A DNA stretch of 29,766 nt, taken from the IMG/VR virus record IMGVR_UViG_2711768076_000016; one strand, written 5' to 3'. The position numbers and the translations under genes were made by a program. The stretch is from a virus (Duplodnaviria > Heunggongvirae > Uroviricota > Caudoviricetes). Below, piece after piece: positions 1 through 29,766 of this stretch; within the stretch, counting starts at the first letter, position 1, and every line of letters begins with the position of its first letter. The notes beneath the pieces were generated by a model. The model was not told where the DNA came from and did not search any database. It worked only from the letters and a program-made list of their open reading frames with translations.

Positions 1-690
1 AGCGAGAACATGACCACAATGCGACACGCGCCGGGCGCAATCCGTCTGTGCTGGCACTGCGATAACCAGTTGCGCGATCAGTTCACGGAACGGCTGGAAT
101 CAATGGCAACGGATAACTGTGCCCGCTGGGTATTGTCTGTTGTGCGTCGGGATCTCGGTTTTGATGATAGTCACGTTGTGACAATGCCGGAACTGTGCTG
201 GTGGCTGGTTCGTAATGACCTGGCGGATGCCTTACCGGAAAGTGCAGCCCGTAAGGCACTGAGATTACCGAAGCCTGTTGTGCCGTCTGTCACCCGGGAA
301 AGTGACCTTGTGCCTTCGGTTCCTGCCACCAGCATCATCCAGGATAAGGCGAAAAAGGTGCTGGCGCTGAAAGTGGATCCGGAGTCGCCGGAGTCTTTTA
401 TGTTACGCCCAAAACGTCGCCGCTGGGCTAATGAAAAGTACACGCGCTGGGTTAAGACACAGCCGTGTGCATGTTGTGGAAAGCTTGCTGATGATCCCCA
501 CCACCTGATAGGCGACGGTCAGGGGGGAATGGGTACAAAAGCGCATGACCTCTTTGTGTTGCCTTTGTGCAGAAAGCATCACGACGATCTGCATGCGGAT
601 ACCGTGGCATTTGAAGAAAAGTATGGCTCCCAGTTGGAGCTGATATTTCGTTTTATCGATCGTGCGCTGGCAATTGGCGTGCTGGCGTAA
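1..690 (+). CDS. DUF968-family prophage protein (YdfU-like), probably 5'-partial
   Basis: ORF 10..690; the frame is open back to position 1, so the true start may lie upstream of the window. C-terminal Cys/His-rich region (CACCGK...DPHHLIGDG...CRKHHDDLH) typical of DUF968 proteins that sit just upstream of Q in lambdoid prophages. Family assignment is from memory of motifs, not a search. Confidence 0.55.
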   Translation, partial: SENMTTMRHAPGAIRLCWHCDNQLRDQFTERLESMATDNCARWVLSVVRRDLGFDDSHVVTMPELCWWLVRNDLADALPESAARKALRLPKPVVPSVTRESDLVPSVPATSIIQDKAKKVLALKVDPESPESFMLRPKRRRWANEKYTRWVKTQPCACCGKLADDPHHLIGDGQGGMGTKAHDLFVLPLCRKHHDDLHADTVAFEEKYGSQLELIFRFIDRALAIGVLA

Positions 691-703
691 GTGGAGAACG
701 AGC

Positions 704-1456
704 ATGAACCTTGAAGCCTTACCAAAATATTACTCCCCAAAATCTCCAAAATTGAGCGATGACGCACCGGCGACAGGCTCAGGTGGTTTAACGATTACGG
801 ATGTGATGGCTGCGCAGGGGATGGTGCAGTCGAAAGCACCGCTTGGGTTTGCCTTATTCCTGGCAAAAGTTGGTGTTCAGGATCCTCAGTTTGCGATTGA
901 AGGTCTGCTCAATTACGCGATGGCACTGGATAACCCGACATTGAACAAATTGAGTGAAGAAACCCGGTTACAGATCATCCCTTACCTTGTGAATTTTGCC
1001 TTTGCTGATTATTCCAGGTCTGCGGCAAGTAAGGCTCGCTGTGAGCATTGTGCTGGTACTGGATTTCATAATGTATTGCGCGAAGTGGTGAAACACTCCA
1101 GAAGCGGGGAATCTGTTATCAAGGAAGAGTGGGTGAAGGAACTATGTCAGCATTGCCATGGTAAGGGAGAAGTCAGCACCGCGTGCAGAGGGTGTAAGGG
1201 TAAAGGTATTGTCCTGGATGAAAAAAGAACCCGGCTTCATGGCACGCCTGTTTATAAGATTTGTGGGCGTTGCAGTGGAAACCGGTTTAGCCGTTTACCA
1301 ACCACACTGGCGCGGCTTCATGTCCAGAAGCTGGTACCAGACCTGACGGATTATCAGTGGTACAAAGGATATGCAGATGTCATTGATAAACTGGTTACAA
1401 AGTGCTGGCAGGAGGAAGCTTACGCTGAAGCACAATTGAGAAGGGTGACGAGATAA
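704..1456 (+). CDS. Late-gene antiterminator Q-like protein (about 250 aa) with four CxxCxGxG zinc-finger repeats
   Basis: ORF 662..1456; likely start is ATG 704, preceded by GGAG at 693-696. Four CxxCxGxG repeats (CEHCAGTG, CQHCHGKG, CRGCKGKG, CGRCSGNR). Lies immediately upstream of a promoter-plus-terminator region and the lysis cassette, the canonical Q position. Confidence 0.6.
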   Translation: MNLEALPKYYSPKSPKLSDDAPATGSGGLTITDVMAAQGMVQSKAPLGFALFLAKVGVQDPQFAIEGLLNYAMALDNPTLNKLSEETRLQIIPYLVNFAFADYSRSAASKARCEHCAGTGFHNVLREVVKHSRSGESVIKEEWVKELCQHCHGKGEVSTACRGCKGKGIVLDEKRTRLHGTPVYKICGRCSGNRFSRLPTTLARLHVQKLVPDLTDYQWYKGYADVIDKLVTKCWQEEAYAEAQLRRVTR

Positions 1457-1487
1457 GCGATTTTCGCCGAAGATAACGACATAATAC

Positions 1488-1516
1488 TTGTATTTCTCAA
1501 AAAATATGGATAAGAT
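1488..1516 (+). promoter_or_regulatory. Candidate late promoter (pR'-like): -35 TTGTAT, 17-bp spacer, -10 TAAGAT
   Basis: Hexamers read directly from the sequence between the Q stop codon and the terminator at 1565-1587; position matches the lambdoid late promoter on which Q acts. Confidence 0.3.
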
Positions 1517-1564
1517 TTTCTCAACGATGGGGCTTGTGTATCTATCGTTGAACAATTTTTACGA

Positions 1565-1587
1565 CCTCGCTATTGCGAGGTTTTTTT
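1565..1587 (+). terminator. Rho-independent terminator (tR'-like) downstream of Q
   Basis: Stem CCTCGC / GCGAGG with loop TATT followed by TTTTTTT; a second T-run follows at 1592-1598. Confidence 0.55.
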
Positions 1588-1624
1588 ATGGTTTTTTTCT
1601 ATTCAATCTACATCAAAATCAATG

Positions 1625-1633
1625 TGTTATAAT
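1625..1633 (+). promoter_or_regulatory. Extended -10 promoter (TGtTATAAT) for the moron operon
   Basis: Perfect TGnTATAAT at 1625-1633, about 38 bp upstream of ATG 1671, which has an AGGAG Shine-Dalgarno upstream of it. Confidence 0.45.
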
Positions 1634-1670
1634 GTTTTCTGTAAAACAACATTAAAAACAGGAGAACATT

Positions 1671-1940
1671 ATGAAACTGACCTCTATCCATCTTGAAATA
1701 CTACGTCGAGTGAATGAATTGCAGCCAAAGGATTCTAGAATTCAGGCTGCATCATTACCTCATCTCTCAGCAAAAGAGGTTAACTTTGCTATTTCAGATC
1801 TTGCTGATATAGGTTTTATCGATGTTATACGAAGCAAATCTGCCGAAGGTGGATTGATTGCTAATGAGATAACGTCAAAAGGTTTTGCTTTTTTGAGTGA
1901 GATTGGCGCTGAAAAAAATTCATCGATGAGCACTCATTGA
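1671..1940 (+). CDS. Hypothetical 89-aa protein (moron gene 1)
   Basis: ORF with AGGAG Shine-Dalgarno; AT-rich compared with the flanking phage genes; no recognisable motif. Confidence 0.5.
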   Translation: MKLTSIHLEILRRVNELQPKDSRIQAASLPHLSAKEVNFAISDLADIGFIDVIRSKSAEGGLIANEITSKGFAFLSEIGAEKNSSMSTH

Positions 1941-1954
1941 TTTCTGCTTCAATC

Positions 1955-1972
1955 GGCTGCCAATTGGCAGCC
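1955..1972. repeat. Perfect 18-bp palindrome GGCTGCCAATTGGCAGCC
   Basis: Read directly; lies 15 bp after the stop of ORF 1671..1940 with no following T-tract, so operator-like rather than terminator-like. Confidence 0.5.
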
Positions 1973-2137
1973 TAAACTGTAAAGTGAATTTAAAATCGCC
2001 TACAATTGATGCTTAAATTTTGTTCTGTATCATCTGCAGGTTTAGGGATATCACAGTAGCTTTCTGACAAGAAGAGTTCTTTTCTTCTACCAATGAAGTG
2101 GTTATGTTAACCTGCGCTAAATCGAGACTGGTGCGGA

Positions 2138-2944
2138 GTGGAATCGAAAGTGTCATATTTTTACAGAAGCAAGAATATTTCAGGTGTTTCTATAAATGAA
2201 GATAGCTTGATTAGCTTAAGCACGGCAATTGTCGAACGCTGCGTTAAAATGAATGAGCAAGCTCAAAAGGAAAGTAGGGAAGTTTGTGCTCAATGTGTTT
2301 TTTTTATTTTGTTCGATGGTAAGGGGTATAAAGTTGATTCTATCGGTGAGCTTGTGAAATACTTTAGACAGGCCACTAGGATTGATCAAATAATTTTTAC
2401 TATTGAAACTTATCAAAGTCGACAGTCTAACAGGATGAATGGATCTTGGATGGAGCTACGAATTGATGAGAGGAATTCAAATAGCAGCACAATGATTGTA
2501 GCATCGGAAGATAATGAGTGGGTTGACTCGTTATGGATTACGATTCAGGATTTACTTAACAAGTGCAAAAATAAATTTAGATTTTTTAGAACAGCTTGGA
2601 CTATGTTAAGTATCCAGATTTCAGGTGTGACAGTTGGCTTTTTGCTTAGCTTATGGACAGCCTCAAAACTGGCGCCAAAACTATCAATCGATGGTGCATT
2701 TGCTTTATCATTTATTTGTATCTTTATTTTGTTTTCGAACTTATGGAGCTTTGCTATTCCATTAATAATTAAGCTTATCGACTTTTTGTTTCCTAGTGTT
2801 AAGTTTGTTATTAATGGTAAAAATTACTTTCACTGGAGTGTCCAGGCTATAATTGGAGCGATTGCCAGTGCGGTTATATTGTATTTTATTAGCTCCATGT
2901 TGCTTTTTGCATTAGAAATGTTAAATAGCATCATTAAGAAATAG
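2138..2944 (+). CDS. Hypothetical membrane protein (soluble N-terminal domain of about 150 aa, three predicted C-terminal TM helices); moron gene 2
   Basis: ORF 2138..2944 with a GTG start (uncertain; first in-frame ATG is at 2249). Hydrophobic segments TAWTMLSIQISGVTVGFLLSLW, FALSFICIFILFSNLWSFAIPLII and AIIGAIASAVILYFISSMLLFAL. Strongly AT-rich. A weak hairpin plus T7 tract follows at about 2975-3002. Confidence 0.45.
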   Translation: MESKVSYFYRSKNISGVSINEDSLISLSTAIVERCVKMNEQAQKESREVCAQCVFFILFDGKGYKVDSIGELVKYFRQATRIDQIIFTIETYQSRQSNRMNGSWMELRIDERNSNSSTMIVASEDNEWVDSLWITIQDLLNKCKNKFRFFRTAWTMLSIQISGVTVGFLLSLWTASKLAPKLSIDGAFALSFICIFILFSNLWSFAIPLIIKLIDFLFPSVKFVINGKNYFHWSVQAIIGAIASAVILYFISSMLLFALEMLNSIIKK

Positions 2945-3052
2945 TTAATGAATTAGTTATAATTACATCAATTCTATGGCTGCCAAATGGTGGCCTTTTT
3001 TATTCCTCTCATTTCTATTTCTGAGAGGACTCACTGCAATAAGAGGTGGCTA

Positions 3053-3439
3053 ATGTCCGATCCGATTTCCGGCACAGGGTTAGCTGGTGGAGCCCTAACG
3101 GGCGCTAGTATTTATGGACTGCTGACCGGAACTGATTACGGCGTTGTATTTGGCGCATTTGCAGGGGCTGTATTCTACATAGCAACAGCAGCAGATCTGA
3201 GTGCATCGCGCCGACTAGCATATTTTATCGTGTCATATATTGCCGGGATCCTTTGCTCTGGGTTGGTTGGCTCCAAGCTGGCGAACTTGACCGGATACAG
3301 TGATAAACCTCTGGATGCTATTGGTGCCGTAATCGTCTCTGCTTTAGCCGTTAAAATCCTGACGTTCCTGAATAATCAGGATATCGGCTCGCTGGTGGCG
3401 CTCATAACGCGCCGGGGAGGTTCAGGTGGAGCTAAATGA
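3053..3439 (+). CDS. Putative holin (about 128 aa, multiple TM segments)
   Basis: ORF 2987..3439; likely start is ATG 3053 with a GAGGTGG Shine-Dalgarno. Gly/Ala-rich hydrophobic helices; sits directly upstream of the endolysin. Confidence 0.5.
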   Translation: MSDPISGTGLAGGALTGASIYGLLTGTDYGVVFGAFAGAVFYIATAADLSASRRLAYFIVSYIAGILCSGLVGSKLANLTGYSDKPLDAIGAVIVSALAVKILTFLNNQDIGSLVALITRRGGSGGAK

Positions 3440-3707
3440 CCCGACAGCAACTATAAATGCGCTGTTATGTGCTTGTGTTGTTATTACTCTGATGTTTTAT
3501 CGTCGTGGCGACTCCAGACATCGACCGTGGATATCTCGCTTAGCGTGGCTGCTTACGGTCATTTATAGCGCCGTACCGCTGGCGTATCTGTGCGGTATCT
3601 ACCCTTATTCATCGTGGGCCACTATCGTGGCCAACATTATTTTCCTGTCCGTGCTGGTCGCCGTCAGAGGCAATGTGGCACGTCTGGTTGACCATCTGAG
3701 GCACTAA
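3426..3707 (+). CDS. Small membrane protein, second holin or antiholin candidate (93 aa)
   Basis: GTG start 5 nt after GGAGG; two to three hydrophobic helices; translationally coupled to the endolysin (TAATG overlap at 3705-3709). Confidence 0.45.
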   Translation: MELNDPTATINALLCACVVITLMFYRRGDSRHRPWISRLAWLLTVIYSAVPLAYLCGIYPYSSWATIVANIIFLSVLVAVRGNVARLVDHLRH

Positions 3708-4321
3708 TGAACCAATCACAATTTCAGCAGGCGGCTGGTATCAGCGCCGATGTTTCTGCACGCTGGTTTCCGCACATTGATGCGGCAATGAAAGAGTTTG
3801 GTATTACAGCAGTTAATGATCAGGCCATGTTCATTGCACAAGTCGGGCATGAGTCTGCAGGATTTACTTCGCTGGCAGAGAGTTTTAACTACTCGGTTGA
3901 AGGGCTGAAGAAAACCTTTGGTAAGCGTCTGACGCCGTACCAGTGCGAAATGCTGGGGCGTGTCGATGGTAAACAGGTCGCTCACCAGCCGCAAATAGCC
4001 AATCTGGTTTACGGTGACCGCATGGGGAATAACAGCCAGGGTGACGGCTGGAAATATCGCGGTCGTGGCCTGCTTCAAATTACTGGCCGTGAGAACTACA
4101 CCAAATGTGGTGCGGCGCTGAAACTTGACCTTGTCAATACACCAGAATTGCTAACGCAGGAGCGACATGCGGCCCGTTCGGCGGCGTGGTACTTCACGTT
4201 ACGCGGTTGCTTGATGTATTCGGGTGACGTGGAACGTGTAACGCAGATTATTAACGGCGGACAGAATGGCATTAAAGACCGCCGTGAACGTTACGCCAAA
4301 GCAAAAGCCGCACTGGTATGA
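3707..4321 (+). CDS. Endolysin, glycoside hydrolase family 19 (chitinase-like lysozyme)
   Basis: 204-aa ORF with a GHESAGF motif and overall resemblance to GH19 phage endolysins; located between the holin-like genes and the spanins. Confidence 0.7.
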   Translation: MNQSQFQQAAGISADVSARWFPHIDAAMKEFGITAVNDQAMFIAQVGHESAGFTSLAESFNYSVEGLKKTFGKRLTPYQCEMLGRVDGKQVAHQPQIANLVYGDRMGNNSQGDGWKYRGRGLLQITGRENYTKCGAALKLDLVNTPELLTQERHAARSAAWYFTLRGCLMYSGDVERVTQIINGGQNGIKDRRERYAKAKAALV

Positions 4322-4328
4322 GGTCACT

Positions 4329-4598
4329 ATGGGACTTGAAATGATTATCGGCCTGGTTGTTGCTGTGCTGGCTGCAATTGCAGGTGCTTTTGGTCTGGGT
4401 AAATCACGCGGTACAAGTATCGCAGAAACAAAAGCGGACCAGCAACGCACTGAAGAACGTGCAGCTGCTACTGAAGCCGTTGCAGAACGTAGGGTAGAGA
4501 CAACAAAAGGAGCCTGGGATGTACAGCAGACTGTTAATCATCTACCTGATGACGATGTTGACCGTGAGTTGCGCGAAAACTTTACCCGCAAAACCTGA
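4329..4598 (+). CDS. Rz-like i-spanin
   Basis: ORF 4266..4598; likely start is the Met at 4329. N-terminal TM helix (MIIGLVVAVLAAIAGAF) followed by a charged, Ala/Glu-rich periplasmic domain. Confidence 0.55.
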   Translation: MGLEMIIGLVVAVLAAIAGAFGLGKSRGTSIAETKADQQRTEERAAATEAVAERRVETTKGAWDVQQTVNHLPDDDVDRELRENFTRKT

Positions 4599-4737
4599 AG
4601 TAACGGACACGGCCTGTGACTGGGTAAGAATCATCTACCTCACAGGTCAGGACATTGAAGTGCTGGATAAGCTTACGAAGCGGGATATTCTGGCACATAA
4701 CAAAGCAGTACAGCGCAACTGTATTAGCCAGTTATGA
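4519..4737 (+). CDS. Rz1-like o-spanin lipoprotein, overlapping the 3' end of the Rz-like gene in another frame
   Basis: 72-aa ORF with signal peptide and lipobox (LTVSC); overlapping out-of-frame arrangement typical of Rz/Rz1 pairs. Confidence 0.5.
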   Translation: MYSRLLIIYLMTMLTVSCAKTLPAKPEVTDTACDWVRIIYLTGQDIEVLDKLTKRDILAHNKAVQRNCISQL

Positions 4738-4748
4738 GGCAAACGAGA

Positions 4749-4771
4749 TTGCGGGCAATTATCGCCCGCAA
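4749..4771. terminator. Hairpin between convergent genes (candidate bidirectional terminator)
   Basis: Stem TTGCGGGC / GCCCGCAA with loop AATTATC; lies between the Rz1-like stop (4737) and the stop of the minus-strand ORF (4780). Confidence 0.4.
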
Positions 4772-4779
4772 TAAAGTTA

Positions 4780-5196
4780 TCAATTATCTCCTTTAAAGGA
4801 GTCGTATTCACCCCAATCAGCAAACCCAATCGGTCTTTTAGGGGTCTCTAAGCATAAGCGTTTTTTTCGGATTAGCAGGACATTTATTTGAGATACATGC
4901 TGAACAAGTTCTACAGGACTGCCATCCTCCAGAGTACCAATGAAAGAAATTAATGATGGATTCCAGTAGCTTATGTCTGTGAAATGAAATTCAATGTTTT
5001 TACCAAAGCTAGCTAGTTGTCCTCCTACCTCATACTCTTCTTCAAGTTCACGGTGAAAATCATTTATCCAGCATATAAGGCGTCTATGAAATTCATTTGC
5101 AAGATTGTAGTCCTTTGGAACATATGGCTGTGAGTATTTGAGGAAATCATTCATGTAGTTATTTGTCATCAGGGCGTCCTTTACGAGCATAACCAT
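4780..5196 (-). CDS. Hypothetical protein (up to 138 aa) on the opposite strand; moron at the position lambda uses for bor
   Basis: Minus-strand ORF, AT-rich, between the lysis cassette and the packaging genes. Start uncertain (in-frame Met codons at 5196, 5169 and 5154). No similarity to Bor noted. Confidence 0.45.
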   Translation of the reverse strand: MVMLVKDALMTNNYMNDFLKYSQPYVPKDYNLANEFHRRLICWINDFHRELEEEYEVGGQLASFGKNIEFHFTDISYWNPSLISFIGTLEDGSPVELVQHVSQINVLLIRKKRLCLETPKRPIGFADWGEYDSFKGDN

Positions 5197-5267
5197 TGTT
5201 ACTTAACGGATTGAAACGCTATTAAATAACATGGTTTCTATCATAATTTCTATCCGGAGTTTTCCAT

Positions 5268-5618
5268 ATGCCGCCACGAATCCCAAAAGCCTGCCGTGTT
5301 CGCGGCTGCCGTTCTACCACTACAGATCCGTCAGGCTACTGCGAAAATCATAAAGGTGAGGGCTGGAAATCCTACAAGCCAGGTCAATCACGGCAGCAGC
5401 GCGGATATGGAACAAAGTGGGAAGTCATCCGGGAGCGGATACTAAAGCGCGACAAAGGGTTATGTCAGAACCATCTTCGGCAGGGAGTTGTGAAGCAAGC
5501 GTCCTGCGTGGACCACCTCAAGGCGAAGGCTCACGGCGGCACTGATGAAGACAGCAACCTTGAGAGTCTGTGCTGGTCGTGTCACGCAGTGAAGACCGCG
5601 CGTGAGCGGTTCAGGTGA
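5268..5618 (+). CDS. HNH endonuclease (terminase-associated)
   Basis: 116-aa ORF with Cys-rich N-terminus and HNH-like motifs (CVDH...HGG...N...CWSCH); directly upstream of the terminase genes. Confidence 0.7.
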   Translation: MPPRIPKACRVRGCRSTTTDPSGYCENHKGEGWKSYKPGQSRQQRGYGTKWEVIRERILKRDKGLCQNHLRQGVVKQASCVDHLKAKAHGGTDEDSNLESLCWSCHAVKTARERFR

Positions 5619-5735
5619 GAATTGATGTCATCATCAGCCAGGGGAGGGGGAGGTCGAATCTTTGCAACCGCGCGCCTTCCGGACTGCCCGCCCCATCGTT
5701 TTTTTATACCCGCGAAAAATGAAATTTAACCAGGA

Positions 5736-6239
5736 GTGCCGCATATGGCTGGAACGGCGGGGCGTTCCGGGCGTCGCCCCAAGCCAACGGCGCGCAAGGC
5801 GCTGGCCGGAAACCCCGGCAAGCGAGCCCTGAATAAAGATGAACCTGTTTTTACGCCCATCAAAGGTGTTGAGCCACCGGAGTGGTTCGCTGAAGAAGAT
5901 CTCCCTCTCGCCACGATCATGTGGCAACTGACAACTAAAGAACTCTGCGGTCAGGGCCTGCTGTGCGTGACTGACCTCGCAGTGCTTGAGCGGTGGTGTG
6001 TGGCCTATGAGTTCTGGCGACGTGCCGTGAAAAATATTGCCAGACAGGGCAACACCATCACCGGTGCAATGGGCGGTATGGTCAAAAATCCGGAGCTGAC
6101 CGCCAAAAAAGAACAGGAGTCCGAGATGAGCAGTACGGGGGCAATGCTCGGACTCGACCCCAGCAGCCGCCAGCGTCTGATTGGCCTGGCGGGGAAGAAG
6201 AAAGCCACTAACCCGTTTCTGAAAATCATCGAATCATGA
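5736..6239 (+). CDS. Terminase small subunit (P27-family-like)
   Basis: 167-aa ORF immediately upstream of, and overlapping, the large terminase gene (ATGA overlap at 6236); size and position fit a small terminase. Confidence 0.65.
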
Positions 6240-7969
6240 GCCGGAAATCTTACCCCAACGTAAATGCTGCCAATCAGTATGCCCGTGATGTCGTGCGCGG
6301 AAAGATTGTGGCCTGCCAGTTTGTGATTCAGGCCTGCCAGCGGCATCTTGATGACCTGATGGCGGAAAAAAGTAAGTCGTTTCGTTACCGCTTCGACAAG
6401 GACCTGGCTGAACGGGCCGCTAAATTTATTCAGCTGTTGCCGCACACCAAGGGTGAGTGGGCATTTAAGAGGATGCCCATCACGCTGGAGCTGTGGCAGC
6501 TCTTTGTGATCTGCTGCGCGTTTGGCTGGGTCAATAAAGGCTCCCGGCTGCGCCGCTTCCGTGAGGTGTATACCGAAATCCCCCGTAAGAACGGCAAATC
6601 GGCAATCTCTGCCGGTGTCGCCCTGTATTGTTTTGCCTGTGATAACGAGTTCGGCGCGGAAGTGTATTCCGGTGCCACGACGGAGAAACAGGCATGGGAA
6701 GTCTTTCGTCCGGCAAGACTGATGTGTAAACGCACACCCATGCTGACGGAAGCGTTCGGGATTGAGGTTAACGCCTCAAACATGAACCGTCCGGAGGATG
6801 GTGCGCGTTTTGAACCGCTGATCGGTAACCCCGGTGATGGTTCATCACCCCACTGTGCGGTGGTGGATGAATATCACGAGCACGCCACCGATGCGCTTTA
6901 CACCACGATGCTTACCGGGATGGGGGCGCGACGTCAGCCACTGATGTGGGCCATTACTACTGCCGGGTACAACATTGAGGGGCCGTGCTACGACAAGCGG
7001 CGGGAAGTTATCGAGATGCTCAACGGGTCGGTACCCAACGATGAACTGTTCGGGATCATCTATACCGTTGACGAAGGCGATGACTGGACCGACCCGCAGG
7101 TGCTGGAAAAAGCCAATCCAAATATTGGCGTGTCGGTTTATCGCGAATTTTTGTTAAGTCAGCAGCAGCGTGCGAAAAATAACGCCCGTCTGGCAAACGT
7201 CTTTAAAACAAAACACCTCAATATCTGGGTGTCGGCGCGTTCGGCGTATTTCAATCTGGTGAGCTGGCAGAGCTGCGAGGATAAATCACTGACCCTTGAG
7301 CAGTTCGAGGGGCAGCCGTGCATTCTGGCCTTTGACCTGGCGCGTAAGCTGGATATGAACAGTATGGCGCGACTTTATACCCGCGAGATTGACGGTAAAA
7401 CGCATTACTACAGTGTGGCCCCGCGTTTCTGGGTACCGTATGACACGGTGTACAGCGTCGAGAAAAATGAAGATCGACGGACAGCCGAACGCTTTCAGAA
7501 ATGGGTGGAAATGGGCGTTCTGACCGTTACCGATGGTGCGGAGGTGGATTATCGCTACATCCTCGAGGAGGCCAAAGCGGCGAACAAAATCAGCCCGGTC
7601 AGTGAGTCACCCATCGACCCCTTCGGGGCGACCGGGTTGTCACATGACCTTGCTGATGAAGACCTGAACCCCATCACTATCATTCAGAACTACACCAACA
7701 TGTCCGACCCGATGAAAGAGCTGGAAGCGGCAATTGAATCGGGGCGCTTTCATCATGATGGCAATCCCATCATGACCTGGTGTATCGGCAACGTGGTCGG
7801 CAAAACCATTCCGGGTAACGATGATGTGGTGAAGCCCGTCAAAGAGCAGGCGGAAAACAAAATCGATGGTGCAGTTGCGCTGATTATGGCGGTTGGCAGA
7901 GCCATGCTGTACGAGAAAGAAGACACGCTGTCTGACCACATTGAGTCCTATGGGATCCGCTCGCTTTAA
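6236..7969 (+). CDS. Terminase large subunit
   Basis: 577-aa ORF with a P-loop (PRKNGKS) and the expected position before the portal gene. Confidence 0.85.
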
Positions 7970-7980
7970 CTGAGGTAATT

Positions 7981-8163
7981 ATGATCATGCTGATTCTCGC
8001 GCCTCTGGTGGGCGTGCTGGGGGCGCTTTTGCTGGCGTATGGTGCCTGGCTGATTTATCCCCCGGCGGGGTTTGTTGTTGCCGGGGCGTTGTGCCTGTTC
8101 TGGTCGTGGCTGGTGGCGCGATATCTCGACCGTACACAGTCGTCTGTCGGCGGAGGTAAATAG
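7981..8163 (+). CDS. Small hydrophobic protein (60 aa, two predicted TM helices)
   Basis: ORF with GAGGT Shine-Dalgarno; sits between the terminase and portal genes. Confidence 0.35.
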
Positions 8164-9404
8164 TGTTCTTTTCGGGATTATTTCAACGAAAAAGTGACGC
8201 ACCGGTGACCACGCCAGCAGAGCTGGCGGATGCTATCGGGTTGTCCTACGACACCTATACCGGAAAGCAGATCAGCAGCCAGCGGGCCATGCGACTGACG
8301 GCGGTTTTTTCCTGTGTCAGGGTGCTGGCGGAGTCGGTCGGGATGTTGCCCTGCAACCTGTATCACCTGAACGGCAGCCTGAAGCAGAGAGCCACTGGCG
8401 AACGTCTGCATAAGCTGATCTCCACGCATCCCAATGGCTATATGACGCCGCAGGAGTTCTGGGAGCTGGTGGTCACCTGTCTGTGTCTGCGGGGAAACTT
8501 TTACGCCTACAAAGTGAAAGCATTTGGCGAAGTGGCTGAACTGCTGCCCGTCGATCCCGGCTGTGTGGTACCGAAGCTTAACAGTAGCTGGGAGCCGGTC
8601 TATCAGGTCACATTCCCGGATGGCTCCACGGATGTACTGAGCCAGGAGGATATCTGGCATGTGCGCACGCTGACGCTGGACGGACTGGTGGGGCTGAATC
8701 CCATCGCCTATGCCCGCGAGGCAATATCGCTGGCGGCAGCGACCGAAGAGCACGGGGCCAGACTGTTCAGCAATGGCGCGGTGACGTCGGGTGTGTTGCG
8801 TACAGAGCAGACGCTGTCAGATCAGGCTTATGAGCGCCTGAAGAAAGATTTTGAGGAGCGTCACACCGGGCTTGGCAATGCTCACCGCCCGATGATCCTT
8901 GAGATGGGGCTGGACTGGAAGTCGATGGCGCTGAACGCCGAGGACAGCCAGTTCCTGGAAACCCGCAAGTTTCAGCTTGAAGAAATCTGTCGTCTGTTCC
9001 GGGTGCCGTTGCACATGGTGCAGAACACCGATCGCGCCACCTTCAACAATATCGAAGAGCTGGGGCTGGGATTTATCAACTATTCACTGGTGCCGTATCT
9101 GACCCGCATCGAACAGCGGATCAACACCGGACTGGTACGAAAAAGTAAGCAGGGCGTTTATTACGCCAAATTTAACGCCGGGGCGTTACTGCGCGGGGAT
9201 ATGAAGTCCCGTTTTGAAGCCTACGCCACCGGGATCAACTGGGGAATTTACTCTCCCAATGACTGCCGCGACCTGGAAGATATGAATCCGCGTCCCGGTG
9301 GTGATGTCTATCTCACACCGATGAACATGACCACGAAGCCCTCCGATGGCAGTAAAGCCGGTAAGCAGAAGGATAACGCCAATGCAGACGAAACAACGTC
9401 TTGA
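8163..9404 (+). CDS. Portal protein (HK97 family)
   Basis: 413-aa ORF following the large terminase; size and order match HK97-type portals. Confidence 0.75.
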   Translation: MFFSGLFQRKSDAPVTTPAELADAIGLSYDTYTGKQISSQRAMRLTAVFSCVRVLAESVGMLPCNLYHLNGSLKQRATGERLHKLISTHPNGYMTPQEFWELVVTCLCLRGNFYAYKVKAFGEVAELLPVDPGCVVPKLNSSWEPVYQVTFPDGSTDVLSQEDIWHVRTLTLDGLVGLNPIAYAREAISLAAATEEHGARLFSNGAVTSGVLRTEQTLSDQAYERLKKDFEERHTGLGNAHRPMILEMGLDWKSMALNAEDSQFLETRKFQLEEICRLFRVPLHMVQNTDRATFNNIEELGLGFINYSLVPYLTRIEQRINTGLVRKSKQGVYYAKFNAGALLRGDMKSRFEAYATGINWGIYSPNDCRDLEDMNPRPGGDVYLTPMNMTTKPSDGSKAGKQKDNANADETTS

Positions 9405-10032
9405 TGTACCGCTGAGTCTGAAATCTGTCAGTGACTCCGGTGAGTTTGAAGGGTATGGCTCCGTCTTTGGTGTAAAGGACAGCCACGATGATGTGGTGAT
9501 GTCCGGGGCATTTGCTGCTTCCCTGCGGGCGTGGAGTGACAGAAAAGCGTTACCTGCGCTGCTCTGGCAGCACCGCATGGATGAACCCATCGGTGTTTAC
9601 ACCGAAATGAAGGAAGACGATGTCGGGCTTTACGTCAGGGGACGGTTGCTTATTGATGATGATCCCCTCGCAAAACGCGCACATGCACACATGAAGGCCG
9701 GTTCGTTAACCGGCCTTTCTATTGGGTACGTCCTGAAAGACTGGGAATATGACCGGAGCAAAGAAGCCTTTCTGCTGAAAGAAATCGACCTCTGGGAAGT
9801 CAGCCTGGTGACGTTCCCGTCTAACGACGAGGCGCGGATCAGCGACGTCAAGAACGCACAGGCCCGCGGGGAAATCCCCGAACAGAAAAAAATCGAAAGA
9901 GTCCTGCGTGATGTCGGACTCTCCCGTACCCAGGCCAAAGCATTCATGGCCGGGGGCTATAGCGCACTGTCCCTGCGCGACGCTGAGGATGTGGGCTCTG
10001 CACTGAATGCACTGAAAAATCTGAACTTCTAA
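9382..10032 (+). CDS. Prohead maturation protease (HK97 family)
   Basis: ORF 9346..10032, with likely start at the Met at 9382; between portal and major capsid genes. Confidence 0.65.
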   Translation: MQTKQRLDVPLSLKSVSDSGEFEGYGSVFGVKDSHDDVVMSGAFAASLRAWSDRKALPALLWQHRMDEPIGVYTEMKEDDVGLYVRGRLLIDDDPLAKRAHAHMKAGSLTGLSIGYVLKDWEYDRSKEAFLLKEIDLWEVSLVTFPSNDEARISDVKNAQARGEIPEQKKIERVLRDVGLSRTQAKAFMAGGYSALSLRDAEDVGSALNALKNLNF

Positions 10033-10046
10033 TCAGGAGAAATACG

Positions 10047-11252
10047 ATGGCGGTTGATATTAAAGATGTCGAACAGGTCGCGCAGGAGCTGCAGCAGAAG
10101 TTTGACGACTTCAAAGCAAAGAACGACAAGCGCGTGGATGCGATTGAGCAGGAAAAAGGCAAGCTTGCCGGGCAGGTGGAAACCCTGAACGGGAAACTCA
10201 GCGAGCTGGAAAATCTCAAAAGCGACCTTGAAAAAGAGCTGCTTGAGCTGAAACGTCCGGCTGGTGGAGCGCAAAATAAACTGACCACCGAGCATAAAGA
10301 AGCGTTTGTGGGCTTCCTGCGTAAAGGCCGTGAAGATGGTCTGCGCGATCTGGAGCGCAAGGCATTACAGGTGGGCACCGATGAAGACGGCGGCTATGCC
10401 GTGCCGGAAGCGCTGGATCGCAACATTCTGACCTTGCTGAAAGATGAAGTGGTGATGCGTCAGGAAGCCACGGTGATCACCATTGGTGGTTCCGACTACA
10501 AAAAACTGGTGAATCTGGGCGGCACGGCTTCCGGATGGGTTGGCGAGACTGACGCGCGCTCCCAGACTGCCACCTCAAAACTGGGCCTGATTGAACCTTT
10601 CATGGGGGAAATCTACGGTAACCCGCAGGCCACCCAGAAAATGCTGGATGATGCCTTTTTCAACGTGGAAGCATGGATCAACAGCGAGCTGGCAACCGAA
10701 TTTGCCGAACAGGAAGAAATTGCCTTTACCTCAGGCGATGGCACCAAGAAGCCGAAAGGGTTCCTGGCGTATGAATCCACTGATGAAACCGATAAGGTCC
10801 GGGCGTTCGGCAAACTTCAGCATATTGTATCCGGCGAAGCGACTGCGGTGACCGCAGACGCCATTATCAAACTGATTTACACGCTGCGTAAGGCACACCG
10901 CACTGGCGCGAAGTTCATGATGAACAACAACAGCCTGTTTGCCATTCGTCTGTTGAAAGACAACGAGGGTAACTATCTGTGGCGTCCGGGGCTGGAACTG
11001 GGGCAGCCTTCTTCTCTGCTGGGGTACGGTATTGCTGAAAACGAACAGATGCCGGATATTGCTGCGGATGCGAAAGCCATCGCATTTGGTAACTTCAAAC
11101 GGGGTTACACCATCGTTGACCGTATCGGCACCCGCATTCTGCGTGACCCGTACACCAATAAACCGTTTGTCGGTTTTTATACCACCAAGCGCACCGGCGG
11201 AATGCTGGTCGATTCGCAGGCCATCAAACTGCTGAAGATTGCAGAGAAGTAA
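10047..11252 (+). CDS. Major capsid protein (HK97 fold)
   Basis: 401-aa ORF with a coiled-coil-like N-terminal delta domain (Glu/Lys/Leu-rich) followed by the capsid body; strong Shine-Dalgarno (AGGAG). Confidence 0.8.
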   Translation: MAVDIKDVEQVAQELQQKFDDFKAKNDKRVDAIEQEKGKLAGQVETLNGKLSELENLKSDLEKELLELKRPAGGAQNKLTTEHKEAFVGFLRKGREDGLRDLERKALQVGTDEDGGYAVPEALDRNILTLLKDEVVMRQEATVITIGGSDYKKLVNLGGTASGWVGETDARSQTATSKLGLIEPFMGEIYGNPQATQKMLDDAFFNVEAWINSELATEFAEQEEIAFTSGDGTKKPKGFLAYESTDETDKVRAFGKLQHIVSGEATAVTADAIIKLIYTLRKAHRTGAKFMMNNNSLFAIRLLKDNEGNYLWRPGLELGQPSSLLGYGIAENEQMPDIAADAKAIAFGNFKRGYTIVDRIGTRILRDPYTNKPFVGFYTTKRTGGMLVDSQAIKLLKIAEK

Positions 11253-11260
11253 TCGCTCAT

Positions 11261-11278
11261 GGGCGCGGTTCCGCGCCC
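11261..11278 (+). terminator. GC-rich hairpin after the capsid gene (attenuator or partial terminator)
   Basis: Stem GGGCGCGG / CCGCGCCC with loop TT, 9 bp after the capsid stop; followed by CTGTTCTG, a weak U-tract. Confidence 0.35.
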
Positions 11279-11301
11279 CCTGTTCTGAAGGGTGAAGAAT
11301 C

Positions 11302-11529
11302 ATGATCCTGAAACAAGATCTTAAATGGTCACCGGACGGTATGCGTGTTGAGGTTATTAGGGCCGGTGAGTATGACGACGGGGCGCTTCCTGCCCGGGTG
11401 CAGGAGATTGCACTTCAGGCCGGGTTAGCAGAGCGCGGAACCAGTGCAAAAAGCAGTAAAGCGGCAAAAGAGAAAAAGCCACGGCCAGTAAAGAGGGATG
11501 AGAATGCTTCTGACACTGGAAGAGATTAA
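11302..11529 (+). CDS. Hypothetical head-module protein (75 aa)
   Basis: ORF in operon context between the capsid and connector genes. Confidence 0.4.
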   Translation: MILKQDLKWSPDGMRVEVIRAGEYDDGALPARVQEIALQAGLAERGTSAKSSKAAKEKKPRPVKRDENASDTGRD

Positions 11530-11827
11530 AGCCCAACTCCGGCTGGATGAGGATTTCGATGCCGATGACCGCCATCTGCAACTGCTGGCCTGTGCGGCGC
11601 AAAAGCGGACGGAAACGTATCTGAACCGGAAGCTCTATGCACCGGATGAATCCATTCCGGACAGCGATCCGGACGGGCTGCACCTGCCGGATGATATTCG
11701 TCTTGGGATGCTGATGCTTATCAGCCACTTTTACGAAAACCGCTCGTCGGTTACGGAAGTGGAGAAACTCGACATGCCGCAGAGTTTTGGCTGGCTTGTC
11801 AGCCCGTACAGGTACTTTCCGCAATGA
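11498..11827 (+). CDS. Head-tail connector protein (gp6-like)
   Basis: 109-aa ORF; N-terminal LEEIKAQLRLDEDFD motif typical of gp6-like connectors. Confidence 0.6.
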   Translation: MRMLLTLEEIKAQLRLDEDFDADDRHLQLLACAAQKRTETYLNRKLYAPDESIPDSDPDGLHLPDDIRLGMLMLISHFYENRSSVTEVEKLDMPQSFGWLVSPYRYFPQ

Positions 11828-12234
11828 AAATTAGCCAGGCACAGACCAGCGCAACCTACATTCTGCCGGACCCCGGTGAACTGAATAAACGCGTCCTGAT
11901 CCGCCAGCGGGTGGATATGCCCGCAGATAACTTTGGCGTGGAGCCTCAATACCCGGTTGCGTTCAGTACATGGGCGAAGGTTATCCAGACCAGTGCCACC
12001 ACCTGGCAGGAAACCGCGCAGACCGGAGACGCCATCACCCATTACATCACCATTCGTTACCGCCGGGGGATCACTGCTGATTATGAGGTGGTCTGCGGTG
12101 ACAGTGTGTACCGGGTGAAACGTCAGCGCGATCTGAACGGAGCGCGGCGCTTTCTGCTGCTGGAGTGTACGGAGCTGGGCGAATGTAGGCAGAGTCACGG
12201 AGGCAGCAATGGCGACTTCCTTTTTGCACGTTGA
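11824..12234 (+). CDS. Head closure / head-tail adaptor protein
   Basis: 136-aa ORF overlapping the neighbouring genes in operon; position and size. Confidence 0.5.
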   Translation: MKISQAQTSATYILPDPGELNKRVLIRQRVDMPADNFGVEPQYPVAFSTWAKVIQTSATTWQETAQTGDAITHYITIRYRRGITADYEVVCGDSVYRVKRQRDLNGARRFLLLECTELGECRQSHGGSNGDFLFAR

Positions 12235-12715
12235 TTTTCAGCAGCCCACGGAGATGCGCTTTAACCGCGCCCGTGTCCGGCGGGCGTTTGTCACGATTGG
12301 TCAGCGTCATATGCGTGATGCCCGTCGGCTGGTGATGCGCCGTGCGCGGTCGGCACCGGGTGAAAACCCCGGTTATCAGACCGGACGCCTGGCTCGTTCG
12401 ATTGGTTACATGGTACCCAGAGCCAGTAAACATCGCCCTGGTTTTATGGCACGTATAGCCCCTAACCAGCGTAATGGAGAGGGAAACCGCCGTATCACTG
12501 GTGATTTTTATCCGGCTTTTTTGTTCTATGGAGTGAGGCGAGGGGCAAAGCGTCGTCGCAGCCATCATCGTGGTGCATCCGGTGGCAGCGGCTGGCGACT
12601 GGCTCCACGTAATAACTTCATGATGGAAACGCTTGAAAAGAACCGCAGCTGGACACGCTATTTTCTGGCGCGGGAATTGCGTAAATCACTGAAGCCGGAG
12701 CGACGACACAGATGA
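12209..12715 (+). CDS. Neck/tail-joining protein (HK97 gp10-like position)
   Basis: 168-aa ORF with GGAGG Shine-Dalgarno; basic, Arg-rich. Confidence 0.4.
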   Translation: MATSFLHVDFQQPTEMRFNRARVRRAFVTIGQRHMRDARRLVMRRARSAPGENPGYQTGRLARSIGYMVPRASKHRPGFMARIAPNQRNGEGNRRITGDFYPAFLFYGVRRGAKRRRSHHRGASGGSGWRLAPRNNFMMETLEKNRSWTRYFLARELRKSLKPERRHR

Positions 12716-13272
12716 AACTGACGCCTGTTATTGCTGCACTGCGTGCCCGCTGTCCGTATTTTGAAAACCGGGTTGCAGGTGCGGCCCAGTTCAAAAATCT
12801 GCCGGAGGTCGGAAAGCTGAAACTCCCGGCGGCATATGTTGTACCGGGTGATGATTCTCCGGGAGAAAACAAAAGCCAGACCGACTACTGGCAGGCGCTG
12901 AAAGAGGGTTTCTCCGTGATTGTCATACTGAGTAACGGGCGTGATGAGCGCGGTCAGTTTGCCTCGTATGATGTGGTGGACGATGTCCGGCAGATGCTCT
13001 TTAAGGCTCTGCTGGGCTGGAACCCGGAGGCGTGCGGTAACCCGATTACCTATGACGGCGGCACGCTGCTGGATCTGAATCGTCATGAGCTGATTTATCA
13101 GTTCGATTTTTCGGTCATCAGCGAGCTGACTGAAGACGATACCCGCCAGCAGGATGATCTGAACAGTCTGGATGAACTGCAAACGCTGGCGATTGATGTT
13201 GATTATCTCGATCCCGGTAACGGGCCTGACGGCGATATCGAACATCACACAGAAATAACCATTCCTTCCTGA
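12712..13272 (+). CDS. Tail completion / terminator-like protein
   Basis: 186-aa ORF, ATGA-coupled to the upstream gene, immediately before the sheath region. Confidence 0.4.
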   Translation: MKLTPVIAALRARCPYFENRVAGAAQFKNLPEVGKLKLPAAYVVPGDDSPGENKSQTDYWQALKEGFSVIVILSNGRDERGQFASYDVVDDVRQMLFKALLGWNPEACGNPITYDGGTLLDLNRHELIYQFDFSVISELTEDDTRQQDDLNSLDELQTLAIDVDYLDPGNGPDGDIEHHTEITIPS

Positions 13273-13280
13273 GGATCCTC

Positions 13281-13451
13281 ATGTTTGTGAAACCTGTTAA
13301 AGGGCGGTCAGTGCCTGACCCTGCCCGCAGCGACCTTTTGCCCGCCGAAGGGCGAAATGTTGACGAGAACAACTACTGGCTGCGCCGTGAAGCAGCTGGT
13401 GATATCCGGCGCGTGAATAAAAAGGTGAACACCGATGACGATAAGCTTTAA
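13281..13451 (+). CDS. Small protein (56 aa) preceding the tail sheath gene, DUF2635-like position
   Basis: ATG 13281 to TAA 13449-13451, translated by hand (MFVKPVKGRSVPDPARSD...); below the ORF-track length cutoff; overlaps the sheath start. Confidence 0.4.
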   Translation: MFVKPVKGRSVPDPARSDLLPAEGRNVDENNYWLRREAAGDIRRVNKKVNTDDDKL

Positions 13452-14931
13452 CACCATTCCGTCGAATACGCTGGTTCCGCTGTTTTATGCGGAAATGGAT
13501 AACCAGGCGGCGAATACTGCACAGGACAGCGGAGCATCGCTGCTGATTGGTCATGCCAGTAACGGTGCAGAGATTGTTGCCAACAGTCTGGTGCTGATGC
13601 CGTCGGCAGACTATGCACGCCAGATTTGTGGTGCGGGAAGTCAGCTGGCGCGTATGGTCGAGGCTTATCGCCAGACCGACCCGTTTGGTGAGCTGTATGT
13701 GATTGCCGTTCCGGAAGCCACAGGCGCGGCGGCAACGGTTACGCTGACGGTGACCGGGGAAGCAACCGAAAGCGGCACGGTGAATGTCTATGTGGGACGT
13801 ACCCGCGTGCAGGCTCCGGTGACCAACGGCGATAACGTCACGACGATTGCCAGCAGTATCAAAGATGCCATCAATGCCGTTCCGGCCCTGCCGTTTACGG
13901 CTTCATCTTCGGCAGGTGTGGTCACACTGACCGCGCGTCATAAGGGGCTTTGCGGGAATGAAATTCCTGTCAGCCTCAATTACTACGGCTTTGGTGGGGG
14001 CGAAGTGCTGCCAGCGGGCGTACAGATTGCCGTGGCGACGGGTACCGCCGGAACGGGTGCTCCGGTTCTCACCGGCGCGGTGGCTGCAATGGCGGATGAG
14101 CCGTTTGATTATATCGGCCTGCCGTTCAACGACACGGCCTCCGTTAACACGCTGGTGACCGAGATGAACGATACCAGCGGTCGCTGGAGCTATGCGCGTC
14201 AGCTGTATGGTCATGTGTATACGGCAAAGATCGGCACGCTGTCAGAACTGGTGACCGCAGGTGACCAGTTTAACCAGCAGCACATTACCCTGGCGGGGTA
14301 CGAAAAAGAGACCCAGACGCCTGCCGACGAACTGGCGGCAAGCCGTACCGCCCGCGCAGCGGTGTTTATTCGCAACGATCCGGCACGTCCCACGCAGACC
14401 GGTGAGCTGGTGGGTATGCTGCCTGCGCCGAAGGGGAAACGGTTCACGATGACCGAACAACAGACCCTGCTGTCTCATGGCGTGGCAACGGCGTATGTCG
14501 AAAGCGGGGTACTGCGCATTCAGCGTGATGTCACCACGTACAGGAAAAACGCTTACGGGGTTGCGGATAACAGCTACCTCGACAGTGAGACACTGCATAC
14601 CAGCGCGTATGTACTGCGCAAACTGAAATCCGTCATTACCAGTAAGTACGGGCGTCACAAGCTTGCCAGTGACGGTACCCGCTTTGGTCCCGGTCAGGCG
14701 ATTGTCACCCCGGCGGTGATCAAAGGGGAACTGCTGGCAACCTACCGTCAGCTTGAGCGTGCGGGGATCGTGGAAAACTACGAACTGTTTAAGCAGTACC
14801 TGGTTGTGGAGCGTGATGCCAGCGATCCGAACCGCCTGAACACGCTGTTCCCGCCTGACTATGTTAACCAGTTGCGTGTCTTTGCCGTGGTTAACCAGTT
14901 CCGTCTTCAGTATTCAGAGGAGTCTGCATAA
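13435..14931 (+). CDS. Contractile tail sheath protein (Mu gpL-like)
   Basis: 498-aa ORF followed by tube, chaperone and tape-measure genes in Mu-like order. Confidence 0.7.
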   Translation: MTISFNTIPSNTLVPLFYAEMDNQAANTAQDSGASLLIGHASNGAEIVANSLVLMPSADYARQICGAGSQLARMVEAYRQTDPFGELYVIAVPEATGAAATVTLTVTGEATESGTVNVYVGRTRVQAPVTNGDNVTTIASSIKDAINAVPALPFTASSSAGVVTLTARHKGLCGNEIPVSLNYYGFGGGEVLPAGVQIAVATGTAGTGAPVLTGAVAAMADEPFDYIGLPFNDTASVNTLVTEMNDTSGRWSYARQLYGHVYTAKIGTLSELVTAGDQFNQQHITLAGYEKETQTPADELAASRTARAAVFIRNDPARPTQTGELVGMLPAPKGKRFTMTEQQTLLSHGVATAYVESGVLRIQRDVTTYRKNAYGVADNSYLDSETLHTSAYVLRKLKSVITSKYGRHKLASDGTRFGPGQAIVTPAVIKGELLATYRQLERAGIVENYELFKQYLVVERDASDPNRLNTLFPPDYVNQLRVFAVVNQFRLQYSEESA

Positions 14932-15287
14932 TGGCCCGTATCGGGGGAACCTGTTATTTCAAAATTGACGGTCAGCAGCTATCGCTGACCGGCGGCATTG
15001 AGGTGCCCATGAACAGGACGGTCAATGATGACATCATCGGCCTGGACGGTTCAGTGGACCGCAAGGAAACTCACCGTGCGCCCTATGTCAAAGGGACCTT
15101 CAAGGTGCCGAAGAATTTTCCGGTGAGCAAAATCACCTCGTCTGATGAGATGACCATCACTGCCGAGCTGGCGAACGGTCAGGTCTATGTACTGTCGTCT
15201 GCCTGGCTGCACGGCGAAGCGAACCATAATGCCGAAGAAGGCACGGTTGATCTTGAGTTCCACGGTGAAGAAGGGGATTACCAGTAA
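14931..15287 (+). CDS. Tail tube protein (Mu gpM-like)
   Basis: 118-aa ORF immediately after the sheath gene. Confidence 0.6.
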   Translation: MARIGGTCYFKIDGQQLSLTGGIEVPMNRTVNDDIIGLDGSVDRKETHRAPYVKGTFKVPKNFPVSKITSSDEMTITAELANGQVYVLSSAWLHGEANHNAEEGTVDLEFHGEEGDYQ

Positions 15288-15705
15288 TGAAAGAGCTTGA
15301 GTTAAAGAAACCGATTACTGCTCATGGCGAGACACTCTCCGTACTTGAGTTTGATGAGCCCACCGGGAAAGATGTCCGCGAGCTGGGGTATCCCTACCAG
15401 ATGAATCAGGATGAGTCAGTCAGACTTCTGGCGCATGTGGTATCGAAATACATTGTGCGGCTGGCGAAAGTGCCGCAAAACTCTGTCGACCAGATGTCTC
15501 CGGCAGACCTGAATGCAGCGGCGTGGCTTGTGGCCGGTTTTTTCCTCCAGGCCTGACGGCTGAATACCTCACTGATCGCTTCTTTGACTGCGCCAGTTAC
15601 TGGCGCATTAATCCTTTCGAATTGCTGAATATGCCGATCAGTGAAATTCCCTTGCTGGTCAGTCAGGCAAACAGGATAGAGCAGGAGAAACGCACACATG
15701 GCTGA
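15287..15705 (+). CDS. Tail assembly chaperone with a putative programmed -1 frameshift extension
   Basis: Zero-frame ORF 15287..15556 (89 aa). Slippery heptamer T_TTT_TTC at 15538-15544 leads into the -1 frame ORF that ends at 15705, just overlapping the tape-measure start. Confidence 0.5.
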
Positions 15706-17530
15706 ATTTGAGCTTAAGGCGTTGATCACCGGTGTCGACAGACTTTCTCCCGCGCTGTCGAAAATGCAAAAGAAAATCCGGGGATTTAAACGCCAGGCGG
15801 AAGAAGCATCACAGGGTGGGCTGGCGCTTGGTGGCGGACTGGCAGCGGGTCTGACGCTTTCCCTGAAATCTTATGCCGATCAGGAAAACGCCGCCACCGG
15901 GCTGAAAGTCGCCATGATGGATGCGAACGGCGAGGTCGGAAAGAGCTTTCAGGACATCAATAAACTGGCTATTGGCCTGGGTAACCAGCTACCCGGTACA
16001 ACGGCTGATTTCCAGAACATGATGCAGATGCTGGTGCGTCAGGGGATCCCGGCAGAAAATATTCTTGGCGGTGTGGGTAAAGCGACAGCTTATCTTGCGG
16101 TACAACTGAAAAAAACACCGGAAGCGGCTGCTGAGTTTGCTGCAAAGATGCAGGATGCTACCGGAACGGCGTCAGAAGACATGATGGGGCTGTTCGACAC
16201 TATCCAGAAGGCGTTTTATCTGGGCGTTGACGATACCAACATGTTGTCCTTCTTCACTAAAACCAGTTCTGTTCTGAAGATGGTGAACAAGGACGGTCTT
16301 CAGGCTGCACAGAGCCTTGCCCCCATCAGCGTCATGATGGATCAGATGGGGATGAACGGGGAGTCGGCAGGTAATGCCCTGCGAAAAGTTATCCAGTCCG
16401 GATTAAGCGTTAAGAAAATCAGGGACGTTAATAAAGTTATGGCCCGCCAGAAACTCGGGGTACAGCTCGATTTTACTGACGGCAAAGGGAGTTTTGGCGG
16501 TCTTGATAACATGTTCAGGCAACTGGCAAAGCTGCGAAAACTGACCGACGTTAAGCGAACCGGTGTACTTAAGGCAATATTTGGTGATGATGCCGAAACC
16601 CTTCAGGTGGTCAATGCTCTGATCGATAAAGGAAAGGATGGTTACGATCAGATCCAGCAGAAGATGAATAAACAGGCCAGCCTGAATAAACGTGTTCAGG
16701 CCCAGCTTGGTACGCTGTCCAACCTGTGGGAGGCAATGACGGGGACCGCAACTAACGGCCTTGCGGCTATTGGCGGCGCATTTTCTGGTGACGTCAAAAA
16801 TATCACGCAATGGCTGGGGGAGTTAGGGGAAAAATTCACGAAGTTTGCGGATGAAAATCCCCGGGTTATTCGCGGCGTCGTCGGGCTTGCTGCCGGTCTT
16901 GCGATTCTGAAACTGGGATTGATGGGCGTGGGCAGTGCCATCAGTATCGTCAGCAGGATCATGTCGATGACGCCGATTGGCATGATTGCGACGGCGATAG
17001 CCCTGGCTGCGGGATTAATTATCACTAACTGGGATGTTGTCGGACCTTATTTTAAGAAGCTCTGGGAAACCATTAGTCCTTATTTTGAGGCTGGCTGGGA
17101 ACTTCTGAAGAAGGTTTTTGCCTGGTCGCCGCTGGGGATGGTGATCAATAACTGGGGACCGGTTGTTAAGTGGTTTCAGGATATGTGGGATAAGCTGAAG
17201 CCGATTATTGAATGGTTTACCGACAGTTCCGGTGACACGGTCGATGCCATTAACTCGGCGCAGTGGGGCGCGGGTGCTTATGATGCTTATGGGACGGGAA
17301 TACCGCCACGGGGATACACTCCTTATCCGGAGGTGGATCCGGCTCAGGCAAACAACGCCTCCGGTGCCACAGGTCCGAATCCCTTCATGATTAATAAAGC
17401 TACCGCGCCAAAAGTTGATGGTGAGATCAAGGTATCATTTATAAATATGCCACCAGGTATGCGGGTTACGGAAACACGCTCCAGTGGCATTGATATAAAT
17501 CACGATGTTGGCTATACCCGATTTTGGTAG
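15698..17530 (+). CDS. Tail tape measure protein
   Basis: 610-aa ORF, Ala/Gly/Leu-rich with hydrophobic stretches; position after the chaperone. Confidence 0.8.
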   Translation: MAEFELKALITGVDRLSPALSKMQKKIRGFKRQAEEASQGGLALGGGLAAGLTLSLKSYADQENAATGLKVAMMDANGEVGKSFQDINKLAIGLGNQLPGTTADFQNMMQMLVRQGIPAENILGGVGKATAYLAVQLKKTPEAAAEFAAKMQDATGTASEDMMGLFDTIQKAFYLGVDDTNMLSFFTKTSSVLKMVNKDGLQAAQSLAPISVMMDQMGMNGESAGNALRKVIQSGLSVKKIRDVNKVMARQKLGVQLDFTDGKGSFGGLDNMFRQLAKLRKLTDVKRTGVLKAIFGDDAETLQVVNALIDKGKDGYDQIQQKMNKQASLNKRVQAQLGTLSNLWEAMTGTATNGLAAIGGAFSGDVKNITQWLGELGEKFTKFADENPRVIRGVVGLAAGLAILKLGLMGVGSAISIVSRIMSMTPIGMIATAIALAAGLIITNWDVVGPYFKKLWETISPYFEAGWELLKKVFAWSPLGMVINNWGPVVKWFQDMWDKLKPIIEWFTDSSGDTVDAINSAQWGAGAYDAYGTGIPPRGYTPYPEVDPAQANNASGATGPNPFMINKATAPKVDGEIKVSFINMPPGMRVTETRSSGIDINHDVGYTRFW

Positions 17531-17558
17531 CCAGGATTCCCCTCACAGGTATTGCTGG

Positions 17559-17586
17559 TTGTAAGTCATAAATAGAGTGATAGAAT
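17559..17586 (+). promoter_or_regulatory. Candidate sigma70 promoter for the tail-module moron (-35 TTGTAA, 16-bp spacer, -10 TAGAAT)
   Basis: Hexamers read directly, about 36 bp upstream of ATG 17622. Confidence 0.35.
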
Positions 17587-17621
17587 TAATGCACATTTAG
17601 AAAAATGTTAATAGGCGAAAA

Positions 17622-18152
17622 ATGAAAGGCTATATCACAGCAAGTGTAATTCTTGGAGCAGCGGCTATTTTTTCATCTCTCATAATCTCTGGCAACATCT
17701 CCTTTAAAGATGAACATATTATTCAGTTATCTGGAGGAGCCATAAAACTTGGTGATGTTTATAAAGAAAATAAATTGATAAGTGCAAAGATTATTTTTCC
17801 AGATAATCAGGGTGAACAGATTCTTGTTGTCGACGGCAATCCTGAAAACTTTAAGGAGGATTTTCAGGAGAAATTAAATAAAGTAATAAAAACTTTAAAT
17901 GCGTCAAAGAAAAAAGATGAAGAGAAAGTTAGCCTGGATAATTTAAGTGTTATTGAAGAGTCTAAACTAGAGCTCGTTTCTGCGGTGCGTTACTCTGCTC
18001 AGTATGTTCCTATGTTTACTCTGACGCTGGACAAAAAAGAAATTACCATGCCTAAAAATACGGTAATATTTCCATTTGCCAGCGATGAAACAGCTAAGTA
18101 TTTAAATGAACAACAGCAAAAGTATAAAGATTCGTTGTTTCTGACTCGCTAA
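17622..18152 (+). CDS. Hypothetical protein with N-terminal signal/anchor (176 aa); moron inside the tail module
   Basis: Strongly AT-rich ORF inserted between the tape-measure and DNA-circularization genes; N-terminal hydrophobic segment (ASVILGAAAIFSSLIISG) then a Lys/Glu-rich soluble domain; has its own terminator. Confidence 0.5.
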   Translation: MKGYITASVILGAAAIFSSLIISGNISFKDEHIIQLSGGAIKLGDVYKENKLISAKIIFPDNQGEQILVVDGNPENFKEDFQEKLNKVIKTLNASKKKDEEKVSLDNLSVIEESKLELVSAVRYSAQYVPMFTLTLDKKEITMPKNTVIFPFASDETAKYLNEQQQKYKDSLFLTR

Positions 18153-18170
18153 TTAATAAAATTCATTACA

Positions 18171-18197
18171 AGGCCACCTTCTAATAGGTGGCTTTTT
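18171..18197 (+). terminator. Rho-independent terminator after the moron
   Basis: Stem AGGCCACCT / AGGTGGCTT with loop TCTAAT followed by a T-tract. Confidence 0.55.
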
Positions 18198-18213
18198 AAT
18201 TTTCGGAGTATAT

Positions 18214-19542
18214 ATGACGTGGAAAGACAGGCTTCAGGACGCGTCATTTCGCGGCGTGCCGTTTAAGGTTGAAGAAGAAAGTGCGGGAACCGGTCGCCGT
18301 GTGGAAACACATGAATACCCGAACCGCGACAAACCCTATACCGAAGACCTGGGGAAAATCACTTTTCGCCCGTCCATCACGGCTTATGTGGTGGGAGATG
18401 ACTGCTTTGACCAGCGCGATCGCCTGATTGAAGCGCTGAATAAACCAGGTCCCGGCACGCTTGTCCACCCGACATATGGTGAGCTGAAAGTCTGTGTTGA
18501 CGGGGAAGTTCGGGTCAGCACATCGAAAAGTGAAGGGCGTATTGTCCGCTTTGACCTGAAGTTTGTCGAAGCAGGAGAACTCTCTTACCCCACATCAGGT
18601 GCGGCGACGGCGCAGACGCTGATGTCATCCTGTTCTGCACTGGATGACTGCATCAGTGACAGCTTCAGCGGTTTCAGTATCGATGGTGTGGCGGATTTCG
18701 TGCAGAACGACGTTATCGGTAATGCCAGCATAATGCTGGGGTATGTTTCTGATGCGATGAAAGTGGTGGATTCTGCCGTATCGGATGCCGCCAGGCTGTT
18801 GCAGGGGGATATCTCGGTACTTCTGCCGCCGCCATCGTCAGGCAAAAATTTCGTTGAACAGGTGCAGAAAATGTGGCGTACCGGGAAACGCCTTTATGGT
18901 AACGCCAGCGACCTGGTCACCATGATCAAAACGCTTTCTGGTGTCAGCCTCGGCAGCGATTTGCAACCGCGCGGCGTCTGGAAAACGGACAGTAAAACCA
19001 CCGCCACAGCGACGCAGCAGCGTAACATGGTTGCCAGCACCCTTCGTACGACTGCAATCAGCGAAGCGGCGTATGCCGTTACCCGATTGCCTGCGCCAAC
19101 AACTTCTGCGGTGATGCAGAATGCCGCAGTGGGGCAGTCAACAACACCCGCGCAGAGCTCCGGCTGGCCTGCCGTCACGCATCCGGTGCTGAACAATGCA
19201 CCGGCGGTAAAAAACACGGTTGACCTGCCAACGTGGGAAGAACTGACCGACATTCGCGACACACTGAATACGGCAACTGATAAGGAGTTGTCCCGTACAA
19301 CCAGTGATGCGCTGTTTCTGGCGCTGCGCCGGGTGAAAGCAGATCTGAATGCGGATATCAACACGCGCCTTGAACAGTCTGCACGGATCATTCAGCGCAC
19401 GCCGGATGAGGTTTTACCCGCGCTGGTGCTGGCGGCGACCTGGTTTGATAACGCGGCGCGTGACGCGGACATTATCCGGCGTAATGCCATTACGCATCCC
19501 GGCTTTGTGCCGGTGATCCCTCTGAAGGTGCCAGTGCAATGA
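18214..19542 (+). CDS. DNA circularization protein (Mu gpN-like)
   Basis: 442-aa ORF directly after the tape-measure region, as in Mu-like tails. Confidence 0.55.
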   Translation: MTWKDRLQDASFRGVPFKVEEESAGTGRRVETHEYPNRDKPYTEDLGKITFRPSITAYVVGDDCFDQRDRLIEALNKPGPGTLVHPTYGELKVCVDGEVRVSTSKSEGRIVRFDLKFVEAGELSYPTSGAATAQTLMSSCSALDDCISDSFSGFSIDGVADFVQNDVIGNASIMLGYVSDAMKVVDSAVSDAARLLQGDISVLLPPPSSGKNFVEQVQKMWRTGKRLYGNASDLVTMIKTLSGVSLGSDLQPRGVWKTDSKTTATATQQRNMVASTLRTTAISEAAYAVTRLPAPTTSAVMQNAAVGQSTTPAQSSGWPAVTHPVLNNAPAVKNTVDLPTWEELTDIRDTLNTATDKELSRTTSDALFLALRRVKADLNADINTRLEQSARIIQRTPDEVLPALVLAATWFDNAARDADIIRRNAITHPGFVPVIPLKVPVQ

Positions 19543-20659
19543 ACGATAACGTCACGCTACGGGTAAATGGCCGAGAGTGGAATGGCTGGACATCGGTGCG
19601 CATCGGTGCCGGTATTGAACGGCTGGGGGGGGGGNNNNNNNNNNNNNNNNNNNNNNNNNNNNNNNNNNNNNNNNNNNNNNNNNNNNNNNNNCCCGCCAGT
19701 GGCCGGGAGATGAGGGTATCACCACGCTTCAGCCGCGCATTAAAAATGGTTCAAAAGTGGAAGTGCTGATTGGTGATGAGCTGGTGATCACCGGCTGGGT
19801 GGAGGCGACCCCCGTTCGTTACGATGCCCGTTCGGTCAGCACCGGTATTGCCGGACGTAGTCTGACTGCTGACCTGATTGACTGTGCAGCCGAACCGACA
19901 CAGTTTAACGGACGATCGCTGGTACAGATTGCGCAGGCGCTTGCTGCGCCTTTCGGCATTGAGGTGGTGAACAGCGATGCGCCGTCGGGTGTTATTCCGG
20001 ATGTCCAGCCTGATCACGGTGAAACGGTGATCGAGGTGATCAACAAAATACTCGGTCAGCAGCAGGCGCTGGCTTATGACGACCCGCACGGCAGGCTGGT
20101 GATTGGTGGTATTGGCTCAACGCGGGCACATACCGCGCTGGTACTTGGGGAAAACATCCTTTCCTGTGATACGGAGAAGAGTATCCGGGAGCGGTTTTCA
20201 GTTTACCAGGTGGCGGGGCAGCGTGCCGGAAACGACGATGATTTCGGTGAGGCCACCACCACCGCGCTGCGGGCCCGCACAGAGGATGCATTTATTGCCC
20301 GTTACCGTCCGATGTATATCAGGCAGACAGGGCAGGCTACGGGGGCAGGCTGTATTGCGCGTGCTGACTTTGAAGCCCGACAACGGGCGGCGCGGACGGA
20401 TGAAACCACCTATGTGGTGCAGGGCTGGCGACAGGGTAACGGTACGCTGTGGCAGCCCAACCAGCGGGTGATTGTCTTCGATCCGGTCTGTGGTTTCGAC
20501 AATACCGAACTGCTTGTCTCGGAAGTCACGTTTACTCAGGACCAGAATGGCACCCTGACGGAAATCCGTGTCGGCCCACCTGATGCTTATCTGCCTGAAC
20601 CCGAAGCCCCCGGCGCGCGGAAAAAGAAAAAAGCCAGAGTACAGGAGGACCCGTTCTGA
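19539..20659 (+). CDS. Baseplate hub protein (Mu gpP-like), interrupted by an assembly gap
   Basis: ORFs 19539..19769 and 19757..20659 are a single gene split by the N run; combined length of about 373 codons fits. Confidence 0.5.
19635..19691. other. Assembly gap (57 N) preceded by a 10-nt poly-G tract
   Basis: Read directly from the sequence. Confidence 0.95.
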
Positions 20660-21207
20660 TGAGGACGATTGAAGCCATGCAGCGACAACTTCTCGGCCTG
20701 ATTGGGCGGGCAGTGGTGAAAAGCATCAGTGCCGCCACGAAATGTCAGACCGTGGATGTGTCCCTGATTGCCGGTGAACCCAAAGCCGGGGTTGAACATC
20801 TTGAACCCTACGGTTTTACCGCAAGGGCAAACAGCGGTGCGGAAGCGGTGGTGTTGTTTCCGGATGGCGACCGTTCTCATGCGGTGGTTGTTACGGTGTC
20901 GGACCGGCGCTACCGCCTGAAAGGGCTGCAGACGGGTGAGGTGGCTGTCTATGACGATCAGGGGCAGTCCGTGACGCTGACCCGGGAGGGGATCGTGGTG
21001 GACGGTGCAGGTAAAACGATCACGTTTCGCAATTCACCTAAAGCACGTTTTGAAATGGACCTGGAAGTGACAGGACAGGTGAAAGACCTGTGCGACTCCA
21101 GCGGCACCACCATGTCAGCGATGCGGCTTGCCTATAACGGGCATCGTCACAGAGAGAACGGTCAGGGCAGTAACACCGACAAACCTGATAAAGCGATGGA
21201 GGCATGA
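20659..21207 (+). CDS. Baseplate spike / assembly protein (gpV- or Mu gp45-like)
   Basis: 182-aa ORF, ATGA-coupled, in the baseplate block. Confidence 0.55.
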   Translation: MRTIEAMQRQLLGLIGRAVVKSISAATKCQTVDVSLIAGEPKAGVEHLEPYGFTARANSGAEAVVLFPDGDRSHAVVVTVSDRRYRLKGLQTGEVAVYDDQGQSVTLTREGIVVDGAGKTITFRNSPKARFEMDLEVTGQVKDLCDSSGTTMSAMRLAYNGHRHRENGQGSNTDKPDKAMEA

Positions 21208-21632
21208 TGGAACTGTGGCTGACGGTGAACGGTAAACGCACCTGCGCCAGCGCACCGCTGGATCCGCTGACCCGCGCCGTGGTGATTTCCCTGTTTACCT
21301 GGCGGCGGGCGGAGCCTGATGACAACGCCGACGTCCCGATGGGATGGTGGGGGGATACCTGGCCTGCGGTACAGAATGACCGTTACGGCTCCCGACTGTG
21401 GCTGCTTCAGCGCAGCAAACTGACCAATCAGCTGGTGCTGACGGTAAGGGGGTATATCCGCGAATGCCTGCAATGGATGATTGATGACGGCGTGGTGTCC
21501 CGTATTGATCTGGATATCCGCCGCACCGGGATTAATGAACTGGGTAACAGTATCACTCTCTGGCGTCGTGACGGACCGGTAATGATTTCTTTTGATGATC
21601 TGTGGAGTGCGATAACGCATGGCGGACAGTGA
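21204..21632 (+). CDS. Baseplate protein (Mu gp46-like)
   Basis: 142-aa ORF in the baseplate block. Confidence 0.5.
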   Translation: MMELWLTVNGKRTCASAPLDPLTRAVVISLFTWRRAEPDDNADVPMGWWGDTWPAVQNDRYGSRLWLLQRSKLTNQLVLTVRGYIRECLQWMIDDGVVSRIDLDIRRTGINELGNSITLWRRDGPVMISFDDLWSAITHGGQ

Positions 21633-22677
21633 ATTTCAGCGCCCGACGCTGGCTGAAAATATCAGTATGCTCCGTAACGATTTATTCGCCAGGCTGGACG
21701 TCAGCGACACGCTCCGGCGCATGGATGAAGACGTGCGGGCAAAGGTGTATGCGGCGGCGCTGCATACGGTTTACGGGTACATCGATTATCTGGCAATGAA
21801 CATGCTGCCTGACCTGTGCGATGAGTCCTGGCTGGCGCGACATGCTGCGATGAAACGGTGTCCGCGCAAGGGGGCCACGGCTGCCAGCGGGTATATGCGC
21901 TGGGAAGGTGTCAGCGATGGCCTGAAGGTGACCGCCGGGAGTGTTATTCAGCGCGATGACCTGGTTCAGTATACTGCAACTGCCGATGCAACCAGCTCCG
22001 GTGGTGTCCTGCGCGTGCCGATCGCCTGCTCAAATGCAGGCGCGGTCGGTAACGCTGACGACGGTACGGCATTAATCCTGGTCACGCCGGTGAATGGTCT
22101 GCCGTCTTCCGGTGTGGCTGACACCCTGACAGGCGGATTTGATACTGAAGAGCTGGAAACGTGGCGCGCCCGCGTCATTGAGCGGTATTACTGGACGCCG
22201 CAGGGCGGGGCTGACGGGGACTATGTCGTATGGGCTAAAGAAGTGCCCGGCATTACCCGCGCATGGACATACCGTCACTGGATGGGAACGGGAACTGTCG
22301 GTGTGATGATTGCCAGCAGTGACCTGATTAATCCCATTCCGGAAGAATCAACGGAAACGGCGGCAAGACAACATATCGGGCCACTGGCCCCGGTGGCAGG
22401 CTCTGATTTGTATGTGTTCAGGCCGGTGGCACATACGGTGGATTTTCATATCCGCGTGACGCCGGACACACCGGAAATACGGGCTGCCATCACCGCGGAG
22501 TTGCGTTCGTTCCTGCTGCGTGATGGTTATCCGCAGGGAGAACTGAAGGTATCGCGTATCAGTGAGGCGATTTCCGGTGCGAACGGGGAATACAGCCATC
22601 AGTTGCTTGCACCGGCAGACAATATCTCCATTGCAAAAAATGAACTGGCGGTACTGGGGACGATTTCATGGACGTGA
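21619..22677 (+). CDS. Baseplate J-like protein (Mu gp47-like)
   Basis: 352-aa ORF; size and position upstream of the tail-fibre genes. Confidence 0.65.
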
Positions 22678-23252
22678 CAAACGATGATTACATCCGTCTG
22701 TTGTCGGCACTGTTGCCCCCCGGTCCGGCGTGGTCAGCCAGCGATCCGGCGATTGCCGGTGCGGCACCGTCATTAACCCGCGTTCATCAGCGTGCGGATG
22801 CCCTGATGCGGGAGCTGGATCCGCGCACCACCACTGAACTGATAAACCGCTGGGAGCGTCTGTGCGGTCTGCCGGATGAATGTATTCCCGCAGGGACACA
22901 GACCCTTCGCCAGCGTCAGCAACGGCTGGATGCGAAGGTTAACCTGGCGGGTGGCATCAACGAGGATTTTTATCTTGCACAGCTTGCTGCCCTGGGCAGA
23001 CCAGATGCCGCCATCACGCGATACGACAAAAGCACGTTCACCTGCTCATCGGCCTGTACTGACGCTGTGAACGCGCCTGAATGGCGGTATTACTGGCAGG
23101 TCAACATGCCAGCCGCCACCAACACCACCTGGATGACATGTGGCGATCCCTGTGATTCCGCACTGCGTATCTGGGGCGACACAGTTGTCGAATGTGTGCT
23201 TAACAAACTCTGCCCGTCGCATACCTACGTAATTTTTAAATATCCGGAGTAA
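22668..23252 (+). CDS. Tail protein (Mu gp48-like, YmfQ-like)
   Basis: 194-aa ORF immediately upstream of the tail fibre; same size and position as e14 YmfQ (recalled, not searched). Confidence 0.55.
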
Positions 23253-23255
23253 TCC

Positions 23256-23894
23256 ATGCATCGTATAGACACGAAAACCGCGCAGAAGGATAAGTTCGGC
23301 GCGGGTAAGAACGGTTTTACCCGTGGTAACCCCCAGACCGGCACGCCTGCCACCGATCTGGATGATGACTACTTTGACATGTTGCAGGAAGAGCTCTGCA
23401 GCGTGGTGGAGGCATCCGGTGCCAGCCTGGAGAAGGGGCGGCATGACCAGCTGCTTACCGCGCTTCGTGCGCTGCTGTTAAGTCGCAAAAATCCGTTTGG
23501 CGATATCAAATCGGACGGCACGGTGAAAACGGCTCTTCAAAACCTTGGTTTGGGAGAAGCGGCAAAACGGAATGTAGGTAACGGGCAAAATGGTCTGAAT
23601 GGGTATGTAACGATTCCGTTAATTATTTCAGGTTCCCGGAGAACACTGATTATTCAGTGGGGGCAGGCGAGATTTGGTGGGTCTGGTGGTGAAGATGCCG
23701 GATATCTTAATGATTTTCCTTTTGCCTTTCCGTCAGCATGTTATGGAATGATAGTTAGTCATGTGGGGCATACACCTTCAGGCGCAGGAATCCTGTCGGC
23801 TTCTGCAATTACATCAAATCAGTTCCGCGGTTTTTCAAGCATAGCGACTGCTGCAAATGCTGTATTAGGTCGTTATATCGCTATAGGGGGTTAA
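23256..23894 (+). CDS. Tail fibre protein: constant N-terminal part plus the currently expressed variable C-terminal part
   Basis: 212-aa ORF; the inverted repeat and crossover site lie inside it (23533-23590); the C-terminal third is AT-rich. Confidence 0.7.
23533..23558 (-). repeat. Left crossover site of the invertible segment (Pin/Gin/Hin-type 26-bp site)
   Basis: Read on the minus strand: TTCTCCCAAACC-AA-GGTTTTGAAGAG. Lies within a 46-bp inverted repeat (23545-23590) that matches 25031-25076 exactly. Confidence 0.65.
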
Positions 23895-23895
23895 T

Positions 23896-24333
23896 ATGTT
23901 TTATAGTCCATCATTAAACATTTTTGTGAATCCTGCGCTTAAGGATGATTACATTAATGCAAATTCATGGCCAGATGATGCTCTGGCTGTCAGTGATGAT
24001 GTTTATAATGAATTTGCAATCAATACGCCCCCATATGACAAAATTCGTGTTGCAGGAAAAAATGGATTACCCACATGGGCACTAATACCTCCACCATCGC
24101 ATGAAGAACTTATTCAACAGGCAGAATCAGAAAGGCAATTATTGCTTAATCAGGCCAACGAATACATGAACAGTAAACAATGGCCCGGTAAAGCCGCTAT
24201 TGGTCGTCTGAAAGACGAGGAACTGGCACTATATAATTTGTGGCTGGATTACCTGGACGCACTGGAACTGGTGGATACCTCCAGTGCTCCAGATATTGAA
24301 TGGCCTACACCTCCGGTAACTCAGGCCAGCTAA
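23896..24333 (+). CDS. Tail fibre assembly protein (Tfa), expressed orientation
   Basis: 145-aa ORF directly after the fibre gene; conserved Tfa C-terminus (VDTSSAPDIEWP). Confidence 0.65.
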   Translation: MFYSPSLNIFVNPALKDDYINANSWPDDALAVSDDVYNEFAINTPPYDKIRVAGKNGLPTWALIPPPSHEELIQQAESERQLLLNQANEYMNSKQWPGKAAIGRLKDEELALYNLWLDYLDALELVDTSSAPDIEWPTPPVTQAS

Positions 24334-24700
24334 TCTCAGGAGCCGTCGAAGTGTCGACGGCTTTTACTTCTTTTTTGTAGTCCATCCAGGCGGATAGTTT
24401 TTCTTTATCTGTACTGCTGATATCACCAAGCATTAATTCCACTCGCCAGTCAGCTGTGACATTATCGGCATGAGCAAGTAACTGCATTCGCTGATTTTCA
24501 GCACGTGCGACATAATCAATCGCCGGAGATTTCAGTACCGGTAAACCATTTTCATCTGACGTGATTAATTTACCCCCTTCCTGCTGTCCGGCAATTAATT
24601 CATTGTATAAGTCTGTACTTATCTCAACAATGTCAGCAGGCATGTCGCTGTTTATACCATCAAAGAAAAAACCATTAGTCGATTTTGAGAAATAAATCAT
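24305..24700 (-). CDS. Alternative tail fibre assembly protein (Tfa'), silent orientation
   Basis: Minus-strand ORF 24305..24730, likely start at the Met at 24700; C-terminus VDTSTAPEISWP parallels the + strand Tfa; converges tail-to-tail with it. Confidence 0.65.
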   Translation of the reverse strand: MIYFSKSTNGFFFDGINSDMPADIVEISTDLYNELIAGQQEGGKLITSDENGLPVLKSPAIDYVARAENQRMQLLAHADNVTADWRVELMLGDISSTDKEKLSAWMDYKKEVKAVDTSTAPEISWPELPEV

Positions 24701-24708
24701 AGATATAC

Positions 24709-25076
24709 CTATACACCGATTGCTACCCAAAAACAGGACCTTTCATATTTGACAATTTCTCCCTGAGATATACCGCCAACAATTATATAGAACTGTGATT
24801 TGGTGATATCAGAACAGTTCGCAATGCCCATTGCAGATATACCAGCCAACGACGTTGTATGTGGCACAGCCAACAGCGCAAGTGAACGATTTGGGAATGT
24901 TACCGGGTAAGTCACCGTATAGTTTGATGCTCCACTGACAATACCCCACTGAATAATCAGACCTGAAGGGAGTTTTTGAAAACCCGTTGATGAAAGTGAA
25001 CTGGCAAACGCCGCCATATCCGGAATTTGGTTTTGCCCGTTACCTACATTCCGTTTTGCCGCTTCTCCCAAACCAA
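24709..25076 (-). CDS. Alternative variable tail-fibre C-terminal segment, promoterless until inversion
   Basis: Minus-strand frame begins with the same residues encoded by the inverted repeat ([14 protein letters not shown]) as the + strand fibre, then diverges. Confidence 0.6.
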
Positions 25077-25088
25077 CGTTTATGAAAA
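25063..25088 (+). repeat. Right crossover site of the invertible segment
   Basis: TTCTCCCAAACC-AA-CGTTTATGAAAA; resembles the hix/gix-type site layout (12 + 2 + 12). Confidence 0.65.
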
Positions 25089-25142
25089 TGCAGAAATAAC
25101 GAGAAAATGGCATCATTCCTGCTTTTGTCAGAGGGAGCTACC

Positions 25143-25334
25143 ATGCTTATTGGCTATGTTTGCGTATCAACAAATGACCAGAAAATCGATCTACAACGTA
25201 ATGCGTTGAACTGTGCAGGATGCGAGCTGATTTTTGAAGACAAGATAAGCGGTACAAAGTCCGAGAGCCTAGGGCTGACAGTGCTGTTCTTGATGCAAAT
25301 TAAAGGATTTAATAGTGAGTTGCGGCCTTACTAA
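25143..25334 (+). pseudogene. pin: Truncated serine DNA invertase (Pin/Gin/Hin family), N-terminal about 45 residues only
   Basis: MLIGYVCVSTNDQKIDLQRNALNCAGCELIFEDKISGTK matches the invertase catalytic N-terminus including the active-site Ser. Similarity ends near 25278 and the frame stops after 18 unrelated codons. GAGGGA Shine-Dalgarno at 25131-25136. Confidence 0.7.
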
Positions 25335-25345
25335 TGTAAGGCCGC
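25322..25345. terminator. Hairpin between the truncated invertase and the convergent restriction-like gene
   Basis: Stem GCGGCCTTA / TAAGGCCGC with loop CTAATG; 22 bp from the stop of the minus-strand gene. Confidence 0.4.
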
Positions 25346-25367
25346 TATAATCATTTTATTAATTGCA

Positions 25368-27257
25368 TTAATCGTATTTTGGCCATACTTTCAATGCAAT
25401 TTCCCCCAACTTTTTACCTCGCTCCTGTATTTCACTCTCATCCCATTTATCCTTAAGTATAAGTGGTATGTTCAGTCGTAGATTGGTGTGGACGATGAGA
25501 GCATCACGTTTTTTCAGAAATACAGCATTCTGAACGGAACGGTTTACGCTAAGGTTAAGCAAAGTTAGATTTCCCAACGTAGCTATCGCTTGTTGCCGTT
25601 TCCTTACCAGTAGCTGTTCAGGGGTAAGATCGGTTCCAGACAGAACAATTTGGTTCATTACCGTAGCATCTGAATTTGTCACCATATGACCATTTTCGAG
25701 AGGCCAACAGGAATACCAACTTTGAGGCATAAGATGATCGATATCGAGATTAGAAAGATTTGGAACATCAGGCTTTTCTGTCTTCACTTGGCGACAAAGT
25801 TCTCTTTCAAGTTCCGTTAACATTGAGCGCATTTTCGGTGCGTCGAGCCTGCCAGGATAAAGTGGAGCATTGATGCAAGCGTTGAGAAATTCTGAGTCCC
25901 CAGGCCAACGTGAGGCTTCGCCATTTAAGCTATTGAGGATATTACGTAACTCAACACTGGAAATTTCCGTTTTAGACAAGTGTCGCAATACATTCATAAA
26001 TACATTGTTGTAATTCTTTGGCGTCAGGCCACATACGGATCTTCGTACTACGTAGGAGACAAGATCATTATACATGGCTGCTTTCTCATCATCGGCGATG
26101 TTAGCTATCGAAATGAACAAAGCAAGCGGATAGAGTGTCGTCACATCATAGGCTGCGATGCGATGTCCAAAGTGTGAGATGGGGGTTGTGCCAAAACCAC
26201 CAACCAATTCTTTATATTGTGATGCATATTGTTTGAGGCGCTTTACTTGCAGATCTGCTCGTTGTGAAGGCAAGTCCTTACTTACATAATCACGATACTC
26301 ATTGTAAAGGCGAGACAGATCAATTTCACGCTGCCTTTCTGATTGCAATGTCGCATGTACAAGCCACTCCATGCGTGGTTTATTAATACGTCCACGGCGT
26401 TGCTTTTCCGACCAGTATTTATCTTCAAAGATCTTCCACTCATTTTCATATAATTCAATAGCATTAATATTTTCATGCTCAGCGCACATAAAGATATAGT
26501 TGCGAATAAGATCCGTTGCATGAAGTTCCGCTCCTCGCCCATTTAATGTTTCAAAAATTATTTGGGCATCATCTTCAGCTTCGAGAAATATGCTTACCAG
26601 TTTCAGATCCGTCAAGACAGCCTCAATTAGTGCTACAGCATTTTCTTGTGGTGAGTGGTTTTCTATTTTAATCCATTTTATAAAGGCTTCAGTAAAAAAC
26701 CATAATGCCTCTAGTGACGGCGGGTGGTTGAAATGTTTACGTAACGTACCATGTTGCGTGAAGCTATCAGAAAATACATTACGGAGATCGTCAATATTAT
26801 CAACATTAAGACTTTGAATAAAATGAGTTTGATCTCGAAAAGTTGGCCACAGTTTGAAGCATTCTACCTTTTTATTTCTCATCGTTGCTTCGTTTGTATT
26901 TTTCAAGCAAGTCAATACTAACCCTTCCAGTTCAGAAAGGCCTGTAGCACGCAATGATAATCGAATGGATGCCAGAATATATTGAAGAGTGGTTAAACGT
27001 TGCTGGCCGTCAATAATATGTATGGTATCTACACCTAACAAGCTGTTTTTGAGTTGAGGTTCCAGCACCACCGCGCCGAGGAAATGAGGGGTTGGTTTTG
27101 TTCCCGAAAGTCGGCTCTGTGCTTTTTCGAAGATATCCTCCAACAAAGCTGACCATTGGTTTCGTTGCGTCCATACGTAGGCACGTTGATAGAATGGAAC
27201 ACGATATTGTCGTTGATTTTGGAAAATTTGCTGGATGGTTAGCGTTTCGGATTTCAT
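25368..27257 (-). CDS. DUF262/DUF1524 fusion protein; putative GmrSD-family type IV (modification-dependent) restriction endonuclease
   Basis: 629-aa minus-strand ORF. N-terminal DUF262/ParB-like motifs (FYQRAYVW, IIDGQQRLTT, FETLNGRGAELHATDLIRN). C-terminal DUF1524/His-Me-finger motifs (DIDHLMPQS, GNLTLLNLSVNRSVQN). AT-rich, convergent with the phage late operon. Confidence 0.7.
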   Translation of the reverse strand: MKSETLTIQQIFQNQRQYRVPFYQRAYVWTQRNQWSALLEDIFEKAQSRLSGTKPTPHFLGAVVLEPQLKNSLLGVDTIHIIDGQQRLTTLQYILASIRLSLRATGLSELEGLVLTCLKNTNEATMRNKKVECFKLWPTFRDQTHFIQSLNVDNIDDLRNVFSDSFTQHGTLRKHFNHPPSLEALWFFTEAFIKWIKIENHSPQENAVALIEAVLTDLKLVSIFLEAEDDAQIIFETLNGRGAELHATDLIRNYIFMCAEHENINAIELYENEWKIFEDKYWSEKQRRGRINKPRMEWLVHATLQSERQREIDLSRLYNEYRDYVSKDLPSQRADLQVKRLKQYASQYKELVGGFGTTPISHFGHRIAAYDVTTLYPLALFISIANIADDEKAAMYNDLVSYVVRRSVCGLTPKNYNNVFMNVLRHLSKTEISSVELRNILNSLNGEASRWPGDSEFLNACINAPLYPGRLDAPKMRSMLTELERELCRQVKTEKPDVPNLSNLDIDHLMPQSWYSCWPLENGHMVTNSDATVMNQIVLSGTDLTPEQLLVRKRQQAIATLGNLTLLNLSVNRSVQNAVFLKKRDALIVHTNLRLNIPLILKDKWDESEIQERGKKLGEIALKVWPKYD

Positions 27258-27519
27258 TGTTTACCTATAAATAACATTAAGTGACATTCCACAAGAGTAA
27301 GAAATTCATCTGAGTCAGAACAATCATTTTTATGTAGTTATGATACAGTGTATTTGTTACTGGTGAAGTAAAAATAAGAAACCCCGCTTTTGAATGCTGA
27401 CGCGCTACGGTTTCATTGGATATTTTTTGTCTCTCCTCCATCCCGTTGGTGTTCTGTTTAGACTGATAACTTGCTGTTTTAATTGATATTAGTTTCTTGC
27501 GCCGCCCAATCATGGTTGG

Positions 27520-27539
27520 TGGGTTGGTGGGTGGGTGGG
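27520..27539 (+). repeat. G-quadruplex-type motif (GGG TTGGT GGG T GGG T GGG) within short GGTKGGT repeats
   Basis: Read directly; lies about 265 bp upstream of the start of the minus-strand restriction-like gene. Confidence 0.5.
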
Positions 27540-27604
27540 AGTTAAATCCACATTGGTATGAAGAACATAGAATATGAATTAGTGTTTCAGAATTGCTTCA
27601 GCCA

Positions 27605-27934
27605 TCACTTTTTAATACGTTCAATTTGAATGTTTATTTCCGAAACAATTTTTTCAGGTTTCAGTCCCTCGTTAGATTGCACAAAATCTCTAATTTGCAT
27701 CATTCGATGTGCACAAATTTGTAATTCGCTATAAACACTTAGCTCGTCAGATTCATTTTGAGATTGTTCACCTGTTTAAAATTCTACATAAGTATGTGGC
27801 GGATTGTGATAAACACGAGAAATCGGGGTTGGCCACCATTCCTCACCGGTCACTACGTCCGCATCGAATAGTACAGTTTTGTCAATTTCCATTAATTTCT
27901 GGATAAGAACAGAAGTTTTCAAGCGAACCTCCAT
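27605..27934 (-). pseudogene. Small minus-strand reading frame (about 109 codons) interrupted by one in-frame TAA
   Basis: Hand translation on the minus strand: MEVRLKTSVLIQKLMEIDKTV...HTYVEF, stop at 27776-27778, then TGEQSQNESDELSVYSELQICAHRMMQIRDF...IERIKK. No clear Shine-Dalgarno. Confidence 0.25.
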
Positions 27935-28075
27935 TTTGCCATAAAGTGGTTATCAAAACGCTACGTAAACTATACAAAATCAGCGAGTTATGGTGAAGGT
28001 AAAAAAACAAGTTTAGATGTTCGTTAAGTATAAAATTGTTTTAATTCAATTGGATATAATAATTTTCTAAATCTA

Positions 28076-28240
28076 ATGTTACGCCATATGGGCTGGACTG
28101 AAGCCGCAGACCTGATTGTTAAAGGTATGGAAGGCGCAATCAACGCCAAGACTGTAACCTATGACTTCGAACGTCTGATGGAAGGCGCTAAACTGCTGAA
28201 ATGTTCAGAATTTGGTGATGCGATCATCAAGAACATGTAA
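28076..28240 (+). pseudogene. icd: 3'-terminal fragment of isocitrate dehydrogenase gene (displaced icd end, icdC-like) marking the attR region
   Basis: Encodes [54 protein letters not shown] followed by a stop, which matches the C-terminus of E. coli Icd as I recall it. No upstream icd sequence precedes it; e14-type phages integrate within the icd 3' end. Confidence 0.8.
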
Positions 28241-28263
28241 TCACTACATGTGTTTAATATTGC

Positions 28264-28295
28264 AACGGGCGTATAACACGCCCGTTGTTTTATTT
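28264..28295 (+). terminator. Rho-independent terminator downstream of the icd fragment
   Basis: Stem AACGGGCG / CGCCCGTT with loop TATAACA followed by GTTTTATTT. Confidence 0.6.
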
Positions 28296-28342
28296 ATGTA
28301 GGTATTATTAATAGCATATCGAGCATATTTATATAAAACCCT

Positions 28343-28666
28343 TTACTTGAGCCCATATGGGCATATTTTTATAATGCAACTATTATGCAAACATTTATTT
28401 GTTATTTTGCTTTCTCCTGGAGGACACTCTTGACTGCTTTTGAGTAGACTCCATAAATCCTTGTTGAATGGTGCGATGTTATAAATAGTAATAGGATATT
28501 CTTTATCTTTAAGGATAATTCCAGATTTAACCGGTGTAAATATACTGCCAGGAGGGAGAAATATAGTAGATTGATACCAGATGATCATTTTCATATTACC
28601 CCATATGGCTGAAAAAGATATGCCGCATGAAGGTTGAATTATCGTGTCAATTACTATCCACTTCAT
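28343..28666 (-). CDS. iraM: Anti-adaptor protein IraM-like (107 aa)
   Basis: 107-aa minus-strand ORF ([17 protein letters not shown]...) matching recalled IraM length and sequence character; synteny icd-fragment / iraM / ycgX as in E. coli K-12 downstream of e14. Confidence 0.55.
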
Positions 28667-29123
28667 TTGTTATGTCTTATCCCACGGTATTTAATATAGT
28701 TCATTTGGATGTTCATTTCTTTATTTTGCATATGAGTATATTACCCCTTCAAAAAATAAATTAATTAAAACGATTGCTTATATAAAACAAAATTTAAAGC
28801 AAGGAATCTCAATGGATGTTAAACAAAATGAGATTTAGTGAAAACAATAAATTATTCACTTCGTTTTAGATTTGTTTAGCTATAATGTTATACATTCAAA
28901 TGACTGAACATCCTGTAATTAAAACATAGCCTTTATGCTACTTTGTGCCAATTTGCTAAACATTATGGTTGCCTTTTTATATAACGATAATAATGAATAT
29001 AAGCATGACATGAGAATAAGGTTTCAATTTTTGAGTTATATAGGAAAGGTTTAACCTGTTCCTGGCTAAAATACATATAACTGGATGATGACTAAACCAA
29101 AACACATGTGCGTTAAGTATTGA

Positions 29124-29152
29124 AACGGGCGTATGGCACACCCGTTGTTTTT
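29124..29152 (+). repeat. Second, diverged copy of the icd-terminator-like element
   Basis: ACATGTGCGTTAAGTATTGAAACGGGCGTATGGCACACCCGTTGTTTTT is about 80% identical to 28246-28292 (ACATGTGTTTAATATTGCAACGGGCGTATAACACGCCCGTTGTTTTA). Confidence 0.45.
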
Positions 29153-29361
29153 ATAAATATATTAACCGTTATAAAATAACGTATAGAAAGTCAAGTGATC
29201 ACATTTCAAATATCAATTTGATAGTATTGGCATGGTGATTATTTATGGGTAGCAATAAAAGGACAGTATTTATCATCCATAGGGATAGTCTCTGTACTTT
29301 TATTCCCATTATGCTAATGCCTTACTGAATTATGAAGCATTTCTTAAGCATCCAACTTTAG

Positions 29362-29766
29362 CTAGATTAATGGTTTATTATTTTCTACATCTTCAATATA
29401 TAAAAGCGTATTATCAATGGCGTAGTAACTGCGTTTGTTATGATTAACATCAGTAACCCACCGGAAAACGCCCGCGCCTGCTAGTGTTGAACAGTATTCC
29501 CGAAATGTAGATTTTCCGCAAATATGAAGCAATGCGGCCTCTTTTATTTTAGCAGGGTTCTTGGTCGTACTAACTTTTAACAGGTTCCTGGTTCCTCTTA
29601 ATAACAAAACCGTGTCATCGTGAGTAATAATTCTGATGTTATCCGTAGCCAGATAATAAATGTAATGTGCAATACGGTGATGTTTTAATTCTGAATAAAA
29701 CCAGGAGAAGTTTTGCTCTTTTCTCACTTGCTCAAACATCTTTTGAAAAACAACGACCTGATCCAT
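29362..29766 (-). CDS. ycgX: YcgX-like protein (134 aa); start codon at the window edge
   Basis: 134-aa minus-strand ORF; length and position downstream of iraM match E. coli ycgX (recalled). AT-rich. Confidence 0.5.
   Translation of the reverse strand: MDQVVVFQKMFEQVRKEQNFSWFYSELKHHRIAHYIYYLATDNIRIITHDDTVLLLRGTRNLLKVSTTKNPAKIKEAALLHICGKSTFREYCSTLAGAGVFRWVTDVNHNKRSYYAIDNTLLYIEDVENNKPLI

Follow-up and report, generated by a model that had tools for sequence, protein, structure and literature searches.

The stretch between the antiterminator gene Q and the holin gene of lambdoid phages is a site of stx, porin and other conversion genes. Described cargo of this slot includes stx1/stx2 with nanS-p in Stx phages and the porin gene nmpC/lc in DLP12 and PA-2; the placement of stx is covered in a review of Stx phages (PMC8065619). 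In the window analysed here, a 29,766-nt stretch from an E. coli lambdoid prophage, the same slot holds accessory cargo (a "moron") with two genes, ORF1 and ORF2. Like the described cases, this block follows pR'/tR', precedes the holin gene and has a foreign base composition, and we predict that it shares with them a local promoter in the lysogen and Q-dependent read-through on induction. The products, however, are unrelated: ORF1 and ORF2 have no toxin, esterase or porin homology.

With regard to ORF2, membrane-acting exclusion systems offer further points of comparison. RexA and RexB of lambda are prophage-encoded and combine expression in the lysogen with a cytoplasmic sensor and an inner-membrane effector, a concept that we infer for ORF2 as well. 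Yet Rex consists of two proteins, with four transmembrane (TM) helices in RexB, where ORF2 is one chain with three; Rex sits in the immunity region and ORF2 in the late operon; and there is no sequence or PADLOC match. Rex collapses the membrane on superinfection, which for ORF2 is a proposal only. Lactococcal AbiZ resembles ORF2 in layout: one protein combines a soluble N-terminal part with TM helices at the C-terminus. According to the part of PMC11364771 that cites it, AbiZ acts via the lysis clock, causing premature holin-dependent lysis, and such an action would reconcile a defence reading of ORF2 with its position beside the holin gene. AbiZ differs in having no detectable homology to ORF2 and in being plasmid-borne in a Gram-positive host, and gene order is all that ties ORF2 to the holin in this comparison. 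HK97 gp15 and P22 SieA, which act in superinfection exclusion, are likewise single inner-membrane proteins, small ones, encoded by morons of temperate phages. These morons come with a promoter and a terminator of their own, and the proteins, made by the prophage, block the DNA of incoming phages. Unlike ORF2, the two proteins have no 140-aa cytoplasmic domain, and they are unrelated in sequence and occupy other genome positions. Finally, phage defence is encoded in the P2 gpA-gpQ hotspot and in integron cassettes (PMC9122126; bioRxiv 10.1101/2024.07.02.601719), and much of this cargo resembles ORF2 homologues in being compact, single-gene and AT-rich. Our literature search found no ORF2 family member tested or named in these hotspot and integron studies, and a hotspot location is no proof of a defence function.

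An AT-rich accessory block between Q and the holin gene

The accessory block extends from approximately 1586 to 3015, with the Q/tR' region on its left and the holin gene on its right. We set its edges by comparison with a related prophage (L052), in which homology runs through Q/tR' to 1585 and resumes at the holin leader from 3017, and which carries an unrelated 85-aa ORF between these borders, so that the cargo differs between relatives as is typical of morons. Two other moron features are present: a distinct base composition, with a GC content of 0.30-0.38 within the block versus 0.46-0.56 (around 0.50) in the flanks, and, by prediction, an intrinsic terminator of its own (hairpin plus T6, 2978-3001). 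The foreign base composition and the borders relative to L052 bear out the first-pass annotation, which had described AT-rich cargo between Q and the lysis genes.

Upstream of the block, the Q antiterminator gene (704-1456; PF03589) is followed by a tR'-like intrinsic terminator on the plus strand (1563..1590), which a terminator scan resolves into a stem at 1563-1582 and a U-run and whose RNA fold has a dG of -13.7 kcal/mol (z -5.3). This terminator forms the left border of the block and lies outside it. Directly downstream of the block follow two holin genes, both with strong matches to holin Pfam/PHROG families, and a gene for a GH19 endolysin. An Rfam search of 1400-3100 gave nothing above threshold, and the 29,766-nt window contains no attC sites. 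Searches of 50,697 phage records by megablast and tblastn, and of 72,556 plasmids by tblastn, returned no match.

Two juxtaposed modules

Judged by sequence comparison, the block reads as two juxtaposed modules. Module 1 (1586..2100, plus strand) comprises a promoter-like site, ORF1, a hairpin and a spacer; it is specific to an E. coli lineage and has no counterpart in L052, L002 or L006. From 2101 to 4269, the sequence forms one homology block with L002 (84.7%) that takes in ORF2, its terminator, the holins and the endolysin, a block common to other enterobacterial phages. Co-occurrence of ORF1 and ORF2 is confined to a single E. coli prophage lineage that is nearly clonal, and all ORF2 homologues outside that lineage are without ORF1. 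Between the two genes lie 209 nt, with a second hairpin at 1955-1972 followed by a promoter-like site at 2006-2033. The initial picture of a self-contained two-gene cassette is not supported: ORF1 is absent beside the other homologues, and the two genes belong to different mosaic blocks. Rather, module 2 (ORF2 with its own terminator) is the core, an autonomous and horizontally mobile single-gene unit, and module 1 is a lineage-specific addition that probably supplies Q-independent transcription into the block as well as regulation.

Within E. coli, ORF1 and ORF2 are strictly co-inherited and are kept in decaying prophages, with the block intact in three prophage remnants that have no Q (L055, L060, L061). 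ORF2 is present in 41 of 5426 complete E. coli genomes, with many carriers of poultry origin, and is nearly invariant. One copy (L054) has a disrupted ORF2 next to an intact ORF1; the converse was not seen among 22 copies.

ORF1 and its upstream region

ORF1 (1671-1940, plus strand) encodes 89 aa, as originally annotated, and has an AGGAG at 1660-1664. Its product is a probable small winged-helix DNA-binding protein. It matches phrog_32916, a PHROG without assigned function, over its full length (2.9e-61), and its sub-threshold Pfam matches are all to winged-helix families: DUF2513 (2.4e-4; 21.8 bits versus a cut-off of 29.6) and, more weakly, HTH_45 and wHTH-PRTase_assc. We also take the pattern ...DLADIGFIDV...wing...ITSKGFAFL to be typical of wHTH proteins. 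There is no PDB sequence match and no PADLOC family at E<=10, and a search of 5.8 billion proteins returned near-identical copies only.

The predicted ORF1 promoter is a perfect extended -10, TGTTATAAT, on the plus strand at 1625-1633, 37 nt before the ATG and some 27 nt before the AGGAG. The motif TGNTATAAT has one match in the 29.8-kb window versus 1.04 expected by chance, and it is therefore position alone that argues for a promoter. Of the extended -10 promoter proposed in the first-pass annotation, the perfect sequence stands, but a recognisable, usable -35 is absent and the motif count is at chance level. The stretch at 1617-1633, with the extended -10, is a paralogue of an element at 2934-2963 (repeat D4), and a perfect 8-bp inverted repeat, ATAATGTT/AACATTAT (I10), which brackets the -10 and the ORF1 start, could serve as an operator. 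Downstream of ORF1, a perfect 7-bp hairpin without a U-tract, GGCTGCCAATTGGCAGCC (1955..1972, plus strand; -15.7 kcal/mol, z -3.5), is paralogous to the stem in the ORF2 terminator, with 84% identity to 2978-2996 (repeat D3/I5).

ORF2, its flanking signals and its product

ORF2 (2150..2944, plus strand) encodes 264 aa from a GTG start. This start is the PGAP call, and the N-termini of homologues align with it, more than 60 of them beginning MAxYLRD at the position of GTG 2150; the 268-aa version first proposed, with a start at 2138, is not supported. ORF2 matches phrog_30208 at 8.5e-162. The gene is real and constrained: it evolves under purifying selection, with a dN/dS of 0.16 relative to a 77%-identical homologue, and its length and architecture are constant across the family.

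The AF2 model (pLDDT 87) and hydropathy agree with the previously noted architecture of a soluble N-terminal domain and three C-terminal TM helices. Residues 1-140 (2150..2569, plus strand) form a predicted cytoplasmic alpha/beta domain that contains the family motif IRFDxKGY[RK], here ILFDGKGYK. Residues 149-263 (2594..2938, plus strand) form three long TM helices in the AF2 secondary structure (149-177, 183-213 and 226-263), in which the polar residues Q156, S196, N197 and Q232 occupy invariant columns. Hydropathy and charge counts across the family give an N-in, C-out topology, with cytoplasmic segments rich in K and R, as is the loop at 212-228, and the family as a whole is predicted to consist of inner-membrane proteins. 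The E. coli protein departs from three near-invariant family residues (R54L, E79D, R80Q).

A consensus scan places one promoter-like site upstream of ORF2 (TTGATG-16-TATCAT, 2006..2033, plus strand, 9/12 matches) and another over its stop codon (TTAAGA-18-TATAAT, 2934..2963, plus strand, 10/12 matches), in a region where the number of such sites is not above chance. The latter is part of a conserved 3' element, with the same arrangement in L002 and L075. An intrinsic terminator on the plus strand (2978..3001) marks the boundary between ORF2 and the holin gene. Its hairpin (2978-2995), with a 7-bp stem that includes two G-U pairs, folds at -11.4 kcal/mol (z -2.6), and the closing hairpin of the first-pass annotation is thus in place; its T7 tract is in fact a T6 (2996-3001) followed by A and TT. 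The terminator sequence is kept in L002 and L006, and different hairpins occur at the same place in L010 and L075. A terminator between ORF2 and the holin gene is thus conserved in diverged relatives, and only transcription that is not Q-modified would call for it.

ORF2 belongs to an uncharacterised family

The ORF2 family comprises approximately 230 representatives at 50% identity, constant in length and architecture, and has no studied relatives by Pfam, NCBIfam, PADLOC, PDB or fold. Sequence searches with ORF2 against Pfam, NCBIfam and PDB gave no match, PADLOC-DB 2.0 returned nothing even at E<=10, ORF2 matched no holin family of Pfam or PHROG, and no motif pointing to a transporter, an enzyme or signalling was detected. 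At E<=0.001, Foldseek had no match in PDB or BFVD; a CYTH-family fold, suggested by weak Foldseek matches, was dismissed at TM-scores of around 0.14. ORF2 has no listing in the DefensePredictor supplements, and we found no mention of the family accessions in the literature.

Both proteins were modelled, as the first-pass annotation had suggested; for ORF1, the single-sequence AF2 model (pLDDT 54) is too poor for a fold search. That neither protein falls into a known family agrees with the Pfam, NCBIfam, PADLOC and PDB-sequence searches. Clear homology to a known non-defence protein, which the same annotation had named as evidence that would overturn its functional reading, did not emerge for either protein in the family searches.

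Genomic contexts of ORF2 homologues

ORF2 homologues travel as lone genes, and an all-against-all BLAST of their neighbours identified no conserved partner. The gene is poorer in GC than its flanks in 22/27 genomes, with a mean difference of 11.5 points. Five lambdoid lineages, which between them have four Q families, carry the homologue directly before the first holin gene, and wherever the Q-holin slot holds other cargo as well (a MTase, ORF1, a 66-aa ORF), that cargo lies on its promoter-proximal side. The holins that accompany it are of two unrelated types, Phage_holin_8/3_7 and Phage_holin_2_1.

Beyond lambdoid late operons, one homologue (L074) is flanked by gpA and the portal gene in a P2-like phage, and this gpA-gpQ (old/tin) locus is a documented defence hotspot (PMC9122126). 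Others are bounded by attC-like sites (L019, L022, L029, L037, L038, L042), for example GCATAAC...GTTATGC. We searched for attC sites, that is, R''...AAC / GTT...R' imperfect palindromes bounding a promoterless ORF, by pattern, fold and inspection, and, because the relaxed pattern gives some false positives, counted only those in which a canonical ...TAAC/GTTR... core lies right at the borders of the gene. By this standard, ORF2 homologues, though not the copy in the window, include single ORFs bounded by attC as in integron cassettes. In L022, the neighbour belongs to an integron-cassette protein family, and L033 has an integrase fragment beside its copy. A search for a tRNA/att site between the integrase and the homologue in L014 turned up no tRNA. 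Many chromosomal homologues are flanked by housekeeping genes, in islets that span at least eight phyla or classes, and the family is found in marine, groundwater and gut habitats.

Several neighbours have links to defence. Matches to AriA (L015, 2.7e-77), to PDC-M11A in the same Q-holin slot (L010, 1.6e-131) and to PDC-S14 in the same cassette array (L019, 2.5e-105) are joined by a PD-T7-4-like DUF4145 protein (L017) and HsdS (L044). Apparent MADS or PARIS ATPases beside ORF2 were rejected, as the PADLOC matches were ordinary ABC transporters.

What might ORF2 do?

Our leading hypothesis, which we hold tentatively and at rather less than even confidence, is that the ORF2 cargo is a single-protein phage-exclusion or abortive-infection effector, expressed in the lysogen and acting at the membrane. 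In this scenario, the lysogen would produce ORF2, and the ORF2 terminator would stop this transcription short of the holin gene. Detection of a cue from an infecting phage would fall to the cytoplasmic domain, whereupon the TM module would oligomerise or change state and thereby compromise the membrane or block entry, so that the incoming phage would fail, be it by abortive infection or by superinfection exclusion, through the action of one protein. When the prophage itself enters lytic growth, read-through by Q-modified polymerase would co-express ORF2 with the lysis genes. Lysogenic expression, sensing, membrane action and an anti-phage phenotype are what we infer here, and the anti-phage role is drawn from context only: the P2 hotspot, the integrons and the AriA and PDC neighbours speak for it, whereas homology does not. 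The terminator kept in diverged relatives and the intact blocks in Q-less remnants also count in favour of the hypothesis. On the other side stand the many chromosomal homologues set among housekeeping genes, the neighbour matches that turned out to be ABC transporters, the lack of an informative fold match, the three family residues lost from the E. coli protein and a predicted promoter that is statistically unremarkable.

The position of ORF2 also counts against a defence reading, in that it shares a mosaic block with the lysis genes and is the gene nearest to the holin, which would also fit a lysis function. The main rival is a role in lysis timing. ORF2 would then be an accessory lysis protein, transcribed with the late operon, that partners or regulates the holin at the membrane, for instance as an antiholin-like protein, a timer or a sensor, and so tunes the moment of host lysis. 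Its place immediately upstream of the first holin in 5/5 lambdoid lineages, promoter-distal to all other cargo, its inclusion in the homology block with L002 and a three-TM module that resembles holin-like membrane proteins in general terms all agree with such a role. However, most family members have no lysis genes nearby (P2 slot, integrons, islets), a conserved terminator separates ORF2 from the holin gene, and ORF2 is partnered with two unrelated holin types. Moreover, class I holins have some 70-150 aa, three TM helices, an N-out/C-in topology and a family match, whereas ORF2 is longer, is N-in/C-out with a 140-aa cytoplasmic domain and has no holin Pfam match. On balance, we regard a lysis role as quite unlikely. 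It is also unlikely that ORF2 is lysogenic-conversion cargo that benefits the lysogen in its niche in ways unrelated to phages, as a membrane sensor, channel or stress protein. After all, the slot houses conversion genes such as stx and porin, adaptive genes of many kinds besides defence are found in integron cassettes and AT-rich islets, many E. coli carriers are avian or animal strains with a nearly invariant ORF2, and the protein has no defence homology. Yet the very different habitats and phyla in which the family occurs argue against a niche-specific role, its members recur in the P2 hotspot for defence genes and as neighbours of AriA and PDC candidates, and the protein lacks transporter, enzyme or signalling motifs.

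The arrangement in E. coli, where a gene for a small, probably DNA-binding protein lies upstream of a gene for a membrane protein, might further suggest a toxin-antitoxin or addiction pair that stabilises the prophage, in which ORF1 would act as the antitoxin or transcriptional repressor of a membrane toxin, ORF2. Strict co-inheritance, retention in decaying prophages and the possible operator ATAATGTT/AACATTAT would suit such a pair. But pairs of the type II-like kind are conserved across lineages, and in every other lineage ORF2 homologues have neither ORF1 nor a conserved partner, implying that ORF2 needs no dedicated antidote. The genes are also 209 nt apart, with a hairpin between them, in different mosaic blocks, and it is ORF2 that is found disrupted beside an intact ORF1 (L054) and not the reverse. 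We consider this scenario highly improbable.

Implications

Taking the anti-phage reading further, it is conceivable, if doubtful, that ORF2 founds a new family of single-protein membrane anti-phage effectors, each with a cytoplasmic sensor domain fused to a three-TM module, that shuttle as one compact unit between integrons, the P2 gpA-gpQ hotspot and lambdoid late operons. The holin-adjacent position could then mean AbiZ-like action or timing, the 3' "-10 box plus hairpin" element would be a portable expression/insulation module, and ORF1 would have been inserted later into a second copy of it.

Whichever role applies, ORF2 is directly testable in E. coli, as the representative of an orphan family whose structure is modelled with confidence and has no fold relatives. 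Should it tune lysis, it would represent a new class of lysis accessory protein. If, on the other hand, it proves to be anti-phage, a compact single-gene family would have been missed entirely by current defence finders, one unit would be exchanged among integrons, P2-type hotspots and lambdoid late operons, and its adjacency to the holin gene would make a connection between prophage-encoded defence and the control of lysis open to testing.

A mosaic insert between Q and the holin genes

Downstream of a DUF968/HNH protein (10-690) and the Q antiterminator (704-1456, PF03589) lies a strong terminator with a U-run (1563-1582, -13.7 kcal/mol, z -5.3), the tR' analogue. Between about 1590 and 3010, GC content is 0.30-0.38 compared with about 0.50 on either side, bearing out the first-pass description of a very AT-rich cassette; Phage_holin_8 (3053-3439), a second holin (Phage_holin_3_7, 3426-3707) and a GH19 endolysin (3707-4321) follow. 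The window is a lambdoid prophage of E. coli, and strain AMSHJX01 matches it at 100% identity across this region. The block comprises a perfect extended -10 (TGTTATAAT, 1625-1633), AGGAG (1660-1664), ORF1 (1671-1940, 89 aa), a perfect hairpin without a U-tract (1955-1972), a promoter-like site (2006-2033), the membrane-protein gene ORF2 (2150-2944) and a hairpin with six, rather than the originally reported seven, T residues (2978-3001). Its position, base composition and predicted terminator are all those of a moron.

The first-pass annotation regarded the block as a self-contained two-gene cassette, a view that does not survive comparison with related loci. A related prophage (L052, NZ_CP182374) matches the window at 95.6% identity over 1-1585 and at 80% from 3017 on, with an unrelated 85-aa ORF in between. 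Two phages of other enterobacteria (L002 and L006) are 83-85% identical to the window over 2101-4269, a stretch reaching from 49 nt 5' of ORF2 through the terminator and both holins to the endolysin. Because only 1586-2100 (-10 box, ORF1, first hairpin and spacer) is private to this lineage while 2101-4269 is common to L002 and L006, the block consists of two modules side by side. Past the lysis region and ahead of the HNH/terminase genes lies a second AT-rich gene (4780-5196, minus strand, GC about 0.35-0.39, annotated DUF6173 in RefSeq) that looks like another moron.

A conserved element follows ORF2

Directly 3' of ORF2 there is a -35/-10-like pair (TTAAGA-18-TATAAT, 2934-2963), and 14 nt past it begins the hairpin GGCTGCCAAATGGTGGCC with its U-tract. 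L002 and L006 have the same arrangement, L010 has another hairpin plus T5 at the equivalent place, and even downstream of the L075 homologue, only 32% identical as a protein, a variant can still be recognised (AATTAGTTA...TATCAT...GAGCTGCCTTATGGCAGCTT). The persistence of AATTAGTTA, TAT[AC]AT and GCTGCC-N4-GGCAGC (L075 1712-1774, L002 6821-6884, window 2934-2995) suggests a function beyond simple termination. Q-modified polymerase would ignore a terminator before the holin; one would be required if ORF2 is also transcribed without Q, so that the holin stays silent, and its retention is the best indirect evidence that ORF2 may be expressed in the lysogen.

The element has a paralogous copy around ORF1 (AATCAATGTGTTATAAT at 1617-1633, GGCTGCCAATTGGCAGCC at 1955-1972). 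Aligned as a -10 box plus GGCTGCC hairpin, the copies span 1617-1633 / 1955-1973 and 2947-2963 / 2978-2996, and TTTCTG marks both inner edges of the former (1636-1641 and 1941-1946); ORF1 seems to lie within a duplicated unit. The promoter proposed initially is the -10 box of this copy: the extended -10 is indeed perfect but lacks a -35. With one TGNTATAAT motif per 29.8 kb against a chance expectation of 1.04, position argues for this predicted promoter and statistics do not.

ORF2 is a constrained membrane protein

The N-termini of more than 60 homologues (MAxYLRDEQI) line up exactly with MSYFYRSKNI in ORF2, and PGAP likewise places the start at GTG 2150, giving 264 rather than the previously proposed 268 aa. 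A single-sequence search returned 9 relatives, a profile 71 clusters, and an exhaustive HMMER scan of 1.84 billion representatives 230 relatives at E<=0.001, nearly all 255-275 aa long and of one full-length architecture free of fusions. Consistent with the first-pass failure to recognise a family, ORF2 has no match in Pfam, NCBIfam, PADLOC or PDB sequences; the family is uncharacterised and without fold relatives. The AlphaFold2 model (66 sequences, pLDDT 87.4) bears out the soluble N-terminal domain and three C-terminal TM helices described earlier: an alpha/beta domain (1-140) and a short amphipathic helix precede three long helices (149-177, 183-213 and 226-263). Charge counts across the family (3.8 K/R before TM1, a short acidic loop 1, 4.1 K/R in loop 2) and hydropathy support an N-in, C-out topology. 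R6, the motif IRFDxKGY[RK], D106, W124, N141 and R147 are among the conserved positions, as are Q156, S196-N197 and Q232 within the helices; three near-invariant residues are altered in E. coli (R54L, E79D, R80Q).

Compared with a 77%-identical homologue, dN/dS is 0.16, and ORF2 is therefore a real, constrained gene. Among 22 E. coli copies examined, all at least 99.1% identical, 21 are intact; the sole disrupted one (L054, GCA_900603045.1) carries an 11-nt deletion that cuts ORF2 at codon 101 and leaves ORF1 intact. Three E. coli chromosomes (L055, L060, L061) have Q deleted or truncated and upstream early genes lost, with ORF1, ORF2 and the lysis genes still intact. Along the gene, divergence from L002 varies: the N-domain half has dS 1.6 and dN 0.196, the TM half dS 0.35 and dN 0.044, a pattern that suggests a recombination breakpoint inside the gene or faster turnover of a putative sensor domain. 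In L006 (P0003, Hafnia/Citrobacter; about 5960-6010) an in-frame stop falls at about codon 36. This homologue, annotated from Met38 (231 aa), lacks strands 1 and 2 as well as helix 1 and represents a pseudogene or else a shorter variant; the phrog_30208 profile (231 aa) rests on this short form.

Carriers of the ORF2 family

The five lambdoid lineages with a family gene (window, P0002, P0003, P0006 and L075) represent four Q families and two lysis-cassette types; the first holin lies directly 3' of the homologue in all five. Other slot cargo, where present, is always upstream: an N6/N4 methyltransferase, a 200-226-aa ORF, a 66-aa ORF or ORF1. The methyltransferase (PF01555) directly precedes the homologue in three other enterobacterial phage lineages (L002 4886-5941, L006 4760-5806, L011 2541-3614), a recurrent pairing in which the methyltransferases share 75-96% identity. 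A further gene in the L010 slot matches PADLOC candidate PDC-M11A (1.6e-131; 436-1849, minus strand, with an ASCH-domain neighbour), indicating that the Q-holin slot can carry candidate defence systems.

Elsewhere, a P2-like phage (L074) has its homologue between replication gene A and the portal gene, the old/tin defence hotspot (PMC9122126). Sites resembling attC (...TAAC ... GTTR...) flank the homologue in L019, L022, L029, L037, L038 and L042; in L022 its neighbour belongs to an integron-cassette protein family, in L033 it is an integrase fragment, and the L019 array also holds PDC-S14 (2.5e-105) and an Argonaute-associated REase-like protein. Neighbours include a full-length AriA homologue (L015, 2.7e-77; a gene for an IS110 transposase lies some 2 kb upstream), a PD-T7-4-like DUF4145 protein (L017) and HsdS (L044). 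Further homologues are integrase-adjacent (L014, P0071 contig) or stand alone amid housekeeping genes, for example SelO, RecG, ribonucleotide reductase, and nadD with the bio operon. The gene was delimitable in 27 of the 32 loci found in species-representative genomes; its GC is below that of the flanks in 22 of the 27 (mean 11.5 points, maximum 27). Searches of plasmid and isolated-phage collections returned no member of the family, and no conserved partner gene was found. The picture that emerges from these neighbourhoods is of a compact, self-sufficient and frequently transferred single-gene unit.

ORF1 is lineage-specific

Among 5.8 billion proteins, ORF1 has only near-identical copies, always adjoining ORF2 in E. 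coli prophages. It matches phrog_32916 (function unknown), and its sub-threshold Pfam matches are all winged-helix (DUF2513 at 2.4e-4, HTH_45, wHTH-PRTase_assc); the single-sequence structure model is unusable (pLDDT 54). We read ORF1 as probably a DNA-binding protein of the small winged-helix type. The predicted -10 and the start codon of ORF1 lie between the 8-bp arms of a perfect inverted repeat (ATAATGTT / AACATTAT, 1629-1636 and 1665-1672), which could be an operator for ORF1 or chance in AT-rich DNA.

What might ORF2 do?

The best-supported reading, which we hold tentatively, is of ORF2 as a single-protein effector that acts on the membrane to exclude phages or abort infection. ORF2 would be present in the lysogen and, upon induction, expressed together with the lysis genes, with ORF1 as a putative lineage-specific regulator or promoter donor; the N-terminal domain would sense and the helices act on the membrane to produce the phenotype. 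What the analysis shows directly is anatomy, mobility, selection, topology and context, from which sensing, membrane action and phenotype are inferred. ORF2 shares its slot, and its proposed transcription logic, with stx and other Q-S cargo (PMC8065619). With RexAB, AbiZ, HK97 gp15 and SieA the likeness lies in the proposed mode of action and is conceptual, homology lending no support.

The main rival is that ORF2 is an accessory protein for lysis timing. Its invariable holin-proximal position and the mosaic block it shares with the lysis genes would fit, but many homologues have no lysis genes nearby, a terminator intervenes before the holin and the topology is not that of a holin, so that we consider this role improbable. 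A conversion function unrelated to phages is unlikely too, if slightly less so. Least plausible is a toxin-antitoxin pair formed with ORF1, a reading weakened because ORF2 lacks ORF1 everywhere outside this lineage.

We regard ORF2 as phage and integron cargo and a candidate defence gene. Single-gene defence candidates are numerous; this family is invisible to current tools, provides unusually clear evidence of carrier swapping and has a link to the holin that can be tested.

Follow-up and report, generated by a model that had tools for sequence, protein, structure and literature searches.

The stretch of DNA analysed here (29,766 nucleotides, hereafter the window) belongs to a prophage that carries, antisense to its late operon and between the lysis and packaging genes, a gene for a small protein of the DUF6173 family. 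Morons are autonomous accessory cassettes in prophage operons, and this gene is very probably one of them. Taken as a whole, the data are best explained by an antisense moron cassette that is expressed in the lysogen and encodes a cytoplasmic binding protein with a protective role, an explanation that we put forward tentatively and at slightly less than an even chance.

Gene location and start codon

The gene stands among the following features, with positions counted in the window:

4266-4598, plus strand: Rz-like spanin (phrog_1026)
4519-4737, plus strand: Rz1-like spanin, embedded in or overlapping the Rz-like gene (phrog_1275)
4725-5315: mosaic segment that differs from the closest prophages without the gene, delimited by the breaks in homology to strains C3 and D2
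4748-4772: hairpin with an 11-bp stem and a 3-nt loop, between the convergent stops of the Rz1-like gene (4737) and the DUF6173 gene (4780)
4780-5196, minus strand: DUF6173 family gene, longest ORF (PF19670, E 3.8e-21; phrog_3306), with a conserved core at residues 31-128
4780-5169, minus strand: most likely CDS of the DUF6173 gene, 129 residues, identical to RefSeq WP_000184049.1, with its ATG at 5169-5167
5240-5267, minus strand: weak, putative sigma-70 promoter (-35 ATGGAA at 5267-5262, 16-nt spacer, -10 TATGAT at 5245-5240)
5268-5618, plus strand: HNH endonuclease (PF01844)
5736-6239, plus strand: small terminase of the P27 type (terS)
6236-7969, plus strand: large terminase (terL)

To the left of the spanins lie two holin-like ORFs and a GH19 endolysin gene (3707-4321). 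The initial annotation of this DNA had described an AT-rich antisense ORF of 138 residues between the spanins and the HNH and terminase genes, and both parts of that description hold. In its longest form the minus-strand ORF runs from an ATG at 5196 to 4780 and encodes 138 residues, its GC content is 0.38-0.40 as against 0.49-0.60 in the flanking late genes, and the neighbouring products match phrog_1026, phrog_1275 and PF01844. No plus-strand ORF of at least 40 codons overlaps 4780-5196, the nearest one beginning at 5231.

RefSeq begins the gene at the ATG at 5169, which gives a product of 129 residues, and this start is more likely than the one at 5196. The sequence AGGA at 5180-5177, 7 nt before the ATG at 5169, received the highest Shine-Dalgarno score of the four in-frame starts, and nothing comparable precedes the ATG at 5196. 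The N-terminal 30 or so residues are the sole portion of the family that is not conserved.

Family membership, distribution and selection

By its profile match the product is an established member of the DUF6173 family. It scores 75.8 bits against PF19670, where the gathering cut-off is 27 (E 3.8e-21, profile positions 16-101 of 102), and it also matches phrog_3306, which PHROG annotates as being of unknown function. The protein had initially been regarded as unassigned; this has to be corrected, for it matches a Pfam family and is labelled "DUF6173 family protein" in RefSeq. Set beside DUF6173, PHROG 3306 and WP_000184049.1, the window gene is a full member that differs in nothing. All 150 distant representatives of the family likewise match PF19670, and column counts over them show that the window protein carries every residue conserved family-wide, namely A33, F47, L51, E56, G58, L61, F64-G65, P80, L82, F85 and G87, followed in the C-terminal part by L97, Q99-H100, Q103, L108, P119 and G124-F125. 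DUF6173 was the sole Pfam match at E ≤ 1, and no Bor domain was found. No NCBIfam profile matched the protein, and PADLOC-DB v2 (the 2023 library, which predates newer systems) returned no family at E ≤ 1. The literature searched contains no mention of DUF6173, PF19670 or WP_000184049.

A number of complete E. coli chromosomes contain the same DNA at 100% identity and annotate the gene, within a prophage, as "DUF6173 family protein". Other genes of that prophage encode KilA-N and DUF968 proteins, a Q-like antiterminator, holins, a GH19 lysin and an HNH protein, together with a P27-type terS, terL, portal, HK97 protease and capsid. Beyond E. coli, a word-indexed search returned 160 clusters at 55-85% identity, from Klebsiella, Citrobacter, Serratia, Yersinia, Proteus, Pseudomonas, Aeromonas, Vibrio and others. 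A scan of genomes at the species level extended the family, at 45-80% identity, to Gamma-, Beta- and Deltaproteobacteria, Acidobacteria, Planctomycetes, Spirochaetes, Elusimicrobia and Firmicutes, and an exhaustive profile search at E ≤ 0.001 gave 1476 clusters (50% identity), of which 996 also passed E ≤ 1e-10.

Purifying selection on the gene is strong. When 25 distinct phage-borne copies were compared with the copy in the window, pS was saturated (0.68-0.98) and pN was 0.10-0.29, and in a codon-level comparison the median dN/dS was 0.08 where dS could be computed. The DUF6173 ORF is a real gene and not a chance ORF, because it combines a 75.8-bit PF19670 score with a low pN at saturated pS. 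The initial annotation had staked its case in part on conservation of the reading frame among relatives, and the frame is clearly conserved, since pN is low against saturated pS.

Predicted structure of the product

The protein is predicted to be soluble, acidic and cytoplasmic, with a pI of 5.1 and no hydrophobic segment (maximum Kyte-Doolittle value over 19 residues, 0.74). The lack of a signal peptide noted at the outset agrees with this profile, in which there is also no transmembrane segment. An AlphaFold2 model built from a 28-sequence alignment (pLDDT 82, pTM 0.72) places a disordered N-terminus at residues 1-22, a long helix at 32-50 and strands at 55-63, 66-78, 82-88, 94-100 and 107-112, with a short helical turn after the fourth strand. 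In its C-terminal part a well-ordered extended segment, which includes the conserved PK(R)PIGF, is followed by a short C-terminal helix. The model may be described as a helix with a five-stranded small beta-barrel of the SH3/Sm-like kind, a tentative assignment in view of fold matches that are weak and generic. On this assignment its nearest known counterparts would be the small beta-barrel binding domains of the SH3/Sm-like, WYL and KOW/Tudor kinds. Remote homology and structure prediction had been proposed as a check, and among solved and viral structures the outcome was negative: a sequence profile search of PDB gave no match at E ≤ 10, Foldseek against BFVD and PDB gave nothing at E ≤ 0.001, and the model thus has no significant match among the structures in these two sets.

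Among the 150 representatives, hydrophobic core residues and glycines account for most of the near-invariant positions. The conserved polar positions are E56 (89%), N79-P80-S81, Q99 (97%), H100 (94%), Q103 (99%) and K/R120, so that the family-wide polar signature reads E56, N79-P80-S81, Q99-H100-x-x-Q103; judged from conservation, these residues are the first candidates for a binding site. No recognisable catalytic domain was found in the protein.

The DUF6173 domain is always C-terminal, and longer members carry low-complexity, repeat-rich or proline-rich N-terminal extensions. An N-terminal helix-turn-helix of the XRE type distinguishes one lineage (proteins P0142, P0144 and the truncated P0159). 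Proteins of this lineage (L096 451-1845; L097 6001-7164) are 330-460 residues long, and the linker between the two domains consists of long tandem repeats, for example NPAMKL...DDAMRVAD. The gene for P0144 adjoins a PLD-family (PLDc_2) gene and that for P0142 adjoins restriction-modification and transposase genes. A fusion of Sigma70_r4 to DUF6173 (P0236) was discounted; its DUF6173 domain is cut in the middle of the barrel and the protein is probably a chimera or an artefact.

The insertion slot in E. coli prophages

Of 5426 complete E. coli genomes, 33 contain the cassette (4740-5267), in every case at 99% identity or more, and the adjacent lysis module was found in 107. The nearest prophages without the gene, those of strains C3 and D2, are 91-93% identical to the window over 3017-4724 and 5316-7000 only. 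The segment between these blocks, 4725-5315, comprises the last codons of the Rz1-like gene, the hairpin, the DUF6173 gene, its upstream spacer and the first 48 or so nucleotides of the HNH gene, and C3 and D2 have in its place 1 kb of DNA that carries two hypothetical genes on the plus strand. Small hypothetical genes occupy the same gap in strain ET5, IS911 and a hypothetical gene do so in SfII, and a different hypothetical gene does so in SfI. Among sequenced phages, resemblance to this part of the window is limited to the HNH region of SfI, SfII and SfIV, at about 75%.

Because the closest relatives without the gene hold different cargo here, the gap between Rz1 and HNH is, on these sequence comparisons, a variable moron slot. 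The presence or absence of the gene among related prophages had been suggested as a test, and its replacement by other cargo in C3, D2, ET5, SfI and SfII answers it. Two of the properties expected of a moron are seen: displacement by other cargo in relatives (C3 and D2 and four further relatives) and a deviating base composition (GC 0.38-0.40 vs 0.49-0.60).

In one lineage (L067 3304-6001; E. coli TW14425, H70 and H109) the DUF6173 gene is split by an insertion of about 2.7 kb, probably an IS element. Window positions 5033-5043 occur on both sides of it, an 11-bp overlap as for a target-site duplication. This is the sole disrupted copy seen among the 33 genomes.

The HNH gene (5268-5618) also contains recombination junctions. 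Homology to C3 and D2 resumes at 5316, and in about 20 E. coli genomes as well as in L053 and L055 identity to the window ends at 5407; two differing junctions within one gene indicate that the HNH gene is itself mosaic.

A second AT-rich cargo gene lies at 2138-2944 on the plus strand, between the Q antiterminator and the holins (GC 0.32-0.37, 268 residues). Its product belongs to phrog_30208 (E 8.5e-162), its C-terminal half is hydrophobic by eye, and it has no match in Pfam, PADLOC or NCBIfam. Since C3/D2 homology breaks at 3017, the region between Q and the holins is a second variable moron slot, which in relatives is filled by a DUF5677 gene or other hypothetical genes.

Transcription signals

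A strong hairpin had been noted between the ORF and the Rz1-like gene, and folding confirms it. The 42-nt gap between the stops at 4737 and 4780 is nearly filled by the hairpin, which lies 8 nt past the DUF6173 stop codon, and the 56-nt stretch that includes it folds at -19.5 kcal/mol (z = -4.1; none of 200 shuffled sequences folds as well). No U-tract follows it on either strand, and a terminator scan of 4400-5800 did not score it as an intrinsic terminator. A comparable 3′ hairpin (z ≤ -2) accompanies the gene in 26 of 44 homologous phage loci in IMG/VR.

A scan for canonical promoters over 4400-5800 found no sigma-70 site above threshold upstream of the gene. The candidate at 5240-5267, ATGGAA-16-TATGAT, agrees with the consensus at 8 of 12 positions and falls under the threshold of the scan. 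Two relatives (L056 and L059) have a 10/12 site, TTGAAA-16-TATTAT, upstream of their DUF6173 copy. No known RNA was found in the whole window by Rfam at gathering thresholds.

The cassette would accordingly be read as a spacer with a weak candidate promoter, a Shine-Dalgarno sequence, the 129-residue gene and, at its 3′ end, a hairpin, and it lies antisense within the late operon of an E. coli prophage that is SfI/SfII-like and HK97-headed. A promoter of its own within the spacer (5197-5267) would drive transcription in the lysogen, and this transcription would be shielded from, or opposed by, that of the late genes. Expression mainly in the lysogen is, on balance, the somewhat likelier state of affairs. 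The sub-threshold promoter candidate and the hairpin without a U-tract count against the explanation that we favour.

These same signals bear on the alternative that the cassette is functionless, hitch-hiking cargo in this prophage, a silent copy of a real family that could, for example, be silenced by H-NS as AT-rich DNA. The promoter candidate is weak, the cassette occurs in 33 of 5426 E. coli genomes, and one lineage has the 2.7-kb insertion. Against this, no other E. coli copy is disrupted and all of them reach 99% identity, strong purifying selection acts on the family, and the same slot has been occupied repeatedly in unrelated phages (see below), so that we regard silence as improbable.

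Recurrent placement in other phages

A scan of IMG/VR gave 46 loci, 44 of them with an intact DUF6173 copy; many are near-duplicates, and the counts that follow are therefore not counts of independent events. Both substantial neighbours lie on the opposite strand in 26 of the 44. By the labels of the neighbour clusters, a terminase or HNH gene is found on one side in 22 loci, a spanin or endolysin gene on the other side in 23, and both in 17. In 36 of the 44 the GC content of the gene falls short of that of its flanks by 5 points or more (mean, 9 points).

This arrangement spans three unrelated families of small terminase (phrog_51, phrog_1206 and the P27 type) as well as different large terminases, portals and sets of spanins and endolysins, and the similarity of these loci to the window at the DNA level is limited to the ORF. 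In three Proteus prophages an antisense DUF6173 gene lies between Terminase_2 and the lysis genes. One Proteus prophage (L101) also has, at 8933-9700 and upstream of the holins, a BstA-type defence gene (KilA-N plus BstA_C); with its antisense DUF6173 gene next to terS, it thus has two cargo slots filled.

Other placements were also seen. In P2-like phages, including Pseudoalteromonas phage C5a, DUF6173 is the last gene before the integrase gene and convergent with it. In the Clostridioides difficile phage phiCDKH02 it is antisense in the early region and co-directional with XRE/ImmA genes. Altogether 3 of 50,697 sequenced phage records carry DUF6173, none of them a virulent phage.

Copies outside phages

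DUF6173 is chiefly a resident of bacterial chromosomes and of temperate elements, not of virulent phages, and it was found on 11 of 72,556 plasmids. When the neighbours at 40 species-representative genome loci and 46 viral loci were clustered, no conserved neighbour gene emerged, and the 147 nearest neighbours were functionally heterogeneous in Pfam, PADLOC and PHROG scans. DUF6173 is a cargo that travels as one self-sufficient gene and is carried by mobile elements of many kinds.

Several distant copies adjoin housekeeping genes, such as ilvD and those for RNR, Lon and ThrRS. Together with conservation across phyla, such neighbours suggest a universal partner, and they make a serious rival of the proposal that the product is a regulatory or adaptor protein, whose barrel would bind nucleic acid or a conserved host regulator and modulate gene expression in the lysogen. 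The logic would be that of Sm/Hfq-, WYL- or Rof-like proteins, and the XRE-type fusions fit it; neither a profile match nor a significant structural match places the protein among the Sm/Hfq-like or WYL families. We consider such a role unlikely, although it is the strongest of the functional alternatives, the orphan-immunity and anti-defence roles described below being less likely.

In Vibrio, DUF6173 forms a single unit of an array whose small genes share one orientation and are separated by repeats of about 121-127 nt, an arrangement that in its repeat pattern is integron cassette-like. Genes of the DUF5677 family adjoin DUF6173 in the array (L106 5518-6327; L108 3535-4338), and a DUF5677 gene also occupies the slot between Q and the holins in an E. 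coli prophage (L043 1320-2180). DUF5677 is another uncharacterised family that behaves like DUF6173 as mobile cargo.

On small Acinetobacter plasmids DUF6173 directly adjoins an SMI1/KNR4 gene in one case and lies near BrnTA in another. The SMI1/KNR4 family is known for immunity proteins of polymorphic toxin systems. The product could then be an orphan, antitoxin-like immunity protein against a conserved toxin domain delivered by a competitor (a polymorphic toxin or bacteriocin) or encoded by a mobile element, as might also be said of a small, stand-alone cytoplasmic protein that travels on integron-type cassettes, plasmids and prophages with no partner gene. A toxin gene is never adjacent, however, and immunity proteins usually diversify fast, whereas DUF6173 keeps 45-85% identity across phyla at a dN/dS of about 0.08; the recurrent placement in late operons would also be left unexplained. 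This role seems to us distinctly unlikely, if slightly less so than a silent cassette.

In Pseudomonas oryzihabitans DUF6173 is flanked by a resolvase gene on one side and by a Pycsar system (PycC/PycTM) on the other, the latter followed by umuDC-like genes. A general link to Pycsar was rejected, the adjacency to PycC/PycTM being confined to one element of this species. The convergent Pycsar genes would suit a counter-immunity function, in which the protein, for instance, soaks up an immune signalling molecule like a sponge or inhibits a defence protein of the host. In keeping with this, it has a single domain, is small, highly conserved and widespread, and a small ligand could be bound by the conserved polar residues of its pocket. 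The distribution speaks against it. Of 50,697 sequenced phage records 3 contain the family, with no virulent phage among them, in most phage loci the gene opposes late transcription, and many chromosomal copies stand beside housekeeping genes, with Pycsar adjacent in a single element. Of the functions considered here anti-defence is the least probable.

In Methylophaga DUF6173 is preceded, at a distance of 91 nt and on its own strand, by a gene for an OLD-like ATPase (L008 5952-8396, L009, L013 and L014). The ATPase matches the models AAA_15/AAA_21 and, in PADLOC, AriA, GajA and Old. At least the 3′ part of the ATPase gene is present together with DUF6173 twice per genome, at 93% identity, and the pair may be a two-gene module confined to the genus. 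Enrichment of the family in defence islands was rejected, the four AAA_21/OLD-like matches being one Methylophaga module found twice in each of two MAGs; a single duplicated module shows no general association with defence. In a Spirochaetales MAG, DUF6173 lies between a restriction-modification methylase gene and the gene for a SIR2_2 protein.

Comparison with Bor and Tab

The locus had been likened at the outset to that of the lambda gene bor, and the lambda record bears this out, with bor on the opposite strand immediately after Rz/Rz1. The two genes share position and orientation relative to the late operon, and both are cargo in a variable slot. They differ in their products, Bor being an outer-membrane lipoprotein annotated for serum resistance. 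The initial annotation rightly held that the present protein does not resemble Bor: the window protein is cytoplasmic, with no Bor Pfam match, no signal peptide and no lipobox.

By architecture, the best analogue of the DUF6173 moron is Tab of Pseudomonas phage JBD26. The gene for Tab (83 residues) occupies the minus strand in the interval from terS to terL and has a promoter of its own (PMC10884400). The prophage expresses Tab constitutively, and the protein stops superinfecting phages from assembling their tails; this single-protein anti-phage defence is always paired with a plus-strand anti-Tab gene (PMC10884400). The likeness is one of architecture, that of a gene for a small protein on the minus strand of a late operon next to the terminase. 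The DUF6173 protein differs in having about 130 residues, in lying between the lysis genes and terS/HNH, and in having no conserved partner or antidote gene.

A possible role in the lysogen

The initial interpretation, that of an accessory gene that could act in immunity, anti-defence or exclusion, is partly supported as a whole. Under the antisense-moron explanation, the barrel would bind a conserved macromolecule or ligand, with no catalysis, and the lysogen would benefit, most plausibly because this one protein would keep out superinfecting phages or other invaders. A protective role of this kind, whether by exclusion, abortive infection or immunity, is a possibility that we rate as doubtful. 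Several observations weigh against it and against the explanation as a whole. Identities of 45-60% across phyla are unusually high for a phage-specific exclusion factor, and many distant homologues stand beside housekeeping genes. There is no match in PADLOC or NCBIfam and no self-immunity partner comparable to anti-Tab. Neighbourhoods that resemble defence loci are occasional (the OLD-like ATPase of Methylophaga, Pycsar in one species, SIR2 and restriction-modification genes in one MAG), and the fold matches are weak and generic, with no significant Foldseek match in PDB or BFVD.

A bolder proposal, unlikely as matters stand, is that DUF6173 would be an unrecognised single-protein mobile module of about 130 residues, spread across phyla, that guards the cell carrying it against phages and other mobile elements. 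The barrel would bind a universally conserved component, and the antisense placement would keep the gene on in the lysogen and off during the phage's own lytic growth.

Significance

As a feature of the genome this is an ordinary moron in a well-known variable slot, and its product already bears the label DUF6173 in RefSeq. What is new relative to the literature searched is the recurrent antisense placement between lysis and packaging genes, the integron-type capture as a single-gene cassette and the strong conservation of the family. DUF6173 comprises about 1500 clusters at 50% identity in many phyla, is under very strong purifying selection and always moves alone, accompanied by no partner gene. 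Lambdoid and P2-like prophages have acquired it independently, as have a Vibrio integron-type cassette array, a transposon-like element and small plasmids. Such behaviour has often marked genes that proved to serve in defence, immunity or addiction. DUF6173 is therefore a sensible candidate for a phage-challenge experiment rather than a surprise. If it does have such a function, it would be a very compact and easily tested module and, after Tab, another example of prophages timing a protective gene against their own lytic cycle.

Follow-up and report, generated by a model that had tools for sequence, protein, structure and literature searches.

A short AT-rich gene lies within the tail operon of the virus represented by IMG/VR record IMGVR_UViG_2711768076_000016, between two genes for tail proteins. 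The question is what it does there: whether it belongs to the tail, serves the phage or its host in another way, or is carried along without present use. The window considered here is the whole stretch of 29,766 nucleotides, and all coordinates refer to it. The open reading frame starts with ATG and encodes 176 amino acids (17622..18152, plus strand). A first-pass annotation had marked the region 17559..18197, an extent that runs from a candidate promoter to a terminator and is not that of the reading frame itself. It had interpreted the region as a moron for a signal-anchored protein, located between the tape-measure and DNA-circularization genes, with a part in superinfection exclusion, in the periplasm or in virulence as hypotheses for its function. 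The domain matches agree with this position. On the left, the tail tape-measure gene (15698..17530, plus strand) matches PF10145 with 94.6 bits as well as phrog_28 and phrog_17727. On the right, a gene for a Mu gpN-like 'DNA circularization' or baseplate hub protein (18214..19542, plus strand) matches PF07157 (DNA_circ_N) with 116 bits and phrog_184. The interval between the two (17531..18213, unstranded) is variable in relatives and holds the whole insert; its GC content is 0.34, versus 0.51 and 0.555 in the flanks. The sharp compositional contrast claimed for the gene is equally evident at the level of the reading frame, with GC and GC3 values of 0.343 and 0.30, compared to 0.514 and 0.561 in the tape-measure gene and 0.560 and 0.604 in the gpN-like gene. 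In GC content, the reading frame ranks among the lowest 4.4% of all 531-bp segments of the window.

The stretch is 100% identical to chromosomal prophages of many E. coli strains. The AMSHJX01 prophage encodes lambdoid early genes, a Q antiterminator and an HK97-type head. Its tail is contractile and Mu-like, with ymfQ, tail-fibre assembly genes and a pin remnant. A complete lysis cassette is located elsewhere in the prophage, away from the cargo gene, and a fragment of icd is found at the right end. This gene content together with the icd fragment is that of an e14/SfV-type prophage at icd. Judged from sequence, the stretch is a temperate myovirus prophage of the SfV/e14 type, integrated at icd in E. 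coli. The morphogenesis module is common to SfI, SfV and e14, and SfI is a myovirus (PMC3636060). Some records labelled 'plasmid' carry the gene and could have represented active phages in excised form. The single record inspected holds part of a prophage along with IS26, is probably an assembly product and was set aside.

To place the insert in the context of related prophages, the junction was compared across E. coli genomes and cultured phages. The flanks of the reading frame were found in 1093 of 5426 complete E. coli genomes, the flanking genes of the tail module thus being matched in about 20%, and the insert lies alongside them in only 171. In 28 of 60 evenly sampled matches, for example in O157:H7 FRIK2533, the slot is empty and the flanking genes are separated by a gap of 60 bp. 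The slot is likewise empty in the cultured phages SfV, SfI and SfII, where the matched span measures 1079 bp. The earlier statement that the two genes are normally adjacent therefore agrees with these three phages and about half of the related E. coli prophages, and the comparison of prophages that had been proposed as a check yielded many in which the genes adjoin with no insert.

This distribution bears on the possibility that the product takes part in the structure or assembly of the Mu-like tail. Such a role is favoured only by where the gene lies, within the tail operon, and by its being found there again in several genera. A structural tail gene is expected in all functional relatives, but the infectious phages SfV, SfI and SfII lack this one and have its neighbours 60 bp apart, as do roughly half of the E. 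coli relatives. In addition, the slot holds unrelated genes elsewhere, stand-alone copies exist in chromosomes, every family member examined has a membrane anchor at its N-terminus and the base composition is foreign to the operon. A structural role is thus highly improbable. The gene is not a conserved structural component of Mu-like tail modules, a finding that would have told against the first-pass annotation; its family nonetheless recurs in the slot across genera.

In other prophages, exactly the same junction is occupied by four unrelated alternative types of cargo. These encode a lipoprotein of 225 amino acids with an LLGGC lipobox, a protein of 164 amino acids with a signal peptide, a tRNA_anti-like OB-fold protein, whose gene is 5'-truncated and lies on the opposite (minus) strand, and a bPH_1 protein. 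A hypothetical gene is found at the same junction in phage SKA5. Two of the four alternative types encode exported products, and the truncated OB-fold gene may once have encoded an exported or anchored protein. All slot cargo is AT-rich, with GC contents of 0.31-0.42 versus 0.51-0.56 in the flanks. Among the 5426 complete E. coli genomes, the gene for the 176-aa protein is present in 179 (about 3%), that for the signal-peptide protein in 85, the OB-fold gene in 72, the lipoprotein gene in 55 and the bPH gene in 28. The lipoprotein and the signal-peptide protein were considered as diverged homologs of the 176-aa family and rejected, with an hhalign probability below 1%.

The borders of the slot are narrowly defined. 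Similarity between slot variants ends at the last few (2-4) codons of the tape-measure gene and restarts about 10-15 nt before the start codon of the hub gene. The right border, cGGAGtatat (18204..18213, plus strand), includes the ribosome-binding site of the hub gene and is near-identical across plus-strand variants. The sequence CGGAGTTTAT followed by ATG is near-identical in all plus-strand slot variants, while the minus-strand OB-fold variant deviates. In the literature searched, neither a description of the junction between the tape-measure and gpN-like hub genes as a slot nor one of the 176-aa protein was found.

In the definition of Juhala and Hendrix, as summarized in PMC3594210, a moron is an extra gene of foreign composition that has its own promoter and terminator and is expressed from the repressed prophage. 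Extra DNA between genes that are adjacent in relatives is apparent from the insert of 683 bp versus the gap of 60 bp. The difference in composition (GC 0.343 versus 0.51/0.56) is found likewise in Leclercia, Edwardsiella and Mangrovibacter. An intrinsic terminator (18170..18203, plus strand) was detected by scan and RNA folding. It consists of a 10-bp GC-rich stem (18170-18195) with a 6-nt loop, followed by a T-run. With a folding energy of -17 kcal/mol and a z-score of -5.56, matched in stability by 0 of 200 shuffled sequences, it is the clean rho-independent terminator that had been described. However, a hairpin with a T-run, each of a different sequence, ends every plus-strand slot variant including the empty one, and the SfII record has a rho-independent terminator annotated in the gap between tape-measure and hub genes. 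Since the hairpin is also present in the empty slot, the terminator is no evidence of import and is as much a part of the slot as of the insert.

The promoter is less clear. The motif proposed as the gene's own promoter is present as a candidate sigma-70 promoter, TTGTAA-16 nt-TG-extended TAGAAT (17559..17586, plus strand), identified by a consensus scan. It matches the consensus at 9 of 12 positions, which is at chance level: two matches of this type were found, versus 2.7 expected in shuffled sequence. The TTGnnA block can be aligned with the upstream regions of the Leclercia and Lelliottia genes, with the -10 element out of register. A strict scan detected no promoter ahead of the Leclercia homolog, nor ahead of any of the other cargo genes. 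The distance from the stop codon of the tape-measure gene to the start codon is as short as about 35 nt in one distant relative.

The encoded protein shows both the N-terminal hydrophobic segment and the Lys/Glu-rich body attributed to it. The Kyte-Doolittle mean over residues 5-23 is 2.11, and the short N-terminus ahead of them bears lysine. Lysine and glutamate account for 11.9% and 8.0% of the residues, that is 20% of the whole protein and 22% of the part that follows the membrane segment. A single N-terminal transmembrane helix is predicted at codons 2-23 (17625..17690, plus strand), based on hydropathy and on a helix at residues 2-23 of the AlphaFold2 model. All 38 of the 38 family members examined have a single N-terminal hydrophobic segment with a short, positively charged N-terminal flank and no second segment. 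As the hydrophobic stretch of about 20 residues is not followed by a conserved small-residue cleavage motif, we infer an uncleaved signal anchor; an N-in/C-out orientation is probable.

Codons 24-176 (17691..18149, plus strand) are predicted to form a periplasmic alpha/beta domain. In the confident AlphaFold2 model, built from 38 sequences (pLDDT 91, pTM 0.75), the N-terminal helix is followed by mainly antiparallel strands at residues 33-36, 39-42, 46-59, 66-72, 114-126 and 132-143, and the sheet is packed on helices at 74-93 and 149-171. The only near-invariant residues of the family are G39, L43, G44, Y47, E49, Y124 and L134. Because invariant residues of a catalytic type are absent, the domain is more likely to be a binding scaffold than an enzyme. 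According to the model, the product is probably a bitopic inner-membrane protein with a cytoplasmic N-terminus of 1-3 residues, one helix and a periplasmic domain of about 150 residues. The envelope location typical of exclusion proteins is thus predicted, from the transmembrane helix and the positive charge on its N-terminal side in 38 members. An Rz-type i-spanin was considered and rejected: the periplasmic domain is an alpha/beta sandwich and not a coiled coil, no ORF for a partner o-spanin lipoprotein was found, the protein has no cysteine (family members have 0-2), and the gene lies among the tail genes, away from the lysis cassette.

In the remote homology search proposed earlier, the protein matches phrog_5485 over its full length (positions 1-176 of 176; E = 3.8e-108, 360 bits), a PHROG of unknown function. 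As PHROGs 5485 and 34391 carry no annotation, membership is uninformative on function. Scans of the protein against Pfam, NCBIfam and PADLOC gave no matches, and a sequence-profile search of the PDB gave nothing meaningful. Megablast and tblastn searches with the insert alone had no match among cultured-phage records; matches were confined to prophages and metagenomes. No homology was found to gp15/YebO, SieA, Imm, Sp, Sim, Ltp, Cor or the PADLOC systems, and no similarity to known virulence, immunity or stress proteins. A word-indexed search returned only 25 clusters, comprising the E. coli copies at 99% identity and relatives from Leclercia and Lelliottia at 52-58%. A profile search of 1.84 billion representatives returned 77 proteins, nearly all of them 170-195 amino acids long.

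Homologs in several lineages share the genomic context of the E. coli gene. The same slot, with the homolog between the tape-measure and hub genes, is occupied in Leclercia and in metagenomic contigs, in 76 of 80 IMG/VR loci, and in Mangrovibacter (38% identity), Edwardsiella (41%) and one metagenomic relative (30%). Each of these same-slot homologs is AT-rich and followed by a hairpin with a T-run. A genome-locus search with a narrower family alignment found only two loci. Other copies are found outside of tail operons. In the Cedecea neteri chromosome, a family gene lies between a PTS IIB-like gene and an SDR gene, and in Pectobacterium islands it is flanked by IS elements, adjoining IS3 transposases. 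Small resolvase/integrase elements also carry the gene, once followed directly by a tRNA_anti-like OB-fold gene. The family is hosted by Enterobacterales, both intestinal and environmental, from many animals.

In Lelliottia amnigena, the family gene is found by itself, with icd 368 bp upstream and a GATase gene on the other side. Ahead of it, 31 codons from the 3' end of a tape-measure gene are left, its own hairpin comes after it, and no other phage gene is present. This arrangement occurs in at least six assemblies or samples. Sequence comparison indicates that the prophage decayed on both sides of the gene and that the gene was kept. Its location downstream of the icd terminator implies a promoter of its own in the 368-bp upstream region, and retention in a lineage free of the phage points to a benefit to the host. 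Flanking genes that adjoin in relatives, unrelated cargo at the same junction and phage-free copies all support the earlier reading of a moron-type insertion encoding a signal-anchored protein. The feature is very likely a moron, i.e. a self-contained cargo gene in an exchangeable slot of the tail operon.

It could further be asked whether the gene is a silent passenger, that is an AT-rich, horizontally acquired gene that is silenced in E. coli and hitch-hikes with the prophage at no present contribution. In E. coli, H-NS typically silences DNA as rich in AT as this, and the likely silencing of the cargo gene is a weakness of the view that it is expressed in the lysogen. A GC content of 0.34, the weak promoter and the occurrence in only 3% of E. 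coli genomes would also fit a passenger. In contrast, the amino acid sequence is conserved while synonymous change is saturated: between genera, pS is about 0.75 (saturated) and pN 0.08-0.42, with dN/dS values of 0.08-0.23 where computable. Of 181 E. coli records, nearly all have an undamaged reading frame and 180 show at least 99% identity over the insert; with the flanks included, the identity of full-length matches goes as low as 97%. The two alleles of the Lelliottia gene differ by 5 synonymous and 3 non-synonymous changes, a pN/pS of 0.17 that is based on small numbers, and the gene was selectively kept there when the rest of the prophage went. By these comparisons, the gene is real and under purifying selection, and an inert passenger is quite unlikely. 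Between E. coli and Leclercia, the cargo protein is 53-55% identical, compared to 68-88% for the sheath, tube, hub and baseplate proteins. This fast divergence across genera, combined with near-identity within E. coli, fits a cassette that is exchanged between tail modules.

The position of a strong terminator within a late operon can be explained by the late regulator. A Q-type antiterminator is encoded at 662..1456 (plus strand; PF03589 Antiterm, 177.7 bits) and is annotated as 'antitermination protein' in the identical RefSeq prophage. In lambdoid late transcription, the Q-modified polymerase is able to pass terminators within the late operon. Given the Q antiterminator, the terminator would be tolerable at this position and the baseplate genes would still be expressed. 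A further explanation is an accessory function in the lytic cycle, for example blocking injection by progeny into infected or lysing cells, aiding passage of the tail or DNA, or adjusting the timing of lysis. The gene is co-oriented with the tail genes of the late operon, so that Q would carry transcription through it, the evidence for a separate promoter is weak, and the family recurs in the same slot in at least five lineages, down to 30% identity. Such a function is unlikely, however: the viable phages SfV, SfI and SfII lack the gene, as do most related prophages; it is kept under purifying selection where no phage remains and occurs on non-phage elements; and the prophage has a complete lysis cassette elsewhere.

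A product directed at the host envelope can be understood in two ways. It could be a lysogenic-conversion factor unrelated to phage defence, conferring stress or serum tolerance, protection from colicins or contact-dependent toxins, or a change of the envelope or of adhesion. Lambda Bor and Lom are precedents for such factors. The predicted architecture and the evidence for a moron apply to a conversion factor just as well as to an exclusion protein. The single gene kept in phage-free Lelliottia and Cedecea chromosomes, its presence in islands and integrative elements, and its hosts among gut and environmental Enterobacterales of many animals also speak for it, and moron products have diverse host-directed roles (PMC3594210). 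The lack of any likeness to known virulence, immunity or stress proteins stands against this explanation, and the repeated link to one slot of one type of tail module is more easily understood as a phage-directed function. A conversion factor without a role in phage defence is possible but rather improbable.

The alternative, superinfection exclusion directed against other phages, is favoured tentatively and by analogy, at somewhat less than even odds. The closest precedent is gp15 of HK97. Its gene is a moron that adjoins the tape-measure gene in the tail operon, and the product is an inner-membrane exclusion protein with a specificity that maps to the tail region of the incoming phage (PMC3594210). 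Its exclusion activity was described by Juhala et al. 2000 and Cumby et al. 2012, as reviewed in PMC3594210. Like gp15, the gene described here is an extra gene of foreign composition that adjoins the tape-measure gene and is missing in close relatives. Its product carries a membrane segment at the N-terminus and is predicted to reside in the inner membrane, and homologs of both occur outside prophages. The two differ in several respects. gp15 belongs to the YebO family, whereas the 176-aa protein has neither a sequence relationship to it nor a Pfam match. gp15 is small, whereas the model gives the 176-aa protein a folded periplasmic domain of about 150 residues. The gene for gp15 is located upstream of the tape-measure gene, between it and the chaperone gene, and the cargo gene downstream, between tape-measure and hub genes. 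Exclusion has been demonstrated for gp15, while for the 176-aa protein it is inferred.

P22 SieA, T4 Imm and Sp, P1 Sim and TP-J34 Ltp block entry of the genome after adsorption. They resemble the 176-aa protein in being encoded by phages or prophages and anchored in the inner membrane or exported, which for the latter is a prediction, but have no detectable homology or fold similarity to it. SieA crosses the membrane several times, Ltp is a lipoprotein, and Sp and Sim are soluble in the periplasm; the genes for all of them lie outside this slot. Proteins of the Ltp type act on the tape-measure protein (PMC3952083, PMC10883804).

Besides the precedent of gp15, exclusion is favoured because the products of at least three slot variants (the 176-aa protein, the lipoprotein and the signal-peptide protein) are exported or anchored. 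The long linkage to one tail type would fit recognition of those of its components that cross the periplasm, and retention in phage-free Lelliottia would reflect the benefit to the host. The recurrence in one slot in Escherichia, Leclercia, Edwardsiella, Mangrovibacter and the 30%-identical relative was also counted as a point against this explanation, as it could instead reflect a role in the phage's own tail or infection cycle.

If the gene acts in exclusion, the following scenario can be envisaged. In the lysogen, the gene would be transcribed from its weak promoter just past the stop codon of the tape-measure gene, and the transcript would end at the hairpin. In the lytic cycle, late transcription antiterminated by Q would run past the terminator into the baseplate genes and leave tail production undisturbed. 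At the host envelope, the protein would block a step of incoming genome delivery at the periplasm or inner membrane. Its targets would plausibly be phages of the same tail type, following the logic of HK97 gp15, P22 SieA, T4 Imm and P1 Sim. Taken as a whole, the reading of the feature as a moron that encodes a periplasm-facing membrane protein, with superinfection exclusion as the favoured function, has a probability of roughly one in two.

Variable cargo sites are known from other temperate phages, such as the lom and bor sites of lambda and the sites downstream of Q in Stx phages. The phage defence hotspots of P2 and P4 (Rousset et al. 2022, as cited in PMC10884400) are a further case. The slot resembles all of these in having a fixed junction and alternative, unrelated, AT-rich cargo, and in that it can be empty. 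It differs in that each cargo is one small gene, with a product that in most cases is exported or resides in the membrane, and no match to known defence systems was found among the slot cargo with PADLOC. On a more far-reaching and doubtful interpretation, the junction would be a dedicated slot for small exported anti-phage proteins, and the 176-aa protein would found a new family of injection blockers, anchored in the membrane and facing the periplasm, that recognize the tape-measure or hub proteins of incoming phages with a tail of the same type. If true, this would explain both the linkage to the slot across Enterobacterales and the Lelliottia gene, as a defence of one gene that the host domesticated once the phage was lost.

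Morons in tail operons and cargo hotspots in prophages are well known; what is new here is an uncharacterised protein family and a slot that is undescribed in the literature searched. Should the 176-aa protein have another function, the gene would remain one more hypothetical moron of a routine kind. The orphan in Lelliottia is a clear example from nature of prophage decay around one kept gene. The slot is clearly bounded and part of a very common type of prophage in E. coli and Shigella, and it could be mined for further single-gene envelope defences or conversion factors, with the lipoprotein, signal-peptide, OB-fold and bPH cargo as candidates. If the 176-aa protein is an exclusion factor, an uncharacterised and structurally unmatched family would join the short list of phage blocks that act at the level of the envelope, which are poorly understood compared to cytoplasmic defence systems.

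Throughout this phage group the tail operon contains an intrinsic terminator, with or without cargo, since a hairpin followed by a T-run is still present between the tape-measure gene and the gpN-like hub gene when the slot is empty. The slot occupied in the window by the cargo gene, an AT-rich 176-aa ORF, spans 17531-18213 and was compared with the empty slots of two comparison loci (L002, 2035-2094; L112, 847-885). The empty-slot hairpin is annotated as a terminator in the record of phage SfII. The junction terminator might set the ratio of tail to baseplate expression, or it might be a relic of past cargo. In one IMG/VR copy (L075, 6568-7270), an IS200/IS605-type transposase gene (169-aa ORF) has inserted directly 3' of the terminator hairpin of the cargo gene and 5' of the hub gene.

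A second slot of variable content lies in this tail module, where the hub gene meets the gpP-like baseplate gene. Leclercia-type prophages encode two additional genes of 503-520 aa and 94 aa at this position (10013-11808 in L008; also in L009, L010, L011 and L016), neither of which has a Pfam match. Both are absent from this junction in E. coli and in Leclercia pneumoniae (L013). In the window, the start of the gpP-like gene is broken by a run of 57 N (19635-19691); the gene is intact (1080 bp) in the identical RefSeq prophage, and beyond the run the coordinates of the window and the RefSeq record are offset by 34 bp.

Further AT-rich regions are found elsewhere in the window. The region downstream of the Q antiterminator gene is a classic moron site, and an AT-rich island (GC <0.40) extends here from Q to the holin genes (1457-2987). 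It contains a 268-aa ORF (2138-2944) that has no Pfam match; a smaller annotated hypothetical gene is also located in the island. Flanked by the lysis cassette on one side and the HNH/terminase genes on the other, an AT-rich ORF on the minus strand (4780-5196), which the identical RefSeq prophage lists as a DUF6173 protein, is probably a further moron. The AT-rich 629-aa ORF at 25368-27257 (minus strand) is a type IV restriction-type defence gene according to its domain content, GmrSD_N and GmrSD_C. The icd remnant lies directly beyond it. Given this location, at the prophage's right end and before the remnant, the ORF is a further cargo or defence gene carried by it.

Several small 'plasmid' records, all non-mobilizable, in which the cargo gene occurs are partial copies of this prophage. 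The one record inspected, CP088862.1 (L111, 35.4 kb), more probably arose in assembly than by excision of a phage genome, as an IS26 is present and the early genes are absent.

A 271-aa gene encoding a tRNA_anti-like OB-fold protein (PF12869) follows a distant member of the cargo-gene family (~20% identity) at a distance of 30 bp (L103, 2491-3864; also L104 and L105). Among the alternative cargo genes of the E. coli slot is, in strain 042, a tRNA_anti-like gene of the same Pfam family (L004, 2063-2449, minus strand), which is 5'-truncated and encoded on the opposite strand. The cargo-gene family and the tRNA_anti-like family may thus be functionally linked.

Follow-up and report, generated by a model that had tools for sequence, protein, structure and literature searches.

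An e14-like prophage tail-fibre switch with a truncated resident invertase gene occurs in both orientations in E. coli

The stretch of DNA analysed here (29,766 nucleotides, IMGVR_UViG_2711768076_000016; hereafter the window) contains an invertible tail-fibre switch next to a truncated invertase gene, and we consider it probable, with odds of roughly three in four, that the switch is a cis-only 'client' which serine invertases from other loci of the same cell still invert. An e14-like prophage inserted in icd and morphogenetically complete has its right end in the window; it combines a lambdoid late region with Mu-like tail and baseplate genes and the Pin/Gin/Hin-type invertible fibre switch. 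The prophage-chromosome junction contains a duplicate of the icd C-terminus (icdC, 28076-28240, plus strand), apparent from the ORF translation and from the PGAP annotation of relatives. The icd fragment is followed by iraM and ycgX, corresponding to the attR duplicate and iraM-ycgX-bluR flank of e14-like icd integration, and from position 28066 onward the sequence is 95% identical to K-12.

The 46-bp perfect inverted repeat around a 1.5-kb segment that had been reported in the first-pass annotation is present at 23545-23590 and 25031-25076, as the core of 51-nt arms with 98% complementarity (23540-23590 and 25031-25081), and since the match is so long in a 5-kb region it is not a chance product. 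The same annotation placed 26-bp hix/gix-like crossover sites inside this repeat; such sites do exist, but only their inner half-site and central dinucleotide are located within the perfect repeat. The left site as read from the sequence (23533-23558, CTCTTCAAAACC TT GGTTTGGGAGAA) is centred on 23545-23546, and the right site (25063-25088, TTCTCCCAAACC AA CGTTTATGAAAA) on 25075-25076. The core AAACC-WW-GGTTT is common to the left site, the K-12 e14 sites and hixL (TTCTTGAAAACCAAGGTTTTTGATAA), and with cores AAACC-TT/AA-GGTTT the window has two inverted 26-bp sites of the type which defines the Hin/Gin/Cin/Pin (Din) systems, that is with imperfect dyad symmetry and identical central dinucleotides. 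The right site is unchanged in 7/8 truncated alleles. The crossover centres delimit an invertible segment of the P-segment type of 1532 bp (23545-25076), and flipping this segment in locus L002 gives locus L001 with 0 mismatches.

The constant N-terminal part of the fibre gene (StfP-like, 23256-23544, plus strand, in ORF 23256-23894) is outside the invertible segment, is the same in both orientations (L001 and L002), and is 96.7% identical to K-12 ymfQ-stfP up to position 23577. In the window it is joined in the expressed orientation to the variable C-terminus A (23559-23894, plus strand, Gp53-like_C domain), which is followed by the tfa gene of variant A (23896-24333, plus strand, Caudo_TAP, E = 1.8e-33). 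The minus strand carries the tfa gene of variant B, silent in the window orientation (24305-24700/24730, Caudo_TAP, E = 2.2e-24), with a 396-nt CDS annotated by PGAP at the equivalent position in a relative, and the silent fibre C-terminus B (24709-25062 in ORF 24709-25116, Gp53-like_C domain). Inversion joins C-terminus B to the constant part, giving a 218-aa fibre which is annotated in L002 and L003; the fused ORFs are complete in either orientation (212 aa and 218 aa), and the two fused fibre proteins were found on 431 and 441 contigs, respectively. Both invertible tail-fibre segments and invertases that complement one another are textbook knowledge, and the initial reading of this segment as a host-range switch of the Mu G, P1 C and e14 P type, with two mirror-image sets of fibre C-terminus plus tfa, stands: the constant N-terminus is outside, the alternative C-termini are inside with their own chaperone each, and Gp53-like_C and Caudo_TAP domains are found on both strands.

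With regard to the resident invertase, the pin ORF begins at 25143 (MLIGYVCVSTNDQ...) and its homology to PinE ends at 25278, after which unrelated sequence leads to a stop codon at 25332-25334. Alignment to K-12 pinE gives a remnant (25143-25278, plus strand) of about 45 codons including the catalytic serine (VSTNDQ), and the Pfam match is confined to positions 2-54 of the 145-position Resolvase profile, in agreement with the earlier description of an invertase decapitated near codon 45 with its catalytic serine kept. The window locus hence lacks the intact adjacent serine invertase of other such switches, a protein of about 185-190 aa that comprises a catalytic domain, an E-helix and a C-terminal HTH. 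The remnant differs from PinE by R7C, N14K and T15I, with R7C falling inside the conserved motif YVRVS, and a frameshift is present in addition in some truncated pin alleles. A sequencing error hiding an intact invertase of about 190 aa had been put forward as what would overturn this description, but the truncation is not such an error, because 288 complete genomes share the identical post-breakpoint sequence and PGAP annotates a partial recombinase there. The truncation junction was found in 288/5426 complete E. coli genomes, and eight truncated alleles with at least five different segment contents all have one and the same sequence after the breakpoint; as one junction is common to all truncated alleles, the truncation happened once and has a single origin. 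Around this junction, a promoter scan gave no promoter-like site, and a terminator scan gave a single terminator-like match, which is no more than shuffled controls give; a 10-bp perfect hairpin (GCGGCCTTAC...GTAAGGCCGC) can be read from the sequence alone at 25322-25345.

In blastn searches against K-12 e14, homology ends at 25278 and returns at 28066. The block in between (25279-28065) extends to the prophage right end (attR), replaces the 3' part of pinE and mcrA of K-12 e14, and is common to all truncated alleles. It contains a gene on the minus strand (25368-27257) for a predicted GmrSD-family type IV (modification-dependent) restriction enzyme of 629 aa, which has the DUF262 (GmrS-like) N-terminal and DUF1524 (GmrD-like, HNH-type) C-terminal domains in one polypeptide (GmrSD_N PF03235, E = 1.7e-33; GmrSD_C PF07510, E = 4.9e-20) and is matched by PADLOC as mREase_IV over residues 1-629 of 629 (1523.7 bits). 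One ancestral event swapped everything from about codon 45 of pin to attR, thus the 3' three-quarters of pin together with mcrA, for this GmrSD type IV cassette. The swap destroyed the resident invertase and spared the cis parts, of which the two crossover sites remain, as do the first 135 bp of pin, corresponding to the Fis-dependent enhancer.

Truncation of pin had led to the suggestion that the switch is probably frozen, with the segment locked in the orientation which it held at the time of truncation and all variation between genomes older than that event. The remnant is indeed unable to encode an active recombinase, given its 45 codons, R7C in YVRVS and the frameshift of some alleles, and in K-12 deletion of pinE locks the segment despite the presence of pinQ and pinR (PMC12529663). 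The orientations contradict this suggestion, as the truncation occurred once, yet right-junction queries covering segment, truncation and GmrSD end found 17 genomes in the window orientation and 16 in the flipped orientation behind the same truncation and segment type. It is also contradicted by two isolates, strains 22-250 and 22-245 (NZ_AP038812.1 and NZ_AP038810.1), which have 0 mismatches over 110 kb, made up of 50 kb each of chromosome and plasmid plus the 10.2-kb locus, and for which the sole difference is an exact flip of 23545-25076. Both orientations are thus seen in natural and clonal populations (17 vs 16 genomes and one clonal pair), as expected of a Din system, and a frozen switch is unlikely for the lineage as a whole. 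It may apply to four carriers (A8, A42, S87 and CFSAN061769), which among the GmrSD-carrying genomes counted are those lacking any other chromosomal invertase-like sequence, and which all have the segment in one orientation. This is the flipped state (4/4), whereas none of the 11 window-orientation genomes lacks such a sequence (0/11), a difference with a hand-calculated one-sided Fisher p of about 0.056 for genomes that are phylogenetically non-independent and a count confined to chromosomes. The flipped state of these four carriers is suggestive, and only that, of the ancestral orientation.

The flips could also be attributed to RecA, through general homologous recombination of one inverted arm with the other, without any site-specific invertase. 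The 46 bp of perfect identity between the arms of the window would be enough for rare RecA-mediated exchange, and an exchange anywhere inside the identical core would leave the same sequence. In every relative, the siblings with the flip among them, identity between the arms is limited to 14 perfect bp, or about 19 bp if one mismatch is allowed, which is below the usual minimal length for RecA pairing. The stretch common to these arms is exactly the hix-type half-site plus crossover dinucleotide, the flip boundary of the sibling strains falls at the left crossover site, and the orientation ratio of about 1:1 is typical for switches driven by an invertase, all of which makes RecA-dependent flipping very improbable. 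We give still less credence to orientation differences that reflect assembly choice, or import of the whole segment from other prophages, rather than inversion in situ. P2-like prophages of the same genomes hold similar fibre and tfa cassettes and are possible donors, and one junction of the window itself has an unusual chimeric patch of 32 bp; however, the sibling genomes are complete and their flip is perfectly reciprocal without a base change, where DNA from another source would be expected to differ in sequence. Nor does a segment of 1.5 kb between 19-bp repeats pose an assembly ambiguity, and a state picked from mixed reads would itself be evidence for flipping.

For inversion by invertases acting in trans, the reading that we favour, strand exchange by a serine invertase would take place at the central dinucleotides of the two inverted 26-bp sites (23545/46 and 25075/76), and would join the constant N-terminus (23256-23544) either to C-terminus A and tfa-A or to C-terminus B and tfa-B. 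The acting enzymes would be P2-type or Mu-type relatives of Pin and Gin, or PinQ/PinR-type enzymes of lambdoid prophages. The first-pass annotation had left room for a paralogous invertase acting in trans, and this fits both the flips and the invertase-like genes found elsewhere in carrier genomes. Such places were counted per record with chimeric queries (GmrSD tag plus invertase DNA), and the counts cover matches irrespective of position and intactness: strains 22-250 and 22-245 each have three extra chromosomal places matching invertase DNA, two of which match the 3' part of pinE missing from the remnant and one of which is pinR-like, and at least one extra place was found in 55 of the best 60 GmrSD-carrying genomes. 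By synteny in 22-250, the Rac site (ttcA) was empty, with no prophage; a lambdoid prophage at ydfJ (Qin site) contained no invertase in the 50 kb examined, its fibre gene being followed by T3SS effectors, and there was no invertase in the first 50 kb of the IncHI2-type plasmid of the siblings.

Strain SFE8 contains the truncated locus together with a P2-like prophage encoding an intact invertase of 188 aa, which unlike the window remnant is full-length and has 84% identity to PinE (157/188). The switch of this prophage (locus L014) has a site adjoining the invertase that is identical to the right site of the window, and a silent fibre cassette which is about 93% identical; it differs from the window in its P2-type backbone (J/I/H genes, sheath and tube), and is likely to be a donor of the enzyme and a different element from that of the window. 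Precedent for action in trans comes from K-12, where PinQ (38% identical to PinE) flips the e14 P segment in trans at the e14 inversion repeat TTGGTTTGGGAGAAGG (PMC12529663), and, going by titles cited in the same paper, Pin complements hin and Mu gin. The locking of the K-12 segment by the pinE deletion with pinQ and pinR present leaves room for two explanations: chromosomal paralogues may be inefficient at native levels, or the deletion may have taken out the enhancer. The enzyme assigned to a given strain is an inference, and the window's own strain may likewise have a donor invertase.

The first-pass speculation that a Fis-binding enhancer is retained in the 5' portion of pin is supported at the level of sequence homology. 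Alignment with the hin locus (L020) identifies a candidate homologue of the 65-bp Fis-dependent hin enhancer at about 25163-25228, with candidate Fis cores GTATCAACAAATGAC (25164-25178) and GTGCAGGATGCGAGC (25213-25227), wholly upstream of the breakpoint at 25278 and ending about 50 bp before it. As in hin, the candidate enhancer region is within the first 30 or so codons, where the remnant aligns with hin including the TAATG tract. The geometry and position of the hin enhancer are described in PMC3798978; between the hixL centre and the hin Fis-I core there are 105.5 bp, compared with 95.5 bp between the crossover centre of the window and the homologous core of pin, which places the enhancer-equivalent nearer to the site by 10 bp, or one helical turn. 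A Fis-core scan found the first pin core and did not pick up the second, of which the centre is only 3/7 A/T and thus less AT-rich than its counterpart in hin. The position of the pin enhancer is based on homology with hin, since no pin-specific enhancer mapping was found in the literature searched, and an alignment of eight truncated alleles contained too few substitutions to show extra constraint on the Fis cores compared with neighbouring bases. Flipping would be expected to require Fis and the retained enhancer. A more tentative extension, which we regard as possible but doubtful, is that the 135-bp pin stump has been kept as a recombinational enhancer and that the lineage, which makes up about 5% of E. 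coli, now leaves its fibre switch to outside enzymes. If so, flipping and its rate would depend on which prophages, and hence which invertases, share the cell, and the locus would be a natural cis-only inversion module linking prophages; as a corollary, the 32-bp junction chimera would be a trace left by a culture of the sequenced strain in which both orientations were present.

The closest known system is the P segment with PinE of K-12 e14 (stfP-tfaP / tfaE-stfE-pinE-mcrA), which belongs to the same prophage family and has the same icd integration site. The two share the crossover core AAACC-WW-GGTTT followed by GGGAGAA, the gene order ymfQ, fibre, tfa, tfa', fibre C', pin, and the first 45 pin codons at about 90% DNA identity. 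They differ in that pin of the window breaks off at about codon 45 and the GmrSD cassette takes the place of the pinE 3' part and mcrA, in that the fibre and tfa cassettes are other alleles (only 164 bp of tfa match, at 81%), and in that the window prophage retains 13 kb of head and tail genes missing from K-12. Trans inversion by PinQ/PinR (Kirigo et al., NAR 2025, PMC12529663) similarly involves an invertase from another prophage, the same repeat and alternative chimeric fibres; in K-12, however, trans action adds to that of an intact resident PinE, while in the window lineage it would be the sole route. Inversion of the e14 segment was recently tied to a block of T2 adsorption (PMC12529663), but this anti-phage block of the StfE2 type belongs to K-12 and does not extend by inference to the different cassettes of the window. 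As in the Hin/H-segment system of Salmonella and the Gin/G-segment system of Mu, the 26-bp sites have the same core and the invertase start is about 70 bp from one site, although unlike these the window locus is without a resident enzyme.

This kind of system is not new, and the cis-only variant is modestly interesting. A common prophage lineage of single origin has lost its invertase through a swap of defence genes (mcrA to GmrSD), and fresh flips persist, which cautions that a neighbouring pseudogene alone is no ground for scoring such switches as dead. The truncation is in effect a natural deletion experiment that has spared the two sites along with the enhancer-equivalent 135 bp at the 5' end, and comparison of this wild truncation with the engineered full pinE deletion that is reported to lock the K-12 segment makes the cis requirement of Pin-type inversion testable. 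Reliance on the invertases of other prophages could furthermore tie phage defence or host range to the community of prophages.

Finally, the perfect 46-bp version of the repeat is private to the assembly of the window (GCA_001286685.1), of which the source is a draft WGS contig. A patch of 32 bp (23559-23590, plus strand) matches the beginning of the opposite arm exactly and lengthens the repeat to 46 bp; it differs from every relative in 27/32 bases and encodes 11 other residues where the relatives have LSLAGTASGVI. The patch junction was absent from all complete E. coli genomes searched. An explanation as a de Bruijn junction-node swap (32 = k − 15, with k = 47) was considered and dropped as numerology, with no assembler step that clearly yields the patch. 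The replacement is in register and without homology at its inner end, and the patch therefore looks more like a consensus chimera than like gene conversion. The patched fibre protein was found on one contig, compared with 431 contigs for the unpatched form.

The window covers the right end of an e14-like prophage inserted in icd, and the duplicated icd C-terminus (icdC, 28076-28240) is followed by iraM, ymgK/L, ycgX and bluR, the same as in K-12. The gene content upstream comprises a Q antiterminator, holin, endolysin, HNH-terminase, head genes and Mu-type tail and baseplate genes, with the HNH endonuclease (5268-5618) directly upstream of the small terminase in the usual HNH-terminase arrangement. 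In a comparison with K-12 e14, the latter matches the window at 7432-8570 and next from 21890 onwards, thus approximately 13 kb of morphogenesis genes (8570-21890) have been deleted from the cryptic e14 of K-12 and kept in the window's prophage, which from its sequence looks morphogenetically complete. The ORFs at 2138-2944 (+, 268 aa) and 17622-18152 (+, 176 aa) gave no Pfam match at E ≤ 0.001.

The window was searched for repeats, and this returned arms at 23540-23590 and 25031-25081 (51 nt, 98% complementarity, 1440 nt apart), of which 46 nt are perfect (23545-23590 and 25031-25076). Both this inverted repeat and the two opposed sets of fibre C-terminus and tfa genes had been described in the first-pass annotation, and both are present on re-inspection. 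On the + strand, the fibre gene (23256-23894, 212 aa, Gp53-like_C domain) is followed by a tail-fibre assembly gene (23896-24333, Caudo_TAP domain), while the opposite (-) strand contains a second fibre C-terminus (24709-25116, Gp53-like_C domain) and a second tail-fibre assembly gene (24305-24700/24730). There is a complete fibre ORF in either orientation (212 or 218 aa) with its own tfa gene next to it, and both orientations are predicted to be functional states. The predicted functional crossover sites are the 26-bp hix-type sites at 23533-23558 (left, CTCTTCAAAACC TT GGTTTGGGAGAA) and 25063-25088 (right, TTCTCCCAAACC AA CGTTTATGAAAA); their core is common to the K-12 e14 sites and Salmonella hixL, and both contain the e14 inversion repeat given in PMC12529663.

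The invertase ORF (MLIGYVCVSTNDQ...) starts at the ATG at 25143, and in the alignment to K-12 PinE the homology ends at 25278, after approximately 45 codons, followed by unrelated sequence and a stop at 25332-25334. The Pfam match to Resolvase is limited to the first third of that domain, and together with the alignment this bears out the earlier description of a decapitated invertase. Homology to K-12 e14 is lost at 25278 and is back at 28066, ten bases before icdC, with the 3' part of pinE and mcrA (1.6 kb, 4822-6405 in the K-12 locus L004) replaced by 2.8 kb (25279-28065). The sole gene in this block (25368-27257, - strand) encodes a 629-aa GmrSD protein with GmrSD_N and GmrSD_C domains, a full-length match to the PADLOC type IV methyl-directed restriction enzyme model. 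Hence one type IV restriction gene was swapped for another at the prophage right end, a swap that also carried off three-quarters of pin. The truncation junction was found in 288/5426 complete E. coli genomes (at least 80% coverage), and the sequence after the breakpoint is identical across eight sampled alleles despite at least five different invertible-segment contents, which shows a single event and rules out the sequencing error that had been put forward as the alternative. The coding sense of the pin stump is decaying: in the window's clade it contains R7C in the conserved YVRVS motif as well as N14K and T15I, and a 1-bp deletion near 25267 is found in other stump alleles.

The prophage's right-end cargo slot looks like a hotspot of defence-gene swapping. 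It is filled by mcrA, another type IV enzyme, in K-12 e14 and ON470584.1, and in other alleles a DinI-like gene with a frameshift lies between the GmrSD gene and attR. Just past the stump stop, on the 3' side of the convergent GmrSD gene, is a hairpin with a perfect 10-bp stem (GCGGCCTTAC TAAT GTAAGGCCGC, 25322-25345); it was not called by a simple terminator scan, and may be a bidirectional terminator imported with the GmrSD cassette. The tail module of ON470584.1 ('Escherichia phage vB_EcoM-689R6') is the same as that of the window, but there an entire invertase gene and mcrA come after it. This record includes host genes (icd, mnmA, hflD and others). It opens with the invertase, contains no more than part of a fibre gene downstream of mcrA, and seems to represent a prophage region whose contig was broken or rearranged at the invertible segment.

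Orientation was assessed with queries running from 400 bp of the segment through the right site, stump and breakpoint into the end of the GmrSD gene, for which coverage of at least 80% is possible only in genomes with the truncation. Among these carriers, 17 genomes have the orientation of the window and 16 the opposite. The E. coli strains 22-250 and 22-245, which come from the same source, have chromosomes of 5,073,329 and 5,073,334 bp and a 240,042-bp plasmid each, and both contain the truncated recombinase. Apart from the flip there are no mismatches between them in 50 kb of chromosome, 50 kb of plasmid and the 10.2-kb locus, and reverse-complementing exactly the segment 23545-25076 converts one locus to the other without residual mismatches. 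The flip is therefore younger than any point mutation separating the isolates, and far younger than the truncation. The first-pass annotation had considered the switch probably frozen and had proposed a check for both orientations; these are seen among genomes with the truncation and in this clonal pair, and the evidence says that the switch is not frozen. That assembly choice or cassette import lies behind the orientation differences is very improbable, as the flip between the siblings is perfectly reciprocal, without a single base change, and a mixed read population would in itself mean flipping.

These data contradict a frozen switch, which may nevertheless apply to the few carriers that have no other invertase. 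Four carriers of this segment type (A8, A42, S87 and CFSAN061769) are without other invertase-like sequence on their chromosomes, and all four have the orientation opposite to the window, with variant B (the alternative to variant A, the fibre C-terminus expressed in the window) in the expressed position; this is a weak hint from a small and phylogenetically non-independent sample. The variant B state may have been the orientation when the truncation occurred. The switch is probably truly dead in some further-degraded loci: in NZ_OZ409596.1 (locus L013, 1-2640), which has a mutated right crossover site, the place of the fibre genes is taken by an IS629 fragment and a group II intron reverse transcriptase, and in NZ_CP145630.1 (locus L008, 465-1570) stfP is partial.

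In all relatives the repeat arms are alike over only ~19 bp (14 perfect), with the two fibre variants parting directly after LGLGE. Only in the window is the tract 23559-23590, the normal start of variant A, swapped in register for the first 32 bp of variant B, and this 32-bp patch gives the 46-bp perfect repeat. The patched junction is present in no complete genome (best full-length match 90.6%), and among ~15 billion proteins the patched form is found on one contig only, with the unpatched A and B forms on 431 and 441 contigs, respectively. As the inner end of the patch is without homology and the window lies on a 67-kb contig from the draft assembly GCA_001286685.1, a chimera (consensus or assembly) arising from a culture with both orientations is at least as likely as a one-off gene conversion. 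Whichever its origin, the 46-bp length reported initially is correct for the window, but is not a property of the switch system. Given a genuine 46-bp repeat, RecA-dependent exchange between the arms could invert the segment at a low rate, but it is unlikely to explain the flipping, since the genomes that do differ have only the 14 perfect bp, exactly the hix half-site.

The Hin enhancer, 65 bp long and located ~100 bp from hixL, is bounded by two Fis sites that enclose AT-rich ATTTA and TAATG tracts (PMC3798978). In the hin locus L020 (hixL centre 1426.5, ATG 1501), the distance from hixL to the centre of the proximal core GTGTCAACAATTGAC is 105.5 bp. The pin stump can be aligned to hin over the whole enhancer stretch, with a candidate first Fis core (GTATCAACAAATGAC, 25164-25178) whose centre lies 95.5 bp from that of the crossover, closer than in hin by one helical turn, then an intervening stretch (...GATCTACAACGTAATGCG...) and a candidate second core (GTGCAGGATGCGAGC, 25213-25227), which has a poor Fis consensus and was missed by a simple scan. 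The alignment positions place the end of the enhancer equivalent ~50 bp before the breakpoint, and by homology to hin it would be retained in the stump. Full deletion of pinE locks the K-12 segment even though pinQ and pinR are present (PMC12529663), which fits equally well with a needed cis element inside pin and with PinE being the main enzyme at native expression.

Invertase-like sequences were counted using a GmrSD tag and invertase DNA combined in one query, counting the matching places per genome record. With K-12 pinR plus the pinE 3' part missing from the stump, each sibling has three extra chromosomal places, and with the pinE 3' part alone two, suggesting two Pin/Gin-type and one PinR-type invertase-like sequence in each. 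At least one extra invertase-like place was found in 55/60 of the best GmrSD carriers, and SFE8 combines the truncated locus with a P2-like prophage containing an intact 188-aa invertase (157/188 identical to PinE), beside which lies a site equal to the window's right site, base for base. The earlier provision that a paralogous invertase might act in trans fits the invertase-like sequences in carriers and the intact enzyme in SFE8. Pin reportedly complements hin and Mu gin. PinQ, from another cryptic prophage and 38% identical to PinE, inverts the e14 segment (PMC12529663), and trans action on the segment described here would be unsurprising given the published evidence.

With its crossover sites, fibre cassettes and two orientations, the locus is of the same kind as the e14 P-segment, Mu G and P1 C host-range switches, but it differs in lacking a resident invertase, and its candidate enhancer is recognised by homology only. 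We class it as a cis-only form of a known switch system which arose by a defence-gene swap, and which is present in ~5% of complete E. coli genomes. Trans-acting invertases have long been known, so the surprise for a specialist is limited; the locus does offer a natural dissection of cis versus trans requirements, and a warning that a dead invertase next door does not mean a dead switch. Strain 22-250 also contains, at its Qin site (ydfJ), a lambdoid prophage (locus L016, NZ_AP038812.1, 1-26200) with genes for T3SS effectors past its tail fibre (NleG-family, nleC and a HECT-type E3 ligase) that are unrelated to the switch.

Follow-up and report, generated by a model that had tools for sequence, protein, structure and literature searches.

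An icd-integrated prophage of Escherichia coli carries gmrSD of the CT596 type in the slot that holds mcrA in K-12 e14

The window, by which we mean the whole 29,766-nucleotide stretch of viral DNA analysed here (IMG/VR record IMGVR_UViG_2711768076_000016), almost certainly carries the canonical E. coli gmrSD as prophage cargo, encoding a type IV restriction endonuclease directed against T-even phages. Judged by its sequence, the gene is already known, its product being the E. coli CT596 enzyme on which the GmrSD family was founded. Published work covers the enzyme itself, what it cuts, the residues that catalyse the cut, the phage inhibitor and the prophage context near tail-fibre and invertase genes; the finding of gmrSD is correct but ordinary, and carries little weight as a discovery. 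The RefSeq entry for the product (WP_001526918.1) is named only "DUF262 domain-containing protein", and an NCBIfam scan gave no model matching the nuclease or the adjacent stub of an invertase. The annotation thus conceals the prototype GmrSD clade, which was found in 304 of 5426 complete E. coli genomes (~5.6%), and such hidden carriage bears on forecasting how therapeutic T-even phages will plate on a given strain. Set against K-12, the window shows a nucleotide-resolved swap of type IV enzymes in one prophage slot, McrA (5mC) versus GmrSD (glc-5hmC), and in a third strain the same slot holds a type II restriction-modification (R-M) system. In what follows, domains, catalytic residues, identity to characterised enzymes, prophage position and slot variability are read directly from the DNA and its relatives, and the substrate, cofactor requirement and inhibition come from experiments on identical or near-identical proteins.

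The gmrSD coding sequence (25368-27257, minus strand) starts with ATG and encodes a single chain of 629 aa, identified by its ORF, by Pfam and PADLOC searches and by identity to the CT596 enzyme. Pfam placed the N-terminal GmrS/DUF262 domain (GmrSD_N, PF03235) at aa 8-256 (26490-27236, minus strand), covering profile positions 1-199 of 199 with E = 1.7e-33 and 116.8 bits against a cutoff of 33.2. This domain is a ParB/Srx-like NTP-binding module, a fold assignment made in PMC4619093. The C-terminal GmrD/DUF1524 domain, a His-Me finger (HNH) nuclease (GmrSD_C, PF07510), was found at aa 451-619 (25401-25907, minus strand) and matches profile positions 1-137 of 138 (E = 4.9e-20, 72.3 bits, cutoff 23). 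Both domains lie in one uninterrupted ORF and are joined by a linker of ~195 aa (256 to 451), the expected distance between the two domains of the family being about 200-400 aa. The PADLOC model PDLC03655 "mREase_IV" matches the protein from end to end (1-629 of 629, 1523.7 bits). A chance ORF at 25368-27257 is ruled out by the profile scores.

The first-pass annotation had described a 629-aa minus-strand ORF whose motifs indicated the DUF262-DUF1524 fusion characteristic of GmrSD. All the motifs quoted were found in the translation, namely FYQRAYVW (22-29), IIDGQQRLTT (81-90), FETLNGRGAELHATDLIRN (235-253), DIDHLMPQS (505-513) and GNLTLLNLSVNRSVQN (562-577), with DGQQR itself at aa 83-87 (D83, R87; nt 26997-27011). 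The profile searches it suggested returned significant matches to both domains, and the full-length Pfam matches, together with the PADLOC match, bear out the architecture. The GmrD motifs described in PMC4619093, (I/L/V)(E/D)H(I/L/V)xPQ and L(G/A)NLxLLxxxN, appear in the window protein as IDHLMPQ and LGNLTLLNLSVN. The catalytic residues are present as well, D507-H508 being encoded at nt 25734-25739 and N522 at nt 25692-25694.

The window protein is identical in 629 of 629 positions to the resequenced single-chain GmrSD of CT596, given in the supplement of PMC4437046, and in 627 of 629 positions to Eco94GmrSD, the differences being R316H and Q611L. Residues D507, H508, N522, E271, E273, E278 and K280 and the DGQQR motif are all kept. 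The label "GmrSD-like" in the earlier annotation was right as to the family and too cautious as to the degree of likeness, the protein being 100% identical to the prototype. Its statement that the target could not be read is superseded, as glc-5hmC/5hmC T-even DNA has been set experimentally as the target of the identical CT596 protein (PMC4437046); the target of the window enzyme is known because of this identity and of the two-residue distance from Eco94GmrSD. By the same identity, the window copy is predicted to restrict T-even phages through glc-5hmC/5hmC cleavage.

Purified Eco94GmrSD cleaves glc-5hmC and 5hmC DNA and is stimulated by ATP, and each of the substitutions D507A, H508A and N522A abolishes cleavage (PMC4437046). 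CT596 GmrSD restricts T2 as well as T4 lacking ip1, and the restriction is lifted when IPI* is co-expressed (PMC4437046). The in vitro specificities differ, since the two-chain CT596 reconstitution prefers glc-5hmC and Eco94GmrSD also cuts 5hmC, and the exact GmrSD recognition rule is still loosely defined. In the proposed mechanism, the N-terminal ParB/Srx-like DUF262 domain would bind or hydrolyse NTP and the C-terminal DUF1524 His-Me finger (D507-H508...N522) would cut DNA. The target would be incoming T-even DNA with 5-hydroxymethylated, glucosylated cytosines, the cut being reported between two modified cytosines on opposite strands, 17-23 bp apart. A lysogen would be protected by the attack of GmrSD, and T4 would evade it by means of the co-injected inhibitor protein IPI*. 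The window gene, assumed to be expressed and active in situ, is probably transcribed from a conserved leader of roughly 220 bp.

The gene might instead be a GmrSD-family paralogue with another or unknown modification specificity (5mC, phosphorothioate, deazaguanine). Specificity does vary in the family, BrxU also cutting 5mC DNA; UTI89_C2960, 93% identical to the window protein, restricts neither T4 nor T4 ip1-minus, but does restrict other T-even phages; and PADLOC gave lesser matches to the Orf5, HEC-06 and SspE models. However, these matches score 54-259 bits, far below mREase_IV, the protein is identical or nearly identical to two enzymes with a demonstrated glc-5hmC/5hmC preference, and published cleavage and plaque assays on that same sequence already document restriction dependent on glc-5hmC/5hmC, which makes a paralogue of other specificity extremely improbable. 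The UTI89 allele showed no activity in vitro and restricts another range of phages in vivo (PMC4437046 supplement), which indicates that small changes matter in the GmrSD family, but this caveat does not apply to the identical CT596 sequence. It is also very unlikely that gmrSD serves mainly as a toxic or addictive module stabilising the prophage, or as an abortive-infection module, and not in classical host restriction. Over-expressed CT596 GmrSD or Eco94GmrSD is indeed toxic to RecA-deficient E. coli, with relief by IPI*, and the authors suggest that in the native strain some unknown function of the prophage may hold this toxicity in check, but the toxicity is ascribed to star activity at high expression, and the single-copy gene restricts phages with growth unharmed (PMC4437046). 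Moreover, the purified enzyme directly cleaves modified DNA, and no conserved antitoxin-like partner adjoins gmrSD. The 78-aa ORF at 27277-27513, considered as a regulator or antitoxin, has no Pfam or PADLOC match, and its frame is broken by indels in UTI89. The CT596 prophage has been described as curable (PMC4437046).

The window matches strain 442/2 at 100%, and the prophage of that strain spans intE to icdC, with intE/xisE at the opposite end. The element is apparently a complete e14/SfII-like myovirus prophage integrated in icd, and keeps the full set of head, tail and lysis genes, whereas K-12 e14 is a 15-kb remnant. The two share the backbone genes ymfN/terminase, jayE, ymfQ, stfP and pin, and window regions 6833-8570 and 21890-23577 are 97% identical to e14 by blastn. 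Homology to the K-12 e14 locus ends exactly at 25278 and is picked up at 28066, from where the DNA is 95.6% identical to K-12 up to 29766, the K-12 side of the alignment starting 8 nt ahead of icdC and extending across ycgX. At attR, the displaced 3' end of host icd (icdC) occupies 28076-28240 on the plus strand (Pfam Iso_dh, profile positions 301-348 of 348; RefSeq), the stretch 28076-28291 being 83.8% identical to the icd 3' end, and iraM (28343-28666, minus strand) lies in the host DNA past icdC. An Rfam search of 24900-29766 gave no match reaching the gathering score; one sub-threshold match, tpke11, was seen at the icdC terminator.

The replaced segment, a cargo slot between the invertase and attR (25279-28065), measures 2787 bp versus 1584 bp in K-12 e14 by blastn, and in K-12 these 1584 bp comprise the 3' three-quarters of pinE and mcrA. 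The alignment against e14 proposed in the first-pass annotation thus defines the swapped segment, and its placement of the gene where e14 carries mcrA agrees with the K-12 annotation and blastn, gmrSD being located between the Pin stub and icdC. The suggested swap of cargo at a variable prophage site is supported by the sister prophages sampled, where the same slot is empty in some cases and is otherwise occupied by mcrA, by a type II R-M system or by hypothetical genes. The contrast drawn between an AT-rich cassette and GC-rich structural genes also holds (39-41% versus 54% GC): the GC content is 0.413 in gmrSD and 0.394 in the segment 25279-28065, compared to 0.544 in the structural genes at 6000-23500. 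Two neighbouring regions are AT-rich as well, with values of 0.433 in the invertible tail-fibre segment and 0.336 in the host flank. The attR-proximal arm of the slot (27479-28065), AT-rich and specific to icd-integrating prophages, was found in 59 of 5426 genomes, always in single copy, and also adjoins different cargo in EC190486. It contains a variable tandem repeat (GGTTGGTG)n at 27514-27539, the copy number of which differs in APEC O2-211.

On the other side of the slot, blastn, Pfam and RefSeq identify the stub of a Pin/Gin/Hin-type serine invertase (25143-25286, plus strand), a pseudogene in which about 45 codons, up to nt 25278, are homologous to pinE and are followed by unrelated sequence. 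The frame from the pin ATG comprises 63 aa (25143-25334), the listed ORF of 75 aa beginning upstream at 25107, and Pfam Resolvase matches this 63-aa frame at profile positions 2-54 of 145 only. RefSeq records the stub as a pseudogene "missing C-terminus". A complete invertase of about 184 aa would combine a catalytic resolvase domain with a C-terminal helix-turn-helix, and the stub falls short of this; besides, Cys stands in place of the conserved Arg that precedes the catalytic Ser (GYVRVST to GYVCVST). The stub is a gene remnant and not a functional invertase. Window positions 25062-25278 correspond to positions 14605-14821 of the K-12 locus (pinE and the region upstream) with 90.3% identity, and in the search of the phage collection the match to the invertase of phage Cartapus also stops at query position 279, which is window 25278. 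The abrupt end of invertase similarity, earlier put near 25278, is therefore exact against both. Directly to the left of the stub lies the invertible tail-fibre segment (23540-25081), delimited by 51-nt inverted repeats (23540-23590 and 25031-25081) that are 98% complementary and enclose opposed tail-fibre and assembly genes.

Blastn and boundary alignment define a conserved module (25062-27470), composed of the Pin stub, gmrSD and a leader of about 220 bp, which is common to prophages at three sites: icd, ssrA and pao-adjacent. In the blastn search with this region, UTI89 aligned over 25015-27478 (91%), 14EC001 over 25062-27468 (96%) and APEC O2-211 over 25062-28299 (98%). The leader upstream of gmrSD (27258-27478, minus strand) was delimited by alignment; the UTI89 and 14EC001 alleles share it, with interruptions by indels, and it presumably contains the promoter. 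A promoter and terminator scan of 25000-28300 gave sites no more numerous than in shuffled sequence. No copy of gmrSD was present in the phage genome collection, where matches were confined to the initial ~265-279 nt of the query, a stretch made up of the 5' end of the invertase and the DNA just upstream. In the plasmid search, the sole near-identical match was a 1.3-Mb record resembling chromosomal sequence, and a true plasmid relative, from Leclercia, is 75% identical.

All four gmrSD loci examined, which are spread over three att sites and are 91-98% identical in DNA, have the same stub-to-gmrSD junction, and this points to a single old event not specific to the window. The first-pass annotation had suggested that acquisition of the cassette removed most of the invertase gene; the truncation stands, what is observed is the shared junction, and acquisition as its cause is inferred. 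One ancient insertion or deletion probably made the junction, and homologous recombination between phage sequences on its flanks may later have carried it from one related prophage to another. The invertase could also have been truncated by a separate deletion, unconnected with the acquisition of gmrSD, in which case pin was not lost through the cassette: the DNA shows no more than the final outcome, the stub also bears the Arg substitution, and in other E. coli prophages the matches of truncated recombinases to pinE end at nt 290, 345, 384, 412 and 431, their varied length indicating that pin decay is common. Nevertheless, the retention of an identical junction in all four loci, together with the end of all invertase homology at nt 25278, just 90 bp away from the stop codon of gmrSD, makes one illegitimate recombination event the simplest account, and an independent deletion seems unlikely. 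Beyond this single event, it is conceivable, though somewhat doubtful, that the invertase-attR stretch of e14/SfII-like (Mu-like-tail) prophages is an uncatalogued hotspot of defence cargo, like those of P2/P4, that the stub-gmrSD-leader module hops between att sites by recombination in the invertase/inverted-repeat region, and that its arrival disables tail-fibre inversion. If so, the arrival of the module would trade phage host-range switching for lysogen protection.

Among known systems, the closest is EcoCT596 GmrSD, first reported as two proteins, GmrS and GmrD (Bair and Black 2007), and resequenced as one gene (He et al. 2015, PMC4437046). It is likewise prophage-borne, with genes for tail-fibre assembly and for an invertase on its flanks (PMC4619093), a neighbourhood matching that of the window; nothing differs at the protein level, the match being established for the protein and not for the whole locus. 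Eco94GmrSD (ECSTEC94C_1402, WP_000834395) of E. coli STEC_94C has equal length and the same D507/H508/N522 numbering, and is encoded directly downstream of tail-fibre genes in an SfII-like prophage. Apart from its two substitutions, it differs in having been purified and characterised in vitro, the window copy being known from sequence. UTI89_C2960 (EcoUTI89 GmrSD) also has 629 aa and belongs to a Pin-stub-to-gmrSD module in a related Mu-like-tail prophage, but that prophage is at ssrA, not icd, and the protein has 44 substitutions and is reported to be insensitive to IPI*.

More distant is BrxU, from the BREX island of E. fergusonii and also from ECOR21, which shares the DUF262 and DUF1524 domains, NTP-stimulated cleavage at modified cytosines and a DH...N active site. 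It differs in its broader substrates (5mC), its place within BREX rather than a prophage, and its inhibitor, Ip2 and not Ip1, and is so remote in sequence that phmmer against the PDB did not detect it at E = 10. The same search gave one distant DUF262 chain, 9JFL (aa 2-261, E = 2.6e-7), with an alignment restricted to the N-domain, and no other solved relative even at E = 10. EcoKMcrA of K-12 e14 occupies the same slot, after pin and before icdC, in a related icd-integrated prophage, and likewise belongs to the type IV modification-dependent nucleases, its own domain being of the HNH type. However, its sequence and N-terminal reader domain are unrelated to those of GmrSD, it targets 5mC (C5mCGG) DNA, and it is transcribed in the direction of pin, next to a pinE that is intact in K-12.

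The open reading frame listed at 25368-27257 on the minus strand of the window encodes a 629-aa protein. All the motifs quoted for this protein in the first-pass annotation were located in its translation, and the fusion of DUF262 and DUF1524 proposed there was borne out by the Pfam profiles: GmrSD_N (PF03235) matched aa 8-256 over its whole length (E = 1.7e-33) and GmrSD_C (PF07510) matched aa 451-619 (E = 4.9e-20), both far over the curated cut-offs. The PADLOC model PDLC03655 ("mREase_IV, type IV methyl-directed restriction enzyme") matched residues 1-629 of 629 with 1523.7 bits, and this end-to-end match was the first sign that the exact protein had already been catalogued. NCBIfam release 20 gave no match, and the sole sequence relative in the PDB was the DUF262 protein 9JFL, related by the N-domain only.

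Supplementary Figure S1 of PMC4437046 gives three sequences: Eco94GmrSD, UTI89 GmrSD and the resequenced GmrSD of CT596, a single chain. The window protein and the CT596 GmrSD assembled from that figure are identical at 629/629 positions, which means that the window gene is that of the GmrSD family prototype itself and not of a relative. Only R316H and Q611L set Eco94GmrSD apart from it. The UTI89 protein is 93% identical without gaps. The functional residues (DGQQR 83-87, E271, E273, E278, K280, D507, H508 and N522) are all present in the window protein. An exact-sequence look-up placed it on at least 1000 contigs, with Q8KTH0 as the old UniProt representative. Though identical to the prototype GmrSD, it is named only "DUF262 domain-containing protein" by RefSeq/PGAP (WP_001526918.1).

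Region 24700-28400 is 100% identical to strain 442/2 and others, as was found by a megablast search of 5426 complete E. coli genomes. In the RefSeq annotation of 442/2, baseplate genes, ymfQ and tail-fibre/assembly genes in both orientations are followed by a "recombinase family protein" pseudogene without its C-terminus, WP_001526918.1, an isocitrate dehydrogenase fragment, and iraM, ymgK, ymgL, ycgX and bluR; farther left lie intE/xisE, regulators, Q, and lysis, terminase, portal, capsid, sheath, tube and tape measure genes. By this gene content, the window comprises host DNA and the right two-thirds of an e14/SfII-like myovirus prophage in icd that appears to be complete.

MG1655 has stfE, pinE, mcrA, the e14 end, icdC (the displaced 3' fragment of icd) and iraM, in this order. 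Comparison with this locus by blastn showed 90% identity of 25062-25278 to the pinE upstream region and the first 136 nt of pinE, no similarity in 25279-28065, and 95.6% identity from 28066, 8 nt ahead of icdC, to the window end. Thus, 2787 bp stand in for 1584 bp of K-12, namely three-quarters of pinE and mcrA, which places gmrSD where the first-pass annotation had put it. The proposed invertase break at about 25278 proved exact, and similarity to the Cartapus invertase in the phage collection has the same end point. The cassette is AT-rich as described, with a GC content of 0.394 in the swapped segment and 0.413 in gmrSD against 0.544 in the structural genes (6000-23500); low GC is also a feature of the invertible tail-fibre segment (0.433) and of the host flank (0.336).

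The protein of the Pin stub reads MLIGYVCVSTNDQKIDLQRNALNCAGCELIFEDKISGTKSE and diverges afterwards, its C being R in K-12 PinE; it is a dead invertase remnant. The 51-nt repeats bounding the tail-fibre segment (23540-23590 and 25031-25081) are intact and 98% complementary, and the adjoining Pin-type invertase is only this stub of about 45 codons (25143-25286). Unless another Din-family invertase works in trans, the tail-fibre segment is probably locked in the orientation it now has.

The gmrSD gene was found in 304 of the 5426 genomes, with identity of at least 99% in 56, 95-99% in 29 and 90-95% in 218, including UTI89. The stretch from 25015/25062 to about 27470, comprising the Pin stub, gmrSD and its leader, is collinear with prophages at ssrA in UTI89 (91%), adjoining paoD in 14EC001 (96%) and at icd in APEC O2-211 (98%). 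These parts act as a single module, and its presence in all three strains indicates that the invertase truncation is old and shared, not specific to the window. The first-pass annotation attributed the loss of most of the invertase gene to the acquisition of the cassette; this is the simplest explanation, though an inferred one. No gmrSD copy was found among 50,697 deposited phage genomes, and plasmid relatives reach at most 75-87% identity, except one chromosome-sized record.

The idea of a swap at a hotspot was examined in a sample of sister elements. At icd, K-12 carries mcrA with intact pinE, and the window and APEC O2-211 carry gmrSD with the Pin stub. The lambdoid prophage at icd in EC190486 (NZ_CP143092.1, 2653000-2659100), whose attR arm is the same as that of the window from 27578 on, carries restriction-modification genes (a cytosine methyltransferase and a type II endonuclease) and a LEM-3-like GIY-YIG protein, with IS3 inserted. 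LZYWN_4, at ssrA, has intact pinE and three hypothetical genes; CFS3292, adjoining pphA, has intact pinE and then no annotated gene up to the host pphA. Full-length pinE with mcrA was counted in 329 genomes, a number that includes many laboratory K-12 derivatives. These comparisons support a variable slot after the invertase/tail-fibre genes. UTI89 likewise has a LEM-3-like GIY-YIG gene, downstream of gmrSD.

The window copy is presumed to be expressed. The leader of gmrSD (about 220 bp) is conserved, but a promoter scan found promoter-like sites in it to be no commoner than in shuffled sequence. A 78-aa ORF just upstream of gmrSD (27277-27513) has no family match and its frame is broken by indels in UTI89, so it was treated as non-coding leader. 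Rfam gave nothing above threshold. In the attR-proximal arm, the tandem repeat (GGTTGGTG)n (27514-27539, 3.2 copies) differs in copy number between the window and APEC O2-211; slight differences in length also occur here in several genomes.

Elsewhere in the window, two AT-rich genes (GC 0.33-0.37) at 1671-1940 and 2138-2944, both on the plus strand between the antiterminator Q and holin genes, occupy the classical moron position; the 89-aa product of the former has only a sub-threshold DUF2513 match, and the 268-aa product of the latter has none in Pfam or PADLOC. A 176-aa AT-rich ORF (17622-18152, plus strand, GC about 0.35), lying between the tape-measure and DNA circularization genes among tail genes otherwise of 52-59% GC and without a Pfam or PADLOC match, may be another moron. 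The terminase small-subunit gene is closely preceded by a DUF6173 gene in the opposite orientation (4780-5196, minus) and a small HNH endonuclease of the usual terminase-associated type (5268-5618, plus).

The mechanism of the enzyme is known from experiments on identical proteins or those differing by two residues. The statement that its target could not be read from the sequence is superseded, because the gene is that of the characterised CT596 GmrSD. Eco94GmrSD (629 aa, 93% identical to UTI89_C2960; He et al. 2015, PMC4437046) cleaves T4 (glc-5hmC) and T4gt (5hmC) DNA and leaves unmodified DNA uncut, in buffer with Mg2+ or Mn2+; cleavage is strongly raised by ATP and other NTPs/dNTPs and lost in D507A, H508A and N522A (PMC4437046). 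The cut sites that were cloned are consistent with two 5hmC, one on each strand and 17-23 bp apart, and a cut near the middle (PMC4437046). CT596 GmrSD on a low-copy vector stops T2 and ip1-minus T4, co-expression of IPI*, the co-injected T4 inhibitor protein, lifts the block, and strong GmrSD expression is toxic to RecA-deficient cells (PMC4437046). The N-domain has a ParB/Srx fold, and the C-domain belongs to the His-Me finger/HNH superfamily (Machnicka et al., PMC4619093).

The earlier observation is thus confirmed and its interpretation supported. What remains of value is a clean case of one type IV enzyme exchanged for another in a single prophage slot, and the fact that RefSeq and NCBIfam leave the prototype GmrSD labelled merely DUF262. 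The gene is the characterised prototype in a context described before: Eco94GmrSD sits directly downstream of tail-fibre genes in an SfII-like prophage (He et al. 2015, PMC4437046), and Machnicka et al. (PMC4619093) note tail-fibre assembly and invertase genes flanking those of CT596, which is also the neighbourhood found in the window.

Follow-up and report, generated by a model that had tools for sequence, protein, structure and literature searches.

The 29,766-nt stretch analyzed here (the window; IMG/VR record IMGVR_UViG_2711768076_000016) contains two copies of the icd terminator, termed T1 and T2, on either side of an 812-bp islet that carries iraM. We find it probable that an ancient integration into icd left T2 as the relic of its attR-side terminator, that the islet is the whittled-down remnant of the element that integrated, and that two phage generations have left their traces at the icd hotspot. 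In the literature we found no description of T2 or of a repeat-bounded iraM islet. The window was found to be 100% identical to NZ_CP030939.1 (E. coli AMSHJX01), and its features are listed in Table 1. The genes that the sequence-only reading had called iraM-like and ycgX-like were labeled correctly (NF007393, 172 bits, and DUF1398, respectively). The small proteins encoded by ymgK and ymgL have been detected experimentally (PMC6001520).

Table 1. Features of the window (positions counted from its first nucleotide).
Feature	Position	Strand	Remarks
Resident 41-kb e14-type prophage, right ~28 kb	1..28075	+	Late, baseplate and tail-fibre genes; Pfam tail genes
GmrSD-family type IV restriction enzyme, 629 aa	25368-27257	-	Pfam GmrSD_N and GmrSD_C; right-end cargo, in the slot of mcrA in e14
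icd' pseudogene, last 54 codons and stop	28076-28240	+	Moved to attR by the resident prophage; RefSeq: 5'-truncated isocitrate dehydrogenase pseudogene
T1, intact icd rho-independent terminator	28246-28291	+	Hairpin 28262-28288 plus T-run
iraM islet, 812 bp, probable minimal remnant of an older element	28292..29103	-	Absent or present across E. coli; homology to the inner part of the 6.3-kb L220 island
iraM	28343-28666	-	107 aa; NCBIfam NF007393, 172.2 bits against a cut-off of 121
ymgK, small-protein gene, 14 codons	28919-28963	-	Left of T2
T2, decayed icd terminator copy	29104-29151	+	Probably left over from the attR side of an earlier integration
Older downstream flank of icd (ymgL, ycgX)	29152..29766	-	Adjoins the single terminator in iraM-less genomes
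ymgL, small-protein gene	29199-29309	-	Right of T2
ycgX/DUF1398	29362-29766	-	Pfam E 1e-47

T1 (ACATGTGTTTAATATTGCAACGGGCGTATAACACGCCCGTTGTTTT) starts five bases past the icd' stop codon, and T2 (ACATGTGCGTTAAGTATTGAAACGGGCGTATGGCACACCCGTTGTTTT) is located exactly 860 bp downstream of T1. A repeat finder matched 28249-28291 to 29109-29151 with 84% identity over 43 nt without gaps, while 41 of 48 columns were identical in a gapped local alignment reaching from ACATGTG at the left edge to GTTGTTTT at the right edge. This agrees with the earlier description of a second copy of the element about 860 bp further on, at roughly 80% identity. The pattern AACGGGCGTATRRCACRCCCGTTGTTTT matched the window at just two sites, T1 and T2, and matched none of 100 dinucleotide-preserving shuffles. 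A loose hairpin pattern of the type AACGGGCG...CCCGTTGTTTT does arise by chance in many unrelated genomes, but it is hardly conceivable that T1 and T2 resemble each other by a coincidence of GC-rich hairpins or as members of a dispersed repeat family. Their similarity extends past the stem (ACATGTG, TTAA.TATTG and the loop TAT..CA), the right flank of T2 is the same sequence as the right flank of the single terminator in iraM-less genomes, and in the E. coli haplotype termed L220 the left flank of T2 leads into the icd stop region. In the window itself, local alignment gave no homology to the icd coding sequence left of T2 (score 14 compared to a shuffle mean of 16.8), and the case for an older integration therefore rests on the rare L220 haplotype being more ancestral.

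Position 28076 is the attR of the resident 41-kb e14-type prophage. The terminal 54 icd codons and their terminator are present there without the rest of the gene, as had been noticed from the sequence alone, and the open reading frame listing contained no icd sequence 5' of 28076 in the window. A full-length icd is located 41,174 bp upstream of attR in the same genome record. In the record of the attL side, icd occupies 7163-8413 (L133 coordinates) and the attL block 8249-8467 aligns with window positions 28076-28294. The block common to attL and attR is 219 bp long, runs from ATGTTACGCCA (window 28076) to the end of the terminator (28294) and contains scattered substitutions, the last 165 bp of icd and the terminator at attL being a diverged, phage-supplied copy. 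The intact icd of prophage-free genomes aligns to the window starting exactly at 28076. Past icd at attL come two cargo genes, then intE/xisE (RefSeq annotation; 4.6-5.9 kb from the icd end). The proposal of an e14-type attR within icd, with a phage-supplied 3' end at the other junction, is supported by the full-length icd with a diverged 3' end at attL and by intE/xisE nearby. The position of the crossover core follows a secondary summary (PMC6379469) and the observed boundary of the common block. The attL terminator, T', is AACGGGAGCGTAACGCTCCCGTTTTTTT, and its stem differs from that of T1 by compensatory changes.

In E. coli K-12, the icd 3' end at attL comes from e14, and the pseudogene left at attR is icdC (Hill, Gray & Brody 1989, per PMC6379469). 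The resident prophage resembles integrations of the e14 and phage 21 type in that about 165 bp of the icd 3' end plus the terminator are duplicated at both of its junctions. Like e14, it also carries intE/xisE close to attL and ends on the right with a defence gene, which is GmrSD in the window and mcrA in e14. It differs from e14 in being complete at 41 kb, whereas e14 is defective and 15 kb long, and in that the terminator it brought along has diverged, with compensatory changes in the stem. T' was found to be closer to the native icd terminator of Citrobacter sp. (AACGGGAGCCGAGAGGTTCCCGTTTTTTT; L227) than to that of E. coli, a hint that the icd 3' block of the resident phage may have been captured from a Citrobacter-like host.

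The right part of the resident prophage contains a tail-fibre host-range segment (23540-25081) that looks invertible. Inverted repeats of 51 nt with 98% complementarity (23540-23590 and 25031-25081) enclose two alternative fibre C-termini (Gp53-like_C) and two Caudo_TAP assembly genes in opposite orientation. In e14, pinE occupies the corresponding position after the tail-fibre segment; in the window no Pin/Gin-type invertase open reading frame was found after 25081, where just 250 bp precede the GmrSD gene. The ~0.8 kb between the GmrSD gene and attR (27258-28075) is AT-rich and contains small unassigned open reading frames only.

Based on the sequence past the terminator, at least two families of icd-targeting prophages can be distinguished, one characterized by three TTCCCCAAAAC repeats and one by repeated TTATCAAAA motifs. 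The flank loci group as L004, L063 and L069 (O157:H7, Escherichia sp. and E. albertii) and as L055, L124, L033, L220 and L133. The TTCCCCAAAAC and TTATCAAAA repeats are plausibly arm-type integrase binding sites. The flank of the TTATCAAAA-type prophages is also similar to the chromosomal sequence on the right of T2 (TAACCGTTATAAAAT).

The islet was found in genomes without the prophage. AR_452 (L002) is prophage-free and carries an intact icd followed by T1, iraM, ymgK, T2, ymgL and ycgX at 99.8% identity to the window, and T2 is therefore independent of the resident prophage. The T1-iraM-ymgK-T2 arrangement was present in 3838 of the 5426 complete E. coli genomes (~71%), counted as genomes covering at least 80% of window positions 27900-29766. 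A junction query of the same 5426 genomes identified 1037 that lack exactly 860 bp, corresponding to one repeat plus the spacer, and have one terminator left. ATCC 11775, ATCC 25922 and ST131, which belong to phylogroup B2, are among the iraM-less genomes. In strain DLL7555 (L003) the distance between the icd stop codon and ycgX is exactly 860 bp shorter than in the window, and its single terminator has icd to the left and the right flank of T2 (TATAAATATGTTAACCGTTATAAAATAACG..., ymgL, ycgX) to the right. Throughout the iraM-less genomes, the single terminator combines the left flank of T1 with the right flank of T2. CFT073 was previously found to be without iraM, and iraM and iraL to reside in different, horizontally acquired contexts (PMC4045071).

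Alignment to the far (attL) end and to prophage-free genomes had been proposed as a check; it gave the 219-bp common block and placed T2 in prophage-free genomes, not originating from the resident prophage. T2 does occupy the same place in prophage-free genomes, but not as the ordinary, unrelated terminator that had been named as the case against a link to integration: it is kin to the icd 3' flank, and no working terminator is predicted.

IS elements were frequently found in the icd-ycgX interval. IS200C is present in several genomes, both with and without iraM; other insertions are an IS1 within iraM, an insertion in ECMA0423 located 40 nt past T1 and, in Citrobacter sp., an IS200 remnant located at the corresponding place. 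The O157:H7 genomes gave a single match, to the attL-side icd end, and no match to iraM, T2 or ycgX; the attR side of the icd locus appears to have been deleted or replaced in these genomes.

In Citrobacter sp., icd and its terminator are separated from ycgX by an IS200 remnant, and neither iraM nor a second terminator copy is present. The iraM-less gene order is therefore the older one and the island an insertion. The YcgX of Citrobacter sp. was the only informative ortholog for an outgroup. YcgX homologues labeled E. albertii and Escherichia sp. E10V10 were considered and rejected as paralogues, located in a lambda-like prophage between lysis genes and Nu1 or near fli genes. A scan of 185,579 species genomes for the hairpin pattern gave, among the matches listed, mostly chance hairpins, together with the icd loci of Citrobacter, Shigella, E. 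albertii and Escherichia sp.; the E. albertii and Escherichia sp. icd loci among these matches were prophage attL junctions only and included no empty-site outgroup. For the B2 genomes, the single terminator without the derived changes of T2 would favor the iraM-less state as ancestral, while the ycgX flank, which is 96-100% identical to that of iraM-carrying genomes, would favor loss of iraM. These genomes either never had the island or lost it by recombination between T1 and T2. We regard it as rather unlikely that T1 and T2 are still recombination substrates, for RecA or for Int/Xis of the e14 family provided in trans by a resident prophage like that of the window; the islet would then be a minimal excisable cassette whose precise loss gave rise to iraM-less B2 strains.

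T1 and T2 differ markedly in predicted structure. T1 of the window folds with -20.9 kcal/mol (z -4.7) into an 11-bp stem and is called terminator-like by a consensus scan. The fold of T' from the attL of the same prophage has -19.3 kcal/mol (z -3.6), and that of the single terminator of B2 genomes -15.3 kcal/mol (z -2.7). The T1 hairpin AACGGGCGTATAACACGCCCGTT was found to be identical in the E. coli haplotypes, the O157 attL, C. amalonaticus and C. braakii. In all three lineages compared, T2 was no better folded than shuffled sequence: -11.4 kcal/mol (z -0.2; -0.17 before rounding) in the window, where the T-run is kept and a C.A mismatch breaks the stem; -11.7 kcal/mol (z -0.5) with an A.G mismatch in K-12-like genomes; and -11.3 kcal/mol (z -1.1) with an A.C mismatch and a broken T-run in L220. 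The consensus scan did not call T2 as a rho-independent terminator. The defects in T2 are non-compensatory and different in the three lineages, i.e., T2 is under relaxed constraint.

The fixed position of T2 in ~71% of the complete E. coli genomes, and the retention of a 6-bp GC-rich stem and the T-run in the window and in K-12-like genomes, would fit a selected functional element, either a terminator or insulator against + strand transcription that comes from the upstream region of iraM or reads through to ymgL/ycgX, or the 3' terminus of a small RNA not yet annotated. We consider this improbable. The T2 folds are at shuffle level and the terminator scan was silent; the stem changed in a different, non-compensatory way in each lineage, with loss of the T-run in L220, whereas the phage copy at attL changed compensatorily. 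The open reading frame listing contains no + strand gene upstream of T2, and Rfam gave no family at threshold (tpke11 on T1 reached 26 bits, the gathering score being 43, and a snoRNA hit was likewise below threshold; both were taken as noise). We suggest that T2, having nothing to terminate on the + strand, would decay neutrally.

A less decayed form of the islet was reached from an IraM variant 74% identical to that of the window, which led through a Logan contig to 19 complete E. coli genomes with a 6.3-kb interval between T1 and T2. In NZ_CP074749.1 (L220) the order is intact icd, T1, GTTAGCCTGCTAACGGTTATCAAAATTTTATCAAAA, a gene for a hypothetical protein of 455 aa, an IS5 fragment, trkG, iraM, a ymgB/ariR-like gene, ...GCTATCAAGAATATGTTAACGCTATACCTA, T2, ymgL, ycgX and bluR. 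Alignment identified an icd' remnant, ATCAAGAATATGTTAA, directly left of T2, corresponding to the last four icd codons, the stop codon and the spacer. The L220 flank past T1 (GTTAGCCTGCTAACGGTTATCAAAATTTTATCAAAA) recurs past the terminator at the attL of the window's prophage, at the attL of a Shigella flexneri prophage, and in two Citrobacter genomes; in Shigella flexneri the common flank is followed by AAA_21/HNH cargo and then by an integrase. Judged by these sequences, the L220 island has a putative attL-type junction on the left, with the P'-type flank by T1, and a putative attR-type junction on the right, with icd' by T2.

Comparison with L220 also identifies what the window has lost. 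Left of the iraM stop codon the homology between the two reaches a T-run, which in L220 belongs to a different, internal terminator, GCCCCTCTACGAAGGGGCAGTTTTT; a deletion of ~4.9 kb from one T-run to another would explain this. The window is also devoid of the ymgB-like gene of L220 (~0.46 kb). The 216 nt that carry the icd' remnant on the left side of T2 in L220 are absent both from the window and from K-12-like genomes, the junction being ...CCAAAACACAT next to GTGCGTTAAG. The 216-nt deletion explains why no icd coding homology is found left of T2 in the window and why the repeat looks terminator-only, and its endpoint is the present left edge (ACATGTG) of the repeat. The sequence GGATGATGACTAAAC left of T2 was considered as a remnant of icd ATCATCAAGAAC and rejected, as it is homologous to a non-icd segment of L220 located 216 nt from the true icd' remnant.

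These junctions bear on whether a large prophage was ever present. A small iraM cassette could have been inserted directly into the icd terminator, either as a circle that recombined at an att site made up of the terminator only, or by an insertion that duplicated a long target. This would fit the window, where the repeat is confined to the intergenic terminator (46-48 nt) and icd coding homology is absent left of T2, and a polymorphism of exactly one repeat plus the spacer. We nevertheless find it unlikely, since L220 has the P'-type flank by T1, several kb of extra cargo and the remnant of the icd stop region by T2, i.e., the junctions expected from integration inside icd, and since the deletion junctions account for the present repeat edges.

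Over the island and on to mid-ycgX, L220 and the common haplotype have diverged by ~20%. Compared to iraM-carrying genomes its identity is 52-84% from T2 to mid-ycgX and 95-99% beyond. The L220 haplotype may come from another lineage, and the same divergence would be consistent with L220 and the common haplotype representing two independent integrations of related elements, which may have occurred. No integrase or phage core genes were found within the 812-bp islet or the 6.3-kb L220 island, so that the identity of the older element is one that we infer; such absence is expected for an advanced remnant. T2 had been suggested to be the footprint of an earlier integration and excision event. The integration is supported by the L220 junctions and the icd' remnant, but the excision is not, the islet having decayed by internal deletions.

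Altogether, these observations suggest the following history. An older element resembling the e14 family would have integrated into the 3' end of icd and supplied a replacement icd 3' end with its terminator, now T1, which serves icd in prophage-free genomes carrying iraM. The resident terminator, now T2, would have been pushed to the right junction together with the downstream flank (ymgL, ycgX), and iraM would have been located near the right end of the element. From the haplotype comparison, three deletions would then have left the 812-bp islet. The first, from the T-run of T1 to that of the internal terminator, would have removed the P'-type flank, the hypothetical gene, the IS5 fragment and trkG; the second removed the ymgB-like gene, and the third the ~216 bp with the icd' remnant left of T2. 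iraM was presumably kept for its usefulness as a PhoP-regulated RssB anti-adaptor. The recent event can be read directly from the junctions: the 41-kb prophage, which has the same attL-flank type, integrated anew and thereby moved the last 54 icd codons and T1 to attR at 28076. The terminator that it supplied at attL, the third one, is located 41 kb upstream, beyond the window.

The IraM family (PF11183) comprises only 27 clusters, and all those with a named source are labeled E. coli. The window IraM is 99% identical to the main E. coli cluster, its homologues carry precomputed PF11183 assignments, and it matches phrog_4407. All but one of the diverged IraM homologues examined were located in lambdoid prophages, between Q/stx2AB (or lpxR, or psiE) and nanS and the lysis genes; the exception, P0012, is sited in a non-phage island. 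The phage copies of iraM are in reverse orientation and read against the late operon. In a lambdoid prophage at icd, with int beside icd, we would expect such a cargo gene to read opposite to icd, as chromosomal iraM does. The nucleotide homology of the phage copies is limited to the coding region (72%); no nucleotide homology to phage DNA was found for the non-coding parts of the islet, and no intact phage was found with trkG-iraM-ymgB beside an icd-type attP. We interpret iraM as probably being domesticated phage cargo from the ancient icd integration.

IraM, and the IraL of CFT073, are RssB anti-adaptors of the PmrD family, and iraM has been placed "on the e14 prophage" (PMC4045071). The window gene encodes canonical IraM. 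It differs from that account in being located outside the e14-type attR, on its own older remnant, and in being present in prophage-free genomes; placing iraM on the e14 prophage is imprecise.

Lambdoid prophages (L130, L221-L223) carry paralogues of both iraM and ycgX (DUF1398) in their late region, in the same relative order and orientation and with nanS and the lysis genes between them. The ycgX beside icd may itself be an older phage remnant. No third relic, either terminator or icd' copy, was found right of ycgX, where three haplotypes, compared over as much as 9 kb, gave scores at shuffle level.

Prophage decay with retention of useful cargo, and repeats derived from att sites, are already well known. 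As in grounded prophages and islets bounded by att repeats, such as the 47-bp argU repeat at DLP12 (PMC6379469), direct repeats from the att region bound the iraM islet, and as in remnants of the DLP12 type, one useful cargo gene is kept in the absence of integrase and structural genes. The islet differs from such remnants in its extreme reduction to 812 bp, with one gene of 107 aa and a 14-aa open reading frame, and in that its repeat is a gene terminator, not an integrase core. The repeat is of this kind because the old attR has lost its icd' portion by deletion.

The icd site would thus have been used repeatedly, each phage bringing its own gene 3' end and terminator, so that T', T1 and T2 form a readable row of terminators in differing states of decay. 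In practical terms, predictors of prophage boundaries often overrun into the iraM-ycgX region, and IMG/VR prophage contigs end ~1.1 kb past iraM. The proposed history would account for the precise absence of iraM from about one fifth of the complete E. coli genomes, among them ST131 and the type strain, and would give a concrete origin to a well-studied regulator of RpoS stability. If T1 and T2 do recombine, RpoS stabilization under Mg2+ starvation would be a gene-content switch driven by phage att relics.
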